In this document: one piece after another, positions 1 to 64,000 of the stretch
Position numbering within the stretch: the stretch's first letter is position 1
Layout: every line of letters begins with the position of its first letter
NCBI GenBank assembly: GCA_030606215.1
Contig: JAUWGW010000004.1
Span: 13,047-77,046, forward strand
Length of the DNA stretch: 64,000 bases
Direction: 5' to 3'
DNA from: a bacterium
GTDB lineage: Bacteria; NPL-UPA2; JAUVJM01
The notes under the pieces: model-generated
Database searches by the model: none
Seen by the model: only the letters and a program-made list of their open reading frames with translations
Told to the model about the DNA's origin: nothing
Position numbers and translations under genes: made by a program

Positions 1-27
1 ATGCCATCCTCCAGAATAAACCCAACT

Positions 28-106
28 TGGTCGGGGTGGGCGGATTTGAACCGCCGACCTCCTACTCCCGAAGCAGGCGCGCTAAACCAAACTGCGCTAC
101 ACCCCG
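28..106 (-). tRNA. tRNA-Pro (anticodon CGG)
   Basis: Reverse complement CGGGGTGTAGCGCAG...CCTGC-TT-CGG-GA-GTAGG...GGTTCAAATCC...CACCCCGACCA: acceptor stem, anticodon arm, T-loop and encoded CCA. Confidence 0.96.
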
Positions 107-132
107 ACAACACCAGACCTCTGGTGTGTAAG

Positions 133-594
133 CTATGGTCCAAAGTCTAAGATTTGCCTGCCGCCGAGAGTAAGTGAAGTTACAATGACTCCGGCAAGCA
201 GCACTCCAAAGATTATTGCAGGTAGTGCATATCGGAACCTTATCCTGAAAAGAGAAGCCGCCACACACCCTGTCCACGCCCCGGTAATCGGAAGAGGAAT
301 TGCAACAAAAAGAGATAACCCGATAGCTTCATACTTCTGAACTATTTCTGCCCGTTTCCTTGTCCTTCCATAGAGCCATTCAAAAAAACGCTTTGCTATT
401 TTGAATCGGCAAAGCTTCTCCGATACAGGTTCAAGAAAAAGCAACAAGGGAATAACCGGTATAATGTTCCCCACAACTGCCAGCAGATATGTCTCAAAAA
501 TAGGCAGGTCTTTAATTATACCCAGAGGGATAGCGCCTCGCAGCTCTGATATTGGGAGAGCAGCCATTATGATTACACTCAATTCAACAGGCAT
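133..594 (-). CDS. small multi-drug export family (COG2426-like) membrane protein
   Basis: Motifs LPISELRGAIP and FVAIPLPITGAWTG; hydrophobic. Confidence 0.85.
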   Translation of the reverse strand: MPVELSVIIMAALPISELRGAIPLGIIKDLPIFETYLLAVVGNIIPVIPLLLFLEPVSEKLCRFKIAKRFFEWLYGRTRKRAEIVQKYEAIGLSLFVAIPLPITGAWTGCVAASLFRIRFRYALPAIIFGVLLAGVIVTSLTLGGRQILDFGP

Positions 595-1248
595 CTACTT
601 CTCCCATCCATGTCTACCAACCAATGGAACAAAAACACATCCACATACTTCTCTTCTTTCAAGTTTCCCATTCTTCTTCTCCAAAACAACAAGCTCCTGT
701 GAATAGCAGCCACCGACCGGAATAACCAGACGCCCTCCTTCACTCAGCTGCTCCGCGAGAGGTTCCGGAACATCAGGAGAACCTGCCGTAACTATGATTC
801 CATCATACGGAGAAAACTCAGCCCATCCTTCAGAACCATCTTCAACTTTTAATTGAATGTTTATATAGCCGAGAGCTTTTAAAATTTCACCTGCGCGCTT
901 GGACAATTTCTCAACTCTCTCCACTGTATAAATCTGCCCGGAAAGTTCAGCAAGTATTGCCGCCTGATACCCTGAACCTGTTCCAACCTCAAGATTTTTT
1001 TCATCTCCTTTTAGTCCGAGACATTCTGTCATCAATGCCACCATATATGGCTGTGATATGGTCTGCCCTTCACCAATAGGAAGGGGGCAGTCATCGTATG
1101 CTGATTCGATCAAATCTTCCGGGACGAACCTGTGCCTTGGGACTTTCCTCATTGCCTCCAATACACTCTCATCAGCAATCCCGCGCGGTATTAACTGTGT
1201 TTGTACCATCCTTCTTCTTTCCTCTTCAAAATGTTTTTCTTTATCCAT
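595..1248 (-). CDS. pcm: protein-L-isoaspartate O-methyltransferase
   Basis: VPRHRFVP, GQTISQPYMVA, LEVGTGSGYQAA, FVPLVG motifs. Confidence 0.96.
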   Translation of the reverse strand: MDKEKHFEEERRRMVQTQLIPRGIADESVLEAMRKVPRHRFVPEDLIESAYDDCPLPIGEGQTISQPYMVALMTECLGLKGDEKNLEVGTGSGYQAAILAELSGQIYTVERVEKLSKRAGEILKALGYINIQLKVEDGSEGWAEFSPYDGIIVTAGSPDVPEPLAEQLSEGGRLVIPVGGCYSQELVVLEKKNGKLERREVCGCVFVPLVGRHGWEK

Positions 1249-1260
1249 TTTAAGAAAGCC

Positions 1261-1935
1261 TCATAAATGAGGCATTAATCCTGTCTTTAAAACCAATCTG
1301 ATGAATCTGAGTGTATCAATAAATGCATTTATGTTGCTTGCCTGCTTCCGGTAAATTGTCTTTATTGGAATCTCGGTAATTTTGAAACCTTGCCTGCTTG
1401 CTTTTATCAGGATTTCTGATTCCGTCTCATAATTTGTTGTTGCGAGGTGAACTTTTTCAAGAACTCCTCTCTTAATAAGTCTAAATCCGGTCTGACTGTC
1501 AGTAATTCTCTGGCGAGATAGAATTGAAACGATAAACGAGGTGACTATGTTTGTAAGTAACCTTATTAAAGGCATCCCCCTGACAGAACCCATCCGCGTT
1601 CCGAGAACAATATCAGCACCACTCTTCTCAACCTCATTGATGAATAGAGGCATCTCCCTGCAATCATGCTGTCCATCTGCATCCAGAGTTATGACTCCGT
1701 CATAACCTGCCCTTAGCGCATGGTCGAAACCTGTTCGCAGTGCGGCTCCCTTACCGCAATTTCGTAAGTGCCTTAGAACAGTTGCTCCAGCATCCCGCGC
1801 TTTCTTAGAAGTGTCATCTGTTGAACCATCATCAACCACAATAACCTCACTCACATAAGAGAGAAGTTTCCTTACAAGTTCTCCAACAGCCCCGCTCTCA
1901 TTGAAAGCCGGGACTACAACACACATACTATTCAC
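1261..1935 (-). CDS. GT2 glycosyltransferase (polyprenol-phosphate mannose synthase-like)
   Basis: VVVPAFNE, VDDGSTD, GKGAA, DADGQH, DSQTGFR. Start taken at GTG 1935, overlapping the upstream stop. Confidence 0.9.
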   Translation of the reverse strand: MNSMCVVVPAFNESGAVGELVRKLLSYVSEVIVVDDGSTDDTSKKARDAGATVLRHLRNCGKGAALRTGFDHALRAGYDGVITLDADGQHDCREMPLFINEVEKSGADIVLGTRMGSVRGMPLIRLLTNIVTSFIVSILSRQRITDSQTGFRLIKRGVLEKVHLATTNYETESEILIKASRQGFKITEIPIKTIYRKQASNINAFIDTLRFIRLVLKTGLMPHL

Positions 1936-2788
1936 TGTTTTTCCACACTCTATAATACATGAACCACTGCTCCGGATAAAGCATAATATACTTCTCAAGA
2001 ATCTTTATCCATCTTTCAAGAATTTCCCTCTCACCCTCTACCGTATTTTTTGAAAGGTCAGCGCAGAATGGCTTCTCGAAAAAAAATTTATAGTGGTTAT
2101 CCTTTTGCCTTATCATGAAAATAGGGAGGATATTTGCTCCTGTTCTGACAGTAAGAGCCGGCGTACCCCTGGGAAAACCTGCCGGTTTTCCAAAAAAGGG
2201 CGTTTTAATTCCCTGAGACGTAATATCCCTATCCCCAAGTATTGCTACCACCTCACCACGAAGAAGTGCCCTCATAACTCTTCTAACCTTTCCAAGAGGT
2301 ATTACCTTTATACCTTTACTCTCCCTTTGACCGACAAAGATTGCATCAACTTTTGCCTCCTCATGACTTAAAACAATTGCACTGACAGGGTATCCAAGTA
2401 GGGCTACGGTCACCCCGCCAAGCTCCCAGTTTCCGAGATGAGCCGACAGCGCAATAACTCCTCTTCTTCCGGCAAAAGCCTCTTCAATATATTCCTTATT
2501 TTCTATCTCTACAAATTTATTAATGTTCCTGCTGTTGAGTTTACTAATATAGAAAAAATCGGCAATGAACTTACCAAATTGCACAAAATTGGCCCGGGCG
2601 CACTCTGAAATCTTCTCTTCAGTCCAGTCCCTGAAAACATTTCTGAGATTTTCCTTGAGAATTTCTCTTGCTCCATGGACGAAACAATAGCTCATACCGG
2701 CTATTCCTGCCGCTATACGGTATGCAAATTTAAGGGGAAGGAAAAAGACAATAAGCTGTGCCAGCTTATATAAAATATATTCCAGCAT
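1928..2788 (-). CDS. lysophospholipid / lipid A (LpxL/PatA-like) acyltransferase
   Basis: HLGNWE catalytic motif, GDRD, FFGKPA, YPEQWF. Confidence 0.88.
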   Translation of the reverse strand: MLEYILYKLAQLIVFFLPLKFAYRIAAGIAGMSYCFVHGAREILKENLRNVFRDWTEEKISECARANFVQFGKFIADFFYISKLNSRNINKFVEIENKEYIEEAFAGRRGVIALSAHLGNWELGGVTVALLGYPVSAIVLSHEEAKVDAIFVGQRESKGIKVIPLGKVRRVMRALLRGEVVAILGDRDITSQGIKTPFFGKPAGFPRGTPALTVRTGANILPIFMIRQKDNHYKFFFEKPFCADLSKNTVEGEREILERWIKILEKYIMLYPEQWFMYYRVWKNSE

Positions 2789-2833
2789 AATTATCACAAA
2801 TGCGGAGTGTAGAATTTTGCATTAAGGCGATCC

Positions 2834-3205
2834 CTAAGAACCTGATAGTATCTGGCGCACCTTTCTAATAAGACTATGTGAGTCATAGGGTTTCTCTATA
2901 AAAGCTTCAACCTCAAGCTCCTGGGCTTCTTCTCTGCCGTATCTTTTCTCCTCCCCCGTCAGGATGACAATTGGAATATGAGAGTATTTTTTTGTCCTCC
3001 TGAGAAACTCACAGAATCTATATCCATCAACAATAGGCATTTTTATATCCACAATAGCGAGGTCAATATGTTTTGTTCTAACTGTATTGATTGCTTCAGG
3101 CACATTCGGAACTTCCAAAACCTCATAATCTTCCTGGCTGAAAATAACACCTAAAGTGCGCCTTGCAAGCTCGTCATCATCCAGGATTAATATTACCTTC
3201 TTCAT
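2834..3205 (-). CDS. single-domain response regulator (receiver)
   Basis: ILDDD, VDIKMP (phospho-Asp), EKP. The ORF-track N-terminal extension runs through a repeat element and is spurious. Confidence 0.88.
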   Translation of the reverse strand: MKKVILILDDDELARRTLGVIFSQEDYEVLEVPNVPEAINTVRTKHIDLAIVDIKMPIVDGYRFCEFLRRTKKYSHIPIVILTGEEKRYGREEAQELEVEAFIEKPYDSHSLIRKVRQILSGS

Positions 3206-3234
3206 CAAACTTTCACCCAGTCTGGTTAATAGTA

Positions 3235-3345
3235 AATACTCAGTAAACGCCGTGTCATTCTGAACCCGAGCGTAGCGAGGGTGAAGAATCTGAGATTCTT
3301 CGCTTCGCTCAGAATGACAGGTTGAAACGAACTTCACCGAATATT
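3235..3345. repeat. ~110 bp palindromic MITE/REP-like element (family A, core TGTCATTCTGA...TCAGAATGACA)
   Basis: Internal IR TGTCATTCTGA/TCAGAATGACA (3253-3319); imperfect terminal IR AATACTCAGTAAA/TTCACCGAATATT; inverted second copy at 43813-43926. Confidence 0.85.
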
Positions 3346-3390
3346 CGTAATAATACTATCACATAAATTTTATCTAAAGCAAGGGAAAAT

Positions 3391-3411
3391 CTGGCTCTAT
3401 CTGGCTCTATC
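3391..3411. repeat. tandem 10-bp direct repeat CTGGCTCTAT x2 in a divergent intergenic region
   Basis: ctggctctat ctggctctat c read directly. Confidence 0.7.
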
Positions 3412-3460
3412 AGAATTTTTTCTTGCCTTTCTGGGAAAGTTAATGATAATATTAGCCATC

Positions 3461-4444
3461 ATGGCAATCACTTTCAAATGCACATGCGGTCAGAGTCTGG
3501 AAACTGATGATGAGCACGCCGGCAAGCAAGCTAAGTGTCCGCGCTGTGGGAGCTCAGTCACCATCCCCTCCCCTGAAATAAAAGAAACTGTCTGCCCCTC
3601 CTGTGGAAAGCCTATGGAGGACGGTGCAGTTATATGTATGAAGTGTGGATTTAACAAGAAAACCGGGCGCCGCCTTGCCACAGCAGGATATGGTTCTGGT
3701 GAAGCCTCACAGGGTGAACCTGGTGTTTCTCCTATCCTTTCCTCTTTTAGCAAATCCTTTATTTTCCCGCTCCAGGGAGCGGCATTGGCAATGGTAATCC
3801 TTATGCCGTTACTTCGCATCCTATGTGCCTTTATACCATTAATAGGCGGACTGATTTACTTCGCTCTTTTCTATTCCTGCCTGATTGATATTATGCGCAC
3901 AGCCGCAGGCGGCCCCAAGTTCAGAGTAGAATGGCCTGATTTTTCGGACTTCTGGGATGAAATGCTTCTACCGGCATTAATAGTTTTCTTCGCCGCTCTG
4001 ATTGTCGTTGGAATTCCTCTGGGAGTAACTATGTCGCTCATCGGCGGAGTTAGCACCCTTTCTCAACTGAGCGAACTTTCAGATTTAAGAGTCCAGATTC
4101 TGCCGGGCCTCGCCTGGGGCTCAGTTGTCGGAGCACTTGTTGCTATTTTCTGCGCCAGCTACTTTCCTATGACCTTAGTTGTTGCCGGTATCTATCGGGC
4201 TTTTGCCGCCAGTCTCAACCCGGTATTTCTTTTCCGCTCAATATCGCGTATTCCAAAAGAATATGCTCTTGCAGCGCTGTTTGTTTACATCGTTCTGGCA
4301 TTACCTGCTATTATTAATCTTGGCCTTCTGTTAATTCCATTTGGAGGTTTCCTGGCACCAATGATAACCTTCTACTTCTGGGCAGCTGCCGCCTCACGTC
4401 TTGGCTTCATGGTTTATTACAACAAGCCAAGATTGGGATGGTGA
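3461..4444 (+). CDS. zinc-ribbon domain membrane protein (C-terminal DUF4013-like multi-TM region)
   Basis: CTCG, CPRCG, CPSCG, CMKCG knuckles followed by several hydrophobic helices. Confidence 0.75.
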   Translation: MAITFKCTCGQSLETDDEHAGKQAKCPRCGSSVTIPSPEIKETVCPSCGKPMEDGAVICMKCGFNKKTGRRLATAGYGSGEASQGEPGVSPILSSFSKSFIFPLQGAALAMVILMPLLRILCAFIPLIGGLIYFALFYSCLIDIMRTAAGGPKFRVEWPDFSDFWDEMLLPALIVFFAALIVVGIPLGVTMSLIGGVSTLSQLSELSDLRVQILPGLAWGSVVGALVAIFCASYFPMTLVVAGIYRAFAASLNPVFLFRSISRIPKEYALAALFVYIVLALPAIINLGLLLIPFGGFLAPMITFYFWAAAASRLGFMVYYNKPRLGW

Positions 4445-5734
4445 ATGATGAAAATACTTGTAATTGGCAGCGGCGGGCGTGAACACAGCCTTGTGTGGAA
4501 ACTCGCCCAGAGCCGAGAGGTAACAAAAGTCTATGCGGCTCTGGGGAATGGAGGCATTTCTGAAACCGCTGAATGCTTCAACATCAACCCAGCTGATTTT
4601 AAAGCTCTTATAGATTTAGTTCGCAGGGAGAGAATTGACCTCACAGTTGTTGGCCCTGAGTTACCTCTTGTTGAGGGGATTGTGGATGAATTTGAGAAGA
4701 ATGGTTTGAGGATTTTTGGTCCGCACAGGGAAGCGGCACAACTTGAGGGAAGCAAGGTTTTCTGTAAAGAACTTCTTCAAAAATACAAGATTCCTACTGC
4801 AGACGGAGAAGTGTTTAGCGATATGGAAGATGCCAAAAACTTTCTCGGGAAGTGTAAATTTCCAAGGGTGGTAAAAGCGGACGGGCTTGCGGCAGGGAAA
4901 GGCGTGATGATTTGTAAGACGGAGGAGGAAGGATGTGAGGCGGTTGAAAAGATTATGGGCAGGAAAATTTTCGGTGAAGCGGGAGAAAGAATTATAATTG
5001 AGGAATTCCTGAAAGGTGAAGAAGCATCTTTCCTGATTTTTACCGATGGCGAGGAGATTGTCCCTCTGCTCTCATCCCAGGACCATAAAGCTATCTATGA
5101 CGGGGATAAAGGTCCAAATACAGGTGGAATGGGAGCCTATTCACCCGCGCCTGTGGTGGACGCTCAGGTTAGAGAGAGAATAATGAGGGAGATTATTCAT
5201 CCCGTCGTCAGAGCGATGAGGAAGGAAGGAAAAAGATATTGCGGGGTCCTTTATGCGGGTTTGATGATTACAGAGGATGGCCTAAAGGTTCTTGAGTTTA
5301 ATGTGCGTTTTGGTGACCCTGAAACACAGGCTATCCTTCCGCTCCTTAAAACAGATTTAATTATCCCGCTTAATGCGTGTATTGATGGGAAATTAGGGGA
5401 AGTGAGACTTGACTGGTCCGAAGGAGCTTCTTCAGTATGTGTTGTTCTCGCCTCTCAAGGCTATCCAGGGAAGTATGAAAAAGGAAAGGAAATAAGCGGT
5501 TTAGAGAAAGTTTCGCAAGATGAGGGAATTTACATCTTCCACGCGGGGACACTTAAGAAAGACGCCGCTTTCACCACAAATGGCGGGCGTGTCCTCGGAG
5601 TAACAGGCGTTGGAAATTCAATTCAAAAGGCAATTGATAATGCATATGAGGCTGTAAGAAAAATACATTTTGATGGAGTTTATTACAGGAAAGATATAGG
5701 CTTCCGCGCGCTGGATCGTGGGGACGGGTCCTGA
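4445..5734 (+). CDS. purD: phosphoribosylamine--glycine ligase
   Basis: GSGGREH, KADGLAAGKGV, QDHK, GPNTGGMGAYSP, EFNVRFGDPETQ. Confidence 0.98.
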   Translation: MMKILVIGSGGREHSLVWKLAQSREVTKVYAALGNGGISETAECFNINPADFKALIDLVRRERIDLTVVGPELPLVEGIVDEFEKNGLRIFGPHREAAQLEGSKVFCKELLQKYKIPTADGEVFSDMEDAKNFLGKCKFPRVVKADGLAAGKGVMICKTEEEGCEAVEKIMGRKIFGEAGERIIIEEFLKGEEASFLIFTDGEEIVPLLSSQDHKAIYDGDKGPNTGGMGAYSPAPVVDAQVRERIMREIIHPVVRAMRKEGKRYCGVLYAGLMITEDGLKVLEFNVRFGDPETQAILPLLKTDLIIPLNACIDGKLGEVRLDWSEGASSVCVVLASQGYPGKYEKGKEISGLEKVSQDEGIYIFHAGTLKKDAAFTTNGGRVLGVTGVGNSIQKAIDNAYEAVRKIHFDGVYYRKDIGFRALDRGDGS

Positions 5735-6864
5735 TGCCGACGAGTGTTATAAATATAAATCCGGATGCGCCTGAAAAAGAGAAAATAAGACAGGCGGGTT
5801 CTGTAATCAGGCAGGGAGGGCTTGTTGCTTTCCCAACGGACACTGTATATGGTCTTGGAGTTGATGCATTTAACGAAACTGCTATATCGCAGGTGTATAA
5901 GGTGAAAAAGAGGGACAGAAAAAAACCTTTAAGCATACTTATAAGTAAAGAAGAAGAATTGCATGACCTTGTAACAAAAATTCCTGAACCCGCAAAGGTA
6001 TTGATGGAAAAATTCTGGCCGGGTCCCCTCACTCTAATTCTACCTGCTTCAAACAGGCTCAGCAAACTACTCACCGCAAATTCAGGAACCATTGGTGTTA
6101 GAATCCCCGATAACAAAATTGCTCTCGCTCTTATCAGGGAAAGCGGGGTTCCAATTACTTCCCCAAGTGCGAACATATCAGGACATCCTGACCCTAAGAG
6201 TCAAGAAGATGTATTGAGGGAACTTGGAGGGGAAATTGACCTGGTTATTGATAGCGGCCCATCAGATTCAGGATTGTCTTCAACTGTAGCGGATTTAACA
6301 GGAGAGAGTTTGAATATCCTCCGTGAGGGCAAAATTTCAAAAACAAATCTTGAGGAAATACTGAATGAAAAGAAGGTAGTCTTGTTTGTATGCACCGGGA
6401 ATAGCTGCCGCAGCGTCATTGCAGAAGCGCTGTTTAAAAAGATGCTCGTGGAAGCTATGGAACAACATCCGTCAAAAAGAGAAATTTTAGCAAAGATAGA
6501 GGTTCTCTCCGCCGGTGTATCTCCTTTCCCCGGGATGAGTTCACCTCCAGGGACATTGAAAGTGATGCAGGCAGAAGGGATAGATGTCTCAGGGCGCAGA
6601 GCAATTTCGCTGACACCCGAGCTCACAAGAAAATCCTCACTTATACTCGTAATGGAAGAAAGGCATAAAAGAGTAATTTTGAATATGGTTCCGGATTGTG
6701 GGGATAAAATAGCTCTTTTGAAAGAGTTCTCGGAAAATAGAGCTGAAAATCTTAATATACCTGACCCTATAGGGCGTTCACTTGAAGTGTATAAAAAGTG
6801 CACCTCCGAGATAAAAAGCGGGCTCGAAGGACTTATGAAAAAAATACTAAAAACAGGGATTTAG
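5734..6864 (+). CDS. tsaC: L-threonylcarbamoyladenylate synthase (TsaC/Sua5) fused to a low-molecular-weight protein (arginine) phosphatase
   Basis: N-terminal FPTDTVYGL, FWPGPLT, SPSANISG; C-terminal LFVCTGNSCRS, SAG, IPDPIG. Confidence 0.92.
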   Translation: MPTSVININPDAPEKEKIRQAGSVIRQGGLVAFPTDTVYGLGVDAFNETAISQVYKVKKRDRKKPLSILISKEEELHDLVTKIPEPAKVLMEKFWPGPLTLILPASNRLSKLLTANSGTIGVRIPDNKIALALIRESGVPITSPSANISGHPDPKSQEDVLRELGGEIDLVIDSGPSDSGLSSTVADLTGESLNILREGKISKTNLEEILNEKKVVLFVCTGNSCRSVIAEALFKKMLVEAMEQHPSKREILAKIEVLSAGVSPFPGMSSPPGTLKVMQAEGIDVSGRRAISLTPELTRKSSLILVMEERHKRVILNMVPDCGDKIALLKEFSENRAENLNIPDPIGRSLEVYKKCTSEIKSGLEGLMKKILKTGI

Positions 6865-6869
6865 AATTT

Positions 6870-7331
6870 ATGAATATAGCAATTGGAAGTGACCATGGAG
6901 GATGGGAACTGAAAAAGAAGGTTAAAAAATACCTTGAGAAAGAAGGAATAGAAGTGAAAGATTTCGGCACAGAAAACAGCAGCTCATGCGATTATCCCGA
7001 TTTTGCGCTTCCTGTAGCTGAAACAGCAAAGGTAGAAAAGACGAGAGGAATTCTCATCTGCACAACAGGTATTGGTATGTCAATCACCGCTAATAAAGTG
7101 CCAGGTGTGAGAGCCGCTCTATGCAATAATGTGGAGACTGCGCGATTAAGTCGCGAACACAATGATGCGAATGTGCTTGTTCTTAGTGCAAAGACGGTGG
7201 AAGAAGAGAAATTAGAACATATTCTGCAAGTCTGGTTAAACACAAGTTTCACAGGTAATGAACGACACATACGCAGACTTAACAAAGTAAAACAAATTGA
7301 AGAAAAGTATTCATCGTCCAGACTGGGATAG
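6870..7331 (+). CDS. rpiB: ribose 5-phosphate isomerase B
   Basis: [36 protein letters not shown]. Confidence 0.95.
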
Positions 7332-7761
7332 TTATTTCCTTGAAATAGCCCGGACAGTAGCCAAGCGTTCAACCTGTCTCAGAAGGCAGGTTGGAGCTGT
7401 CATGGTGAGAGACAAACAAATTCTCTCAACAGGCTATAACGGTGCACCTGCAGGAATTGCACATTGTGATACAGCTGGTTGTCTCAGAGAAAAATTAAAA
7501 GTGCCGCCCGGGGAAAGACACGAACTCTGCCGCGGGCTCCATGCTGAGCAGAATGCAATTATTCAGGCCGCAGTTCATGGTGTGAGTATAGACCGCAGCA
7601 CGATGTACTGCACACATGAACCATGTTCAGTCTGCTCCAAAATGATTATAAATGCAGGAATAAAGACCGTAGTGGTGGGAGGGAACTACCCCGATAAGCT
7701 GGCAAGGGAGATATTGAAAGAAGCCGGAGTCAAGGTAATAAATGCTCAGCATAGGAGATAA
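7297..7761 (+). CDS. dCMP deaminase (ComEB family)
   Basis: [34 protein letters not shown]. Confidence 0.93.
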
Positions 7762-7766
7762 TTCAA

Positions 7767-8276
7767 ATGGCGCATCCTTTAGTTCAGTTAGCAATAGACG
7801 CAATACACTGCTTCGTGGAAGAAGGAAGAATAATCACGCAACCCGCCGCACTTGCAGATGAAATGCAGGAGAGGGCAGGGGTATTTGTCTCATTGAAAAA
7901 ACACGGAGAACTTCGCGGCTGCATTGGCACTTTTGAACCAACCCAGCCAAACGTAGCGCTTGAAATCACTCATAATGCAATCAGTGCCGCAATTAGAGAC
8001 CCGAGATTCCCGCCAGTCAGACCCGATGAACTACCTGAGCTCAGCTACTCAGTGGATGTACTCACAAAACCTGAACCCGTTGCCGATACGAAAGACCTTG
8101 AGCCAAAACGATATGGAGTGATTGTTGAATCCGGGGGGAGAAGAGGCTTACTACTACCTGACCTGGAAGGAGTGGATACAGTTGAACATCAACTCTCTAT
8201 TGCCAGGCAGAAAGCAGGAATCGGAGAAGGGGAACCTGTTAAAACTTATCGGTTTGAGGTGAAGAGGTATAAGTAA
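7767..8276 (+). CDS. amrA: AMMECR1-family protein (AmmeMemoRadiSam system protein A)
   Basis: [33 protein letters not shown]. Confidence 0.9.
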
Positions 8277-9675
8277 TACGGAAACTTGCCCTTTCTTTCA
8301 ATAACCAGAACCAATCCCGGAATATTCTCTCCCTTTTGCCCTCAAGCAGAATTCTGTAGAGTTTGTCTTCCTCTTCACTGAATTTTTTCTCATCAATGTT
8401 TTTCCTCTCCCCAAACCTTAGAACACAGAATCCTAATGGGATTCCCACCATATCAAACGGGCTGTCTTCACTCAAACTGAATGCAACACGCCTGAACCCG
8501 GGTACAACTCCTAACTCCTTGATATAGCCATTTCGTGTGAAGAAATCTGTATCCGTTACCTTCATTGAATATTTCCTTGCGATAGCGGTAATATCCTTTT
8601 TCTCCCTCAATGTATGCAGACAGCGTTCCGCTTTAGACCGAGCGAGTTTCGAAGATTCAATCCTTCTCAATTTTTCCTCCACTCTCTCTGCGGCATCCTG
8701 CAAGTTCTCAGGGAGAGAACTTTCTTTCCTATCAACCAGCTTCACTACATAGAAACCCTCTCCCGCTCTTATCAAATCACTGACTTCTCCAACTTCCATA
8801 GAAAAGGCTGTGTCAATACATCCTGGGGGCACAGTTCCGGTACTGCCTTTCTCAAGGTAGTCTGTTTCTTCAGCCTTCAGCTCATCCCAACTTCTTTCCC
8901 CTTCCTCAAGTAGAGATAGAAGTTCCTCCCCTTCTTCCTCAGCTTTCTCCAACGCACCCTCCACTTTCACATCTCCAGGTTTAAAGAAAACATATTCTAA
9001 TTTCACCTTCTCGGGCAGTCTGAACTCCTCACGATGTGATTCAAAATAATCCCTGATCTGTTTCTCAGTTATGCTTACCTCCTTCTCAAAATCACAGGAT
9101 TTAAAAAGAACATATTTCACTTTTACCTCTTCATTCGCGAATCTATAGTACTGTCTCAATTCCTGTTGTGTGAGCTTTACGCAGTTAGTAATACTACGCC
9201 TTAGTTTGGATATAGAAACTTCCGTCCTCATCCCATCCTCGAAATATTCCGGCCCAACCCCGAAATGTTCTCGCAATACAGCGCGATAGATTTCATTATC
9301 AAACTTGCCATCTTTTTGAAATGCAGGGACTGAACTCACTACGGAAACAAGTTCACTATCGCTCGCTCTTATACCTTTAAGCTCTGCGTATTTTAGCAGG
9401 ATAATGTTTTCCCACGCCTCCTTTTCCAGATTGAGGAATTTCGCAACCTCATCAAACTGCCTGCCATAGCGCATCACAGCCAGGCTTGTCACCCAGTATA
9501 AAGACCTGCGGTATTCATTAAATGAAATTTTTCTGCCATATACCTCTCCAACGGATGCTGGTGTTCGAGTCCCACGAATACGCCTGGAGCCATAGAATAT
9601 TATGAAACTCGGGATTATAACTATTATAGTAGCCCAGAGTATCCCCTTCATTTGTTTTCTAAGTATTCTCAGCAT
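8239..9675 (-). CDS. PpiD/SurA-N-domain periplasmic chaperone
   Basis: N-terminal MLRILRK plus TM helix, [10 protein letters not shown] SurA-N motif, rotamase-like AF..GEVS..GFYVVK segments. Confidence 0.85.
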
Positions 9676-9700
9676 ATCTATTTATCCCTCACAGAATGCG

Positions 9701-9728
9701 ATTATATCACATAGAGGAAACAAGTCAA
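9701..9728 (-). promoter_or_regulatory. sigma70-type promoter of the ppiD-like gene
   Basis: TTGACT-16 nt-(TG)TATAAT on the minus strand. Confidence 0.6.
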
Positions 9729-9771
9729 TACAGGAAGAATGAGATGAATTAAGATAGGGGGTAGAAAGAGG

Positions 9772-10809
9772 CTACTTGGTTTTCTCTTCAAGGGTGCGGA
9801 GTTTTCGCTCCAGTTCCCGAACAGTTTTTATAAGTTGCGGCACTCTCCGGAAATTTGCTTTCAGCCGTTTCTCTTCCTCATGAGGTTTTGCGGGGAAACC
9901 TGAAACACATGAATTTGGCGGGACACTCTTCGTAACTCCTGCTCTTGCGGCAACCGTAGCATTATCACCGACAGTTAAGTGCCCGGCAATTCCTGCTTGC
10001 CCTGCGACGGTTACTCCCTTCCCGAGAACTGCGGTACCGGAAATTCCAACCTGAGCAACAATAATGGAATTCTCACCTATAACTACATTATGAGCAATCT
10101 GGACGAGATTATCTATCTTCGTTCCTTTCCCGATGAGAGTTTTCCCAATGGTTGCTCTGTCTATTGTTACGTTCGCCCCGATTTCCACGTCATCTTCTAT
10201 AATCACGGTCCCGATTTGTGGAACCTTGTGGTGAACCCCTTTCACGGGAGCAAATCCAAACCCATCGCTGCCTATTACAGTTCCGCTGTGTATAATACAT
10301 CTTTTACCTATGGTTATCTTCTCCCTGATTGTTACGCGGGGGTAGACAAGTGTCTCATTTCCAATCCTGGATTTTCTGCCGACACATACCTGAGGGGAAA
10401 TTATGACATCATCACCAATCTCAACTTGATCTTCCAGAACAACATATGCCTGGACTGATACTCGCTTACCAAACTTTACTCCCCTACCAATAACAACCGT
10501 TGGATGAACTCCAACTGGAGGACCTGGTTCTCCATTACCGTTTGCCCAGAGTTCCATCACCTTTGTAAAAGCTAAATACGGGTCATCAGCCCGCACAAGT
10601 GCTCTGCGGCCATTCTGCACATCCCTGGAGACAATAACAGCCGACGCATTGGTTAAATTCATCAGCGATGCGTATTTGGAATTGGCTACGAAGGTTAGCT
10701 CGCCCTCCTTAGCTTCCTTTATCCCGGCAACTCCGCTGATGACTATATCCTCATCCCCAACTATCTCGCCATCAACAAGCGAAGCTATTTCTTTCAATGA
10801 AACTAACAT
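9772..10809 (-). CDS. lpxD: UDP-3-O-(3-hydroxyacyl)glucosamine N-acyltransferase
   Basis: Hexapeptide repeats, [28 protein letters not shown]. Confidence 0.97.
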
Positions 10810-10835
10810 CTATCTAACTCCCTGGTTCAGCAGAG

Positions 10836-10873
10836 AGGGCAGAGTAAAGAAGGAACCGAGCAAACTCTGCCCT
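10836..10873. other. hairpin in the lpxD leader (10-bp perfect IR)
   Basis: AGGGCAGAGT-18 nt-ACTCTGCCCT. Confidence 0.55.
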
Positions 10874-10937
10874 TTGAGGGCTTTTCTCTCCACTGAAGAA
10901 GCCAAATCTAATCTCGGGTAATCCATCACAACAAGAC

Positions 10938-10953
10938 AGCAATTTCCGTGCCA
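10938..10953 (-). promoter_or_regulatory. sigma54 (-24/-12) promoter
   Basis: Minus strand reads TGGCACGGAAATTGCT, matching consensus TGGCAC-N5-TTGCW, directly downstream of an NtrC-family activator gene. Confidence 0.85.
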
Positions 10954-11063
10954 GTTGCACACACCCCGGATGAAGCTCCTTCCTAAGCCCCCATTGTAGG
11001 ACAACTTGCGTCTACCCATTTTCCTTTCCCTGCTCTATCTACCTACCCACCGTCAGGCAGATT

Positions 11064-11083
11064 ATGTGGTATTTTTACTACAT
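11064..11083. promoter_or_regulatory. candidate upstream activator (bEBP enhancer) site
   Basis: Near-palindrome ATGTGGTA-TTTT-TACTACAT (TGT-N12-ACA type), about 110 bp upstream of the -24 element. Confidence 0.5.
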
Positions 11084-12448
11084 GCCTGATTTTGGTTCTA
11101 TGTCTAACTTCTTCAACTTCTCATAAAAATTTTTTCTATCCATACCTGAAAGCTTAGCGGCTTCTGTTATATTCCCACCAGTAGCTCTGAGTATCCCTGT
11201 AAAAAATTCTCTCTCAAACGATTCAAGAACTTCTTTTTTCGCATCCTGATACGAATCTATCTTAATATTATCCCACTTCCTGAGTGAAAGGTCAAGAGGA
11301 AGATCTTTATTCTGGAGGATTTTTCCTCTCGCGAGGACAACAGCCCTCTCTATAACATTTTCCAGTTCCCTGACATTACCAGGCCAGTCATAACTGGATA
11401 GCAGCTTCATTGCAGACGGTGAAATCTCTTTTATCTCTTTCCTGAGCTCGCGACTGTATAGACTCAGGAAATACTTCGCAAGAAGGGGGATATCTTCCGG
11501 TCTCTCCCTTAAAGGCGCTAACTCAATCGGAACTACATTTAAACGATAATACAGGTCTTCACGAAAAGTCCCTTCCCCTATTGCCTTCTTTAAATCCATA
11601 TTCGTTGCCGCAATAATCCGCACATCAACCCGAATAGTTCTTGTCCCGCCAACCCTCTCAAACTCCTTTGTCTCAATCACCCTCAGCAAACTACTCTGAA
11701 GAGCCTGACTCATAGCACCAACCTCATCCAGAAAAAGGCTCCCCCCATCAGCCAGTTCAAATCTCCCCCTATGGTCCGTATGAGCACCTGTGAAAGCTCC
11801 CTTAACATGTCCGAATAATTCTGATTCAAGAAGTGTTTCTGAAAGAGCCGCACAATTGACAACAATAAATGGCCTCTCAGCTCTTTTCCCGCCGAAATGT
11901 ATAGCTCGGGCAACAAGTTCTTTCCCTGTGCCACTCTCACCACATATAAGAACCGTGCTTTTTATATCAGCTACTTTTCCGATAAGTTCAGAGACTTCCT
12001 GTATCTGCGGGCTTGCGCTGATTATATTGAATTTAGTTTTTAGCTCCTCCTGTTGAAATTCTTTCTCTTTGACGAGGCGCTCTACATTTAGAGCTCTTGA
12101 CACTATAAGTTTCATTTCCTCTACATCAAAAGGCTTGAGAATATAATCGTATGCGCCCTGCTTCATAGCTTCCACTGCTGTCGCAACAGTCCCGTAGGCA
12201 GTCATTATAATGACAGGCAGTTTCTCATCAAGTTCTCTGATTCTCCTGAGCAGTTCCATTCCGTCCATCACGGGCATTTTCATGTCCGCAATAACAAGAT
12301 GAAATGCAGCTTCGGAAATCTTTTTTATAGCTTCTTCCCCATTTTTTGCTTCTGCCACAGAATACCCTTCCTCCTCAAGAGCTATCTGCAAGACCCGGCG
12401 CATCTTCAGTTCATCATCAACCACAAGAATATTCACCGCTCCGCTCAC
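11078..12448 (-). CDS. sigma54-dependent NtrC-family response regulator
   Basis: Receiver (VVDDE, DMKMP), GESGTGKE, GAFTGA, FREDLYYRL, WPGNVRELEN, Fis-type HTH. Confidence 0.96.
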   Translation of the reverse strand: MSGAVNILVVDDELKMRRVLQIALEEEGYSVAEAKNGEEAIKKISEAAFHLVIADMKMPVMDGMELLRRIRELDEKLPVIIMTAYGTVATAVEAMKQGAYDYILKPFDVEEMKLIVSRALNVERLVKEKEFQQEELKTKFNIISASPQIQEVSELIGKVADIKSTVLICGESGTGKELVARAIHFGGKRAERPFIVVNCAALSETLLESELFGHVKGAFTGAHTDHRGRFELADGGSLFLDEVGAMSQALQSSLLRVIETKEFERVGGTRTIRVDVRIIAATNMDLKKAIGEGTFREDLYYRLNVVPIELAPLRERPEDIPLLAKYFLSLYSRELRKEIKEISPSAMKLLSSYDWPGNVRELENVIERAVVLARGKILQNKDLPLDLSLRKWDNIKIDSYQDAKKEVLESFEREFFTGILRATGGNITEAAKLSGMDRKNFYEKLKKLDIEPKSGM

Positions 12449-12467
12449 AACTTTCTTTCCTCTGTCC

Positions 12468-14081
12468 CTATTTTTTTAGCCTTACTGTGAAAACACTTCC
12501 CTCATTAATCCTGCTTTTAACGGTAATTATCCCGTTGTGAGTTTCAATAATTTTATGGACAATCGAAAGTCCTAACCCCGACCCTTCATCCCTTGTAGAA
12601 AAAAACGGGTTGAAAATCTTCCCGAGTATTTCTCCTGGAATACCAATACCTGTATCAGCAAAACTTACCTCAACATAATTCCGATGAGAACCTATCTTAA
12701 CTGCAAGCTTCCCTCCATCCGGCATTGATTCGACAGCATTTATTATCAGATTTAAAAATGCCTGCGAAAGCTGTTCCGAATCAACTTTTGCCGGAGGCAT
12801 GTGAGCTTCAAAATCTTTTTCAATTTTGATATGCGCACCCGATAACCTTGGTTCTGCAAGATGAAGACTCCTCTCCACAATATCCTCTATTCTTCCTTCT
12901 TCCAGATTCAATTTTCTCGGTCTTGCAAAATCCAGGAAATTACTGACAACTCTGTCTAATCTATCAACCTCTTCCATTATGAAACTCGTCAGTTCCTTCG
13001 CTTTCTCATCCCCTCCGGCATTTTTCTTTAGAACCTGAGCTGAGCTTTTGATAATTCCAAGCGGATTTCTTATTTCATGAGCCACACCAGCAGATAGTTC
13101 CCCGAGCGCGGCGAGCCTATCCTTCCTCCGCAATTCTTCTTCAAGCTGTCTCAACTCTCTCAGCTTGCCTGTCATATGGTTGAATGCATTGCTTAATTCT
13201 GCAAGTTCCTCACTTGACCTGATATTCATTTCCTGATCCAAATCTCCTTCCGCTACTGCGTGCACACCCCTTGCAAATAGTCTGATAGGGTTGGATATAT
13301 GTTTTGCCATTGCATAACCAAGACCCCCTGCCATAATAATGCAAAGTCCGAGCAAAACCGGGAAAAAATACCACGTGGTCGTAGTTTCCGAAAACCCGTA
13401 GCGTTTTGGAATACCGAAGAAAATCATACCGGCAATCCTGCCTTCTCCGGTTCTGAGAGGCTGATAATACGCCTCATATTTCACTCCCTGAAACAAAGCG
13501 TTCTTATCATAATAAGCTTCCCCCCGACGGAAAGCTTCCTCCATCAACTCTACCTGTGTGCCGGGAGTCCGGCGTGATTCACCTTTCCTATAAAGAACAT
13601 TAACTTCAACATCAGTAAGAAGGGACATATCCTGCGCAAAACTTTTCCCGAGCTGATAACCGATTATTAAATCGCCGAGATAGTTCCCATCATAAGATAC
13701 GGAGGTAACTGCACCCGCAATTAGAGCTTCCGGCTTCTCAAGCTGGATGATATCCTTCCCATATGAATTCTTCTTCCCCCCATCTACCACCCACAGGATA
13801 AGAGGGTGCCCTGTCTGAATTACCCGCGGTGTCTCTCCACTGCGCAGGGAAGCTATAAAACCTGGATTATCAATCAAGAATTTCGCAATCTGTTCAGCAC
13901 GGTTTTCATAATCCTGGACTATTTTCATTGTCTTCTCAGACGCTTTCCTGATATCACTCTCCTTTTGCTTCTCAAGCCTTTTTGCATTCATACTGACTAC
14001 GATGACTGTTGATAGAAGCATCGGGATAAGCCCTATGAACAAAAAAGCCGCTATGAGTTTATTCTGAAGTTTCGCTAACAT
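12468..14081 (-). CDS. HAMP-domain sensor histidine kinase (NtrY/PilS-like)
   Basis: Two TM helices, periplasmic domain, HAMP, AHEIRNPL H-box, NA/DTG/GSGLGL boxes. Confidence 0.94.
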   Translation of the reverse strand: MLAKLQNKLIAAFLFIGLIPMLLSTVIVVSMNAKRLEKQKESDIRKASEKTMKIVQDYENRAEQIAKFLIDNPGFIASLRSGETPRVIQTGHPLILWVVDGGKKNSYGKDIIQLEKPEALIAGAVTSVSYDGNYLGDLIIGYQLGKSFAQDMSLLTDVEVNVLYRKGESRRTPGTQVELMEEAFRRGEAYYDKNALFQGVKYEAYYQPLRTGEGRIAGMIFFGIPKRYGFSETTTTWYFFPVLLGLCIIMAGGLGYAMAKHISNPIRLFARGVHAVAEGDLDQEMNIRSSEELAELSNAFNHMTGKLRELRQLEEELRRKDRLAALGELSAGVAHEIRNPLGIIKSSAQVLKKNAGGDEKAKELTSFIMEEVDRLDRVVSNFLDFARPRKLNLEEGRIEDIVERSLHLAEPRLSGAHIKIEKDFEAHMPPAKVDSEQLSQAFLNLIINAVESMPDGGKLAVKIGSHRNYVEVSFADTGIGIPGEILGKIFNPFFSTRDEGSGLGLSIVHKIIETHNGIITVKSRINEGSVFTVRLKK

Positions 14082-15342
14082 ACCCGAGTCTTTCCCTGAG
14101 ACGGTTCTGCAAGTTTTGAGGGAACTCTCCCTCAAGAACTCGCTTCACAACGGAATCCCTCATTACCTTGAACGGGGGTAATCTATAATTCTCGTTATCA
14201 CCATATTTCTCCATATACTTTTTCCATATAAGCTTCGCAAGATTCTCAAGCCCGGCTGATTTCTCATCATCACCAATTGCAAGCGACATAAGTGCCTGTC
14301 TCAATATCCCATGAATCAGCGCTGACATTTCAAGCGGAGAAGCTCCCTTGATATTTTCTCTTATACGGGCGAATATATAGTCTTCAAAGGGCAGACGATA
14401 GTGAACAGGGTTTAATTTCCGCAGTCTCCTGTAGCACTCAAGAGATTTCCTGTTCTGACCATAGGTATAAAGAAGCATCACAGATGATTGAAGAAAATTT
14501 TCATGTGCTGATGCTAACCCAGTTTCTCTTCCGTACTTCTCCATCATCTCACGGTAGAGGCGGTCTGCAGTATCTAAGAACCTGAAATCCGGTTCTGTTA
14601 GAATAAACCCCGCAGGTGTTCTGACAAACCTCCCTGTCTCACACAAGCTAATGACTGCGTGAAGGATGAGTCTGTCGTAGTTGAGAGCTTGTTCTTCCCC
14701 GGAAACCTCAACTCCCTTTGTAAGCCAGTATATAGCATGGGACTGTGCCAGCCTCCAGTCAAGCGGCCCATAAATTTCCGTCAGTTCCAACATACGCTCC
14801 GGTTCAAGTTTCAACTCCTCCATCTCTTCAGAAAGTTTCATCTTGTAATACCAGTGAAACCTATCATGAAACTTGCCAATCTTATGAAGATATATCCACG
14901 CAAGTTCGCGGTAAAGCAGAGTGCTTCTCGGATTATATTTTAACCCCTCATCTCTCAACAATTCAATCCCGCGTTTTATCCAGGTCCAGCGTTCCTCCGC
15001 AGACGGCAATTCCACTGATATATTATAAGCCATGTTCCATGCATTATGCCCCCAGACCATCTCCATTCTCGGCTCCATCTTCCCTATCCAATCATAAATC
15101 TGGACCAGTTCAAAGAATTTGCCTGAGCGTTGTAACTCCATCGCCCTGATCCAGAGATAGTCCACAATAATGCCGCGAAATCCTCCAAGAGCCGTTGTCG
15201 CAAGGACAAGTTCAGGTGGAGCGCTTTCAAAAGGCGATGACAAAAGTTGGAACTCATCTCTTCCCTCATTCAGCTTCCCCAAACACAGGTGTGTAAGGGA
15301 GAAAAACACTACTATGAGAAGAAGAATAACTACACGCTTCAT
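14059..15342 (-). CDS. exported helical/TPR-like protein (PVC 'IRE'-type; PilG/XapA-like N-terminus)
   Basis: N-terminal hydrophobic segment, then LGGFRGIIVDYLWIRA and AWNMAYNISV motifs; helical composition. Confidence 0.6.
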   Translation of the reverse strand: MKRVVILLLIVVFFSLTHLCLGKLNEGRDEFQLLSSPFESAPPELVLATTALGGFRGIIVDYLWIRAMELQRSGKFFELVQIYDWIGKMEPRMEMVWGHNAWNMAYNISVELPSAEERWTWIKRGIELLRDEGLKYNPRSTLLYRELAWIYLHKIGKFHDRFHWYYKMKLSEEMEELKLEPERMLELTEIYGPLDWRLAQSHAIYWLTKGVEVSGEEQALNYDRLILHAVISLCETGRFVRTPAGFILTEPDFRFLDTADRLYREMMEKYGRETGLASAHENFLQSSVMLLYTYGQNRKSLECYRRLRKLNPVHYRLPFEDYIFARIRENIKGASPLEMSALIHGILRQALMSLAIGDDEKSAGLENLAKLIWKKYMEKYGDNENYRLPPFKVMRDSVVKRVLEGEFPQNLQNRLRERLGYVSETSE

Positions 15343-15348
15343 ATTGCC

Positions 15349-16605
15349 TCACAGGTATCCCATATTTGCCAGCTCACGACGGTTGAATATAAGATGCGCA
15401 ATAACTCCAATCATCCCACAGCGTAATAAAACTATTGCCGCAAATCCCTTCAAAACCACAGCCCATCTAATTAAAATGCCGCTTACTACATATGGGACAG
15501 GGTCGTATGCTCTCAAATCCGGGAAAACCTTCAATCCGGCTGCCAAAAATTTTCTTACAAATGCAGTGGTCAATCCAGTGTGACCGGAGTCCAATCCCAC
15601 CTCAGGAAATAAAAAACTCTGTTTTAGAAGCGCATCAATAAACGGAAAACTGAGACTCATCACAAGTACAAATATAGAAAGCAATGTCGCTACAGGGAAT
15701 GTCAGAAATGTAGATGAAGCCAATCCAACAGCCGAAATAAAAGTAACTCTCAAAAGTATCAGAAGTATCCCGCGAAACAAGTTCCCGCCAAATCCACCCG
15801 CGCGGTAAAGAACAATTACATCGTCATGAGGGAATATTGCTGTAACACCGCTCGGGGAAATGTTCATAAACTTCACATTGAGTCTTCCCTCAGGAGAAAC
15901 AACTGACGCAGGAACCTGAAATTCATGAAATGTCCCCCCAGGGAAGGCAGTTGTCTGCCGGTAAAAACCCCTCTCCATATTCCCAACTGTCCAGACGCCG
16001 GCTATTTCAACATTTGGAGCACCTGAGGAGAAATTTCTGAACTTTATATGAATGATGTCCTCAGACGGTTTTATCCCGTGAAATTCCCATTCCCGCTCAT
16101 GGTGCGGCAGGACAACAAATGTAGACTTTTTACCCTCAATAGCTTTCGGTTTTGTCTCTACCCTCGCAGTCACAACCTGCGTTTTGATCTTAAATTGCTC
16201 CTGCTCCCCCCCTTCAACGGGTCTTGCAATATATTTCACAAGTCCATAAATTGCTCCTCCCGCGCATACAAGCAGTACCATATTAAGCGCCACCACACCA
16301 ACCCATTTCCCTGCGAGAACTTCCCATCTCCTCACAGGTTTTGTGTCAATTGTGAATATAGTCTTATCGCGGATATCAGCACAGAACGTTGAAGTTGACA
16401 GGAATATCGTCAGAAGAGATAGAACAATGTTCAGAACGCTGAGCGAATAGGCAAGTGTTATCTGAACCTTCCCTTTCTGTGTATCACTTTCCAGGGTAAA
16501 TGGGATTGAGACAACTACTGCTATGAGGAAAAACACAAATGCTATTACAAGTTTCATCCTCATCCCGTGACGAATTGTGTTAATTGCAATAGCCAGTAAT
16601 TTCAT
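15349..16605 (-). CDS. ABC-2 type permease with large extracytoplasmic insert
   Basis: AIAINT, IFTIDTKPVRRWEVLAGKW, F.RRE C-terminus; ~150 aa soluble insert between TM blocks. Confidence 0.85.
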   Translation of the reverse strand: MKLLAIAINTIRHGMRMKLVIAFVFFLIAVVVSIPFTLESDTQKGKVQITLAYSLSVLNIVLSLLTIFLSTSTFCADIRDKTIFTIDTKPVRRWEVLAGKWVGVVALNMVLLVCAGGAIYGLVKYIARPVEGGEQEQFKIKTQVVTARVETKPKAIEGKKSTFVVLPHHEREWEFHGIKPSEDIIHIKFRNFSSGAPNVEIAGVWTVGNMERGFYRQTTAFPGGTFHEFQVPASVVSPEGRLNVKFMNISPSGVTAIFPHDDVIVLYRAGGFGGNLFRGILLILLRVTFISAVGLASSTFLTFPVATLLSIFVLVMSLSFPFIDALLKQSFLFPEVGLDSGHTGLTTAFVRKFLAAGLKVFPDLRAYDPVPYVVSGILIRWAVVLKGFAAIVLLRCGMIGVIAHLIFNRRELANMGYL

Positions 16606-17543
16606 TCGTTCTCTGTTAGTCTTTTGATGACAGACTTCCTGGGTGGTGGTGACTCAGCTTCTTCAGTCCGGGTTATCTGCTCTTTCCCTCCTGGAGACTC
16701 AAAACTGTGGACTGTTTCAAGGAAAAACTCTTCCAGAGATTCCATCGGCTTTGTTAGTTCTGCCTCAGCCCCTTTCTCCTCTTCATTTATAATGTTTAGA
16801 ACCTTTTCGACTGTTTCTTTGGAAATGTTAGATGCTGAAATCTGAGTAACATCCTTCATTGTGAGGAGTTCATCTACTTTCCCCTCTGCAATTAACCTGC
16901 CTTCGTAGAGGATTGCGATTCTATCACACACGTCTTCAACATCAGCAAGGAGGTGACTTGAGAGAAAAACAGTTTTTCCTCTCTTTTTCAGCTTCAGAAT
17001 GAGGTCTTTCACCTCCCGCCTCCCTACCGGGTCAAGTCCACTTGTTGCCTCATCAAGAATCAGGAGGTCAGGGTCATTAATCAGAGCCTGCGCAAAGCCG
17101 ATTCTCCTCGCCATACCTTTTGAATACTCGCCCACGGGGCGGGTTCTTGATGGAGCTAACCCTAACATCTTCAGGAGTTTCTCCCCGCGCTTCTTTCGTT
17201 CACCTGAGGGCAGTTCAAAAAGCCGCCCATAAAAATCCAGGGTCTCGCCGGCATTGAGATAGTTGTAGAAATAGGACTCTTCAGGGAGGAAACCGACGCG
17301 TGTTTTTGACAGGCTATCCCTTGGAGATAATCCGAAAATCCTTACAATCCCCGAAGTGGGGAAAAGAAGTCCGAGCATGAGTTTTATCGCTGTGGTTTTA
17401 CCAGAACCATTTGGACCAAGCAAACCAAATACTTCGCCGCCATGTACGGTAAGGTTTAAATTATCAACGGCTCGGACCTTGTCTCTGTGCCAGAAATCCT
17501 TGAATACTTTTGTCAGCCCTATAGTCTCAATAACAGGTTTCAT
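16602..17543 (-). CDS. ABC transporter ATP-binding protein (PilH/XapD-like)
   Basis: GPNGSGKTT, YSKGM signature, LILDEATSGLDP, SSH. Confidence 0.93.
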   Translation of the reverse strand: MKPVIETIGLTKVFKDFWHRDKVRAVDNLNLTVHGGEVFGLLGPNGSGKTTAIKLMLGLLFPTSGIVRIFGLSPRDSLSKTRVGFLPEESYFYNYLNAGETLDFYGRLFELPSGERKKRGEKLLKMLGLAPSRTRPVGEYSKGMARRIGFAQALINDPDLLILDEATSGLDPVGRREVKDLILKLKKRGKTVFLSSHLLADVEDVCDRIAILYEGRLIAEGKVDELLTMKDVTQISASNISKETVEKVLNIINEEEKGAEAELTKPMESLEEFFLETVHSFESPGGKEQITRTEEAESPPPRKSVIKRLTENE

Positions 17544-17559
17544 ATTCAGAAATTCAACT

Positions 17560-19455
17560 TCACTGGGTGTATCCAACAAGGCGTGCGCTGTTGAACACAA
17601 CTACTAATGAAATAACCATGTAGAAAATAGCCGCTATAATCGGGGTAAGAATCCCCGCGCCAGAAAGTGTCAATCCACCAATTATGCATAAGACTGCAAA
17701 GGCAAGATTCTGATAGACAATTCGCATCGCCCTCCGTGAGAGTTTTATCAGAAAAGGCAGCCGCCCCAAATCAGAGCTCATAAGAGCAATTGTCGCACTG
17801 TTTATCGCTACATCACTCCCTGCAGCGCCCATTGCCACCCCGATATCTCCAGCCGCCAGCGCAGGCGCATCATTCACACCATCACCCACAACAGCTACTC
17901 TGTGCTCCCTTTTCTTCATCTCACCGACTAATTGAAGTTTTCTCTCGGGCAGACATTCAGCTTCAAACTGAGTGCACCCAAGCTCATCTGAAACCCTCCT
18001 CGCTACCGGTTCCTTATCACCGGTAAACATCATCACCTCTCTGAGCCCGAGTTTTTTGAGTTCATCAACTGCATCCCTCGCCCCAGACCTCGTCCTGTCC
18101 TCAAGCCCGACACAACCTATACACTTCCCACCCTTCGCTACGAAAAGAGCGCTCAGCCCTTCCATTCCGCTGCTCTGAATGAGATTCGTGTCAACACCCT
18201 GCTCGGCTAACCATCGCTCCCTGCCAATGTGGACTGCCTCCCCTTTGAGAACTGCCGTCACGCCTCTCCCTGCTACCTCCTTGAAATCCCTGCATTCATC
18301 AAATTCAAGTTCCGCTTCTTTCGCTACCTGAACAATCGCCTTAGCCATCGGGTGATTACTATGCCTTTCAACCGAACCGGCTATCCTGAGAAGTTCCTCA
18401 GCAGAAACATTTCCCGCAGGGAGAAGGCGTTTCACAGCAAGCTCCCCGGTTGTAAGTGTTCCTGTCTTATCAAATGCAATTGCAGTCAGCCCCCCTGCCA
18501 GTTCAATATCCCCGACATTTTTGATAAGGACACCCATCCTCGCCGCACACGCAAGAGCGGCCACCATTGCTGTTGGCATTGCGAGTATTACCGCAGTTGG
18601 GCAGCTGACAACAAGAGCCGTGATTGCTCTTGTTGTCTCGCGTGTGAAGAAAAATATTGTCCCTGCAACCATTACTACAACAGGCGTATACCAGCCCATG
18701 TAGCGGTCCATCATACGCATTATTGGGAGTCTCGTCTCTTGAGCCTGAATTATCAGCGTTCTGACTCTTCCAAGAATCGTTTCCGTTCCTGCCCTTATCA
18801 CCCTGACCCTCAGAAGAGAAGTGAGATTAGTTGTGCCTGCAAATATATCATCCCCTTCAGTCTTATCAGCCGGCATAGACTCTCCTGTAATTGTCGCTTC
18901 ATTTATTGCACTTGCTCCCTCAAGAATCACACCATCTGCAGGCACGTTTTCACCAGGACGTATTAATATGATTTGTCCCGGAGAAAGTTTCTCCGCAGGA
19001 ATTTCCACTTCAGACCCATCTTCTCTCAAAAATCTTGCCTTTCTCGGACTTAAAACAACTAATTTCTCAAGTGCGGCGTGAGCTCCAATAGCCGCCCTCC
19101 TTTCCACAAGTTCTGCTATCAGCATAAAGAAAGCCACAATACCTGCTGTCTGATAATCTTGAAGTGCAAAACAGGCAATGAGAGCCAGCGCTACAAGTTC
19201 AGACATCCTCTGTTCACCGCGAATAAGGCCGCCTGCCGCATTCCAAATAATTGGAACACTCAAAATAACCGCTCCAATCATAGCGCTTATAGCGCTGATT
19301 TGAGCTTCACCGAAAAAAGCATCCGCAAGGAACGAGTTAATTACAAGAGCCGCCCCAAGAAAAGTTCCTGTCAGGCGGAGCATTACCCTCCGCTCTCTTG
19401 CCTCAACAGGTTCTTTATTTTTCCGGTCCAATGATATACCTGATTTCTCCTTCAT
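17560..19455 (-). CDS. P1B-type (heavy-metal-type) P-type ATPase without N-terminal metal-binding domain
   Basis: TGES, SCP membrane motif, DKTGT, SNHP, GDGVNDAPAL. Confidence 0.93.
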   Translation of the reverse strand: MKEKSGISLDRKNKEPVEARERRVMLRLTGTFLGAALVINSFLADAFFGEAQISAISAMIGAVILSVPIIWNAAGGLIRGEQRMSELVALALIACFALQDYQTAGIVAFFMLIAELVERRAAIGAHAALEKLVVLSPRKARFLREDGSEVEIPAEKLSPGQIILIRPGENVPADGVILEGASAINEATITGESMPADKTEGDDIFAGTTNLTSLLRVRVIRAGTETILGRVRTLIIQAQETRLPIMRMMDRYMGWYTPVVVMVAGTIFFFTRETTRAITALVVSCPTAVILAMPTAMVAALACAARMGVLIKNVGDIELAGGLTAIAFDKTGTLTTGELAVKRLLPAGNVSAEELLRIAGSVERHSNHPMAKAIVQVAKEAELEFDECRDFKEVAGRGVTAVLKGEAVHIGRERWLAEQGVDTNLIQSSGMEGLSALFVAKGGKCIGCVGLEDRTRSGARDAVDELKKLGLREVMMFTGDKEPVARRVSDELGCTQFEAECLPERKLQLVGEMKKREHRVAVVGDGVNDAPALAAGDIGVAMGAAGSDVAINSATIALMSSDLGRLPFLIKLSRRAMRIVYQNLAFAVLCIIGGLTLSGAGILTPIIAAIFYMVISLVVVFNSARLVGYTQ

Positions 19456-20449
19456 CGCCCTTCCCGATAATAAATCTTTCCTCAGTTCCAGCTATAACCT
19501 CTCCAATCACTTCCTGGTAGAGCTGATTCAGAAAAACATTGAGTCTTTCCGGCTCCCCGGGATATTCTCGCAAAAGGTCCTGCAGATACTGCGCATCCGC
19601 CTTCGCAGATTCAACTACCCTTGTTTTGTATGTTGCTGCCTCTGATATCACTCTTGCGGCTTCGCCTTTGACTTCATTGACTATACGGCTTGCGTAGGCA
19701 CGCGCAGAATTTATATTTTTACTACTCTCCTGCTCAGCACGGATCACAGAATTGAATGCGTCCCTCACCTGCTGTGGAGGCATCATTTCTCTCAGGTCAA
19801 CACCTTCAATGAAAAGACCGATATTCCTGCGTTCAAGCTCCCCGAGGATACCAACCTGCACCTTTCTCCTCAACTCATCAACGTTTGTTCTGAGCGCCTC
19901 ATCCACTCCAAAATTAGAAGTTTCACGAATAACAGAATTCTTCGCAATTATCGCAAGCACTTTTTCCGGCTCCTCCGCAGAAGTAATATAAGCTACGGGG
20001 TCAGCTATTGTGTATCTAATTGCCCATCCTGAATGGACTATATTCCCATCCCCTGTGAGACAGTATTCATCTAACCCCGGATATAACTTGTCAGCCACTT
20101 TCCTTTGCCCTCCCCGCGTCTTCTCCAGCTCTCCGGGCATAAAGGATACCTCTATACTGTGAACACGCGCCACAGGTATGATTATGTGCTCATCAATGGG
20201 GAAAGGCCATGCCCAGTGCAGACCAGGTTCAAGAACAGTCCCCGCCATCGCTCCAAACCTGAGTACAATCCCGGCTTCATGCTGCTCTACAACAAATATC
20301 CCGGATGTCAAATAAAGAATTAAAACTCCTGCCATAATCACTTTCAGAATGTTAAAGCTGAGTCTCAGAGCATCTGAGAGAGAACTCCTCGCAACCTCAA
20401 CCGTCCCCCCGGGCGCTTGATTTTCCCCACCGTTCATTTCATCACTCAT
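19415..20449 (-). CDS. HflK-like SPFH protein
   Basis: TM helix, EPGLHWAWPFPI, LTGDGNIV, PPQQVRDAF, coiled coil. Confidence 0.9.
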   Translation of the reverse strand: MSDEMNGGENQAPGGTVEVARSSLSDALRLSFNILKVIMAGVLILYLTSGIFVVEQHEAGIVLRFGAMAGTVLEPGLHWAWPFPIDEHIIIPVARVHSIEVSFMPGELEKTRGGQRKVADKLYPGLDEYCLTGDGNIVHSGWAIRYTIADPVAYITSAEEPEKVLAIIAKNSVIRETSNFGVDEALRTNVDELRRKVQVGILGELERRNIGLFIEGVDLREMMPPQQVRDAFNSVIRAEQESSKNINSARAYASRIVNEVKGEAARVISEAATYKTRVVESAKADAQYLQDLLREYPGEPERLNVFLNQLYQEVIGEVIAGTEERFIIGKGDEGEIRYIIGPEK

Positions 20450-21335
20450 TTAATTCAGGCATTCCTTCCAGCAAATCATATGGAGGCATACCGGTATCCA
20501 GGACAATTGTTGTTTTCTCTTTAAGCGTATCTCTTAAAGCATCAAGTTTCCTGAGGAATATTGCAAGTTCTTCGTTTTCTGAAAAAACACCATAATACTT
20601 TGCCGCAAGCGCATCCCCTTCACCCATTATTCTCTTTGCTTCCGCCTCCGCCATTGCAAGAATTCTGTCTCTCTCACTTTCTGCCTCAGCTCTGATCTTA
20701 TTCGCTTCACCCTCACCTTCAGCGCGGTAGCGTTCTGCAATCCGTTCTCTCTCCTTCCTCATCCGCTCAAAAACCTTCGCAGTTGTATCCTCAGGAAGCG
20801 CCATCTGTTTTATCCTGACAAACTCAACACCAATACCATACCGTTCCTCAGTCTCGGTTGAGACAAGTTTTAGCATCTCCTCTTCAATCTCATCAAACTG
20901 TAAGCTCCCGGAATCTGTAGATATAAAATGGTTCAGGGGATGTCTTCCTATAACTGCATTTTTATAATTCCTCAGAACGCTCTGCAAATTTTTCTCAGCT
21001 TCAAGTTCTGTCCCAACACTCTCTAAGAATTTAAGAGGGTTCTGAATCCTCCAGGCAAGAGATGCAGTAATAATGAGGTTTTTGCCATCCCTCGTATATG
21101 TTTCCTCAAATTTGCTGTCAAGAACCTTCAGGCGAGAATCAAATCTGTAGAGAGATTGTATTGGCCATGGCCATTTCCAGTAAAGCCCCGGTTCACTCAA
21201 AACAAGAACAGGTCTGCCAAATGTTGTAAGGACAACCTGCTCATTGAGCCTTACCTGGAAAGCAATAAGGTAAAGCGCGAGAATTACGAGAATTATTCCA
21301 GCAGTTATAATTGTAAAAATGTTCTTTTTCATCAT
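20442..21335 (-). CDS. HflC-like SPFH protein
   Basis: TFGRP, PGLYWKWPWP, FDSR, TRDGKN, RMRKERERIAERYRAEG. Confidence 0.92.
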   Translation of the reverse strand: MMKKNIFTIITAGIILVILALYLIAFQVRLNEQVVLTTFGRPVLVLSEPGLYWKWPWPIQSLYRFDSRLKVLDSKFEETYTRDGKNLIITASLAWRIQNPLKFLESVGTELEAEKNLQSVLRNYKNAVIGRHPLNHFISTDSGSLQFDEIEEEMLKLVSTETEERYGIGVEFVRIKQMALPEDTTAKVFERMRKERERIAERYRAEGEGEANKIRAEAESERDRILAMAEAEAKRIMGEGDALAAKYYGVFSENEELAIFLRKLDALRDTLKEKTTIVLDTGMPPYDLLEGMPELNE

Positions 21336-23201
21336 TTACTCCTCCATTTCTGTCAAATCAATATCCAGAAGTTCAGGTCTGAGTTTCTCTTTCATATCTA
21401 CAATTGTAACCTGATGAGCTTTAGCTTTCTCAGGCACAACATATTTCCTGAGGTTCTTCAGCTTTTCTTCAAGCGCATCCAGAAACTTTCTCATTCGATA
21501 AACCTTCTTGCAAGATTTGTCTGCGGAATATTGTTTCATGAACTGCTCTGCTCTCGCACCTGCCACCGTTTGCCGGCGGAACTTGTACGCAGAAGCTTCC
21601 GTTTTCAGCACCTTTTCCTGATACTCAGCTAATGGGATGATTTTGTTTCTGTAAGATTCCGCCGCAAGTACACTTGTATGTTTCTCCTCAATTGCCCCCA
21701 CCACTTCCTCAAAGGCACCTGCAACCTCTACAGGAGGATGAACATTTTCAAAACCAACATATAATATTTCCAGCCCAAGTTCCGCGTGCTCACACGCATC
21801 TGCTATACGACGAGCCAGATGTTTTGAAGCCTGTAATCTACCCGGGCCCATTATGTCAAATAAGTCAACGCTCACCATGAAGCGCACAAGTTCCCTTGAC
21901 GCGATACTCTCAAGAACTTTCACAGGGTCCTGTTTTTTATAGAGAAAAGTCCGTAAATCATTTATGCGATATTGAATATCAACAGAGGTGTTCAAAAAAT
22001 TAACAGGGACAGCCTCTAAATCTTCCCTTTCCCCTGAAACTGTCTCACTGCTGGCAACAATGAGATTATTCACGCCGCAGCCATGTTCCACAGTCCACAA
22101 AATTACATCCCTGTGCGCTCCATGCGCTTCATGTCTTCCACGCTCTCCATGCACACCTATTGTCACCGTCTCAATTCGTCTCGTCGGATATTTGAAAACA
22201 CTCTCAACAGGCCACGGTAATTTGAAATGAAGTCCCGGCTCAAGTATATCGTCAGCGGGACTCCCGAATCTTTCCACTATTGCAGTCTCTTCCGGATTGA
22301 CAACAACTATACATGTGAGACCGTAAAATGCAATTATCTGGAAAAGGATGATTGGCGCTATCGCCCTTTCAAGGAATCTGTAGAACCACGTCTGGGAAAT
22401 TTCAAGTCCGAACTGGTAGTCCAGAGCTTCAGCTACTGTTTTGAGCGCTCCGGAAGGTCTCGCCAGCATCCTGAGCATCCTGCTGGAATACGGCGGATGA
22501 TATTCAAGAGACGGGACCCTTGGCCTGTAAATATGGAGGATAAAGTTCAAAACCAGCTCAATTCCCAGTATTCCTGCCACCAGCGGAATTGCGAAAGAAA
22601 TAAATTTTTCAACCTTCGGCAATCCTAAATAAATCGTTACCAATCCACAGGAAACTGCTATGGAACATATTGCGCAGAGTATGGATATTGCTCCACCTGC
22701 CTCAATTAACCTCCACCGTGCAGCAGTCGCAAGCCCACTTGCATATCTCCCAAAAATAAACAGAACAAACGCAATTCCGGCAACTCCAGCTGCCGCGGCA
22801 GCAGTTCTTCCAATGCCGGCTTCTAACAAGGGGAAAATACCTGCAAATTTCAGAAGAGGCACAGCAGCCATGTAGAATGCTATCAGGAGAGAAACGCCGG
22901 GTAAGAACCACCGCTCCATTTGTCTGAGGCGCACCTTTGCACTGAAAGAGTCATAACTCTCATCTTCAAAAAGATGTGAACTTTTTGGCGCTTTCTCCTT
23001 CAGAGCTTTGACATTATCCTCTTCAACAGTTACAAGAAACTTCTGTCTCAGGTGGATGAATACAACTCCCCAGATAAGTCCGGACCCAAAGATAAGAAGA
23101 GACAGAAGAACCGGAGATTGGGTCCCGCTCCAGATACCGAGAAAAGCTGATAGACATGAGAATATTATATGTAATACAAAACCAAAAAAAGCTACCTTCA
23201 T
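21336..23201 (-). CDS. HflK-like SPFH protein with multi-TM N-terminal extension
   Basis: About 290 aa polytopic N-terminus, then ERFG, EPGLHFKLPWP, HPPVEVAGAFEEV. Confidence 0.88.
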   Translation of the reverse strand: MKVAFFGFVLHIIFSCLSAFLGIWSGTQSPVLLSLLIFGSGLIWGVVFIHLRQKFLVTVEEDNVKALKEKAPKSSHLFEDESYDSFSAKVRLRQMERWFLPGVSLLIAFYMAAVPLLKFAGIFPLLEAGIGRTAAAAAGVAGIAFVLFIFGRYASGLATAARWRLIEAGGAISILCAICSIAVSCGLVTIYLGLPKVEKFISFAIPLVAGILGIELVLNFILHIYRPRVPSLEYHPPYSSRMLRMLARPSGALKTVAEALDYQFGLEISQTWFYRFLERAIAPIILFQIIAFYGLTCIVVVNPEETAIVERFGSPADDILEPGLHFKLPWPVESVFKYPTRRIETVTIGVHGERGRHEAHGAHRDVILWTVEHGCGVNNLIVASSETVSGEREDLEAVPVNFLNTSVDIQYRINDLRTFLYKKQDPVKVLESIASRELVRFMVSVDLFDIMGPGRLQASKHLARRIADACEHAELGLEILYVGFENVHPPVEVAGAFEEVVGAIEEKHTSVLAAESYRNKIIPLAEYQEKVLKTEASAYKFRRQTVAGARAEQFMKQYSADKSCKKVYRMRKFLDALEEKLKNLRKYVVPEKAKAHQVTIVDMKEKLRPELLDIDLTEMEE

Positions 23202-24154
23202 ACGCTTTCCCTTCCCTCAAAAAGCACTATGGATATTAAAAGGATAGCTGCTGAATAGAAAAATCCGTATCCGCTGGCTCCCAAAACATACTTAGCGGGA
23301 ATCGTCTCACCAGCCACTATCATATCTGCCATCCAGAATACCTGCATATTAGGTATCAGCACATATGCGGCTCTCGCAAAGATGTTATCAAACCTTCCAA
23401 ATATATGGTCTGAAAGAAGCCCGAGCAGAAAGATAGATGCGCAGAACCCAACAGTCAGAACGACGCTGAATCTGGTTGATATAGCAACCGCCACCGCCGC
23501 AATACTCAAAAGAGCAACAAGTATCAGATAGCTTGCTGCCACTACCTGAATGTCAACATCGGCACAGAACCTCTGAAAATTCAAATCCTTATCAATGAAG
23601 CCGAGCAGCACAAACATAAAACTGAAACTCAGAATAGAATATCCAAAACAGGAACTGCAGAATGGACGGTCATGAAAATAGTTGGCAAGAGCTGCGAGAA
23701 GAATACCAACGGTAAAAGCAAAAATTTCTCCATAAATAACAGGACGATGAAGTTTTATATATGCCGCCTCCGGAACCCCTATTCTGACTGTCAGTATAAG
23801 GATTAAAGTTAGAAGATATGCGGATGCAATTAGAGCGAGTGCAATACCGGTGAATTTGCCGAGAATGAACTGCGCTTTTGATACGGGTTTTGTCAGAACC
23901 GTCAGGATGGTTTTGTTTTCCATCTCATTTGAAATGACATTTCCAGCAGAAAATGCCGCCTGAAGAAGACCTGTAAGCAATATTGTTGCAAGCCCCATAT
24001 CCTTGAGCAGTTTCACATCGTCCATCAATGTGAACATTGCAAAAGACGGACTCAGCGCAATCATAAAGGCGCCAATCCCAAGAATAATTACAAAGACCGG
24101 CTGCCGCACCGTCTCAGTAAGCGCATTCTTTGCTATCGCAGCTATCTTACCCAT
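23198..24154 (-). CDS. ABC-2 type permease (PilI-like)
   Basis: AIAKNALTETVRQP, EMENKTILTVLTKPVSK..FILGKF, PN, FEGRE. Confidence 0.88.
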   Translation of the reverse strand: MGKIAAIAKNALTETVRQPVFVIILGIGAFMIALSPSFAMFTLMDDVKLLKDMGLATILLTGLLQAAFSAGNVISNEMENKTILTVLTKPVSKAQFILGKFTGIALALIASAYLLTLILILTVRIGVPEAAYIKLHRPVIYGEIFAFTVGILLAALANYFHDRPFCSSCFGYSILSFSFMFVLLGFIDKDLNFQRFCADVDIQVVAASYLILVALLSIAAVAVAISTRFSVVLTVGFCASIFLLGLLSDHIFGRFDNIFARAAYVLIPNMQVFWMADMIVAGETIPAKYVLGASGYGFFYSAAILLISIVLFEGRESV

Positions 24155-24186
24155 TTACAACACTCACTTTTCAATCTACAAGAGTA

Positions 24187-24215
24187 ATTATACCCACTCT
24201 AAACCAACAGTGCAA
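24187..24215 (-). promoter_or_regulatory. sigma70-type promoter of the SPFH/P-type/ABC operon
   Basis: TTGCAC-17 nt-TATAAT on the minus strand, about 30 nt before the ATG at 24154. Confidence 0.65.
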
Positions 24216-24444
24216 GGATAAATCCGTTGTGAATTGGGAAATTATTGCCGACTTCGTACGGAAGAAATGAGGTCTTGCTCAGAAGGACGAAGGTTGGGAT
24301 TTTTTTCTTTACATCGCTCCCGCAATGTGACAAAATTAAAAATGAGCAGTTAATGAAACTATTTAGATAGATTTTCGCAGATAACAAAAGTTGTGTTATG
24401 ATAACAATGAACACAGGGCAAGACAACCAGAGGAGGCAAATGAA

Positions 24445-25539
24445 ATGAGGACGGAAATTTTGTCGAAAGTACTACAAATCTTTCTGATAGTGCTTATATT
24501 GGGGATTTTCGTTGTTGCCGGCAGAGCAGAGGACTATAAGATGCCTTCTTCATCTATGGAAGCGGCTCAAGCATTACCGAGGGGTGGTAACAGTTTTGAA
24601 ACCGCGGTTAAGATAAAACCTGGAAGTTATCAAAGGGGCGTCTTAGAAGAGAACGAATACTTTTGTGTTGCTGGTATAAAACCGGGCCAGGAAATCAATA
24701 TTAAGTATACCTTTGGTGCTGGGACTGGTAAGCATGGATGGGGTAACCTGAGTTTATACGATGAAGATAGAACAATATTATTTGGCCACTTTGATATGGT
24801 TGGCAAGGGAGGATCGAAATCAATTACAGTTTCTTGGCTGCCAAATACAGATAAAGATTCTTACAAATATTATATCCATACAGGATATAGCGATTACGAT
24901 GTGGGTCCAGTCTCATTTGATATCTCGTTGACAAATTATTATGATGCCGGAAGCCAGACCGATGCCGGAGGTACGTTTGAGAAAGCAATGAGTATTACCG
25001 CTGGAAACTACAAAGCTTATCTTTCAGGAGAAGAAGCGGGCACAGATACTAAAGATTTCTACAAGATGGCCGTTAAAAAAGGAGAAATGTTAACTGTTAA
25101 AGTTGTTCCACCGAGCGAGGCAAGCCCGAGTTTGAAAATATACAATAGCGACAGAGTGATAATTAAACAAGTATTCGCTCCAAATCCAGGAGCAATTGTT
25201 CGAGCTTCTTTGACTGCAAAGAAAAGCGAAAAAATTTTCGTTGCCGTTCTTTGTGATGGATGTGGCAGCAAAAACGTGGCTGAGTATTCATTAGGTATTA
25301 CAATTCAGCCACCGCCAGAAGAGGAAGTAGTGCTACCGGAAGAAGAGATAACGCTACCCGAAGAAGGAGTACCATCGGGAGAAGCACCGGAGCCGATAGC
25401 GCCAAAGGAAGCAAAAGAAGTAGCAAAAGCTGTTGGGAAAGGAATCGCTGTGAGAATAATTCTTTGGATTGTATTCTCGCTTGTTCTCCTTATAATAATC
25501 GGAGTAGTTGTTTATTCCCTTTTGAAAAAGAAAACATAA
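24445..25539 (+). CDS. secreted, C-terminally membrane-anchored surface protein with two PPC-like repeats
   Basis: RBS AGGAGG at 24431; signal peptide; repeats GGNSFETAVKIKPGSY / GGTFEKAMSITAGNY; Pro/Glu linker; TM helix plus KKKT. Confidence 0.7.
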   Translation: MRTEILSKVLQIFLIVLILGIFVVAGRAEDYKMPSSSMEAAQALPRGGNSFETAVKIKPGSYQRGVLEENEYFCVAGIKPGQEINIKYTFGAGTGKHGWGNLSLYDEDRTILFGHFDMVGKGGSKSITVSWLPNTDKDSYKYYIHTGYSDYDVGPVSFDISLTNYYDAGSQTDAGGTFEKAMSITAGNYKAYLSGEEAGTDTKDFYKMAVKKGEMLTVKVVPPSEASPSLKIYNSDRVIIKQVFAPNPGAIVRASLTAKKSEKIFVAVLCDGCGSKNVAEYSLGITIQPPPEEEVVLPEEEITLPEEGVPSGEAPEPIAPKEAKEVAKAVGKGIAVRIILWIVFSLVLLIIIGVVVYSLLKKKT

Positions 25540-25646
25540 CCATACCCTCTTTGTGAAGAACTGCAGTAAAAGTCTTCATCTCTTTCTCGCTTCCTTTTTC
25601 ACTTAAATTTCGTAACTCTTAAGCCATCAGAAATGCAGGGTGTAGT

Positions 25647-25664
25647 TGCAAAGTTTACTTTGCA
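25647..25664. promoter_or_regulatory. perfect palindrome, possible operator
   Basis: TGCAAAGT-TT-ACTTTGCA in the intergenic region upstream of the kinase-mtnA operon. Confidence 0.35.
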
Positions 25665-25788
25665 TTAGCAGTGCTTAGATTCTCCAGAATTGCCTTATCA
25701 AAAACCTGTATAAATTGTATCATTGCCTAATGTGAAAATCTATAAAAATCACATTTGATTTTTGAGAAATTGTGATACAATTAGGGAA

Positions 25789-27198
25789 ATGAGAAGGGGA
25801 GCAGCGAATTTTCTTGGGATTTATATTGGGATAAGAGAAGTGAGGGGGATTCTGAGTGATGAAACCGGAGCTGTGCTGGGCCGGTCCAGAATCCGGATTC
25901 AAGACAAACCCTGTGCAGAGCAGGAACCAGAGATGCTGTGGCAGAAAGTTATAAGCTGTCTGAAGGAACTGGTTCAATTTACATCAGAAATTGCTGCACT
26001 CGGGGTTAGCTCCACATCAGGAGCAGTAATCCCGGTTGATGCGGATGGGAAAGCCCTGCATCCGGCTATAGTGGGAGAGGATAGCCGCGCTGAAAAAGAA
26101 GCAAAGCTCATTAATGAAAAAGGCGAAAATTTCATAAAAAAATTAGGATACCGGTTTGAACCATCATCTGCACTGGCAAAGATTCTCTGGCTAAGAAGAC
26201 AGAAAGCTGAAATTTACAGGAAAACCAGAAAGTTTATTAACGTTTCCGATTTCATTGCCGGGAAGCTCACAGGAGAATTTTTTGTTACTGACACTTCAAA
26301 TGCTCTGAAGAGCGGCTATGATATCATTGATTTGAGGTGGCCTGTTTTCATCCGCGAGTTTGGGCTATTGCCGGAGAACCTGCCAAAAGTGGTCAAACCT
26401 GGAGAAGTCATTGGTTCGGTCCAGAAGTCTTTCGCAAAGCAGGCCGGTCTCCCCGGACATACTAAAGTAATAGCCGGCACAACAGATGAACTAACCCTTC
26501 TTATTTCCTCAGGAGCAACCTCGCCGGGACAGTGGAATTCCCACCTCGGGAGGAAACTCAGAGTTACAGGAGTATCTTCAAAACTCATCAAGGATAAACT
26601 TTTCAGGATTTATTCGCACCTTCATCCTGAAGATTCCTGGATTGTGGAAGGGGAAAGTTCTGTTGGAAAGGAAAGTCTGGAGGAAAGATTTGCCGGCGAA
26701 AATTTCCAGGAGATGCAGGAACATATAACAACAAGTAGTTTAATTGTATATCCTCTAACTCAGCAGGGCGAAAAATTTCCATTCCTCAATCCTGATGCGC
26801 AGGGATTTATAATCGGTAAACCGCATGATAAATATGACCTTTATTCAGGTTATCTTGAAGGAATCGGATTTGTTGAGAAATGGATATTCGAATTTCTAAG
26901 AGAGCTCGGATTTGAAATGAGTGAAGAGATTCGCATAACAGGTCCAGGTAACCCGCACTGGGTACAGATGAGAGCAAATGTTCTGGAAAAAGTCTTGATA
27001 AAACCAGAAACAGGGTCGCCAGAAATGGGGACTGCAATTCTATCAGCAGGAACGACTTTTTTCTCAAATCTACCAGAAGCTGTAAAGTCAATGGTCCGCA
27101 TTGAAAAACATGTTGAACCCCAGCCGCATATTTGCGACACTTACCGTGGGAAATATAGAAAATTCAGACAGGTTTGCAGGGCAATCGGATATGAGTAA
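25789..27198 (+). CDS. FGGY-family carbohydrate kinase-like protein (degenerate motifs)
   Basis: EQEP, DSRA, LAKILWL, TDTSNALKSGYD, GTTD, GEKFPF; the N-terminal DxGT motif reads YIGI. Confidence 0.85.
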   Translation: MRRGAANFLGIYIGIREVRGILSDETGAVLGRSRIRIQDKPCAEQEPEMLWQKVISCLKELVQFTSEIAALGVSSTSGAVIPVDADGKALHPAIVGEDSRAEKEAKLINEKGENFIKKLGYRFEPSSALAKILWLRRQKAEIYRKTRKFINVSDFIAGKLTGEFFVTDTSNALKSGYDIIDLRWPVFIREFGLLPENLPKVVKPGEVIGSVQKSFAKQAGLPGHTKVIAGTTDELTLLISSGATSPGQWNSHLGRKLRVTGVSSKLIKDKLFRIYSHLHPEDSWIVEGESSVGKESLEERFAGENFQEMQEHITTSSLIVYPLTQQGEKFPFLNPDAQGFIIGKPHDKYDLYSGYLEGIGFVEKWIFEFLRELGFEMSEEIRITGPGNPHWVQMRANVLEKVLIKPETGSPEMGTAILSAGTTFFSNLPEAVKSMVRIEKHVEPQPHICDTYRGKYRKFRQVCRAIGYE

Positions 27199-28234
27199 AC
27201 CAGTTTCTACAATAAGCTGGGATAATGGACGTGTAAAACTTATTGACCAGACAAAACTTCCGCTTGAGCTCAGCTATATCTACTGTTCGGATGTAAAATG
27301 CATCCGGGATGCTATAAAGACACTCAAAGTGCGCGGGGCACCTGCTATTGGTATTGCAGGAGCTTTTGGCGTGGTAATCGGCATTCAGAATTCCGGCGCC
27401 CAAAATTTTGATGAGTTTGAAAAAGAACTCAACGAGATTATAGATTATATATCAACATCCAGACCGACTGCGGTTAATCTTTTCTGGGCACTCAACAGAA
27501 TGAGAGAAACAGCGCTCTCAAACCGTGATAAGAGTATGTCTGAGATAAAAAAGATACTGCTCAGGACCGCATTGAGTATCCTTGAAGAAGATAGGAAGGT
27601 ATGCAGACAAATAGGTCTTCATGGAGCAGATTTGCTTGAAGACGGTGATACAGTTCTGACTCACTGCAACGCAGGAGCACTTGCCACAGCCGATTATGGA
27701 ACAGCGCTGGGTATCATATATAAAGCAGTTGAGCTCGGTAAAAAAATAAGTGTCTACGCCGATGAGACAAGACCACTGCTTCAGGGAGCGAGACTTACAA
27801 CATGGGAATTGAAGCAGGCAAAAATTGATGTAACACTTATATGTGATAATACAGCCGCAGTTGTGATGAAACAGGGCAAAATCAAAAAAGTTTTAATCGG
27901 GGCAGATAGAATTGCATCCAATGGGGATACAGCGAATAAAATCGGCAGTTACAACCTTGCAATACTTGCAAAAGCTCATGACATTCCTCTTTACGTAGCG
28001 GCTCCAACATCAACTCTTGATTTAAGTCTTTCAACAGGAAAAGAAATCCCCATTGAGGAAAGAGATGCTGAAGAAGTAACACATTGGTTCGGGAAACGCA
28101 TTACAGCAGAAGGGATAAAGGTTTATTCCCCTGCTTTTGATATCACTCCTTCTCACCTTATAACAGCAATAATAACCGAGAAGGGCATTGCTTATCCCCC
28201 GTATGAAAAGAGCTTCAAGGAGATGATGAAGTGA
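27191..28234 (+). CDS. mtnA: S-methyl-5-thioribose-1-phosphate isomerase
   Basis: DQTKLP, VRGAPAIG, RPTAVNL, THCNAGALAT, ETRPLLQGARLT, NKIG. Confidence 0.96.
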   Translation: MSKPVSTISWDNGRVKLIDQTKLPLELSYIYCSDVKCIRDAIKTLKVRGAPAIGIAGAFGVVIGIQNSGAQNFDEFEKELNEIIDYISTSRPTAVNLFWALNRMRETALSNRDKSMSEIKKILLRTALSILEEDRKVCRQIGLHGADLLEDGDTVLTHCNAGALATADYGTALGIIYKAVELGKKISVYADETRPLLQGARLTTWELKQAKIDVTLICDNTAAVVMKQGKIKKVLIGADRIASNGDTANKIGSYNLAILAKAHDIPLYVAAPTSTLDLSLSTGKEIPIEERDAEEVTHWFGKRITAEGIKVYSPAFDITPSHLITAIITEKGIAYPPYEKSFKEMMK

Positions 28235-29154
28235 ATCTAAATGAAATAGGTGAAGTGGGGCTTATTGAACGAATCAAGAAGAAAATTGACACAAAAGACC
28301 CACATATTATAGCAGGCATCGGAGATGATGCAGCGGTTATAAAATCCGATGGGAGGAACTACACACTCATCACAACAGATATGCTGATAGAGAATGTGCA
28401 TTTTACTCTCCAGGCAATGAGTTTCTCACAGATAGGACATAAAGCACTGGCGGTAAATCTGAGTGATATTGCGGCAATGGGGGGAGTGCCAAAGTTCTGC
28501 CTTGTCAATCTCGGGCTGAATAAGAAAATAAGAGTTGAAGATGTTGACGAGATTTATAAAGGGCTGCAGGCGCTTGCGGAAGAATATAATGTAAAAGTTC
28601 TTGGAGGTGATACAAACTTCTCCCCCTCTGGCGTCATAATTGATATGTGCGTAATAGGCGAAGTAGAGCCGGAATTCCTGTGTCTGAGATCAGGGGCTCA
28701 GGCAGGAGATTCAATCTTTGTAACAGGTGCGCTTGGGGCCGCGGCGGTTTATCTTGCAAAAGGAAAATACTTCCCACCAACTCCCAGGATAAAAACTGCG
28801 CGGGCAATTACTAAAACAGTTAAGGTCCACGCCATGATAGATATTAGTGATGGGCTCGCCAATGACCTGCATCATATTGCTAAAAGCAGCAATGTTGGAG
28901 CTCTCATCAACATTGAAGATATTCCCGTATTCCCTGAAGCTGACACTGAACTTGCCTTAAGCGGTGGTGAAGATTTCGAACTTCTTTTCACAGCGCCGGA
29001 TGCAGAGAAGGATAAACTACTCAGGGAAATCCCCGGGAAAACAGGCACAGCTCTTACGTGCATCGGGAAGATTACCGGGGAAGGCATAAAAATAAAGCGT
29101 GGAGACGGGAAAATTTCCCTGCTTTCTCTTAGAGGATATGACCACTTCAAGTAA
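28231..29154 (+). CDS. thiL: thiamine-monophosphate kinase
   Basis: GIGDDAA, NLSDIAAMGG, GGDT, DISDGL, GGEDFELLFT, GYDHF. Confidence 0.96.
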   Translation: MNLNEIGEVGLIERIKKKIDTKDPHIIAGIGDDAAVIKSDGRNYTLITTDMLIENVHFTLQAMSFSQIGHKALAVNLSDIAAMGGVPKFCLVNLGLNKKIRVEDVDEIYKGLQALAEEYNVKVLGGDTNFSPSGVIIDMCVIGEVEPEFLCLRSGAQAGDSIFVTGALGAAAVYLAKGKYFPPTPRIKTARAITKTVKVHAMIDISDGLANDLHHIAKSSNVGALINIEDIPVFPEADTELALSGGEDFELLFTAPDAEKDKLLREIPGKTGTALTCIGKITGEGIKIKRGDGKISLLSLRGYDHFK

Positions 29155-29587
29155 TCTCTCTACGGAAGTCAGGATAACAAAAAGTCCTGAGGAGACACAA
29201 TCTCTCGGCGAAGAGATAGGGAGGGAATTAGTCCGTGGTGATATAGTTGCTATTACCGGAGAACTCGGTGCAGGCAAGACCTGTCTTGCGCAAGGGCTCG
29301 GGTGGGGGATAGGGATTGACCGTAAGGTATATATGACAAGCCCCTCCTTTACACTTATCAAAGAATACAGAGGAAGAATGCCCGTATGTCATATTGACCT
29401 TTTCAGGCTGAAGAATATAAAAGAGGCATATGACCTGCCAATTGAAGATTATTTCTTCGGAAGATGCGTAACAATCATTGAATGGGCAGATAAGATTGAA
29501 TCTCTTCTCCCCCCAGAACATTTAAGGATAGATATTGAAATTGTCTCAGAAAATGAACGACGAATCAAGATACATCCTCGGGATTGA
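29138..29587 (+). CDS. tsaE: t6A biosynthesis ATPase TsaE
   Basis: GELGAGKT, SPSFTL, HIDLFRL, IEW. Confidence 0.95.
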   Translation: MTTSSNLSTEVRITKSPEETQSLGEEIGRELVRGDIVAITGELGAGKTCLAQGLGWGIGIDRKVYMTSPSFTLIKEYRGRMPVCHIDLFRLKNIKEAYDLPIEDYFFGRCVTIIEWADKIESLLPPEHLRIDIEIVSENERRIKIHPRD

Positions 29588-30776
29588 AACAGCTGCCAGA
29601 ACCTGCAGCGTTGCTGTTGTCTCACAGAACAAGTTACGCCCCCACCTACCTCCTCCCCCCTTGAGGGGGAGGATAAAGGAGGGGGGCAAGGGGAATTCCT
29701 ATAGTGTTAAGGTGCTGGCTGAATATAATTCCGATACAGGAAATAACCACGGACCACATCTTATGCCTTTAATAGAGAAAGCTTTATCCGACTGCAATCT
29801 CAAACTCGCTGATGTTAGCGGTATAGCGGTTTCAACAGGGCCCGGCTCTTTCACGGGATTGCGCATCGGGATAGCTACCGCCAAGGGACTTGCTCTCGCA
29901 TCAGAGAAACCTGTGGTAGGCATCCCAACACTTGACGGATTGAGTTGCAATGTAATTCTTTCATCCAATGCAAATATTCACTCAACTATTATATGTCCTA
30001 TGCTTGATGCGCATAGAGGAGAAGTCTATAGTGCCCTCTATAAATATTCTGGGGAATTTGTGTTTCAAAAAATGACTCCCTATATGGTCCTGCCTCTTGA
30101 AGAACTCCTTGAGAAAATTACCGAAAAGACAATATTTGTTGGAGATATCAATCGCAAAATAATAGAAAAAAAACTTGGTGATAAAGCAATTTTTGCACTT
30201 GCCCAACTAAACCAGCCAAAAGCAACAAGTGTCGCATATCTCGGAATGCTCCGTGGGAACAAAGCTTACCCAGAGTTAAAGCCGATGTATCTGAGGAAAG
30301 CGAGAGCAGAAGAAGAGCAGGCGATAACGCTGGATGAGATGAAGGAAGAAGATATTGCCCAGATCATGGAAATTGAAAGGGAATCCTTTCCAAGTCCCTG
30401 GTCAGAAACCATGTTCAAAAATAGGGACAGGTCCGTTTTTCTTGTCGCACGGCTCAGAGAAAAAATTTTGGGTTATGCTGTGGGATTATTGATGACTGAT
30501 AAGCTGCATCTCGGCAATATGGCAGTTCACAAAGATTTTCGCGGTCGTGGTATTGCGAAAAAGCTCCTTCAACAAATCATTGATATCGCTCGCTCAAAGG
30601 AAATGGGGTTTGTAACACTCGAAGTGCGTGCAGGGAATATTCGCGCCCAGAATCTCTATAGAAAACTTGGTTTCAAACCCACTGGGAGGAAGAAAGAATA
30701 CTACCAGGATACAAAAGAAGACGCAGTAATTATGACACTCAAAATCAGGATTCAGGACAGGACACCCAAAATATGA
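29553..30776 (+). CDS. tsaB: TsaB fused to RimI-like N-acetyltransferase (contains an in-frame repeat)
   Basis: ILGIETA, GPGSFTGLRIG, DAHRGEVY, PMYLR; then F.SPWS, FRGRGIA, LEVRAGN, YYQD..EDA. Confidence 0.93.
   Translation: MNDESRYILGIETAARTCSVAVVSQNKLRPHLPPPPLRGRIKEGGKGNSYSVKVLAEYNSDTGNNHGPHLMPLIEKALSDCNLKLADVSGIAVSTGPGSFTGLRIGIATAKGLALASEKPVVGIPTLDGLSCNVILSSNANIHSTIICPMLDAHRGEVYSALYKYSGEFVFQKMTPYMVLPLEELLEKITEKTIFVGDINRKIIEKKLGDKAIFALAQLNQPKATSVAYLGMLRGNKAYPELKPMYLRKARAEEEQAITLDEMKEEDIAQIMEIERESFPSPWSETMFKNRDRSVFLVARLREKILGYAVGLLMTDKLHLGNMAVHKDFRGRGIAKKLLQQIIDIARSKEMGFVTLEVRAGNIRAQNLYRKLGFKPTGRKKEYYQDTKEDAVIMTLKIRIQDRTPKI
29639..29686. repeat. palindromic repeat family B, in frame within tsaB
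   Basis: CCCCCACCTACCTCCTCCCCCCTTGAGGGGGAGGATAAAGGAGGGGGG; near-identical intergenic copy at 38822-38871. Confidence 0.85.
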
Positions 30777-31921
30777 CACATAGGCAGATGACAACATATG
30801 CTGAGATAAATCTTGAAACTGCAAGGCGGAATCTGGCTCTTGTAAAAGAAAGAGTGGGAGAAAATGTAGCCATAATGGCTGTTGTGAAAGCAGATGCATA
30901 CTCGCATGGAGCGGTTGAACTGGCACGCGCATTCCTGAAAAGCGGAGCAAAATTTTTAGCTGCGGCTAATGTTGAGGAAGGAATAAAACTTCGCTCAGCC
31001 GGGGTAAATTCACCTATCATTGTTCTAAATCCAATCCTTCCGGAAGAAGTGGAGAAAATCCTGAAATATGACTTAACTCCGACAGTAGATAATCTCAGAA
31101 TCTGCGAGCTGCTCAACGAAAAGAGCGAGAAAAGGGGTGGGGGGAAAGTGCACATCCATGTTGAGGTTAATACCGGGATGGGGAGAGGGGGATTTTTCCC
31201 GGGCGAGGTGGTTTCTGAACTTAGCAGGATAAAACAACTAAAAAATATAATTATTGAAGGTATATTCACACATTTCCCCTCCGGCGAGGATAAAGATTTT
31301 ACAATGGGACAGATTGCTGAGTTCAAAGAAATACTCCTGAAACTTGAAGAGGCTCAAATTAATATCCCGTATAAACATTCAGCAAACAGCGCAGGGCTGC
31401 TTAACTATTCTGAGAGTTTTTTCAATATGGTCCGTCCCGGGCTCTGTCTTTATGGTATATTCCCATTTCCTTCTGTAAATAGAAGTATTGCCGTAAGACC
31501 GGTCCTCGCACTAAAATCAAAGATAACTCAAAAGAGGGAAGTCCCTGCGGGGTTAACCCTGAGTTACGGTAGAACTTATACCACAACCCGTAAAGCTTTT
31601 ATCGGGACAATACCAGTTGGATACTCACACGGATACGACAGGAGGCTCTCAAATAAGGCAGACGTCCTTGTGAGAGGAAAAAGGTGTCCTGTTGTGGGGA
31701 CAGTATGTATGGATAGATGCCTTGTTGACCTCACTAATATCCCTGAAGTAGAAGAAGGGGAAGAAGTTGTTCTCATAGGAAAACAGGCTTGTCCCCGCGA
31801 AAGCGGGGGGCAGGAATCAATCTCCGTTGAAGAACTCGCTGAGAAAGCGGGAACCATCCCACATGAAATCATATCGCGTCTCAAAGTCCCAAGAATCTAC
31901 ACCACCACTCCTGCCCGCTAA
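30773..31921 (+). CDS. alr: alanine racemase
   Basis: AVVKADAYSHG PLP-Lys motif, GMGR, ANSAG, VRPG, SYG, CMD. Confidence 0.96.
   Translation: MTHRQMTTYAEINLETARRNLALVKERVGENVAIMAVVKADAYSHGAVELARAFLKSGAKFLAAANVEEGIKLRSAGVNSPIIVLNPILPEEVEKILKYDLTPTVDNLRICELLNEKSEKRGGGKVHIHVEVNTGMGRGGFFPGEVVSELSRIKQLKNIIIEGIFTHFPSGEDKDFTMGQIAEFKEILLKLEEAQINIPYKHSANSAGLLNYSESFFNMVRPGLCLYGIFPFPSVNRSIAVRPVLALKSKITQKREVPAGLTLSYGRTYTTTRKAFIGTIPVGYSHGYDRRLSNKADVLVRGKRCPVVGTVCMDRCLVDLTNIPEVEEGEEVVLIGKQACPRESGGQESISVEELAEKAGTIPHEIISRLKVPRIYTTTPAR
31787..31808. repeat. REP-like hairpin family C, in frame within alr
   Basis: GCTTGT-CCCCGC-GAAA-GCGGGG, encoding ACPRESG. Confidence 0.75.
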
Positions 31922-32604
31922 TCACTGTCTCTGCCGCTGAGGATGAGTGTGAACTCTCCTCTTGGATTTTCCTCTTCAAAAACTTCAATCAATTCCGAGA
32001 CCCTGCCCCGCAATATCTCTTCAAATTTCTTTGTAAGTTCCCTGCCAATAAACAGGAATCTATCCCCGATTATCTCTTTAATATCTCTCAGTGTGGAAAG
32101 CAAGCGATGGGGAGCTTCATAGAAAATTATTGTTCTGGGTTCATTCCGCAATTCCCGAAGTTCTCTCTTCCTCCGGCCGCTTTTTGAAGAAAGCCACCCA
32201 TAAAAAATGAAATTCACGCCTGGCATACCTGATACAGAAAGAGCTGTGGTCAATGCAGCCGGTCCCGGAATGGGAACAATCGGGATATCTTTGCCCAGAG
32301 CCAGTCTAATAAGGTAGGAACCCGGATCAGAAATCCCCGGAGTTCCTGCATTTGACACGAGCGCAATTTTCCTGCCCTCACTTAGAAGCCGCAGGAGTCC
32401 CTCAGCTTGTCTGGCCCTGTTATACCGGTAGTAACTTTTAAGAGGTGTTTTTATTCCGTAGTGACTGGTGAGTTTTCTCGTGAGGCGCGTATCTTCAGCC
32501 GCAATAAAATCTACTTCTTTTAAGACTCGTATAGCTCTTAAGGTTATATCTTCAAGGTTGCCTATAGGAGTGCTTACCACATAAAGACAACCACCGGGCA
32601 TCAT
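31918..32604 (-). CDS. rsmI: 16S rRNA (cytidine1402-2'-O)-methyltransferase
   Basis: TPIGNLEDIT, AEDTR, AGTPGISDPG, YEAPHR, RELTKKFEE. Confidence 0.96.
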   Translation of the reverse strand: MMPGGCLYVVSTPIGNLEDITLRAIRVLKEVDFIAAEDTRLTRKLTSHYGIKTPLKSYYRYNRARQAEGLLRLLSEGRKIALVSNAGTPGISDPGSYLIRLALGKDIPIVPIPGPAALTTALSVSGMPGVNFIFYGWLSSKSGRRKRELRELRNEPRTIIFYEAPHRLLSTLRDIKEIIGDRFLFIGRELTKKFEEILRGRVSELIEVFEEENPRGEFTLILSGRDSD

Positions 32605-32606
32605 AC

Positions 32607-33599
32607 CTATTCATTTGCTCCGCGGAGCTGCGCAAAAATCATCTTCCCCGCAGAAGTTTGCAGGACACTTGTAATCACAACGTCCACAGTCAAGCCTGTG
32701 CTCTTTCTCGCATTCTCAACCACCACCATTGTCCCATCATCAAGATAACCAACTCCCTGATTATGCTCCTTACCCTCTTTCACTATCTTTACAGCCATTA
32801 TTTCACCGGGCAGGACTACAGGTTTCATAGCGTTGGCAAGCTCATTTATATTCAGAACACGGACACCTTCCAGTTCAGCAATTCTGTTCAAATTGTAATC
32901 ATTGGTAATAAGCTCAGCATCCATAACTTTCCCAAGTTTGACAAGTTTACTGTCCACACCGTCAACCTCCGGAAAATCCATATCCTGGATTGTAACATTC
33001 ATTTTCGGGTCTTTTTGCATTTTGTTAAGAATTTCAAGGCCTCTTCGTCCACGCTTCCGCTTGAGGGAATCAGGGCAGTCTGCTATAGTATGCAGTTCGT
33101 GGAGGACAAACCGTGGAATAACAAGGCTGCCTCCAAGAAATCCTGTCCTGCTGATATCAGCAACACGCCCATCAATTATGACGCTCGTATCAAGTATTCT
33201 TAATCCTGTATTCTCTCCCACGCTGCCCTTCAAAAATGCAGGAAGAGTAAAATCGGCTTTTCTCTCAAGACTCATGATTACTCCCAGATATCCAAGTGCA
33301 ATATTAAGCCCGAGCGGCACTATAAACCTGTTCATTCCTCCAATAGGGATCAGATAAAAAGGAATTGACAGAAGGTTCGCTGCCGCAAGCCCCATTATCA
33401 AACCTGAAGTAGCGACGCCAAGCTCTTTAAGAGAAGCTCCCCTCAATACCCCCCTTTCAAAACCAACGATTAAAATAGCCATAACCCCGCCTGCAATTGC
33501 TCCATGCATACCGAGTTCCAGACCAAACCGAGGTCCAATATAATAACCAACTGCAACACATACAACAATAAGAAGTAATCTAATCAAATTTATAAGCAT
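32607..33599 (-). CDS. PIN/TRAM domain membrane protein (YacL family)
   Basis: TM helices, LDTSVIIDGR, RGRRGL, TNDYNL, QGVGYLDDGTMVVVE. Confidence 0.93.
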   Translation of the reverse strand: MLINLIRLLLIVVCVAVGYYIGPRFGLELGMHGAIAGGVMAILIVGFERGVLRGASLKELGVATSGLIMGLAAANLLSIPFYLIPIGGMNRFIVPLGLNIALGYLGVIMSLERKADFTLPAFLKGSVGENTGLRILDTSVIIDGRVADISRTGFLGGSLVIPRFVLHELHTIADCPDSLKRKRGRRGLEILNKMQKDPKMNVTIQDMDFPEVDGVDSKLVKLGKVMDAELITNDYNLNRIAELEGVRVLNINELANAMKPVVLPGEIMAVKIVKEGKEHNQGVGYLDDGTMVVVENARKSTGLTVDVVITSVLQTSAGKMIFAQLRGANE

Positions 33600-33611
33600 T
33601 TTTCTCGCTCC

Positions 33612-34937
33612 TTATTCACCTCTCATGGAAAGAGGCTCAAACCTTGTATACTCACTTATAAAAGCAAGCCTCACGGTCCCAACAGGACCATTACGCTGTT
33701 TTGCAATAATCACCTCAGCCTCCCCCTGCTTTTTCTTCGGGTCATAATATTCTTCACGCAGGAGAAGTATAACCACGTCAGCGTCCTGCTCAATTGCACC
33801 TGATTCACGCAAATCAGATAACTGAGGACGATGGTCCGCTCTCGCCTCTACGGCGCGGCTCAACTGAGAAATAGCCACCACAGGAATCCTCAACTCTCTC
33901 GCCAGGGATTTTAGAGAGCGGGATATCTCGGAGATTTCCTGCTGTTTGTTATCTGCTCTCCCGGACCACTGCATTAATTGCAGATAATCTATAATAATCA
34001 ACCCTATATTTTCTCTTGCGTTCAAGCGTCTTGCTTTTGCTCTCAACTCAAGCACAGGAATAGCAGGAGTATCGTCAATAAATATTGGCGCTTCCGAAAG
34101 CCTGCCTGCGGCTATAGTCAGTCTCGGGAAAGCTTCCTCGCTAAGGAAACCCGTGCGCAGTTTATACGCACTTACCCTTGCCTCAGCGCAAAGCATCCTT
34201 TGAACCAGTTGTTCTCTGGACGTTTCCAGGCTGAAGAATGCAACCGGGACTTTCTCTCTGATAGCGGCTGTTTGAGCAATATTAATCGCAAGACTTGATT
34301 TTCCCATTGAAGGCCGCCCGGCAATTATTATCAAATCAGAAAGCTGCAATCCGGAAGTTATTTCGTCAAGATCATCAAATCCTGTTGAAATACCTGTAAC
34401 AAGCTGTTTGTTCCTGTAAAGTGCTTCAACCGTCTCCAGACTGTCATGGATAATATCTTTCAGGCGGATGAAATCCTGCCCCGGTTTATCTCTGGAGAGG
34501 TTATATATTGACTGCTCAACCCTGTCAACAAAAAGACCAACATCATCAGGACTTCCATAACACTCATCTGCAACCTTATTCAAGAGGTTTATCATATCCC
34601 GCAGGACCGCTTTCTCCTTCACAATCTTCGCATAATACTCAACATTTTCCGAAGTAGGAACGCCATCCACCAGCCCTGTCAGATAACTTGCTCCACCAAC
34701 TGCCTCCAGATTTCCATCCCTGCGCAATTGCTCTGTAATTGTAACAAGGTCAATCGCCTCATCTTTTCCAAACAATTCAACCATGGCAGAAAATATCTTT
34801 CTATGAGCTTCTCTGTAAAAACCTTCTTTATTGAGAAGCTCAATGCACCTGTACACAGCATTTGAAGTCATCAGCATTGAACCGAGGACAGACATTTCTG
34901 CCTCAACGTTCTGTGGTGGGATTCTCTCCTGTTCCAT
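33612..34937 (-). CDS. dnaB: replicative DNA helicase
   Basis: PPQN.EAE, GRPSMGKS, IDYLQL, SQLSR, SDLRESGAIEQDAD, KQRNGP. Confidence 0.98.
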   Translation of the reverse strand: MEQERIPPQNVEAEMSVLGSMLMTSNAVYRCIELLNKEGFYREAHRKIFSAMVELFGKDEAIDLVTITEQLRRDGNLEAVGGASYLTGLVDGVPTSENVEYYAKIVKEKAVLRDMINLLNKVADECYGSPDDVGLFVDRVEQSIYNLSRDKPGQDFIRLKDIIHDSLETVEALYRNKQLVTGISTGFDDLDEITSGLQLSDLIIIAGRPSMGKSSLAINIAQTAAIREKVPVAFFSLETSREQLVQRMLCAEARVSAYKLRTGFLSEEAFPRLTIAAGRLSEAPIFIDDTPAIPVLELRAKARRLNARENIGLIIIDYLQLMQWSGRADNKQQEISEISRSLKSLARELRIPVVAISQLSRAVEARADHRPQLSDLRESGAIEQDADVVILLLREEYYDPKKKQGEAEVIIAKQRNGPVGTVRLAFISEYTRFEPLSMRGE

Positions 34938-35380
34938 TATTTTTTCACAACCCACACCTTTACAGTTGTGGTGATTTCAGGATGGACTCTAACCTGGATT
35001 TCATAAACTCCAAGTTTCCTGATGTGTTCAGCAAGCAGAATATTCCGCCTGTCTATCTCAACTCCTTCCTCGTTAAGTGCTCTTGCAATATCCATAGATG
35101 TAACAGAACCAAACAACTTCTCATCTTCGCCAACTTCAACCGGAATTGTCAGCGATGCAGCAGTCAGCTTTTCAGCCAGAATTTCCGCAGACTTCTTCTC
35201 CTTTTCCTTCCTGATAATTTCCCCGCGTTTCTGCTCCTCTACTATTTTCATACTCGCAGGTGTAGCAGGTAGAGCCAAGCCGCGTGGAATCAGGAAGTTG
35301 CGCCCATAACCCGGTTTAACTTCAACCACATCTCCGGATGAGCCAAGATTCTCTACTTGTTTCCTGAGTATTACCTTCAC
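34937..35380 (-). CDS. rplI: 50S ribosomal protein L9
   Basis: MKVIL, VKPGYGRNFLIP, LFGSVT. Confidence 0.97.
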   Translation of the reverse strand: MKVILRKQVENLGSSGDVVEVKPGYGRNFLIPRGLALPATPASMKIVEEQKRGEIIRKEKEKKSAEILAEKLTAASLTIPVEVGEDEKLFGSVTSMDIARALNEEGVEIDRRNILLAEHIRKLGVYEIQVRVHPEITTTVKVWVVKK

Positions 35381-35628
35381 TATTCTGCCTTAAAAGGTAG
35401 AAGTGCAACCTGTCTTGCTCTCTTTACCGCTGTTGAGAGCTGTCTTTGATGCTTACTGCAATTTCCAGAAATCCTGCCCGGCAATATTTTCCCTCTCTCA
35501 GTGATATAATTACGCAATCTATAGACATCCTTAAAATCAATCCTGTCAACTTTATCAGCACAGAACTTGCATACTTTTTTTCGCAGTGGACGCCGCCGCT
35601 TACGAGTTTGAGTTTTTCTCCTGACCAA
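35380..35628 (-). CDS. rpsR: 30S ribosomal protein S18 (Zn-ribbon form)
   Basis: CKFC, IDFKD, ERGKI, C.KHQR, ALLPF; TTG start after GGAGG. Confidence 0.95.
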
Positions 35629-36058
35629 TTCCTCCACCCTCCTCAGAGATTTTTTCCTCAACTACAGGGTTGCTTTCTGCACCCTGCTCACCTTCCCTTA
35701 CACCTGCACCTGCATTCGCGCGATCGCCTCTCCTCCCAAGAAACTGGATACGACCGGCAACAACCTCAAGTGCGCTACGCTTTTCACCATTACTTGTTTC
35801 CCAGTTGCGACTCTGCAGCCTTCCTTCAACGAAAACAGGGCTGCCTTTGCTCAGATACTCACCACAGATTTCAGCCTGTTTACGCCAGACAACAACAGTG
35901 ACAAAGCACGTTTCTTCTTTCTTCTCTCCTTCTTTTGTGGTGTAGACCCTGTTGACCGCAATCCTCAAATTTGAGACAGCGTCTCCGCTCGGAACGTAAC
36001 GCAGTTCCGGGTCTCTTACGAGATTGCCGATAAGAAAAACCCGATTCAAACTTGCCAT
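35600..36058 (-). CDS. ssb: single-stranded DNA-binding protein
   Basis: [31 protein letters not shown]; located between rpsF and rpsR. Confidence 0.95.
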
Positions 36059-36077
36059 TTCTCCATCCCCCAATTAG

Positions 36078-36362
36078 CTAACTCTTTTGCAAGAACATAC
36101 ACCTCAAGATATTCTCTGCTAACCCACAAGTTCTTCTCAACTCACCTGTTATTTTCTCACCCCCTTTGAAAGTGAGCAGAATATAAATTGCCTCTGCCTT
36201 ACCTTTAATCTTGTAAGCCAGTCTTCTCCTCCCCCATCTTTCCCAGTTTTCAATTTCGCCGCCTCCACTTGTAATCACTCCTTCAACAAGCCCTTTTATC
36301 CCGGTGACACCCTCTTCATCAAGTTCCGGGTTTGCAAGTAAAACACCCTCATACTCTCTCAT
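36078..36362 (-). CDS. rpsF: 30S ribosomal protein S6
   Basis: MREYE, WGRRRLAYKI. Confidence 0.95.
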   Translation of the reverse strand: MREYEGVLLANPELDEEGVTGIKGLVEGVITSGGGEIENWERWGRRRLAYKIKGKAEAIYILLTFKGGEKITGELRRTCGLAENILRCMFLQKS

Positions 36363-36432
36363 GACTCTACCCCTTTTTAGCTGGCAACTATTTGCAATGA
36401 TATCACAGTTAATTTACTTCTGCCAACTATTT

Positions 36433-37521
36433 TTATCTAAAATGAAAATAGATAATGTCTCCGTCCTGTACAATGTAACCTCTCCCTTCAACCCTCAAAA
36501 ACCCTTTTTCCTTAGCCTGCTTGATACCGGCACAGCGCTCAAAATCCGGGAAGGAGACCACCTCAGCCTTTATAAACCCCCGCTCCATATCAGAATGAAT
36601 TTTCCCTGCCGCAGTTGGAGCCGACGTTCCCTGTTTCGCAGTCCACGCATTCACCTTCCCTCCAACAACAGTATAGAATGTAATCAACTGTAAGGCTTGA
36701 AAACTCGTAGTTATGAGTTTCTCCAGAGCTGTCGCAGTCAGTCCAAACTCCCGGCGAAATTCCTCCGCCTCTTCCCCGGTTAACTTTTGAAGTTCTGACT
36801 CAAGAAGTGCTGAAATGTAAAGGAGAGGGAATCCTTCAGCTTTCGCAAAATCCTCAAGCAGGGGCAAGCTTGCCTGCCCGCTTCCACTGCCACCTTCCTC
36901 AACATTTGCAACATATATTATGGGTTTTGCTGTTAGGAAATTTAGCATATCTGAACGGGGCACCTCAGCCCCTGCGCAAGCAGGGGCCTGTCCCCGCATG
37001 CTTAAAGCGGGGATTAGCCTGCGCCGCAGAGGAATACCTTTCTGAAGCGCATCCTTTGCTCTTAGAAGGATTTCTTTCTCTTCATTAGGAGATTTATCCT
37101 CCACTTTTTCAAGACGGCGTTCCACCATCTCCAAATCCGAAAGGGCAAGTTCCGTATGGACCACTTTAACATCCTCAACCGGGTTTAGCTCCCCTTTCCC
37201 AAAACAGCGAACAACATGCAGTATAGCATCAACTTGCCTGATTTCAGCAAGGAATCTATTCCCCAGTCCCTCCCCGCAACTCGCACCTTTAACAAGACCA
37301 GCAATGTCTATGAACTTAAGTGTTTCCGGCTGCAATTCATCGGGCTTAAGAAGTGTCCTGAGCTTATTGAGACGAACATCCGGAATTCTTACTACACCTA
37401 TATTCGGATTGATTGTGCAGAAAGGATAATCAGAAACCTCGGCATTGTTAGAAGTCAGGCAATTAAAGATGGTGGATTTGCCTACATTTGGCAGTCCAAC
37501 AATTCCACAACTAAAGCTCAT
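36433..37521 (-). CDS. ychF: redox-regulated ATPase YchF
   Basis: GIVGLPNVGKST, YPFCTI, DIAGLV, GLGN.FL, LTAKP, AGKIHSD, GFIKAE. Confidence 0.96.
   Translation of the reverse strand: MSFSCGIVGLPNVGKSTIFNCLTSNNAEVSDYPFCTINPNIGVVRIPDVRLNKLRTLLKPDELQPETLKFIDIAGLVKGASCGEGLGNRFLAEIRQVDAILHVVRCFGKGELNPVEDVKVVHTELALSDLEMVERRLEKVEDKSPNEEKEILLRAKDALQKGIPLRRRLIPALSMRGQAPACAGAEVPRSDMLNFLTAKPIIYVANVEEGGSGSGQASLPLLEDFAKAEGFPLLYISALLESELQKLTGEEAEEFRREFGLTATALEKLITTSFQALQLITFYTVVGGKVNAWTAKQGTSAPTAAGKIHSDMERGFIKAEVVSFPDFERCAGIKQAKEKGFLRVEGRGYIVQDGDIIYFHFR
36969..37013. repeat. double-hairpin repeat (family C), in frame within ychF
   Basis: CCCCTGC-GCAA-GCAGGGG followed by GCCTG-TCCCCGC-ATGCTTAAA-GCGGGGA. 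Confidence 0.75.
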
Positions 37522-37522
37522 G

Positions 37523-38077
37523 TCAGTTAAACATGCTCATCGCAGTGCTGAGCCCTTCCCGGATAATAATTTGAATTGCAGTCACGCCTCTCTCAATAGC
37601 CTCTTCAATCACCGGTTCTTCATGCGGAGAAAACTCCCCGAGGACAAACTCCGTATCTGAGCCCATATCTCCTCTTCCTATTCCAATCCGTATACGGGGG
37701 AATTTCTTCGAGCCAAGAGCTAATATTATGGATTCAACTCCCTTGTGTCCTCCTGCACTTCCTTCAGACCGTATGCGGATTTTCCCCAGGCTTAAATTCA
37801 TATCATCGTAAATTACAAGTAAGTCCTGAAGGTCAAAAGAGTAGTAACGCATAAAAGAGTTGATTGCTTTCCCGCTCAGGTTGACATAGGTGAGAGGTTT
37901 TACAAGGAAAACCATCTCACTATCAACCTTGCCTTTCCCGAACACGGAAAAATGTTTCCTCTGACACAGTTCAATCCCGGAAACAGATGAAAATTTATCA
38001 ATCACCATGAACCCAGCATTATGCCGTGTTTTCTCATATTTTCTCGCAGGATTTCCCAACCCAACGACCACTTTCAT
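37523..38077 (-). CDS. pth: peptidyl-tRNA hydrolase
   Basis: VGLGNP, TRHNAGF, KPLTY.NLSG, GSAGGHKG, RIRIGIG. Confidence 0.96.
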   Translation of the reverse strand: MKVVVGLGNPARKYEKTRHNAGFMVIDKFSSVSGIELCQRKHFSVFGKGKVDSEMVFLVKPLTYVNLSGKAINSFMRYYSFDLQDLLVIYDDMNLSLGKIRIRSEGSAGGHKGVESIILALGSKKFPRIRIGIGRGDMGSDTEFVLGEFSPHEEPVIEEAIERGVTAIQIIIREGLSTAMSMFN

Positions 38078-38078
38078 A

Positions 38079-38804
38079 TCACTCCTTACCCTTGCCTCTT
38101 TCCTTCTCTTTCCCTTTCTCTTTCTCTTTCCCTTTCCCCTTGCCTCCTTCTTCCTCTTTTTCCTCTTCTTTTTCAGCCTCTTCCTCAGGCTTCTCCTCCT
38201 CGCCCACAAGCTCCGGTTCAGCCACTTCCTCTGCCACTTCCTCCTCAACCACTCTGGGCGCTATAACTGAGACAACTACCCTATCGTCTTCAGTTACAAT
38301 TTCCACACCCTCCGGTGAGCTCACATCTCGCACATGGATTAAATTTCCAATCTTAAGGTCTGTTACATCAACTTCAATATTCCCCGGTATTTTATCTGCG
38401 AGACATTCAACCTCAACCTCACGCAATACATGCTCCAGAACACCCCCTTCTTTCTCCCCGGCAGATTCACCAACTGTTACAACCGGAACTGAAACCTTCA
38501 TCTTCTCAGTGAGCTTCACCCTGAAAAAATCAATATGCTGTAGTCTTCCCCATATAGGGTCAAACTGTTCCTCCCTGATAATAGCAGGAGTGGCAGCTTT
38601 GCCAACCCTTAACTCAATGACAGTATGTTCCCCTCCAGCACGCCTGACCTTCTCAAAATCCCTCTCTTTCACTTGAAGAGGCACAACCTTCTGTTTCGTC
38701 CCGTAGAGGATAGCTGGAACAAACCCTTCTCTACGAAGCTTCCTCGCAGCTCCTTTCCCTGCCTTTTCCCTTACTTCCCCTTCTAATGTTAACCGCTCCA
38801 TCAT
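38079..38804 (-). CDS. rplY: 50S ribosomal protein L25 / Ctc (long form)
   Basis: GKGAARKLRR, VPAILYG, HIDF, C-terminal TL5 domain, E/K-rich tail. Confidence 0.95.
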   Translation of the reverse strand: MMERLTLEGEVREKAGKGAARKLRREGFVPAILYGTKQKVVPLQVKERDFEKVRRAGGEHTVIELRVGKAATPAIIREEQFDPIWGRLQHIDFFRVKLTEKMKVSVPVVTVGESAGEKEGGVLEHVLREVEVECLADKIPGNIEVDVTDLKIGNLIHVRDVSSPEGVEIVTEDDRVVVSVIAPRVVEEEVAEEVAEPELVGEEEKPEEEAEKEEEKEEEGGKGKGKEKEKGKEKERGKGKE

Positions 38805-38821
38805 ATCTCCCTCAAGATACA

Positions 38822-38871
38822 CCCCCACCTCTTTCCTCCCCCCTCGAGGGGGAGGACTAAGGAGGGGGGGG
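38822..38871. repeat. palindromic repeat family B, intergenic copy
   Basis: CCCCCACCTCTTTCCTCCCCCCTCGAGGGGGAGGACTAAGGAGGGGGGGG; aligns by eye with 29639-29686. Confidence 0.85.
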
Positions 38872-38910
38872 CATAAATGTCGCCCCTACGCCTGGCAACG
38901 GCATAAGTAA

Positions 38911-38947
38911 CGGGCAGGAGAAAAACATTCCTGCCCGCCCCTTTTTG
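38911..38947. terminator. possible intrinsic terminator hairpin downstream of the OMP gene
   Basis: CGGGCAGGA...TCCTGCCCG stem; the T-run is on the + side, so orientation is ambiguous. Confidence 0.45.
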
Positions 38948-38960
38948 CCTTACTCCTCTA

Positions 38961-39491
38961 TCAGAACATCGCTCTTATGCCGAACGAAAGCGAGAGGTCG
39001 CTATCTTCAGCAACTCCCTCGTTAATGAAAATATCTTCAGTTGCAAGCATGTACGTCAGAGCAATGTCAATTGCAACATTGTCTGCAATGAAGTGCTTCA
39101 CACCAGCCCGCGGTCCGTATACAAAAGCGCTTTCGTCCCATGAACCAAGCTCGACCTTGACATATTCAACTCTTGCGCCAACATACGGCACAGTCATCGT
39201 CGCCATGTCAAAATGGTGTTCAACAAAACCACCAAGCTCCCAGCCCTTCGCATCAACCCCGGGACCGCCAGCATCTTCATAGGATAGATAACTCAGAAGA
39301 CCTCCTACCTCAAGCGCATCTCTAATGAAGACACCATAGCCGAAAGACAACTCCAGCTCTGCCCCCGCCGCTCCGTCAGGGTCCCATCCGCCTTCAATTG
39401 AAAACTCCCTGGTCCCTTCCTGGATTGACGGCTGCGCACAAACAAATGTCGCAAGAGCCGCAACCATCGCCACAACAAAATACTTTCTCAT
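38961..39491 (-). CDS. outer-membrane beta-barrel protein (8-strand type)
   Basis: Signal peptide, amphipathic strands, VPYVGA, GVKHFI, C-terminal Phe. Confidence 0.8.
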   Translation of the reverse strand: MRKYFVVAMVAALATFVCAQPSIQEGTREFSIEGGWDPDGAAGAELELSFGYGVFIRDALEVGGLLSYLSYEDAGGPGVDAKGWELGGFVEHHFDMATMTVPYVGARVEYVKVELGSWDESAFVYGPRAGVKHFIADNVAIDIALTYMLATEDIFINEGVAEDSDLSLSFGIRAMF

Positions 39492-40489
39492 TCTACTCCC
39501 CTCCTTTCCTCTATTAATTTAACTACTTTCACAAAAGGCGTAATCTGAATACGCACAAGTTTTCTTAGAATCGGGCGCCTCCCAATAAACTTAGCTGCAG
39601 GTGGACTTACCCGATAATAAAATTCAACAAATCTCCTTCCGAACTCATTCTTAATGAGATATCTATCCCTGAAATCTGATAGAACTTTCACTTCGCCTGC
39701 CAGCTTACTGCCATATACGGCAGTTGCAATGAAACATCCTCCACCCGCTCCACCGCCATCATCATCCCCAGCATACCCAGGCGGATAAAGAATAGAAATC
39801 CCCTGTATATCATCATCTTCAAGAGTGCGTAACAATACTATATCGGCTAAGGTATGCTCCGAAAGAAAATTCGGACCGCTCATCATTGTAGCCTCACAGC
39901 GATCCGGATACTTAGCCTTGAACTGAGCCCATGTCATAGTTGCTGGCGGTTCCGTTTCCCAATCCGTATGAGCCAAACCAAGCATATGCCCTACTTCATG
40001 CGTAACAACCCCCTGGATGTCAACTTTATTTGTCTCTCCGGTCGTTGTCCATTTCCAGTAAATATTGAGTGCTATATCAACTTCATCGAAATAGAGCGTT
40101 TCTGTATCATACCATCCGTAGTACGTCACCCCGTAAGTCCCAGGAACTTCAACTCCAGCAATAAAGCCCTCAGCAGTCCAGGCAATCATATTCACATCAT
40201 CCTGTTCCAAATATCCAGTAGGAAAAGTTTCAGACGTTGTTCCATTATAATTGAAAGAACAAGATGCAGTCGCAACATCCTCCCATGTCTTGAAAGCCGC
40301 ATAAATTGCTCCTACAGGCTCCGTAGCATCCGGGAGCCACCAGTTGCTGATTGTATAATCTATAGGCAGATCATCGGCACTCCAGCGAAGGTAGTTACCT
40401 TTACCTGATTTGAGAAACCCGTATGCATGAGCCGCACCGGCATTGACAATACAGGCTAAAACAAGCACTAAGAGAAATCTTATTCCGCG
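39488..40489 (-). CDS. matrixin-family (M10) metalloprotease with CFI-box-CTERM domain
   Basis: Signal peptide, HEVGHMLGLAH, Met-turn ATMM, Gly linker, GGCFIATAVYGS...FRD.YL...GR.FV..YYR.SPP.A. Confidence 0.9.
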   Translation of the reverse strand, partial: RGIRFLLVLVLACIVNAGAAHAYGFLKSGKGNYLRWSADDLPIDYTISNWWLPDATEPVGAIYAAFKTWEDVATASCSFNYNGTTSETFPTGYLEQDDVNMIAWTAEGFIAGVEVPGTYGVTYYGWYDTETLYFDEVDIALNIYWKWTTTGETNKVDIQGVVTHEVGHMLGLAHTDWETEPPATMTWAQFKAKYPDRCEATMMSGPNFLSEHTLADIVLLRTLEDDDIQGISILYPPGYAGDDDGGGAGGGCFIATAVYGSKLAGEVKVLSDFRDRYLIKNEFGRRFVEFYYRVSPPAAKFIGRRPILRKLVRIQITPFVKVVKLIEERRGVE

Positions 40490-41127
40490 CATTCTAAAAT
40501 TCCCTTTATCTCGCAAACAAATTCAGAAAGAGGTTTGGCCGGAAGTGTTTTCTCATTCAAGATTTTCATTTCCCCCGCATCCTGAACGCAAAGGTTAGAA
40601 AAATTGTTCCGAACCACTTTCTTGCCGCTTTCATCTACAAATATTTCATACTTCCCCTGCGCAAACCCGGAAACTTCATAAGTTCGACCTGTACTACCCT
40701 GCTGTAGTTGCAGAGCTTGCTCTGCTTCCCCTTCCCCAGCCTGTAGTCGCAAAGATTGCTTTGCCTCCCGCAGAAAAACCAGCACCTCCTCACCTTCGTG
40801 AAAATGCGGCATATTACCCACTATCAGTCCCTTTCTCCCAACTTCACCTCCGGGATGCCTCACGACAACCTGTTCGCCTCCACCACCCTTAATATACTCA
40901 TCCACAACTACTGTAACATAAGTATAAATCCATTTTCCCTTTTCATCCCAACTGCATTCTTTCTCAACCACCTTCCCGGTAGCAATCATCTCAGCATTAC
41001 TTACAAGTTCATCAAGCCCCAATCTGAGCATAAGTGCGGAAACAGGAGTTGTTAAAACAGCAACCAAAAATGCAGATATAATAACTCTTGTGACACCGAA
41101 CCCTTGCAGTTTTGCAGTAGTCTTCAT
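40480..41127 (-). CDS. secreted hypothetical protein resembling the N-terminal domain often fused to matrixins
   Basis: Signal peptide; LDELV..A..I.TG.V, IYTYVTV.V.E.IKG, PGGEVG, MP.F.EGEEVLVFL, QGKY. Confidence 0.7.
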   Translation of the reverse strand: MKTTAKLQGFGVTRVIISAFLVAVLTTPVSALMLRLGLDELVSNAEMIATGKVVEKECSWDEKGKWIYTYVTVVVDEYIKGGGGEQVVVRHPGGEVGRKGLIVGNMPHFHEGEEVLVFLREAKQSLRLQAGEGEAEQALQLQQGSTGRTYEVSGFAQGKYEIFVDESGKKVVRNNFSNLCVQDAGEMKILNEKTLPAKPLSEFVCEIKGILECAE

Positions 41128-41234
41128 TTAACTTTCCTTAGAAGTTCAAAATATCGTTGGCGACTGGTTCTGAATCCATCTAATTCAAAAATCCTTATAA
41201 GTGTTTTGTAGTTAATGGGAACGATTTTGGGCAT
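41124..41234 (-). pseudogene. truncated HicA-like toxin remnant (36 aa)
   Basis: ATG overlaps the hicB stop; MPKIVPINYKTLIRIFELDGFRTSRQ resembles a HicA N-terminus but diverges before the G(S/D)H motif. Confidence 0.65.
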
Positions 41235-41518
41235 CAGGTAGCAACATGTTCTATTTTAAGTTCTTCGATAGCTAAAGGTTCAGGAGCTACCCACCGCGGA
41301 ACAGGCTCTGCAAAATGGACAAAACCTGCCTCTTCCAAAATCTCACTCAATGTTTTCATTCTTTCACATTCTTCCAAAAATAAAGAGACCGCTTCAGATA
41401 AACTTGCTTTTGCCTCTTCAGGAGTGTTTCCAAAACTTGAAACATTTAGTTCTGGAGAAACAGCAACATATTGACCATTTTCCTTGAATATCTCTACTCT
41501 GATTATAATGCTTTCCAT
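41234..41518 (-). CDS. hicB: HicB-family antitoxin
   Basis: IFKENGQYVA.SPELNVSSFG.T.EEA..SL.EAV.LFLE. Confidence 0.85.
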   Translation of the reverse strand: MESIIIRVEIFKENGQYVAVSPELNVSSFGNTPEEAKASLSEAVSLFLEECERMKTLSEILEEAGFVHFAEPVPRWVAPEPLAIEELKIEHVAT

Positions 41519-41522
41519 AATA

Positions 41523-43733
41523 TCATCCTCGCATCAAAAAATCTGCAACTTTTATCCATGGTCTGAGCTGTATCCGCACCAGAAATCTTACTAAAGGTTT
41601 CTCAGAAATAAACTCGGCAACAGGAGGACTCACTCTATAGTACCCACTGACAAATGCTCTACCTAAACTATTTCCCAATAAACACCTATCCCTGAATATT
41701 GAAAGAACCCTCACCTCTTCGGAAAGCGCACTTCCGTAACACGCAGTCGCAATGAAACATCCCCCGCCTGGACCAAAACCCTCACCCGCCCCCGGAGCAG
41801 ACCCCGGAGCAGTTCCTGTCCCACTACCATATCCCGCAGTGGGAGCTGCGCTTGCTTCATTTGAATCCGAACTCTCATTATTACTTGTATCAATAGCAGT
41901 CACCACATAGTAGTAAGTTATTCCATTGGTAAGACCCGTATTTAGATAGAATGTAATTGGTGCTGCTACCGAATCTACATAATAATAGTAATTTCCGGAA
42001 ACAATGCTCCTGTAAACATGATAACTGCTCAAATCAGCGTCACCGGGCGCAGTCCAGGATAAACTTACCTCTCCATTTCCCGCAGCAGCGCTCAAGCCAG
42101 TCGGAGCAGAAGGTGCGGTAGTATCATCAGCGTTAGGAGTTGCGTGAGTGTCACTTGAATAACCGCTTTCATTTCCACCTGTATCAACAGCAGTAACAAC
42201 ATACCAGTAGCAGGTGCCATTGGTTACAGAAGTATCCGTATATTGCGATACAGAACTTGTTGCAGTTGCAGCGGCGCCCCAGGCACCACGAGTTATTGCG
42301 CGATAAATATTGTAATAACTGAAATCTGCTTCAGTATTGTCAGCCCAGTCAAGCGTAATTACGCCATCACCAGCAGCAGCAGATAAACTTGAGGGCGCAG
42401 ATGGCGCACCGCTCCCAACCGGTGCCGCACCATACCTCGCACATTTTATACTGCTGCCTGTATCACGCCAGACGACATAGACCTCACCAGTTGAACTTGC
42501 AACTACTGTGGGGTCTTCCTCGCTCCCCGAGGCTGTGTCACTTACGCGAAGGTCAGCTCCTGCCTCTCCACTTTCAACAATCCCATTACCATTAGTATCA
42601 ATACCCCATCTAAATCCCGTTGTCTCATCTACATATGTTGCTTCCTGAAAATAGATATGATTGTCTCTCGTATCCCGCCAAGCCGCATAAAGATGCGTTG
42701 TCCCCGGCTGAACTGCAATTGAAGCCTGGTCCTGGTCATATCCAGCATAACCATCGCTTGCAATTCTTTTATCATCAGCAGTGTAATGCCATGTCACCCC
42801 GCCATCACGAGAATAATCAAAATATACATTCTTGATACCGCTTGAAGCAGCGCACCAGACACAAAAGACCCAGTCACTTCCAACTTTTGACGCCGCTAAA
42901 CCAGGACGCTGTTCCTGAACAGTCCCTGTGCCGCTTACTGTAGTATCAGCCTGCCATGTAACGCCCCCATCAGTACTATAGTCAAACTGAATAGAGTTGC
43001 CTATATATACCCATGCCACATATACATGAGATTCCCCTGATTTCTTAACTGCAATGGCAGGATAACGTGCATGAGGATTATCGCTGACTGCAGTTGGACC
43101 GGTCCAACTCGTCCCCTCATTGGATGACGAGAAGGAGTAAATGTGGAAATTACCTGGGCCACCCTCCTTATTATCCCCAGTCACTACACAAACATTATCA
43201 ATGCCGCTTACGTTCTCAACGGCAATATCCTGTTGAATAACAACCGAGGCCCCGTCTATCCCCTTATCCGCCGCATCCAGCTTCTTACTAAAAGCATATG
43301 GGCCTCCAGGGTGTGTAGATTTGAAACCCAACGCATAGTAAGTACTACTTGTTAGCACTGTATGTATCACATATGCATCCTGGGCATTATTTCTTGCAAT
43401 TCTCGGGTACCATCTGCTGGCGGATTCCACCTTGGCTCCACTACCAAAGCTCGCACCGTTATTTGTTGATTTCATGAAATAAATACAGTCTGCACTGTCT
43501 TTATAATCCTCATAAGTTACATAGATATAACTATTATCATCAATTGCGGCGTGCGGATGTAAAGCATAGGCTGAACTATCAACGGTGGTAGGTGTATTAA
43601 ATGTTCTTGTGGTTTGTGCGGAAGCAATATTCGCATCGGGAAGGAATCTCACAGAAAAGCTTTGAAAAAATAAAAGAGTAAGCGCAGAACAAAAAAGAAT
43701 CAGAAAAGAATACCGCTTTGTTTTCATGGACAC
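41523..43733 (-). CDS. secreted Asp-box (BNR) beta-propeller + 2 fibronectin type III domains + CFI-box-CTERM
   Basis: Signal peptide; SxD/NGGxTW repeats; APSAP..LSA..G.G...L.W..Y.VTA.D...NES FN3 units; GGCFIATACYGS tail. Confidence 0.88.
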   Translation of the reverse strand: MSMKTKRYSFLILFCSALTLLFFQSFSVRFLPDANIASAQTTRTFNTPTTVDSSAYALHPHAAIDDNSYIYVTYEDYKDSADCIYFMKSTNNGASFGSGAKVESASRWYPRIARNNAQDAYVIHTVLTSSTYYALGFKSTHPGGPYAFSKKLDAADKGIDGASVVIQQDIAVENVSGIDNVCVVTGDNKEGGPGNFHIYSFSSSNEGTSWTGPTAVSDNPHARYPAIAVKKSGESHVYVAWVYIGNSIQFDYSTDGGVTWQADTTVSGTGTVQEQRPGLAASKVGSDWVFCVWCAASSGIKNVYFDYSRDGGVTWHYTADDKRIASDGYAGYDQDQASIAVQPGTTHLYAAWRDTRDNHIYFQEATYVDETTGFRWGIDTNGNGIVESGEAGADLRVSDTASGSEEDPTVVASSTGEVYVVWRDTGSSIKCARYGAAPVGSGAPSAPSSLSAAAGDGVITLDWADNTEADFSYYNIYRAITRGAWGAAATATSSVSQYTDTSVTNGTCYWYVVTAVDTGGNESGYSSDTHATPNADDTTAPSAPTGLSAAAGNGEVSLSWTAPGDADLSSYHVYRSIVSGNYYYYVDSVAAPITFYLNTGLTNGITYYYVVTAIDTSNNESSDSNEASAAPTAGYGSGTGTAPGSAPGAGEGFGPGGGCFIATACYGSALSEEVRVLSIFRDRCLLGNSLGRAFVSGYYRVSPPVAEFISEKPLVRFLVRIQLRPWIKVADFLMRG

Positions 43734-43812
43734 GACTTAACCTCCCGTTTCAACCAGTGAACAATCATCCGTGTTGATAGTTGCCTCATTCATGAGACTC
43801 TCCTGCAAGGTA

Positions 43813-43998
43813 AATATTCAGCGAACTACATCCCAACCTGTCATTCTGAGGAGCAACGCGACGAAGAATCTCTCGTAGATTCTTCCCCTTCGCTTCACTC
43901 ATGGTCAGAATGACACGGCGTTTACTCTACGAGATTGCTTCACTTCGTTCACAATGACAAGCGAGGAACCTAGCTCACAACCGCTCTTCGCAATGACA
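43813..43998. repeat. composite repeat: inverted family A element plus GAGATTGCTTC...CAATGACA-type partial units
   Basis: TGTCATTCTGAG...TCAGAATGACA core with flanks matching 3235-3345; further units at 43931-43958 and 43989-43998. Confidence 0.85.
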
Positions 43999-43999
43999 T

Positions 44000-44743
44000 T
44001 TAGAATCTGAATCCAAGCACTGCGCTGGTTGCTTTCTCATCAGAGAAACGCATTTCAACGCCCATAATGTAGTTCTCATCAAATACAAAGTCAAATCCTA
44101 CAAAGAAACCAAAGTTGTCATCGGCAGCAAGCTGCCCGCTCTGTGAACCATATGTCCAGTCAACCTTGACATCTGAGTATCTCACCCCTGCGTGGAAAGA
44201 TGTGGAGCTGAGTTTAAATGGTTCAACGAGTGATGTAGCATCACTCACAACATTCTCAATACACATATATAGGGACCCATCCCATTCCTTCCACTCTGCT
44301 GTCCTGTTGCCTGTCGTCTCCTTCGGCTCAAATGTGAAATACTGCGCCCCTCCTCCAAGACTCAGTCCTAACTTCAAATCCTCATAAAAATTTACTCTGA
44401 ACCCGCCCCCCCAGGCTAAATCCCCTGAATGCGAATAGTTTGTTGAGGCATTTGGATTCCAGAGTTTAAGGTCGGATGAACCAACTTTTGCTAAAAGACT
44501 GATTCTATCAGAAAGCCCGTAAATAATCTTCGCAAGAGACTGTTTGCTTTCTACATCAAGAGCCTGTGTGCCGAATTTACTGTCAGAAAGGTTTCGTCCT
44601 TTCACTGAACTGTATTCAAAACCCATAATGTAACGACCCCTCTCCGGAAGAAACCCGGGATTACCTTCTGAAGCACATTCGACAACCATCGCACACGCAA
44701 GAATCAGAATCCCTGCGCCAAGACAAATACTTATCTTTTTCAT
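44000..44743 (-). CDS. putative outer-membrane beta-barrel protein
   Basis: Signal peptide, alternating hydrophobic strands, terminal GFRF. Confidence 0.72.
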   Translation of the reverse strand: MKKISICLGAGILILACAMVVECASEGNPGFLPERGRYIMGFEYSSVKGRNLSDSKFGTQALDVESKQSLAKIIYGLSDRISLLAKVGSSDLKLWNPNASTNYSHSGDLAWGGGFRVNFYEDLKLGLSLGGGAQYFTFEPKETTGNRTAEWKEWDGSLYMCIENVVSDATSLVEPFKLSSTSFHAGVRYSDVKVDWTYGSQSGQLAADDNFGFFVGFDFVFDENYIMGVEMRFSDEKATSAVLGFRF

Positions 44744-44814
44744 ACGCTACCCCTTTCCACAAAAAATACAGTGACCAGTGATCAATATTCAATGATGATT
44801 TTCATAGTGAAGTC

Positions 44815-44844
44815 ATTATAATCCTTAGCCGAAATTCCTGTCAA
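44815..44844 (-). promoter_or_regulatory. sigma70 promoter heading the secreted-protein island
   Basis: TTGACA-18 nt-TATAAT, both hexamers consensus. Confidence 0.7.
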
Positions 44845-44893
44845 GGAGTTTATCATCAACAGCAAAGTATTTCAAGAAATTAAGGAGAAGAAA

Positions 44894-45595
44894 TTAAGGA
44901 GAAGAGAAACGGTATTTTATCAGGGGCCGGAGCGCTGAGAAACCATCCCTCCAGGTAATTTTTTTCCCTTCTGTAGATTTCCTCCCTTTATAGTTAATCG
45001 GCACCTCAAAAATTTTAACTCCCTTACGCAGGAGTTTTACGGTAATCTCGGGTTCAAAGTCAAACCTGTTTGCATCAAAACTAATGCTTTTTAAGACATC
45101 TGTCTTAAACAATTTATAGCATGTCTCCATGTCGGAAAGATGACTTCCGTAGAGGACATTTGCTATAGTGGTGAGGATTTTATTTGCCCACCAGTGAAGT
45201 GATAGGAAATTCCTGTTCCCACCCATAAAACGACTGCCATATACGACATCTGCCTCACCTTTCAGAATTGGCTGCAGGAGAAGCAAATAATCTTTCGGGT
45301 CATATTCCAGATCAGCATCCTGAATGATTGTAAAGGTCCCTCTGACCTTCTTGAGAGCTGTTCTTATAGCAGCTCCCTTGCCTCTATTTCTTGCATGGAA
45401 AAGGATTTTAATGTGTGAGGAGTCATCCTTCCCCTGGATATATCCCTTCAGTATCTCGCGGGTCCCATCAGTTGAAAAGTCATCAACAATAATCAGTTCT
45501 TTCTCAACAGGCAAGTCCATCACCCGACGGATAATTTCGCGGATAGTCGCCCTTTCATTATATACAGGCATCATAACAGAAAGTTTAGGGTTCAT
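44894..45595 (-). CDS. GT2 glycosyltransferase (DPM-synthase-like)
   Basis: PVYNE, VDDFSTDGT, QDADLEYDP, DMETCYK, EGKKI.WRDG. Confidence 0.92.
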   Translation of the reverse strand: MNPKLSVMMPVYNERATIREIIRRVMDLPVEKELIIVDDFSTDGTREILKGYIQGKDDSSHIKILFHARNRGKGAAIRTALKKVRGTFTIIQDADLEYDPKDYLLLLQPILKGEADVVYGSRFMGGNRNFLSLHWWANKILTTIANVLYGSHLSDMETCYKLFKTDVLKSISFDANRFDFEPEITVKLLRKGVKIFEVPINYKGRKSTEGKKITWRDGFSALRPLIKYRFSSP

Positions 45596-47408
45596 AGACA
45601 TGGTCTGTGCCGAAACTAATTACATGAGGTAAAGAGGATAACCTTTCTTTCATGCTCAGCCACCTTTCCCTTCCGAACCTCTTCGCATGTATTATGGCAT
45701 ATTTTACTCCAAAGCCCTCCAAAAGAGCAATTGATTTTTCTGAAGGAAATTCCTGCATTACTCTATTGATTTCCCAGTAATCCGATGGAAAAAAACCGCT
45801 ATACCCATTAACAAGCTTCTTCCAGTGAAATGTTGACCAGTACATATACCTTGCCTCCATGTAAACTCTTGGCGGCGAGGATGGCATAGGAAGCTCTACC
45901 ACTGCAAAATCTCCTTCCTGCCGTGAAAGCCATCTGTAAACTTCCGGGACTCCTCCTGGAAATAGATAAAATCGAAAAGGGAAGCAGGAATACTCTGCAA
46001 TTAACAAAAGCAGAATCAAGGCGCATATTACTTTTCTCCAGCGCAGCAAACCGGCTTTAAGAAAATTCCTGATGCCAAAACCAGCCAGCACACTTATACT
46101 GAATGTTACCATCATTCCCCAGCGTGCAGCAACACGAAGGCTCTGGAAAGGCGGGAAAAGTTTATAAAACATTCGGTACAGAAAGAAAGCAGGACCGAGG
46201 GAGAGGATAAATGTAAATATAAGCAAGAAAAGATAGAACCTCTGGTTTTCTATAACCATGCGATTGCGAATAAACCGGCAGAGGAAAAACGGTTCCTTGC
46301 GGCGAAATAAGAAGTAACGAATAACAAAAAGAAGTGCAGTAATCATAACGGGGTTGGTCATCCGGTGTGCGCTAAAGTGTAGTCTGCCTATATCAAATGA
46401 AAATCCGCCGGTAATAAGAATAAATAAACCAAAAATCAAACTGATGATGATGAGAATGTCTATAAAATAAAATTTTAATTGAGCTCTTTCTCTTCTTTCC
46501 CGCCGTGATATAAACCCGTAGACACTCAGGAAAATCGCAAGAAGCCCCGGGAAGAGTCTTTTCTCATGGTCTCCGAAAATAATACTGAAGCGTTTATAGA
46601 GATGATTGGAAGGTGAAGCCGCCAGATAACTCTCCACATCTGCGGAGTAATGCTTCACTTCCGAAATAGAACGCACAAAATTCATTTCCTTCTGAACACG
46701 CGCGTAGGGTTTGTAAAAAGGATATAGTGAAATACCGGCAATGAGGATAAAAAGGAGAATTCCGGCGAAATTCTTCCTCGTGAGTTTTCTCCTGAATATA
46801 AACCACACAAACATACAGCCAATACTTACACTCAAGAAAACTGCATAGTAGCCGCATGAAAGACACTGAAGCACAAAAAATAATGTAAAAAGAAGCAAAT
46901 CTTTATATCTTTTTTTGTCAAAAAATTTGTGTAAATATAAAAATGCAAACGGCATCCAGTGATTTGTTAGAAGCTGGAGATGGGCAACATGGTCAAACCT
47001 ATACGGGCAGAAGGCAAAAATCATACCCGAGACAATCCCGGCGAATCGACTGCCTGTCAGATACGATACAAGACAGTACATCCCAAACCCCGCAAGAATA
47101 AATGAAAGCAAAAAAACTGTATTGTAAGCAAGCATTGGTTTTCCCGTGATTACTATGACAGGTAGAGCAATCAGGCTGCTTGCAAAGAGATGTTCAGAAT
47201 AAGCGAGAGCGGACTTATGTGGATGGAAAATGTTTGCCTCGAACAGGGATAAAGGTTCATTTAAAATCTGATGCACATCCCAGGCAAGTATCCAGGTATT
47301 GAGAAGGGGGTCCCCAACATCACTTATCGCTCTATCCATATTGAGGATGAGGGGATATGTAAGGAGAACGGAAAGAATGCAGAAAAAGATAAATGCAAAA
47401 ATCTTCAT
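45585..47408 (-). CDS. polytopic GT-C-like (YfhO-like) membrane protein
   Basis: GDPLLNTWILAW, ANIFHP, AYSEH, LRVAARW, LVNGYSG; many TM helices. Confidence 0.75.
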   Translation of the reverse strand: MKIFAFIFFCILSVLLTYPLILNMDRAISDVGDPLLNTWILAWDVHQILNEPLSLFEANIFHPHKSALAYSEHLFASSLIALPVIVITGKPMLAYNTVFLLSFILAGFGMYCLVSYLTGSRFAGIVSGMIFAFCPYRFDHVAHLQLLTNHWMPFAFLYLHKFFDKKRYKDLLLFTLFFVLQCLSCGYYAVFLSVSIGCMFVWFIFRRKLTRKNFAGILLFILIAGISLYPFYKPYARVQKEMNFVRSISEVKHYSADVESYLAASPSNHLYKRFSIIFGDHEKRLFPGLLAIFLSVYGFISRRERRERAQLKFYFIDILIIISLIFGLFILITGGFSFDIGRLHFSAHRMTNPVMITALLFVIRYFLFRRKEPFFLCRFIRNRMVIENQRFYLFLLIFTFILSLGPAFFLYRMFYKLFPPFQSLRVAARWGMMVTFSISVLAGFGIRNFLKAGLLRWRKVICALILLLLIAEYSCFPFRFYLFPGGVPEVYRWLSRQEGDFAVVELPMPSSPPRVYMEARYMYWSTFHWKKLVNGYSGFFPSDYWEINRVMQEFPSEKSIALLEGFGVKYAIIHAKRFGRERWLSMKERLSSLPHVISFGTDHVYEP

Positions 47409-48532
47409 TGGAGGTACTTGAAGCGGGAAGGAGTTTTAATTAGCTCCTGGTAAAGTTCCATTGTTCTCTCGGCTATCAGTTTCCAGGATACAGCTTTTCT
47501 GACATATTCTCTCGCGTTTCTTGATAACTCATTCCTTAAAGCATCATCCGTTAGAATCTTTACGATATACTCTACAAACTCCTCATCACTCGCTGCGACA
47601 AGACCGCACTTTATCCCTGTAGCTGCTTCTCTCAGACTCCTCACGTCAGGCGAAACAACTACAGGAGCTCCGAAAGCAAGACAGTGCGCAAAAATTCCGC
47701 TCTGCGCTCCTTTCCGATACGGCAGCGGGACGACATCAGCGGCTGACATAATTGTATCAAAAGTCTCCTGCGAAATTTGTCCTCTCACAACAAGAATTTT
47801 TTTAGAGGCGGGCGAATTCTCTGCCAGGCCTAACAACTCATCCCTATAATCATGATATTCATCCTGCCGAAGCTTGCTCGCAATAACGAGAACTGCTTTT
47901 TCTACTCTTTCTGCTATCTGCGGGAATATTCTGATTATTCTATCCATCCCTTTTGTCCGACGGAAATATCCGCAGAGAAGAACCACTTTCGCATCTTCAT
48001 CTAAACCAATTTTCTTCTTCGCCTCCGGCACCGGTTCAAGCTCCCTTGCACCATGGGGAATAACCCGGATATTGTCAAACTGCCCAACTTCCCTCAGGAT
48101 AGCAGACTTCTGATATTTCTCGTGGACGATAACTCTCTCAGCTCCCATAAGAATGGCATCCAGCACAATTCTTCTCTCCTTCGGAATCTCCTCGTAGACG
48201 GTATGCAGGGTAATAACAACGGGAATACCCGCAAGTTTGAATCTATATACAAGAGGAATACAGCTTATGCCTTCAGGTTTTCCGAAGAGTAGAAATTCAT
48301 GCTGGATATGAACAATATCAGGAGTAAATTTGATCATCATCCTGAAAACCTTTTTAGCCAAATCGGTGTCTTCTGAATCAAAAGCAGGATAGACTTTCTC
48401 GCCTCTTCCCCCGAACTGACTTACTATATAAAGTTCATGCCCGAGAGCGGTAAGCCTGTCTGTAAGATATTTAGTATAAGTAGCTATCCCGCATTCAATA
48501 GGCGGATATGTAGAAACAACACCTATACGCAT
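47405..48532 (-). CDS. GT4 glycosyltransferase
   Basis: STYPPIECGIATY, HIQHEF, IPHG, QSG, PVVVS. Confidence 0.9.
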   Translation of the reverse strand: MRIGVVSTYPPIECGIATYTKYLTDRLTALGHELYIVSQFGGRGEKVYPAFDSEDTDLAKKVFRMMIKFTPDIVHIQHEFLLFGKPEGISCIPLVYRFKLAGIPVVITLHTVYEEIPKERRIVLDAILMGAERVIVHEKYQKSAILREVGQFDNIRVIPHGARELEPVPEAKKKIGLDEDAKVVLLCGYFRRTKGMDRIIRIFPQIAERVEKAVLVIASKLRQDEYHDYRDELLGLAENSPASKKILVVRGQISQETFDTIMSAADVVPLPYRKGAQSGIFAHCLAFGAPVVVSPDVRSLREAATGIKCGLVAASDEEFVEYIVKILTDDALRNELSRNAREYVRKAVSWKLIAERTMELYQELIKTPSRFKYLQ

Positions 48533-48539
48533 TATTCAC

Positions 48540-49073
48540 TCATCTGGCTTTTATTTTAAAATGAGCCCTTCTGTTCTCTGCCCACGCAGACTCAGAATGC
48601 CGCGGGTCAACTGGCTGCTCCTCACCATAGCTGATTGTGAAAACTTTCCCTGGATTTATCCCGAGAGCAACGAGATATTTTCTGACGCTGGCTGCTCTTC
48701 TCTGTCCAAGAGCCAGATTATACTCCACGGTTCCCCTCTCATCACAATGCCCTTCAATCTGCACTTTCACAGCCCGATGTTTTCTCAACCACTCAGCGTT
48801 CTCAGCCAGTATCCTCCTCGTGTCAGGTTTTATATCAGATCTATCAAAATCAAAATAGACATCCTGGAGTTTACTCGTATCCGCGAAAACCATTCCTCTC
48901 GCAGACAGTTCAGGGTTAATCCCGAGAGCTTCTAACTCCTCCTCCGTTATAGTTTCTCCGGGTGCTCTCTCAGCCAGACCTCTCAGCCCGCCCCTTCTCC
49001 CCCGCGCGCAACCACCCACCGCAACGAGGCAGACTACCAGCAAAACCGCAATCTCTCTAAACCTCTTTCCCAT
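48540..49073 (-). CDS. pal: peptidoglycan-associated lipoprotein
   Basis: Lipobox VGGC; VYFDFD, EGHCDERGT.EYNLALGQRRA, SYGEE, NRRA. Confidence 0.95.
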   Translation of the reverse strand: MGKRFREIAVLLVVCLVAVGGCARGRRGGLRGLAERAPGETITEEELEALGINPELSARGMVFADTSKLQDVYFDFDRSDIKPDTRRILAENAEWLRKHRAVKVQIEGHCDERGTVEYNLALGQRRAASVRKYLVALGINPGKVFTISYGEEQPVDPRHSESAWAENRRAHFKIKAR

Positions 49074-49089
49074 ATCACACCCCCCTTTT

Positions 49090-50364
49090 TTATCGTGGTG
49101 ACCAGCAAGGGTACTCATTGCCCCCTTTGATAAAAGTAAGCCGTCTCTGTCTTGAGCCATCAACATCCATTACATAAATATTTTTATTCCCATCTCTTGT
49201 GGAACTGAAGACAATATGTCTCCCATCCGGAGAAAAAGACGGATTCTCGTTATCGCCGCCGTTTCTGGTAAGGCGCCTTTTCTCGCTGCCATCAGTATTC
49301 ATTATCCATATATCAAAACGACCTCCCCTTTGCGATGAAAATACAACTCTGTCGCCTTTCGGTGACCAGTCGGGAGAATCGTTATAGCCGGCATTCGTGA
49401 GTCTCTTCAATACTTTGCCCCTTGCATCCATCATATATATATGTGGACCACGCGCCCTTCCCGATGTGAAAACAATATATCTTCCATCAGGAGACCAGGA
49501 CGGGGAACAATCAATCCTCGGGTGATGAGTCAATCTCGTCTCGCCCTTCCCGTTTGATTTGAAAAGATAAATTTCTGCATTTCCATCCTTTGTAAGTGTA
49601 AGAGCAAGCCATCTTCCGCATGGCGACCAGGCGGCACCATAGTTTAACCCCTGAAAAGTGCAAAGTTTCGTAACTTCACCACTTTCAATATTCTTGATGT
49701 AGAGATCAGGATTTTTCTCGCGGTATGTGGTATAAGCAATCCTTTTCCCATCAGGAAGCCATGATGGAATTGTCGCAAGAGAACGGTCACAAGTTTCCCG
49801 CACAGGATTATGTCCATCATAATCCATAACACATATTTCTTTATGTCCGGAACTGTTTGAGACAAAAGCAATTTTAGTCTGAGAAATCCCCGCCTCCCCT
49901 GTAACTCTGTGGACAACCTCATCAGAAAAACGATGCACCATCTTCCTCAACCATTTCTCCTCGCCCTTATAGACTTTTCCAAGAACCTGTCTCCCCCGTT
50001 TCACATCATAGAGACGGCACTTTAAGATAATCTCATCCCCCACAGTTATGTTTCCCCTCACAAGAAGTTCTGCCCCGAGATTCATCCATTCTCCAAAATT
50101 CCCCTCACCTCCGGATGCGGCTTCTTTGAGGAACAGGGGATTATCAATTGTTTTAAAATAACCGGAGAATTTAAGGTCATCCGTTATAATTTTAGCTGCT
50201 TCAGCTCCCGAGACCGCATGCCCTTCGAAATCGGGAATTGCAATCACAATTTTCCTGTACTTCCCTTTACTCACGTCAAGATAGAGGTCAACAGCCCACA
50301 GCGAACCTGTAAACATAACAATTAAACCTACTACGAATAAACTTGAATTAGCAAGCTTTTGCAT
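49090..50364 (-). CDS. tolB: Tol-Pal beta-propeller protein
   Basis: IAIPDF, HRFSD, IAFVS, DYDG, PD40 repeats (PSWSPDG). Confidence 0.94.
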   Translation of the reverse strand: MQKLANSSLFVVGLIVMFTGSLWAVDLYLDVSKGKYRKIVIAIPDFEGHAVSGAEAAKIITDDLKFSGYFKTIDNPLFLKEAASGGEGNFGEWMNLGAELLVRGNITVGDEIILKCRLYDVKRGRQVLGKVYKGEEKWLRKMVHRFSDEVVHRVTGEAGISQTKIAFVSNSSGHKEICVMDYDGHNPVRETCDRSLATIPSWLPDGKRIAYTTYREKNPDLYIKNIESGEVTKLCTFQGLNYGAAWSPCGRWLALTLTKDGNAEIYLFKSNGKGETRLTHHPRIDCSPSWSPDGRYIVFTSGRARGPHIYMMDARGKVLKRLTNAGYNDSPDWSPKGDRVVFSSQRGGRFDIWIMNTDGSEKRRLTRNGGDNENPSFSPDGRHIVFSSTRDGNKNIYVMDVDGSRQRRLTFIKGGNEYPCWSPR

Positions 50365-50389
50365 TTTGTGAGTGACTTTCGTCCCTCTA

Positions 50390-51055
50390 CTATTCTTCCT
50401 TGAAAGTAACATGGACACGGACACTATCTCCTTTGAATAATTGTGGAAGCGGAGGGAAGGGGCTCGCTTTCTTTACCGCCTCCTGACAGGACAAATCAAA
50501 AATAGAGTTTCCCGAACTTTTCTCCACCGATATACCACTTGCCTGCCCGCTGCGTGAGATCTCAAACCCTATCCTTGCCCGCGCTTTACTCGCCGCAGGC
50601 GGCACCTCCCACACAGAAAAAATCCGGTTATGAACCTCATCAATAAACCATGCAGGAAAAACAGCAGGAGAATCAACACTGAGTTCTTCCAGAGTTTTCC
50701 TCCCACCCAGCTCCTCACTCCATCGTTCCAGTTTCCTCAATTCCTCTTCTTTCTTCTCCCGTTCCCTTTTCAGTTCTTCCTCCCTCTTTCTTCTCAACTC
50801 ATCCAGTTTTTTTCTCTTCTTCAGAAATTCCTCAAGTCTCCTGCTGTCCTCCTTAACAGGCTTTTCTGTCTTGACCGTAGCGGCTTCTACAGGTCGTGAT
50901 ACAGCACCTGTCTTCTTCTTCACTTCAACAATCCTGACCCTGTGAACGGAAGCAGGAGTATGCCTCTTTCGAAAACTTACTCCAAAGAGGAATACTCCGA
51001 TAATTACCAGATGGACGCACGCTGAAATCAAAAACATAAATTTCAAATTCTTCAT
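50390..51055 (-). CDS. tolA: TolA/TonB-family protein
   Basis: SxxxH TM motif, charged helix, SSGN..FD...AV..ASPFPPLP. Confidence 0.85.
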   Translation of the reverse strand: MKNLKFMFLISACVHLVIIGVFLFGVSFRKRHTPASVHRVRIVEVKKKTGAVSRPVEAATVKTEKPVKEDSRRLEEFLKKRKKLDELRRKREEELKREREKKEEELRKLERWSEELGGRKTLEELSVDSPAVFPAWFIDEVHNRIFSVWEVPPAASKARARIGFEISRSGQASGISVEKSSGNSIFDLSCQEAVKKASPFPPLPQLFKGDSVRVHVTFKEE

Positions 51056-51438
51056 TTCGGTTCAGTAACCATCCCTATATTCTCAATTCCAGCAGACTTT
51101 ATTTTCTCCATTATCTCCATTACAAATCCATATTGAATACGCTTATCCGCTTTCAGGAAAACATCCTTGTTAGATACCTCCTCCAGATAGTTCACAAGCG
51201 AAGCTGCCGAAATGCGCCGCTCCCCGAGGTAAATATGCTTCTCAGAATCAATTGTAATAACAATCTGGTTTCTTAAATCTACACCACCTGCAGAAACTCT
51301 GGGAAGCTGAACATCAATCCCGTGCTTCATCATCGGGGCAACAAGTATAAAGATAATCAGCAGAGTCAAAGATACGTCAACAAGAGATGTCACATTAATC
51401 TCAGATGTAAAATTGTGCCTTCTTCTCTCACGCATCAT
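51052..51438 (-). CDS. tolR: TolR/ExbD protein
   Basis: EINVTSLVDV.L.LLIIF, LKAD..I.YG.V. Confidence 0.9.
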   Translation of the reverse strand: MMRERRRHNFTSEINVTSLVDVSLTLLIIFILVAPMMKHGIDVQLPRVSAGGVDLRNQIVITIDSEKHIYLGERRISAASLVNYLEEVSNKDVFLKADKRIQYGFVMEIMEKIKSAGIENIGMVTEPK

Positions 51439-52118
51439 TTCTTCCCCAACTGGCCTACAAACTGATAGGCGAAACTCTCCATTTCAGTAGTCATCACTCT
51501 TATTCTATTTACAAAATAGTTGTAACCAACAACAGCCGGTATTGCGGCAGCAAGTCCTGCTATTGTTGTGATTAAAGCGTCAGAAATTCCCGGGGCTACA
51601 GCACTGATAGTGGCAGAGTGAAAAGTCTCCATGCCAAGAAAAGCATTCATAACTCCCCAGACTGTCCCGAGCAGGCCCAACAATGGGCATGCACTTCCGC
51701 CTATGGCAAGAAAAACCAGCATTTCCTCAAGATGCAATGCCTCTACTGAAATTGCTCTCTCCAGATTTTCCCTGATTTCTGCAGGAGACAGTCTCTGACG
51801 ATAGTGTCCAGGATTTGCGCTCTCAAGATAACCCACTTTCAGAACTCTTGCCAGGTGACTGTGCCTGAAACGCCGGCACAGACTTAAAAGATATGAAGAG
51901 CCATCCTTATTTTTGAAGCTTTTTAGAAAATCTTCCGACTCTCTCCCCGCTGTGCGGAAGGAAATGAACTTAGTGACCATTATAGCCCATGAAGCAATAG
52001 AGAAAAGGAACAAAATAAGCAGAATCCCTTTCGCCATTCCTCCGGAGCGAAGCGCAGAACTTATCACACTGCTCTCCCTCGCAACTAACGGACCGGTTAG
52101 CAATATGAAGAATATCAT
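51435..52118 (-). CDS. tolQ: TolQ/ExbB proton channel
   Basis: SIASW, PLLGLLGTVWGVM, VAPGIS.ALITT.AGL.AAIPA. Confidence 0.92.
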   Translation of the reverse strand: MIFFILLTGPLVARESSVISSALRSGGMAKGILLILFLFSIASWAIMVTKFISFRTAGRESEDFLKSFKNKDGSSYLLSLCRRFRHSHLARVLKVGYLESANPGHYRQRLSPAEIRENLERAISVEALHLEEMLVFLAIGGSACPLLGLLGTVWGVMNAFLGMETFHSATISAVAPGISDALITTIAGLAAAIPAVVGYNYFVNRIRVMTTEMESFAYQFVGQLGKK

Positions 52119-52933
52119 TTTCTCTTCAAAATTAGAATCTCCACTCTTCTGTTCCTGGCTCGTCCTTCGGGCGTTGTGTTTGTTGCCCTCGGCATATATT
52201 CTCCATGCCCTGCAGCCGACATCCTCGCTGGCTCAATCCCCTGCTCCTCCAGATAATGCAGAATTGCAAGCGCTCGAGCTGCGGAGAGTTCCCAGTTATC
52301 TGGATAGGAAACTTTTATCGGGACATCATCAGTGTGCCCGGCAATCTCCAGTTCATGAGCCGGGAATTTTTTCAGAATCTCTGCAAACTCTTTTAAAAGC
52401 GGGAAAGCAGATTTTCTGATGCCGGCTTTCCCCGATTTTAAAGTAAGGGCATTTTCCAAAATAATTGCAATTGCATCCCCTCTTTCCCCAAAACTTACTC
52501 CGCTATATTCCTTTAAACCTGAAGAAAGCTCCCTCTTAATTTTATCCAGTTCAACGAACCTTTCTTTTCTTTCCCCAATCATTCCTGCGAGCCTTTTATC
52601 AGCCTCAACAAGTTCAGCCTCAAGTTTTTTCTGATGTTTCCGACAGCTTATGAGTTTCGCCTCAAGTTCTGCATTTTCGTCCTTCAGGCGTTGAATTTCC
52701 AAGTGCAGGACTGACTCATCTCCCTTGAGCCTTGCAACTTCAAGTCTTAGATTCTGGATTTCTGTTTGCAACTGCGCTTCTTTCAATTCAAGTCCCTGCA
52801 CAGTTTCCTCCAGCCTCTGCCTCTCCTGCCGTTCTCTCTCAGCTTCAGTGGTAAATTCTGAAATAGCCGCGCAGCCCGAGAGTAGCAATATTAGGCACAG
52901 AGACACAGAGTTTATAAAATCCTTAATCACCAT
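52115..52933 (-). CDS. coiled-coil lipoprotein with OmpA/MotB C-terminal domain
   Basis: Lipobox LLSGC, long heptad region, GHTD, NWELSAARA, NRRVEI. Confidence 0.88.
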   Translation of the reverse strand: MVIKDFINSVSLCLILLLSGCAAISEFTTEAERERQERQRLEETVQGLELKEAQLQTEIQNLRLEVARLKGDESVLHLEIQRLKDENAELEAKLISCRKHQKKLEAELVEADKRLAGMIGERKERFVELDKIKRELSSGLKEYSGVSFGERGDAIAIILENALTLKSGKAGIRKSAFPLLKEFAEILKKFPAHELEIAGHTDDVPIKVSYPDNWELSAARALAILHYLEEQGIEPARMSAAGHGEYMPRATNTTPEGRARNRRVEILILKRK

Positions 52934-53955
52934 GGAACGACAGCCGTTTTTACTCCTTGATGAGAGATGATCTTATTAAGAGCCTCCTCCAATTTCTCAA
53001 GAGGCAACTCACCGGTTATAAGGCAGGAGGTATTTATCCTTCTTAGTTGCAACAATTTCAGAGCTTTCTCAACATAATATGGAGTGTGGTGGAAAATACC
53101 TTTAAGCGTCAGCTCGCCGTAATGAATAAATTCTGTATCAAGGGTAAACTTTGTTCCCGGCGCACAGCCTCCAAAGAGAACTACGGTCCCTCCCTTTCTG
53201 GCCATGGAAACCGTCTTTTCCCAGACAGCCGGATTCCCAACAGCTTCAATCCCAACATCAACTCCAAATCCACCGGTGAGTTTACGCACAGCAGATACCT
53301 CATCATCAACCTCTGAGACATTGATAACCTCATCCGCACCACTCTTTTCCGCCATATTCAATCTTTCCTTTACCATATCGCATGAGATTACATATGCCCC
53401 CTTCAGCTTTGCAAGCTGTGTGAACATAAGCCCTATGGGACCGGCTCCATTTATCACAACCGTATCGCCAGTTTCTATGTTAGCAGTCTCGATCCCATGC
53501 AGGGCACAGGCAAGCGGTTCGACGAGAGATGCTTCCCGGGAGGAGACGTTCTCAGGGACAAGATGCAAATTCTGTTCAACAATTCTGGAGGGTATATTTA
53601 TGTATTGCGCATAGGCGCCATTTATAAAAAGCAAATCCTCACAGAGACTTTGCTTTCCCCTCCTGCAATAGAAACACCGATTACAGGGAGCAGAGTTAGC
53701 CGCAACTACCTTCATACCTTCCTGAAACTTTTCAACTCCATCACCTGCTTTTGCGACAATACCTGCAAACTCATGACCGAATACTGCAGGGGGAGTTATC
53801 ATTCTCGGATGTCCTCCCCGTAAGAATACCTTGGCATCTGTCCCGCAGGTAAGAGCCGCTTCTATCTTTACAAGGATTTCACCAGAGGAAACCTTCGGAA
53901 TATCAATCTCCTCCAGCCTGACATCCTTTGGTCCATACAGAATAGCCGCCTTCAT
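52927..53955 (-). CDS. zinc-dependent alcohol/polyol dehydrogenase (MDR family)
   Basis: CGTD, GHE, CxxCxxC..C structural Zn site, GAGPIG. Confidence 0.92.
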   Translation of the reverse strand: MKAAILYGPKDVRLEEIDIPKVSSGEILVKIEAALTCGTDAKVFLRGGHPRMITPPAVFGHEFAGIVAKAGDGVEKFQEGMKVVAANSAPCNRCFYCRRGKQSLCEDLLFINGAYAQYINIPSRIVEQNLHLVPENVSSREASLVEPLACALHGIETANIETGDTVVINGAGPIGLMFTQLAKLKGAYVISCDMVKERLNMAEKSGADEVINVSEVDDEVSAVRKLTGGFGVDVGIEAVGNPAVWEKTVSMARKGGTVVLFGGCAPGTKFTLDTEFIHYGELTLKGIFHHTPYYVEKALKLLQLRRINTSCLITGELPLEKLEEALNKIISHQGVKTAVVPW

Positions 53956-53963
53956 ACCTTCGC

Positions 53964-53993
53964 ATTATACTTTCTCAATGTGCATAAAGTCAA
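53964..53993 (-). promoter_or_regulatory. sigma70 promoter, near-leaderless, of the dehydrogenase-tol-pal run
   Basis: TTGACT-18 nt-TATAAT, 8 nt before the ATG. Confidence 0.6.
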
Positions 53994-54023
53994 CCATTTG
54001 TTCCGGCTTATTCCGGAATTTTC

Positions 54024-54052
54024 TTGCATTCCTGCATACCGGGTCGTAATAT
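54024..54052 (+). promoter_or_regulatory. sigma70 promoter, leaderless candidate, of gmhD
   Basis: TTGCAT-17 nt-TAATAT, 6 nt before the ATG; no SD sequence. Confidence 0.5.
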
Positions 54053-54058
54053 GTAGCC

Positions 54059-54967
54059 ATGAAAACTCTCATTACAGGTGGAGCGGGTTTCATCGGGGCA
54101 AATCTAACTCTGGAACTGGAGAAGAGGTTTTCCTCAGCGTCAATTACCGTTCTTGATAACTTCTCCCCTGGCACCGCAGAGAATCTAAAAGGATTCAAAG
54201 GAAGATTAATTAAAGGTAGTGTTGAAGATGAGAAATCGATTGATAGTTTAAAAGGCGAAAAATTTGATTTTATTTACCATCTTGCGGCAATTACCGATAC
54301 AACTGTTACTGATGATAAAAGAATGATGAGGGTAAATGTTGACGGGTTCAAGAATATTTTGAAAATTGCTAACTATGGAAACGCACCTGTCGTCTACGCT
54401 TCCTCAGCCGGAGTTTATGGAAATGGACCTGCACCGATGAAAGAAACCCAGGCACTGCGCCCTCTCAATGCATACGCCTTATCAAAAGCAGAGACGGAAA
54501 AGATAGCTCTTTCTTCTACTGAGATAGCAGCAATCGGACTGCGGTATTTCAATGTTTATGGTCCCAAAGAGGCCAATAAAGGTAAATCCGCCAGTATGAT
54601 ATGGCAGCTTGCCTGCCGGATGAAAGGAGATAATCCCCCGAGAATATTTAAATACGGAGAACAGGTGCGAGATTTTATTTATGTAAAAGATGTCGTATCG
54701 GCAACAGTTCAGGCGATGGAAATCCTCAATAAAAGCAAATTAAATACTATACTGAATATTGGAACAGGAACTGCAGCAAGTTTTAACCGCGTAATAGAAA
54801 TCCTGAATAATATCCTTGGCACAAATTTCAAACCGGATTATTTCGATAACCCATATAACTTCTTCCAGAACCACACACAGGCAGATACAACATTAGCCGC
54901 AGAGACTATTGGGTTTAAAGCAAAATACAGTATTGAGGATGGAATAAAGGATTACCTCACCAGTTAA
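54059..54967 (+). CDS. gmhD: ADP-L-glycero-D-manno-heptose 6-epimerase
   Basis: TGGAGFIG, AITDTT, YASSAGVYG, YALSK, LRYFNVYGP.E..KG..ASM. Confidence 0.88.
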   Translation: MKTLITGGAGFIGANLTLELEKRFSSASITVLDNFSPGTAENLKGFKGRLIKGSVEDEKSIDSLKGEKFDFIYHLAAITDTTVTDDKRMMRVNVDGFKNILKIANYGNAPVVYASSAGVYGNGPAPMKETQALRPLNAYALSKAETEKIALSSTEIAAIGLRYFNVYGPKEANKGKSASMIWQLACRMKGDNPPRIFKYGEQVRDFIYVKDVVSATVQAMEILNKSKLNTILNIGTGTAASFNRVIEILNNILGTNFKPDYFDNPYNFFQNHTQADTTLAAETIGFKAKYSIEDGIKDYLTS

Positions 54968-57833
54968 CAGGGATTTGTAACGTGCCTTTCCTGTTGTGTT
55001 CAAAAAGGATGTACCCTTTCTCCTTTCCGAATTGATGAAGTCTCCTCGTGAGCTCAACATCATGTTTGCAATATTTTGTGAGTTTTTCAATATTTCCTTC
55101 CCTGAACCACCGTATTGCCTGAAGTCCGTCTGCAATCTTCCCCTCTTTCAGAGTAACACGCGCTAAATGGTCAAGACTGAGTCTGTGTCCAAGGATCCGG
55201 GAAATTTCCTCAAGTAAATCAAGGGTCTTAATTCTTGAAAAATCAATGTTTGAATACGCCTTTAATACCCACCAATCAAATTGCTTTACATTGAACCCCA
55301 CGGTGAGGTCTGCGGATAATAATTCCTGGATTAACTCATCTATTCTATCTTCAGCATATACTTTGTATTCCCCCTTCAGAGAATCATATATGACCGCTAC
55401 TGAAACCTTCATCAATTGTTTATTCCCCCATCCCCCAACTTCTTCAGCGCTCTTCTGGGTCTCAAGATCAAAATAGAGAATCCGTTCCCCTCCCTTTTCC
55501 CTCCGCACTTGTGGGGGAGGGTAGGAGTTGGGGAGCTTTGCCATGCGAGTCTCCACACCGATCTGTGGACTCACCTGCCCAGTAATGTCCTGCATATTTA
55601 CCTTCAGCACATCTTTCAGAATAGCAATTGCTGTCCGTTTATTCAACGGCTCATTTCTGCTGCCACATTTTGGCGACTGAATACAGGAAGGACATCCCTC
55701 TTCACACGGACAGTTCTCAATCAATTCAAGTGTAGCTTCCAACAGCTCATCAATCACCTTGTAAGCCCGTTCGGCAAGTCCAACACCTCCGGGATAACCA
55801 TCATAGATAAAAATTACCGGCCCCTTAGTCTCAGGATGGAACATTGCTGAAGTCCCGCCAATATCCCAGCGGTCACACATTGTAAATAGAGGGAAAAGAG
55901 CTATACTGGCATGTTCAATTGCATGCAGGCCCCCTTCAAGAGTCGTCCTCCTAAAAGCAAGCTTTGGAAGCTCCATCCATACTGAAGTTGTGGTAAACTT
56001 CTGAGCCGGCAAGTTGAGTTTATGCTCGCTGATAAGCCCTCTTCCAAAAGCTTTTCTTTTCTCGTAGCTTACCACCTGTCTCTTCACCTCAACTTCGCCC
56101 CAGCTTATAAGAAACCTGCCTAGTTTTTTCGTGGAGTTTATCTTGAGAATATTTGTAGTTTCCAAAGAAGAAACCTGTGTATAATAGCTGACGGAAGCTT
56201 TCCTCACATAAACATCTCTCAATTCATTATCCAACCCGACAACTTCGCATTCTTCACCTCTGTGAAGGTAAATAGCTCCTGGATGGCATTCATAGAAAAC
56301 CCTGTTTGAGCTAATATCACCTATTACTTCTTTTCTCTCCTGGTCAATTATCGTATATGATTCTTCTATCGACCTGATACCAATTTTCCGCTGCGGATAT
56401 TTCTCAGGGCAGAACCATTCTTTTCCATCTTCGCCCAGTAGAAGTTTTCCGTCTGCACGAAGTTCCGGCAAGATTTTTTCAATTTCCCCGTAAAATTCGC
56501 TATCTTCTTTAGAAAGTGGAATTTCAGAAGCCGCACAGGGAAGTTCTTCACGGGATATTTCAAAATTATGTTCGTCAATGCTAACAGATTCAAAACCGCG
56601 ACTGAAAAAATCTTGAGGATGTGTCATGAAAAATCTATCCAGAGCATCGGGCAGGGAAACAAGTATGATAAGAGAAGATTTCTCTCCGCGTCCAGCTCGC
56701 CCTCCTCTCTGCCAGGTGCTTATAATTGAGCCTGGATACCCAACCAGTATGCAGCAATCCAAACCACCAACATCTATTCCGAGTTCAAGAGCGCTTGTAG
56801 CAATAACTCCATCCAGTTCATCAGAAAAAAGTTTCTTCTCAATTTCTCTCCTCTCCTCAGGAAGGTAACCTGCCCTGTAGGAACTCAGCCTTCCGCTAAG
56901 CGCGGGATTATTGTCCAGCACCCATTTGCTAATAAGCTCTGTAGTTCTTCTTGCCTGCGTAAAAACTATAGTTTTAAGACCGGATTGTATGCATTCAGTC
57001 AGAAGGGAAGCGGCGTCTCCATAGGGGCTTCGGTCTCCGGGATCCCAGAAGAGGAAATATCTTGGGCCCTGCGGTGCTCCATTTTCCTCAATGACTTTGA
57101 AATCTAACCCGGTTAGTTTCTTAGTAAATTCCTCACCATTACTGATAGTGGCAGAAGAAGCAATGAATTGGGGATTGCTTCCGTAAAACTTACAGATTCT
57201 CCTGAGCCTCCTCAGTATGTGAGAAACATGACAACCAAAAATCCCGCGATAAGTATGCAGTTCATCCAGAACAACAAACTTGAGATTTGAGAGGAAATTT
57301 TCCCAGGAAGAATGATATGCTAAAATCCCAAGATGAAGCATATCGGGATTTGTGAGAAGAATATTTGGAAGATCCCGTTTTATTTGGGTCCGGCGATAAG
57401 CAGAGGTATCCCCATCATAAATTTCAGCTTTTGGGAAACCAACTGAGATGCCAGTCCCGAATTCCCGAACTGTTTTCAGCTGGTCCTGCGTCAATGCTTT
57501 TGTCGGAAAAATGTAAAGAGCCCTGGCTAATGGGTCTTTAAGAATAGCAGTAAACACGCAAATGTTGTAAATAAGTGTTTTTCCACTTGCAGTTGGAGTC
57601 TCAATAAGAACATTCTCTCCCTTCTTTATCAGGCTGATTGCCTCAGCCTGATGTGAATAAAGCTTCTCAATACCTATACTGCGCAATGCAGATGTCAAAG
57701 GATTACTCAGGAGAGACTTGAAATCTCTGTAACCGGCTTCCTTTGGAGGAATATATTCAAGGTGAGCAATCTTCCCTTCAGCCCCTCTTATTCCCTGCAA
57801 ATACTTTACGAAACTTTCAACATCAGTAGACAA
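54957..57833 (-). CDS. MrfA/Hrq1-like DEAH helicase (DUF1998) fused to a C-terminal RNase H-like DEDD domain
   Basis: LYSHQ, TPTASGKT, DELH, ELGID.G, QRGGRAGR, CPCEEGCPSC; tail YFDLETQ, GFN, LD.L, YC..DV. Start at TTG 57833. Confidence 0.92.
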   Translation of the reverse strand: MSTDVESFVKYLQGIRGAEGKIAHLEYIPPKEAGYRDFKSLLSNPLTSALRSIGIEKLYSHQAEAISLIKKGENVLIETPTASGKTLIYNICVFTAILKDPLARALYIFPTKALTQDQLKTVREFGTGISVGFPKAEIYDGDTSAYRRTQIKRDLPNILLTNPDMLHLGILAYHSSWENFLSNLKFVVLDELHTYRGIFGCHVSHILRRLRRICKFYGSNPQFIASSATISNGEEFTKKLTGLDFKVIEENGAPQGPRYFLFWDPGDRSPYGDAASLLTECIQSGLKTIVFTQARRTTELISKWVLDNNPALSGRLSSYRAGYLPEERREIEKKLFSDELDGVIATSALELGIDVGGLDCCILVGYPGSIISTWQRGGRAGRGEKSSLIILVSLPDALDRFFMTHPQDFFSRGFESVSIDEHNFEISREELPCAASEIPLSKEDSEFYGEIEKILPELRADGKLLLGEDGKEWFCPEKYPQRKIGIRSIEESYTIIDQERKEVIGDISSNRVFYECHPGAIYLHRGEECEVVGLDNELRDVYVRKASVSYYTQVSSLETTNILKINSTKKLGRFLISWGEVEVKRQVVSYEKRKAFGRGLISEHKLNLPAQKFTTTSVWMELPKLAFRRTTLEGGLHAIEHASIALFPLFTMCDRWDIGGTSAMFHPETKGPVIFIYDGYPGGVGLAERAYKVIDELLEATLELIENCPCEEGCPSCIQSPKCGSRNEPLNKRTAIAILKDVLKVNMQDITGQVSPQIGVETRMAKLPNSYPPPQVRREKGGERILYFDLETQKSAEEVGGWGNKQLMKVSVAVIYDSLKGEYKVYAEDRIDELIQELLSADLTVGFNVKQFDWWVLKAYSNIDFSRIKTLDLLEEISRILGHRLSLDHLARVTLKEGKIADGLQAIRWFREGNIEKLTKYCKHDVELTRRLHQFGKEKGYILFEHNRKGTLQIPVNW
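55487..55533. repeat. degenerate family B repeat in the helicase interdomain linker
   Basis: Minus strand CCCCAACTCCTACCCTCCCCCACAAGTGCGGAGGGAAAAGGGAGGGG resembles 29639-29686. Confidence 0.55.
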
Positions 57834-57851
57834 TTCAAACCCCAGCAAAGA

Positions 57852-57881
57852 GCTATCAGCTATCGGCAATCAGCTATCAGC
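57852..57881. repeat. heptamer tandem repeat (GCTATCA-like x4)
   Basis: gctatca gctatcg gcaatca gctatca gc. Confidence 0.75.
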
Positions 57882-57907
57882 AACAATCCATTAACTGAAA
57901 GCTGAAT

Positions 57908-59305
57908 TCAATAGGCATGCTTGTGGAAGATAAACTCAAAAATAGTCTTTACAAGTATTTTTAAATCAAAGAATAGCGACCAGTTATCAATGTAATACAA
58001 ATCACATCCTGTCCTCTCATCAATTGCGGTGTTTCCACGGAAACCGTTCACCTGAGCCCAGCCTGTGAGCCCTGGTCTGACTTTATGTCTTTCCACATAC
58101 CGGGGTATGGATTGCCTGAACTGTTCCACAAATACCAGACGCTCCGGTCGAGGCCCTATCAAACTCATATCTCCTTTCAGAACACACCACAACTGCGGCA
58201 GTTCATCGAGACTGAATCGCCTTAACCAGTGACCAACCTTGGTTCTCCTGACATCGTTCCCCTTCGCCCATACAGGCCCTGTTTCCGATTCAGCATCAAC
58301 CCGCATCGAGCGGAACTTGCAAATTCTGAAAACTCCCCCCCCCTGCCCAACCCTTTCCTGAGTGAAGAAGACAGGTCCGGGGGAAGTAAGTCGGACAAGA
58401 ACCGCTATTACAATAAATAGAGGAAAAGTGATTATCAAGCCTATGAGAGAAACTGATACGTCAATGGCCCTTTTCAGAAACTTATTCCCTCCTTGAAGCG
58501 GTCCTTCCTTCAAACCAAAGACGGGAACTCCATCAATTTCTTCTACACTCAGGGGACCGGTAACAATATCAAATAAGTTTGATACCACTCTGAAAGGAAC
58601 CTTCCCACTTAGACAGCGATTCACAACGTCCATAAGTTTATCGTGTGTTGGCGATGAAAGAGCAATGATTGCCATTTCCGCACCTTTTTCACGGCATACA
58701 AGTGCTAAGTCTTCAATCTTTCCAAGCACCTTCTCCCCCTGGATTTTTCCCGAACCATCATCAAGAAAACCAACTACCTGGTAACCCAATCCCGGGTGGT
58801 TATGAATCCTCTCTTCAATCATCTTCGCAATAGCGCCTGTGCCCACAACAAGAACAGGTATTGCTCCAATCCCCCTAACTTTCATCTTTTCTTCAAGCCT
58901 GTCAAGTGAGACCCGGGAACTGCCCAGGAATACTGTGCTGATACCCCATGCAAGCATCAGAACCAGGCGGGAATATTCAAAGCCCCGATAGAAAAAAGTA
59001 ATTGCCATGAGAATCATAATTGCTAAAGAAGAGGCAATCATTGTAGAGTAGAACTCATCCGTTATACCTGAACGGCCCCGTCGGGGACGGTATAATCCCA
59101 GATTGCGAAAGACAAGGAGAAAAACTGCCGAGGCAAAAATCAACCCATGCAGATAGGGTCTAATAGACGGAACACCTCTGGGCGCCGGGAAACTGAACCT
59201 GAGCCAATAAGCAAGCAAAAAGGAAAGATTGACCAGCAGCAGATCAGCCGCAGCCAGAACTAAAGTGAAAAGACGCCTTTCCGTTTTTGAATCCATTCCC
59301 TGCAC
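57908..59305 (-). CDS. undecaprenyl-phosphate glucose phosphotransferase (WcaJ-like)
   Basis: N-terminal TM helices, KRAID, KFRSM, LDELPQL, GDMSLIGPRPE, PGLTGWAQVNG.RG. Confidence 0.94.
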   Translation of the reverse strand: MQGMDSKTERRLFTLVLAAADLLLVNLSFLLAYWLRFSFPAPRGVPSIRPYLHGLIFASAVFLLVFRNLGLYRPRRGRSGITDEFYSTMIASSLAIMILMAITFFYRGFEYSRLVLMLAWGISTVFLGSSRVSLDRLEEKMKVRGIGAIPVLVVGTGAIAKMIEERIHNHPGLGYQVVGFLDDGSGKIQGEKVLGKIEDLALVCREKGAEMAIIALSSPTHDKLMDVVNRCLSGKVPFRVVSNLFDIVTGPLSVEEIDGVPVFGLKEGPLQGGNKFLKRAIDVSVSLIGLIITFPLFIVIAVLVRLTSPGPVFFTQERVGQGGGVFRICKFRSMRVDAESETGPVWAKGNDVRRTKVGHWLRRFSLDELPQLWCVLKGDMSLIGPRPERLVFVEQFRQSIPRYVERHKVRPGLTGWAQVNGFRGNTAIDERTGCDLYYIDNWSLFFDLKILVKTIFEFIFHKHAY

Positions 59306-60381
59306 CTCTCCTCAACATAATCCTGAAATTTCTTCCTGAAATTCTCTACACCAAATTGAATCGCATGCTCACGAATAGTCTCTTGCTCAAAACTCATTTC
59401 CCGAAACTTCTTAACCGCATCTATAACAGCTTCCGGAGTCTGTTCATTGAAAAATATTCCTGTCCTCCCGTCAACTACAGTCTCAAGAAGTCCGCCCTTC
59501 CCATAAGCAATAACGGGACGTCCCGCTGATTGAACTTCAAGCGGAGCAAGTCCAAAATCTTCAATTCCAGCAAAAATCAGTGCACGACAGCGCTGATAGA
59601 GTCTGCGAAGTTCTGAATCTGAAACTTCTCTTAGGAATTCTATATTACTTTTCGCCTCTCTTTGAATTCTTTTCTTTAAAGGTCCCTCGCCAACTATTTT
59701 GAGAGGAAGTCCAAGTTCATTGAACGCATGCACCACTATATCAACTCTTTTATACGGCACAAAAGCAGAGACAACCAGGAAAAACTCATCCTGCTCGCTG
59801 CCAGGGATGAAGAAAGAAGTATCCGCCGGAGGATGAATAACGGCAGCTTCTCTCCTGTAATACTTTTCTATTCTACTTCTAACATTATTGGAAATTGCAA
59901 TGAAGTAGTCAACGCGATTACTACTCAGACAATCCCAGACCCGCAGATAATTCATCACCGGGAAAACAATTACTTTCCCGGCACAACTCAACTTCCCCCT
60001 GCCAAAATATTCCTGATACATATCCCATCCATACCGGAAAGGAGTATAGCAATAGCATATGTGGAGAGTGTCAGGAGTTGTCAGAACACCTTTTGCGGCA
60101 CAATGACTGCTGCTTATGACAAGGTCATACCCTCTTAAATCAAATTGCTCTACCGCCAGAGGAAATAGTGCAAGATATTTACGATACCATCTCAGGGAGA
60201 AGGGAAAATTCTGAAGGAATGAAGTCCTGACTCCCATATTATTTATTACTTTACTTATCTTCCCGGGATTATAGAAAAGAGTATAAATATCAGCGTCAGG
60301 ATACAACTTACAGAAGATTTCAAGAACTCTTTCCCCACCCCTCATACCTGTCAACCAGTCATGGACAATCGCAACTTTCAT
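59260..60381 (-). CDS. GT4 glycosyltransferase (WbaZ-like mannosyltransferase)
   Basis: VHDWLTGMRGGE, SSSHC.AKG, EDFGL.PLE. Confidence 0.92.
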   Translation of the reverse strand: MKVAIVHDWLTGMRGGERVLEIFCKLYPDADIYTLFYNPGKISKVINNMGVRTSFLQNFPFSLRWYRKYLALFPLAVEQFDLRGYDLVISSSHCAAKGVLTTPDTLHICYCYTPFRYGWDMYQEYFGRGKLSCAGKVIVFPVMNYLRVWDCLSSNRVDYFIAISNNVRSRIEKYYRREAAVIHPPADTSFFIPGSEQDEFFLVVSAFVPYKRVDIVVHAFNELGLPLKIVGEGPLKKRIQREAKSNIEFLREVSDSELRRLYQRCRALIFAGIEDFGLAPLEVQSAGRPVIAYGKGGLLETVVDGRTGIFFNEQTPEAVIDAVKKFREMSFEQETIREHAIQFGVENFRKKFQDYVEERCREWIQKRKGVFSL

Positions 60382-60404
60382 CAGCTCTCCTTCAACCTTC
60401 AGTC

Positions 60405-60470
60405 AGACATTATACAACTTTCCGACTACCAATATCAAAGACATTATACAAATAGTCTTACTATTTGTCA
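60405..60470 (-). promoter_or_regulatory. tandem sigma70 promoters with overlapping palindrome
   Basis: Direct repeat AGACATTATACAA at 60405 and 60439, each containing a minus-strand TATAAT; palindrome ACAAATAGT-CTT-ACTATTTGT at 60448-60468. Confidence 0.6.
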
Positions 60471-60472
60471 GC

Positions 60473-61573
60473 CTATTTTGCAAATAGTGCCACTTCTTTG
60501 TACACGGCAACTGTTTCCTTCGCTGTTTTAGCCCACGCAAACAACTCTGCCCGTTTTCTACCTTCAGCGGCAAGTTTGCTTCTTAGAGAATCATCTGTTA
60601 ATAGACGATACATTCCGTCTGCAAAAGCCTCTAAGTCTCCCGGGTTACACATAATAGCCGCTTCACCAACAACTTCCGGGAGGGAAGCCGCATTTGAGCA
60701 GACTACCGGCACTCCACTCGCCATTGCCTCAAGAGGCGGCAGACCAAAACCTTCATAGAGAGATGGGAAGACAAAAAGTTTCGCGCAGTTATAAAGAAGC
60801 GGCAATTCCTCATCCGGAATAAGCGGAAGAAATTTCACCCATTGCTCTATACCTTTATCACAGGCTTCCCTGATGAGCCCATCCGCAGGTTTACCCCCGG
60901 TTGTCAGGACCAAATTTTCCTGAAACTTTTCCCTCTCCTTGAGAAGCTTGAATGCCTTCAGGAGAATACCGAGATTCTTGTGGAGTTTCAAATTTCCAAC
61001 ATACAAAATAAAATTTTCCGGAAGTTCATATTTCTTTCTGAATGAGGAAAGTAAGTCTTCATTTTCAACAGGGTGAAATTTCTCATCAACTCCAAAAGGG
61101 ATCACTTTTATTTTCTCGGGAGGAACATTTAAACGTTCAACAAGGTCAGATTTAGTATGTTCAGATGCGGTTATAATTCTGACCGCCTTTTCTGTTACAC
61201 GTCTATACATATACTTAGCATAACGATAAGCTTTTCTGGATGGAAGATACTCTGAAAACTTGATATGGATAATATCCTGCACTGTAACTATAAGTTTCCC
61301 TCTGTAGAATAGAGGCGCATTATAATGCGGTGCGTGAAAAATGGGAAGTGCCTTGATTTTTAATGGTAATAATATCTGTTCACTGATACTATAAATTGGC
61401 GCAGTTAATTTTTTCACTTTGAAATGTTTGTATTCCCCAAGTTCCTTCAGGTCTCCAAATATAAGAAATTCACCGGCAGTTGGCACCTTTAAGTATTCAT
61501 TGAGTAGAGAGCGGATATATCTCCCTATCCCCGAATAATTTATCATCCTCGCATCAATTCCAACCTGCATCAC
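60473..61573 (-). CDS. GT4 glycosyltransferase (MtfB-like)
   Basis: IDAR, GIGRY, FVFPSLYEGFGLPPLEAMASG. Confidence 0.93.
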   Translation of the reverse strand: MMQVGIDARMINYSGIGRYIRSLLNEYLKVPTAGEFLIFGDLKELGEYKHFKVKKLTAPIYSISEQILLPLKIKALPIFHAPHYNAPLFYRGKLIVTVQDIIHIKFSEYLPSRKAYRYAKYMYRRVTEKAVRIITASEHTKSDLVERLNVPPEKIKVIPFGVDEKFHPVENEDLLSSFRKKYELPENFILYVGNLKLHKNLGILLKAFKLLKEREKFQENLVLTTGGKPADGLIREACDKGIEQWVKFLPLIPDEELPLLYNCAKLFVFPSLYEGFGLPPLEAMASGVPVVCSNAASLPEVVGEAAIMCNPGDLEAFADGMYRLLTDDSLRSKLAAEGRKRAELFAWAKTAKETVAVYKEVALFAK

Positions 61574-62671
61574 TCACCCCGCTACTTCCCGATAGACATT
61601 TAGAGTTTCTTCAGCACATTTCTTCCAAGAAAATTTCTTAGCTTGTTCAACCCCCATATTTTTCATATCCCCTCGCATTTTCTCATCAACCAGGATACTG
61701 TAAATGCATTCTGTCCATTCTTCAACACTCCATCCCTTAATAATTCTTCCGGCACTTCCAACAACTTCCGGAATGGAAGAAGTTGAGCCTGCAACCACAG
61801 GAACGCCGCTTGCCATTGCTTCAACGACAGGCAGTCCGAACCCTTCATAAATAGAGGGGAAAACAAAGACTTCAGCCGCATTGTAGAGATGAGGCAATTC
61901 ATCCGGAGGGACATATCCCGTAAAGAAAACTTTATTCTCAATCCCGAGTTCTGAAACCTTCCTGAAAAGATGCCCGTAATTCCATCCCTTACCACCGGCA
62001 AGCACTAAATGTAATGGTTCTGTAAATTTCTTTATCAGGGTATTATACACATCAATGAGGAAACTCAGATTCTTCCTCGGCTCAAGTGTTCCTACATGGA
62101 GTATAAACTTGCATCCCTCAGCATATTTCTTGCGAACTTCGTCCTGCTCCTCCGAATCTCTCGGGCGGAAACAGGAAGCAGCCCCGGGATAAATTACAAC
62201 AATTTTATCCTCACTCACATTAAGATTCTCCACAATATCCCGACATGTGCTTTCAGAGATTGCAATTATTTTTCTTGCCCGCTTAGCTGATAATTCCATT
62301 GTATAGCGAAGGCTGAGACGCACTTTCCAGTGATGCAGCTGCGGGAAGAGAATCGGAGTCAAATCAAAAATCGTAATCATTGCAGGACATGGCAAATATA
62401 GAGGGAGCGTAAAAAGCGGCGAATGCAAAAGGTCAACTCTTTCCTTCACTAAAGTATGCGGCAGCCCAACCTGCTGCCACAATGTTCCAAGAGGGAATCT
62501 GTTTATCCTGACCTCAACATTATCGCAGCTCAGCTCAAACATCAACGGTTTATGAGCGCAAATCAGATACTGATTATCTGACTCTTTAAGCTTTTCAAGA
62601 AGATGGTATGTATAATAACCTCCCCCCGTTTTCACTGTAGTTAAAGCCCTGCCATCAATTGCAATTTTCAA
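61574..62671 (-). CDS. GT4 glycosyltransferase (MtfB-like)
   Basis: VGTLEPRKN, FVFPSIYEGFGLPVVEAMASG. Confidence 0.93.
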   Translation of the reverse strand: MKIAIDGRALTTVKTGGGYYTYHLLEKLKESDNQYLICAHKPLMFELSCDNVEVRINRFPLGTLWQQVGLPHTLVKERVDLLHSPLFTLPLYLPCPAMITIFDLTPILFPQLHHWKVRLSLRYTMELSAKRARKIIAISESTCRDIVENLNVSEDKIVVIYPGAASCFRPRDSEEQDEVRKKYAEGCKFILHVGTLEPRKNLSFLIDVYNTLIKKFTEPLHLVLAGGKGWNYGHLFRKVSELGIENKVFFTGYVPPDELPHLYNAAEVFVFPSIYEGFGLPVVEAMASGVPVVAGSTSSIPEVVGSAGRIIKGWSVEEWTECIYSILVDEKMRGDMKNMGVEQAKKFSWKKCAEETLNVYREVAG

Positions 62672-63795
62672 CTGCCTGTCCCTACTTTCTTATAAAGCCT
62701 TAGAGTCTCCTCAGCACATTTTCTCCAGGAAAATTGTTTCGCTCGTTTAAGCCCTTTTCTTACCATCTTCCGCTTCAGTGAACCATCGTCAAGGACACTG
62801 ATAATTGCTTCTCTTATTTCTCCTGCATCCTCCGGATTAACAAGTATCCCGGCATCACCCACAATCTCGGGAAGCGAAGATTTATCGGAAGTGATAACAG
62901 GCACGCCGCACGCCATTGCTTCAAGAGGCGGGAAACCAAAACCTTCATAAAGAGATGGATATACGAAAACCGACGCGGCATTGTAGAGGAAAGGCAAGTC
63001 CGTTTCCGGAACATAATCCAGGAAAATTATCCTTTCCCCAAGATTTAACCTTTTAACTTCTTTGAAAATTTCCTCAAAAAGCCATCCTTTTCCACCTGCT
63101 ATAACAAGGCTTATGTCTCTATCCAGTTTATGAAAAGCATGCACAAGGTTTAAAATATTCTTTCTCGGCTCAATTGTTCCCACGAATAGAATAAATCTTT
63201 CAGGTAGATGATACTTCTCCCGTACAGGAATAAGCTCCTCATCATCTACAGGACGAAAGATTTCCTCCACGCCAAACCGGGTTACTTCAATTTTCTCCTC
63301 TGCCACATTGAGAAAACTCACAATATCAGCTTTTGCAGATTCAGAACCTGTGATTATCTTATCAGCCCTTTTTGTAGAGCGTGCCACCTTATATCTAATA
63401 TCGTGAAGCCTCTCCCTTGTGAAACAGTGCGAGAAAAGTATGTAGGATAAATCATATATATTCACTATTGAAGGAAATGATAAATTTGGCGTATAGTAGT
63501 TCAGTCCGTGAAATACATCATAATCCTTGAGAAAGGCGCCAATGGGAAGTATATCAAGTTTTTCTGTCAGAAGTCTGAATACCTTACCTGAGAACTTTAT
63601 AAGCCTATTGTGAAAATTTGGATTGTCAAAATGCGGAAGATTTGCTCTGCTCTGCCTGAGCGAAGCTCCGTAATATAGGAAATAGTCATTCTCAGAATCT
63701 ATCTCTCCAAGAGCTTTTAGAAGACTCCTGGTATATCGTCCAATTCCAGCTAATGGTTCAAGGAGAGGCTGAGCGTCTATAATAATGCGCATCAA
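62668..63795 (-). CDS. GT4 glycosyltransferase (MtfB-like)
   Basis: GIGRY, VGTIEPRKN, YPSLYEGFGFPPLEAMACG. Confidence 0.93.
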   Translation of the reverse strand: MMRIIIDAQPLLEPLAGIGRYTRSLLKALGEIDSENDYFLYYGASLRQSRANLPHFDNPNFHNRLIKFSGKVFRLLTEKLDILPIGAFLKDYDVFHGLNYYTPNLSFPSIVNIYDLSYILFSHCFTRERLHDIRYKVARSTKRADKIITGSESAKADIVSFLNVAEEKIEVTRFGVEEIFRPVDDEELIPVREKYHLPERFILFVGTIEPRKNILNLVHAFHKLDRDISLVIAGGKGWLFEEIFKEVKRLNLGERIIFLDYVPETDLPFLYNAASVFVYPSLYEGFGFPPLEAMACGVPVITSDKSSLPEIVGDAGILVNPEDAGEIREAIISVLDDGSLKRKMVRKGLKRAKQFSWRKCAEETLRLYKKVGTGS

Positions 63796-63802
63796 TCACT
63801 CC

Positions 63803-64000
63803 TTAATAGGCTGGGACCAGTGTCGAAACTTCAAAACTAACTTTCAAAAAACCATCTTTCCCGGGAATTAGATGGAGATTCCCGATACGAAGCGGCTCAG
63901 GGGAATTCTCCACATTATACAGATAATTTAGCAGATGACCCATATCTATTCCATTCAGCTCAACAGTGACCTGGCTTTCCACATGCTCATCATTAAGTTT
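63803..64000 (-). CDS. 3' end of a gene running off the window; GspM/PilO-like C-terminus
   Basis: Open frame KLNDEHVESQVTVELNGIDMGHLLNYLYNVENSPEPLRIGNLHLIPGKDGFLKVSFEVSTLVPAY*, stop at 63803-63805; absent from the ORF track. Confidence 0.6.
   Translation of the reverse strand, partial: KLNDEHVESQVTVELNGIDMGHLLNYLYNVENSPEPLRIGNLHLIPGKDGFLKVSFEVSTLVPAY

Follow-up and report, generated by a model that had tools for sequence, protein, structure and literature searches.

A widespread eight-gene module of three SPFH proteins, a P1B-type ATPase and an ABC-2 unit, in which the long SPFH protein carries a domain descended from CDF metal transporters

Eight genes, encoding in kept order a permease, a long SPFH protein, an HflC-like protein, an HflK-like protein, a P1B ATPase, an ABC ATPase, a second permease and a TPR-like protein, form a conserved, widespread and uncharacterised unit, for which no description was found in the literature searched. 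We propose, with a probability of about one half, that these genes (g1 to g8) encode one conserved membrane system, an SPFH-scaffolded platform that exports a divalent transition metal. The genes lie in a 64-kb stretch of bacterial DNA (the window), where ten minus-strand ORFs are confirmed in 11078-24154, with junctions that overlap by 4-77 nucleotides or are separated by 0-19 nucleotides. The ORF coordinates thus bear out the ten overlapping or near-abutting same-strand genes of the preliminary description, and Pfam and NCBIfam matches agree with the names it had given them, the exception being g8, which has no match in either collection.

A candidate sigma-70-type promoter, read directly from the letters of the minus strand (24187..24215), consists of TTGCAC (24215-24210), a 17-nucleotide spacer and TATAAT (24192-24187), and ends 33 nucleotides upstream of the g1 start codon. 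The promoter proposed earlier is therefore present as a sequence, but its -35 element agrees with TTGACA at only three of six positions, which is why a consensus scan did not list the site. In the region as a whole, promoter-like sites are not enriched (23 versus 20.0 +/- 4.2 in shuffles). The window also holds many lipid A, Tol-Pal and glycosyltransferase genes.

Co-conservation was assessed in the best 80 of 590 loci that carry relatives of the long SPFH protein g2, with each gene counted over the loci with room for it; the 80 loci are related and are not independent observations. In this sample, g3 is in place in 78 of 78 loci with room, g4 in 75 of 76, g5 in 67 of 71, g6 in 51 of 63, g7 in 50 of 61 and g8 in 47 of 59, while g1 adjoins g2 in 74 of 75 (41 divergent, 33 co-directional). 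Among these loci, the g1-g8 order recurs in Planctomycetota and Verrucomicrobiota and is also seen at one locus labelled Methylomirabilota and one labelled Aegiribacteria. With 151 genomes sampled per phylum, the module is patchy, having been found in 57 of the Verrucomicrobiota and 27 of the Planctomycetota.

The two-component system that had been counted as part of the unit does not belong to it. The sensor histidine kinase g9 (12468..14135, minus strand; Cache-like, HAMP, HisKA and HATPase_c domains) and the NtrC-type sigma-54 activator g10 (11078..12448, minus strand; Response_reg, Sigma54_activat and HTH_8) are absent after g8 in a genome of the same family (G001, locus L013). Among the best 80 of 590 loci, g9 is matched in none and no g10 orthologue follows the cluster; the only two g10 matches are weak (23 and 35 bits) and lie on the opposite strand, approximately 8 kb upstream. 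Thus, the idea of one ten-gene unit holds for g1-g8, which are co-conserved far beyond this genome, whereas g9 and g10 are, by comparison with these 80 loci, local additions. A perfect sigma-54 -24/-12 element, TGGCACGGAAATTGC (10939..10953, minus strand), lies downstream of g10 and ahead of lpxD, between the g10 stop codon and the lpxD start (10809), and is the only zero-mismatch sigma-54 match in the window; its position suggests that it is probably the target of g9/g10.

Departures from the kept order bear on whether the products act together. Of the four loci that lack g5 at its usual place, two have the ATPase gene on the opposite flank, beside g1, and in the remaining two (L020 and L059) it was not found. 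Of five genomes in which g6-g8 do not follow g5, four have g6-g7-g8 elsewhere as an operon of its own, and the block can stand 100 kb from g1-g5. In addition, the four ABC-related genes occur as a free-standing unit with neither SPFH nor ATPase partner, and shorter g8 homologues are found inside these four-gene units. The relocated or missing ATPase gene, the distant g6-g8 block and the free-standing ABC unit would fit a co-regulated metal or envelope stress regulon, in which SPFH trio, ATPase and ABC exporter each work independently and form no physical complex. We consider such a regulon unlikely, given that gene order is kept over at least two phyla, that g1, an ABC permease paralogue, stays beside g2 even where g6-g8 have left, and that intact transporter-SPFH fusions, described below, tie the scaffold family physically to a transporter.

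The SPFH proteins themselves are distinct from the housekeeping HflKC pair. The HflC-like g3 (297 aa; 20442..21335, minus strand) and the HflK-like g4 (344 aa; 19415..20449, minus strand) both contain Band_7 and exceed the NCBIfam equivalog cut-offs for HflC (TIGR01932, 147.1 versus 134.4 bits) and HflK (TIGR01933, 169.3 versus 159.4 bits), while the long protein g2 (621 aa; 21336..23201, minus strand; Band_7 at residues 300-515) reaches 138 bits on TIGR01933, below the cut-off. All three fall far below the canonical pair encoded elsewhere in the genome (contig C28), which scores approximately 290 bits on TIGR01933 and TIGR01932. In a quick tree search with SH-aLRT support only, g2, g3 and g4 form one clade each, apart from the canonical HflK and HflC of the same genomes, as the check suggested in the preliminary description had asked; the g4 clade joins not canonical HflK but the HflK-like member of CDF-SPFH trios, and the SPFH domains of g2 and of the CDF-SPFH proteins are not joined. 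The paralogues g2 (K'), g3 (C) and g4 (K) each represent a separate lineage.

The closest characterised assembly is the E. coli HflK/HflC-FtsH cage (PDB 7vhq, 7wi3, 9cz2), with which the module shares the SPFH domain, a long coiled-coil region and K and C paralogues that alternate side by side, and whose HflK/C chains are the best match of the g2 model (E 6.3e-12). Unlike the E. coli system, the module has three paralogues rather than two, one of its subunits bears a six-helix transporter-derived domain, and its SPFH genes have those for a P1B ATPase and an ABC exporter as conserved neighbours. The absence of ftsH from the window is confirmed, the genome's only full FtsH match being on another contig. 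As a distinguishing mark, however, the label 'FtsH-less' is uninformative, because ftsH is near none of the best 80 of 590 loci, and FtsH and canonical HflKC are encoded elsewhere in the genome. For the same reason, a non-adjacent ftsH is neutral towards the alternative that the trio is a specialised FtsH-modulating variant of HflKC, whose cage recruits FtsH for quality check or turnover of the neighbouring polytopic transporters and does not itself scaffold transport. In favour of that alternative are the equivalog-level scores of g3 and g4, the best match of the g2 SPFH part to E. coli HflK/C in FtsH complexes and the presence of an FtsH in the genome. It is nevertheless improbable, in that a canonical pair is already present in the same genome, the trio occupies separate clades, and the transporter domain of one subunit and the intact CDF-SPFH fusions are left unexplained.

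This transporter domain is the N-terminal part of g2, which consists of a degenerate six-helix CDF-like membrane domain (residues 1-225), a highly conserved segment predicted to be cytoplasmic (225-280), an anchor helix (272-297) and the HflK-like SPFH domain. A Pfam search of g2 itself returns no CDF match (PF01545, Cation_efflux). By hhalign, however, the g2 N-terminus matches the N-termini of intact CDF-SPFH fusions with a probability of 98% (E 2.8e-13), as compared with less than 1% for control alignments of unrelated polytopic proteins, and in the AF2 model this part is most similar, SPFH proteins aside, to SLC30A10 (Z 14.9 over 176 residues) and ZnT3 (Z 14.2 over 192 residues). The g2 N-terminal domain is thus descended from a CDF metal transporter. 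Six helices, profile homology and fold are shared with the CDF family (YiiP, ZnT/SLC30), but neither HxxxD motif of the transport site remains, the metal site having been lost in the g2 family, and where a CDF has its cytoplasmic dimerisation domain g2 has the conserved linker, then a seventh helix and an SPFH domain that is presumably periplasmic.

Related systems combine an intact CDF-SPFH fusion with an HflC-like and an HflK-like protein; at two loci (L017 and L015), for instance, Cation_efflux and Band_7 are found in one protein, followed by the HflC-like and HflK-like genes. The same domain pair occurs in 14 protein clusters, the query's own included, and at a further locus (L016) a third SPFH trio is followed by CDF, ArsP_2 and FeoB genes. 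The conserved segment after helix 6 of the g2 family arises together with the dedicated P1B ATPase and ABC-2 exporter. With a CDF-derived domain in g2 and intact CDF-SPFH relatives, there is a closer link of the SPFH proteins to metal transport than the preliminary description could have seen.

The ATPase g5 (631 aa; 17560..19455, minus strand; E1-E2_ATPase and HAD) scores 520.9 bits on TIGR01525 and 435.3 bits on TIGR01512, each above its cut-off; it passes the Cd-family model and fails the Cu model (TIGR01511, 385.7 bits, below 397), and it is the sole P1B ATPase found in the genome. Among 63 module ATPase orthologues, 60 have CPC, 61 the helix-8 His and 57 a His-rich N-terminal tail, and the module ATPase matches neither the P1B-1 nor the P1B-2 signature of PMC4932525. 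In the window's own protein the catalytic motifs are intact, with CPT for CPC, Tyr for the helix-8 His and no His-rich tail. The loss of all three presumptive ligand sets from an enzyme that keeps its catalytic motifs suggests that, in the window's small-genome lineage, the substrate of g5 or its role in the complex has probably changed, and the metal-export reading is weakened for this organism.

The remaining genes encode the ABC unit. The ABC-2 type permease g1 (318 aa; 23198..24154, minus strand) matches ABC2_membrane_2 (PF12679) at 35.8 bits against a cut-off of 27.2, and the second permease g7 (418 aa; 15349..16605, minus strand), which has an insert of approximately 145 residues between helices 3 and 4 as read from the sequence, falls just below it (25.9 bits). 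The two are paralogous (hhalign of orthologue alignments, 98.7%, E 3.3e-16), and we take their Pfam ABC-2 family to be tied to NosY by COG annotation. The ABC ATPase g6 (ABC_tran; 16602..17600, minus strand) is 332 aa as the longest ORF, which opens with TTG, and its true start may be Met20. In the case of g8 (427 aa; 14059..15342, minus strand), the AF2 model (pLDDT 85.8) is an all-alpha, TPR-like solenoid with generic TPR matches only; the earlier 'exported helical protein' is indeed helical, but 'exported' rests solely on one N-terminal hydrophobic helix (model residues 2-30).

The closest solved sequences to g6 are the nucleotide-binding domains of ABCA4 and ABCA1 (approximately 230 bits), followed by NosF (159 bits). 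An alternative reading assigns the module to envelope or lipid handling instead of metal detoxification, with a lipid or glycolipid moved by an ABCA-like ABC-2 exporter in a membrane patch organised by the SPFH cage, and with the ATPase feeding a cation to a periplasmic step; the likeness to lipid-transporting ABCA4, ABCA1, ABCA3 and ABCA7, the abundance of envelope genes in the window and the missing soft-metal ligands of its ATPase would all be in keeping with such a role. It is nonetheless very unlikely, as nucleotide-binding domain likeness does not report substrate, the envelope genes flanking g1-g8 are not kept beside the module in other genomes, and the CDF origin of the g2 N-terminus, like the His-rich ATPases, speaks for metals. 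NosDFY (PDB 7o0y), which delivers copper to nitrous oxide reductase and includes the closest solved bacterial relative of g6, is a precedent here, in that its ABC-2 machinery works on a metal at the outer face instead of pumping a solute. Unlike NosDFY, the module has no NosD-like or NosL-like protein, its accessory is the solenoid g8, and for its permeases the PDB yields no relative detectable by sequence.

For a scaffolded metal pump there is also a precedent, in a study of mycobacterial metal efflux platforms (PMC9374683). There, the P1B ATPase CtpC needs the adjacent-encoded small membrane scaffold PacL1 for stability and membrane clustering; PacL1 is a DUF1490 protein that the authors liken to flotillin-like scaffolds, and its foci form without the flotillin homologue. 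Such platforms are also called 'effluxosomes' (PMC9374683; PMC13043812). PacL1 is not an SPFH protein; the module, by contrast, has true SPFH proteins as its scaffold candidates and includes an ABC exporter as well.

In the SPFH-scaffolded export platform that we propose, g2, g3 and g4 would assemble into a heteromeric ring or cage of the HflKC type, its SPFH domains on the periplasmic side. The fossil CDF domain of g2, together with its conserved segment, may be the tether by which the P1B ATPase and, by way of g1, the ABC complex are held or regulated within the enclosed membrane patch. The ABC-2 unit, which would contain g6 twice alongside g1, g7 and the TPR-like g8, may handle the step that follows at the outer side, or adjust the membrane around the pump. 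The ATPase would export the metal; to judge from the CPC motif, helix-8 His and His-rich tail of most module ATPases, the exported cation would probably be of the Zn/Cd/Co type in most lineages.

Ten genes lie on the minus strand between window positions 11078 and 24154, with overlapping or near-abutting junctions as first described, and their domains in Pfam and NCBIfam agree with the list given in the preliminary description. In transcription order, they encode an ABC-2 permease (g1, 318 aa), a long HflK-like protein in which Band_7 at residues 300-515 is preceded by approximately 290 unannotated polytopic residues (g2, 621 aa), an HflC-like protein (g3, 297 aa), an HflK-like protein (g4, 344 aa), a P1B ATPase (g5, 631 aa; 17560-19455, minus strand), an ABC ATPase (g6, 332 aa), a second permease (g7, 418 aa), a protein of no known family (g8, 427 aa), a histidine kinase (g9, 555 aa), and an NtrC-type activator (g10, 456 aa).

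A profile search with g2 of a species-level genome collection returned 590 confirmed relatives, and the best 80 loci were inspected with 10 kb flanks. These loci come from the Planctomycetota (Pirellulales, Phycisphaerae and Brocadiia) and Verrucomicrobiota, with one labelled Methylomirabilota and one Aegiribacteria. Counting only those of the best 80 of 590 loci that are long enough for the gene concerned, g3 follows g2 in 78 of 78 loci, g4 is in place in 75 of 76, g5 in 67 of 71 (two of the four exceptions have it on the other side, beside g1), g6 in 51 of 63, g7 in 50 of 61, and g8 in 47 of 59; the counts are not independent, because these loci rank highest by similarity and many belong to related MAGs. 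The g1 gene adjoins g2 in 74 of 75 loci, being divergent in 41 (the planctomycete type) and co-directional in 33. In four of the five genomes where g6-g8 are not found behind g5, the g6-g7-g8 trio forms an operon of its own elsewhere. A rival explanation is that these genes are merely co-regulated. The only additional neighbours shared among the 80 loci are housekeeping genes of related planctomycete MAGs (GNAT, FabF-like, FabA-like, ACP, SerRS and UvrD), and no metal regulator was found among them. The module, g1-g8, is common without being universal: of 151 genomes sampled from each phylum, the g2 N-terminal profile matches 57 in the Verrucomicrobiota and 27 in the Planctomycetota, and full-length g2 is found in 3 of 13 genomes of the window's own phylum. 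In a library of 1.84 billion proteins, the g2 N-terminal domain family comprises 1176 representative clusters at E <= 0.001.

Of the ten-gene unit proposed at the outset, the order g1-g8 is thus what recurs in the best 80 loci, and the two-component pair does not belong to it. Orthologues of g9 and g10 follow the cluster in none of the 80 loci, and the pair is missing from another genome of the same family; the g9 and g10 queries have just two weak matches in the 80 loci (23 and 35 bits), both approximately 8 kb upstream and on the opposite strand. The two genes are same-strand neighbours only in the window's lineage. An operon defined by the TTGCAC promoter together with the two-component system was therefore rejected, as conservation of the module does not extend to g9 and g10. 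The TTGCAC-17-TATAAT element itself is present at 24215-24187, where its -35 hexamer matches the consensus at three of six positions, and promoter-like sites show no enrichment in the region. No sigma-54 promoter was found upstream of g1. The single perfect TGGCAC-N5-TTGC sigma-54 (-24/-12) site in the 64 kb window is at 10939-10953 on the minus strand, 125 nt past the g10 stop codon and 130 nt upstream of lpxD (9772-10809), after which comes a SurA-like gene (8239-9675). The g9/g10 pair more probably acts on lpxD and the SurA-like gene than on g1-g8, and this two-component system may control outer-membrane biogenesis genes. On the other flank, a 382-aa ORF at 24391-25539 on the plus strand adjoins g1 in divergent orientation; it has no Pfam or NCBIfam match and is not kept beside the module in the same-family genome. 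Elsewhere in the window, a Tol-Pal-like cluster on the minus strand (48540-52933) encodes ExbB/TolQ, TonB/TolA-like, TolB and two OmpA-family proteins; this cluster and the genes for LpxD and lipid A acyltransferase point to a diderm envelope.

The polytopic N-terminus of g2 can be traced through a second, more distant type of SPFH trio. In one locus from the window's class (L015) and one from another phylum (L017), the first gene encodes Cation_efflux and Band_7 in a single protein and is followed by HflC-like and HflK-like genes; this domain pair is common to fourteen protein clusters, the query's own included. Cation_efflux (PF01545) has no match on g2, nor anywhere in the window's genome at E <= 0.01. 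A profile of 100 g2 N-termini nevertheless aligns by hhalign at 98% (E 2.8e-13, 199 columns) with that of 13 N-termini from the fusions of a cation diffusion facilitator (CDF) to SPFH, which match Pfam Cation_efflux at 65-77 bits, whereas the same profiles score < 1% in control comparisons with alignments of the unrelated polytopic g1 and g7. Residues 1-225 of the g2 AF2 model form six helices (pLDDT about 90). The best non-SPFH structural match of the model is SLC30A10 (Z 14.9, rmsd 3.2, 176 residues aligned), with ZnT3 at Z 14.2 (192 residues aligned), ZnT8, ZnT1, ZnT4 and ZnT7 at Z 8.6-9.1, and ferritin-like four-helix bundles at Z <= 10.6 over 115-135 residues; the CDF-fold scores are taken only jointly with the profile result, because helical bundles can reach Z of approximately 13 by chance. 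The g2 N-terminus descends from a CDF membrane domain, as in the CDF-SPFH fusions.

The CDF transport site consists of HxxxD or DxxxD in helix 2 and HxxxD in helix 5. All 13 intact CDF-SPFH fusions keep HxxxD in both helices. Among the 100 g2-family sequences, the first aligned Asp column holds Gly, Ala, Ser or Thr in 96 and the second holds Asn, Cys, Ala or Ser in 75, with Asp outside the four commonest residues in each case, leaving no conserved Asp at the aligned transport-site positions of the family. The most conserved part of g2 is found past helix 6, at residues 225-280, where 14 positions between Y225 and Y274 are invariant. This segment was gained by the g2 family in place of the CDF metal site and, from CDF topology, is presumably cytoplasmic, where the CDF dimerisation domain would be. 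A third SPFH trio, its first gene cut by the contig end, occurs in locus L016 (G005:C24, 1-9763). Behind it are genes for two ParA/4Fe-4S NTPases, a radical SAM protein, a CDF with a fused Nitro_FeMo-Co domain, an ArsP_2 exporter and FeoB, so that the locus is a dense metal-handling neighbourhood.

SPFH/Band_7 (PF01145) is found in g2, g3 and g4, in each case behind an N-terminal hydrophobic segment. With the HflK equivalog model TIGR01933 (cut-off 159.4), g4 passes at 169.3 bits and g2 fails at 138, and g3 passes the HflC model TIGR01932 at 147.1 bits (cut-off 134.4). The genome encodes a second HflK/HflC pair, scoring 289.8 and 289.4 bits with the HflK and HflC models, respectively. The contig of this canonical pair (C28; locus L018, 3007-6968), on which the remaining SPFH genes of the genome are clustered, carries FloA (499 bits) and two small ORFs ahead of it. 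In a quick maximum-likelihood tree (66 rows, with SH-aLRT values as the only support), g2 (99), g3 (92) and g4 (100) each form one clade, apart from canonical HflK (98) and canonical HflC (99). In the same tree, g4 is grouped (91) with the HflK-like proteins of the CDF-SPFH trios. Neither the SPFH domain of g2 nor that of the CDF-SPFH fusions falls within the clade that holds g4, these HflK-like proteins and canonical HflK, and the two domains do not join each other. By tree and equivalog scores, the trio is not the housekeeping HflKC. A rival reading takes the trio as an FtsH quality-control cage. As noted previously, ftsH is missing from the 64 kb window, the FtsH of the genome being encoded on another contig, and none of the 80 loci has ftsH nearby, an absence that is uninformative on FtsH binding; the separate SPFH lineages weigh against this reading.

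The g5 ATPase carries PF00122 and PF00702, scores 520.9 bits with the heavy-metal model TIGR01525 (cut-off 346.25), and also passes the Cd-family model, but falls below the cut-off of the Cu model TIGR01511. In g5 and 62 orthologues from the module (63 sequences), the DKTGT, TGES and GDGxND catalytic motifs are invariant; 60 of the 63 have CPC, 61 have a His in helix 8, and 57 have an N-terminal tail rich in His. The window g5 and the same-family copy (L013, 11128-12993) have CPT, a Tyr replacing the helix-8 His, and no His-rich tail; the ATPase of this family-level lineage loses the second Cys of CPC, the His and the tail together. The ATPases of loci L019 and L045 have CPS and no His-rich tail, and keep the helix-8 His. 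Published signatures are YN(X)4P and MXXSS for P1B-1 (Cu+) and QN(X)7K and DXG(X)7N for P1B-2 (Zn/Cd/Pb) (PMC4932525). The module consensus, NQNLxFGILFI...LHxxGSLxVVFNS, is without YN, MXXSS and the Lys, and has His where P1B-2 has Asp; because of these helix-7 and helix-8 mismatches, the module ATPase is given neither label. Its substrate would be a divalent ion of the Zn/Cd/Co type. The g5 protein is the only P1B ATPase found in the 93%-complete genome, in which no Pfam CDF was found; CDFs are present in 14 of 14 control genomes. A rival reading gives the module a lipid or envelope function; the CDF ancestry of g2 and the His-rich tails of the module ATPases point instead to metals.

The products of g1, g6 and g7 are predicted components of an ABC-2 (type V) exporter, an ABC_tran ATPase with ABC-2 permeases: g6 matches PF00005, g1 matches PF12679 above the cut-off, and g7 is just below it but is a homologue of g1. 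The two permeases are paralogues (hhalign 98.7%, E 3.3e-16), with no sequence relatives in the PDB at E <= 10, and among solved proteins g6 is closest to ABCA-type nucleotide-binding domains and NosF. The g8 model (pLDDT 85.8) has one N-terminal hydrophobic helix and a TPR-like solenoid. For g8, nothing beyond 'hypothetical' and generic TPR matches came from Pfam, NCBIfam, the Atlas or Foldseek, and its best structural matches reach TM <= 0.46 (target-normalised) and <= 0.32 (query-normalised). In four small genomes of the window's phylum (L107, L108, L109 and L110), g6, g7-like, short g8-like and g1-like genes form a free-standing unit, and these four therefore belong together; no family name exists for the unit or for its TPR-like member. 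Canonical-type HflK/HflC pairs are found directly behind the g6-g7-g8 trio in a verrucomicrobial genome (G043; L106, 1455-8335), and near a g6 fragment, a g1-like gene and a short g8-like gene in the same-family genome (G001:C133; L111, 598-6902). The ABC-2/TPR unit and HflKC-type genes may be linked more generally.

The conserved gene order, the CDF ancestry of g2, the separate SPFH lineages and the ATPase ligand patterns are established by these comparisons. In the mechanism proposed from here, g2, g3 and g4 would assemble as a heteromeric K'/C/K cage, the ATPase would be tethered or regulated by the fossil CDF domain of g2 and its conserved segment, g1 would connect to the ABC complex, and the transported substrate would be a metal. 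A more far-reaching model is tentative, and we give it a probability of roughly 0.3. In the Planctomycetota, Verrucomicrobiota and related lineages, a cage of three dedicated HflK/HflC paralogues would re-use a fossil CDF as a docking module in one subunit class and hold the P1B ATPase and the ABC-2/TPR exporter in series inside an enclosed membrane patch, creating a two-pump compartment for metal export or metalloprotein loading. If true, this would be the first SPFH cage to have its client encoded within one of its subunits and in the same operon.

SPFH scaffolds in membranes that have transporters as their clients are of a known kind; the specific architecture of the module is undescribed in the openly accessible literature searched. 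No description of the module, of a three-paralogue HflKC set or of CDF-SPFH fusions was found in that literature, and a 2009 survey of SPFH proteins (PMC2636767) has zero occurrences of 'transporter', 'ATPase' and 'cation'. Conceptually closest is the mycobacterial PacL1-CtpC metal efflux platform, which differs in having a non-SPFH scaffold (PMC9374683). DUF1490 (PacL) is absent from the Pfam scans of the ten genes.

The roles of bacterial SPFH cages beyond FtsH modulation are open because their clients are rarely known. In the module, candidate clients are set by a gene order conserved across phyla, and in the sister systems an intact metal transporter is covalently fused to an SPFH subunit; thus, the effect of an SPFH cage on a transporter becomes directly testable in cultivable planctomycetes and verrucomicrobia. 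In addition, three families without a Pfam model or name are defined, namely the g2 N-terminal domain, the g8 TPR-like protein and the CDF-SPFH fusions, and the g2 family probably represents a transporter domain turned adaptor.
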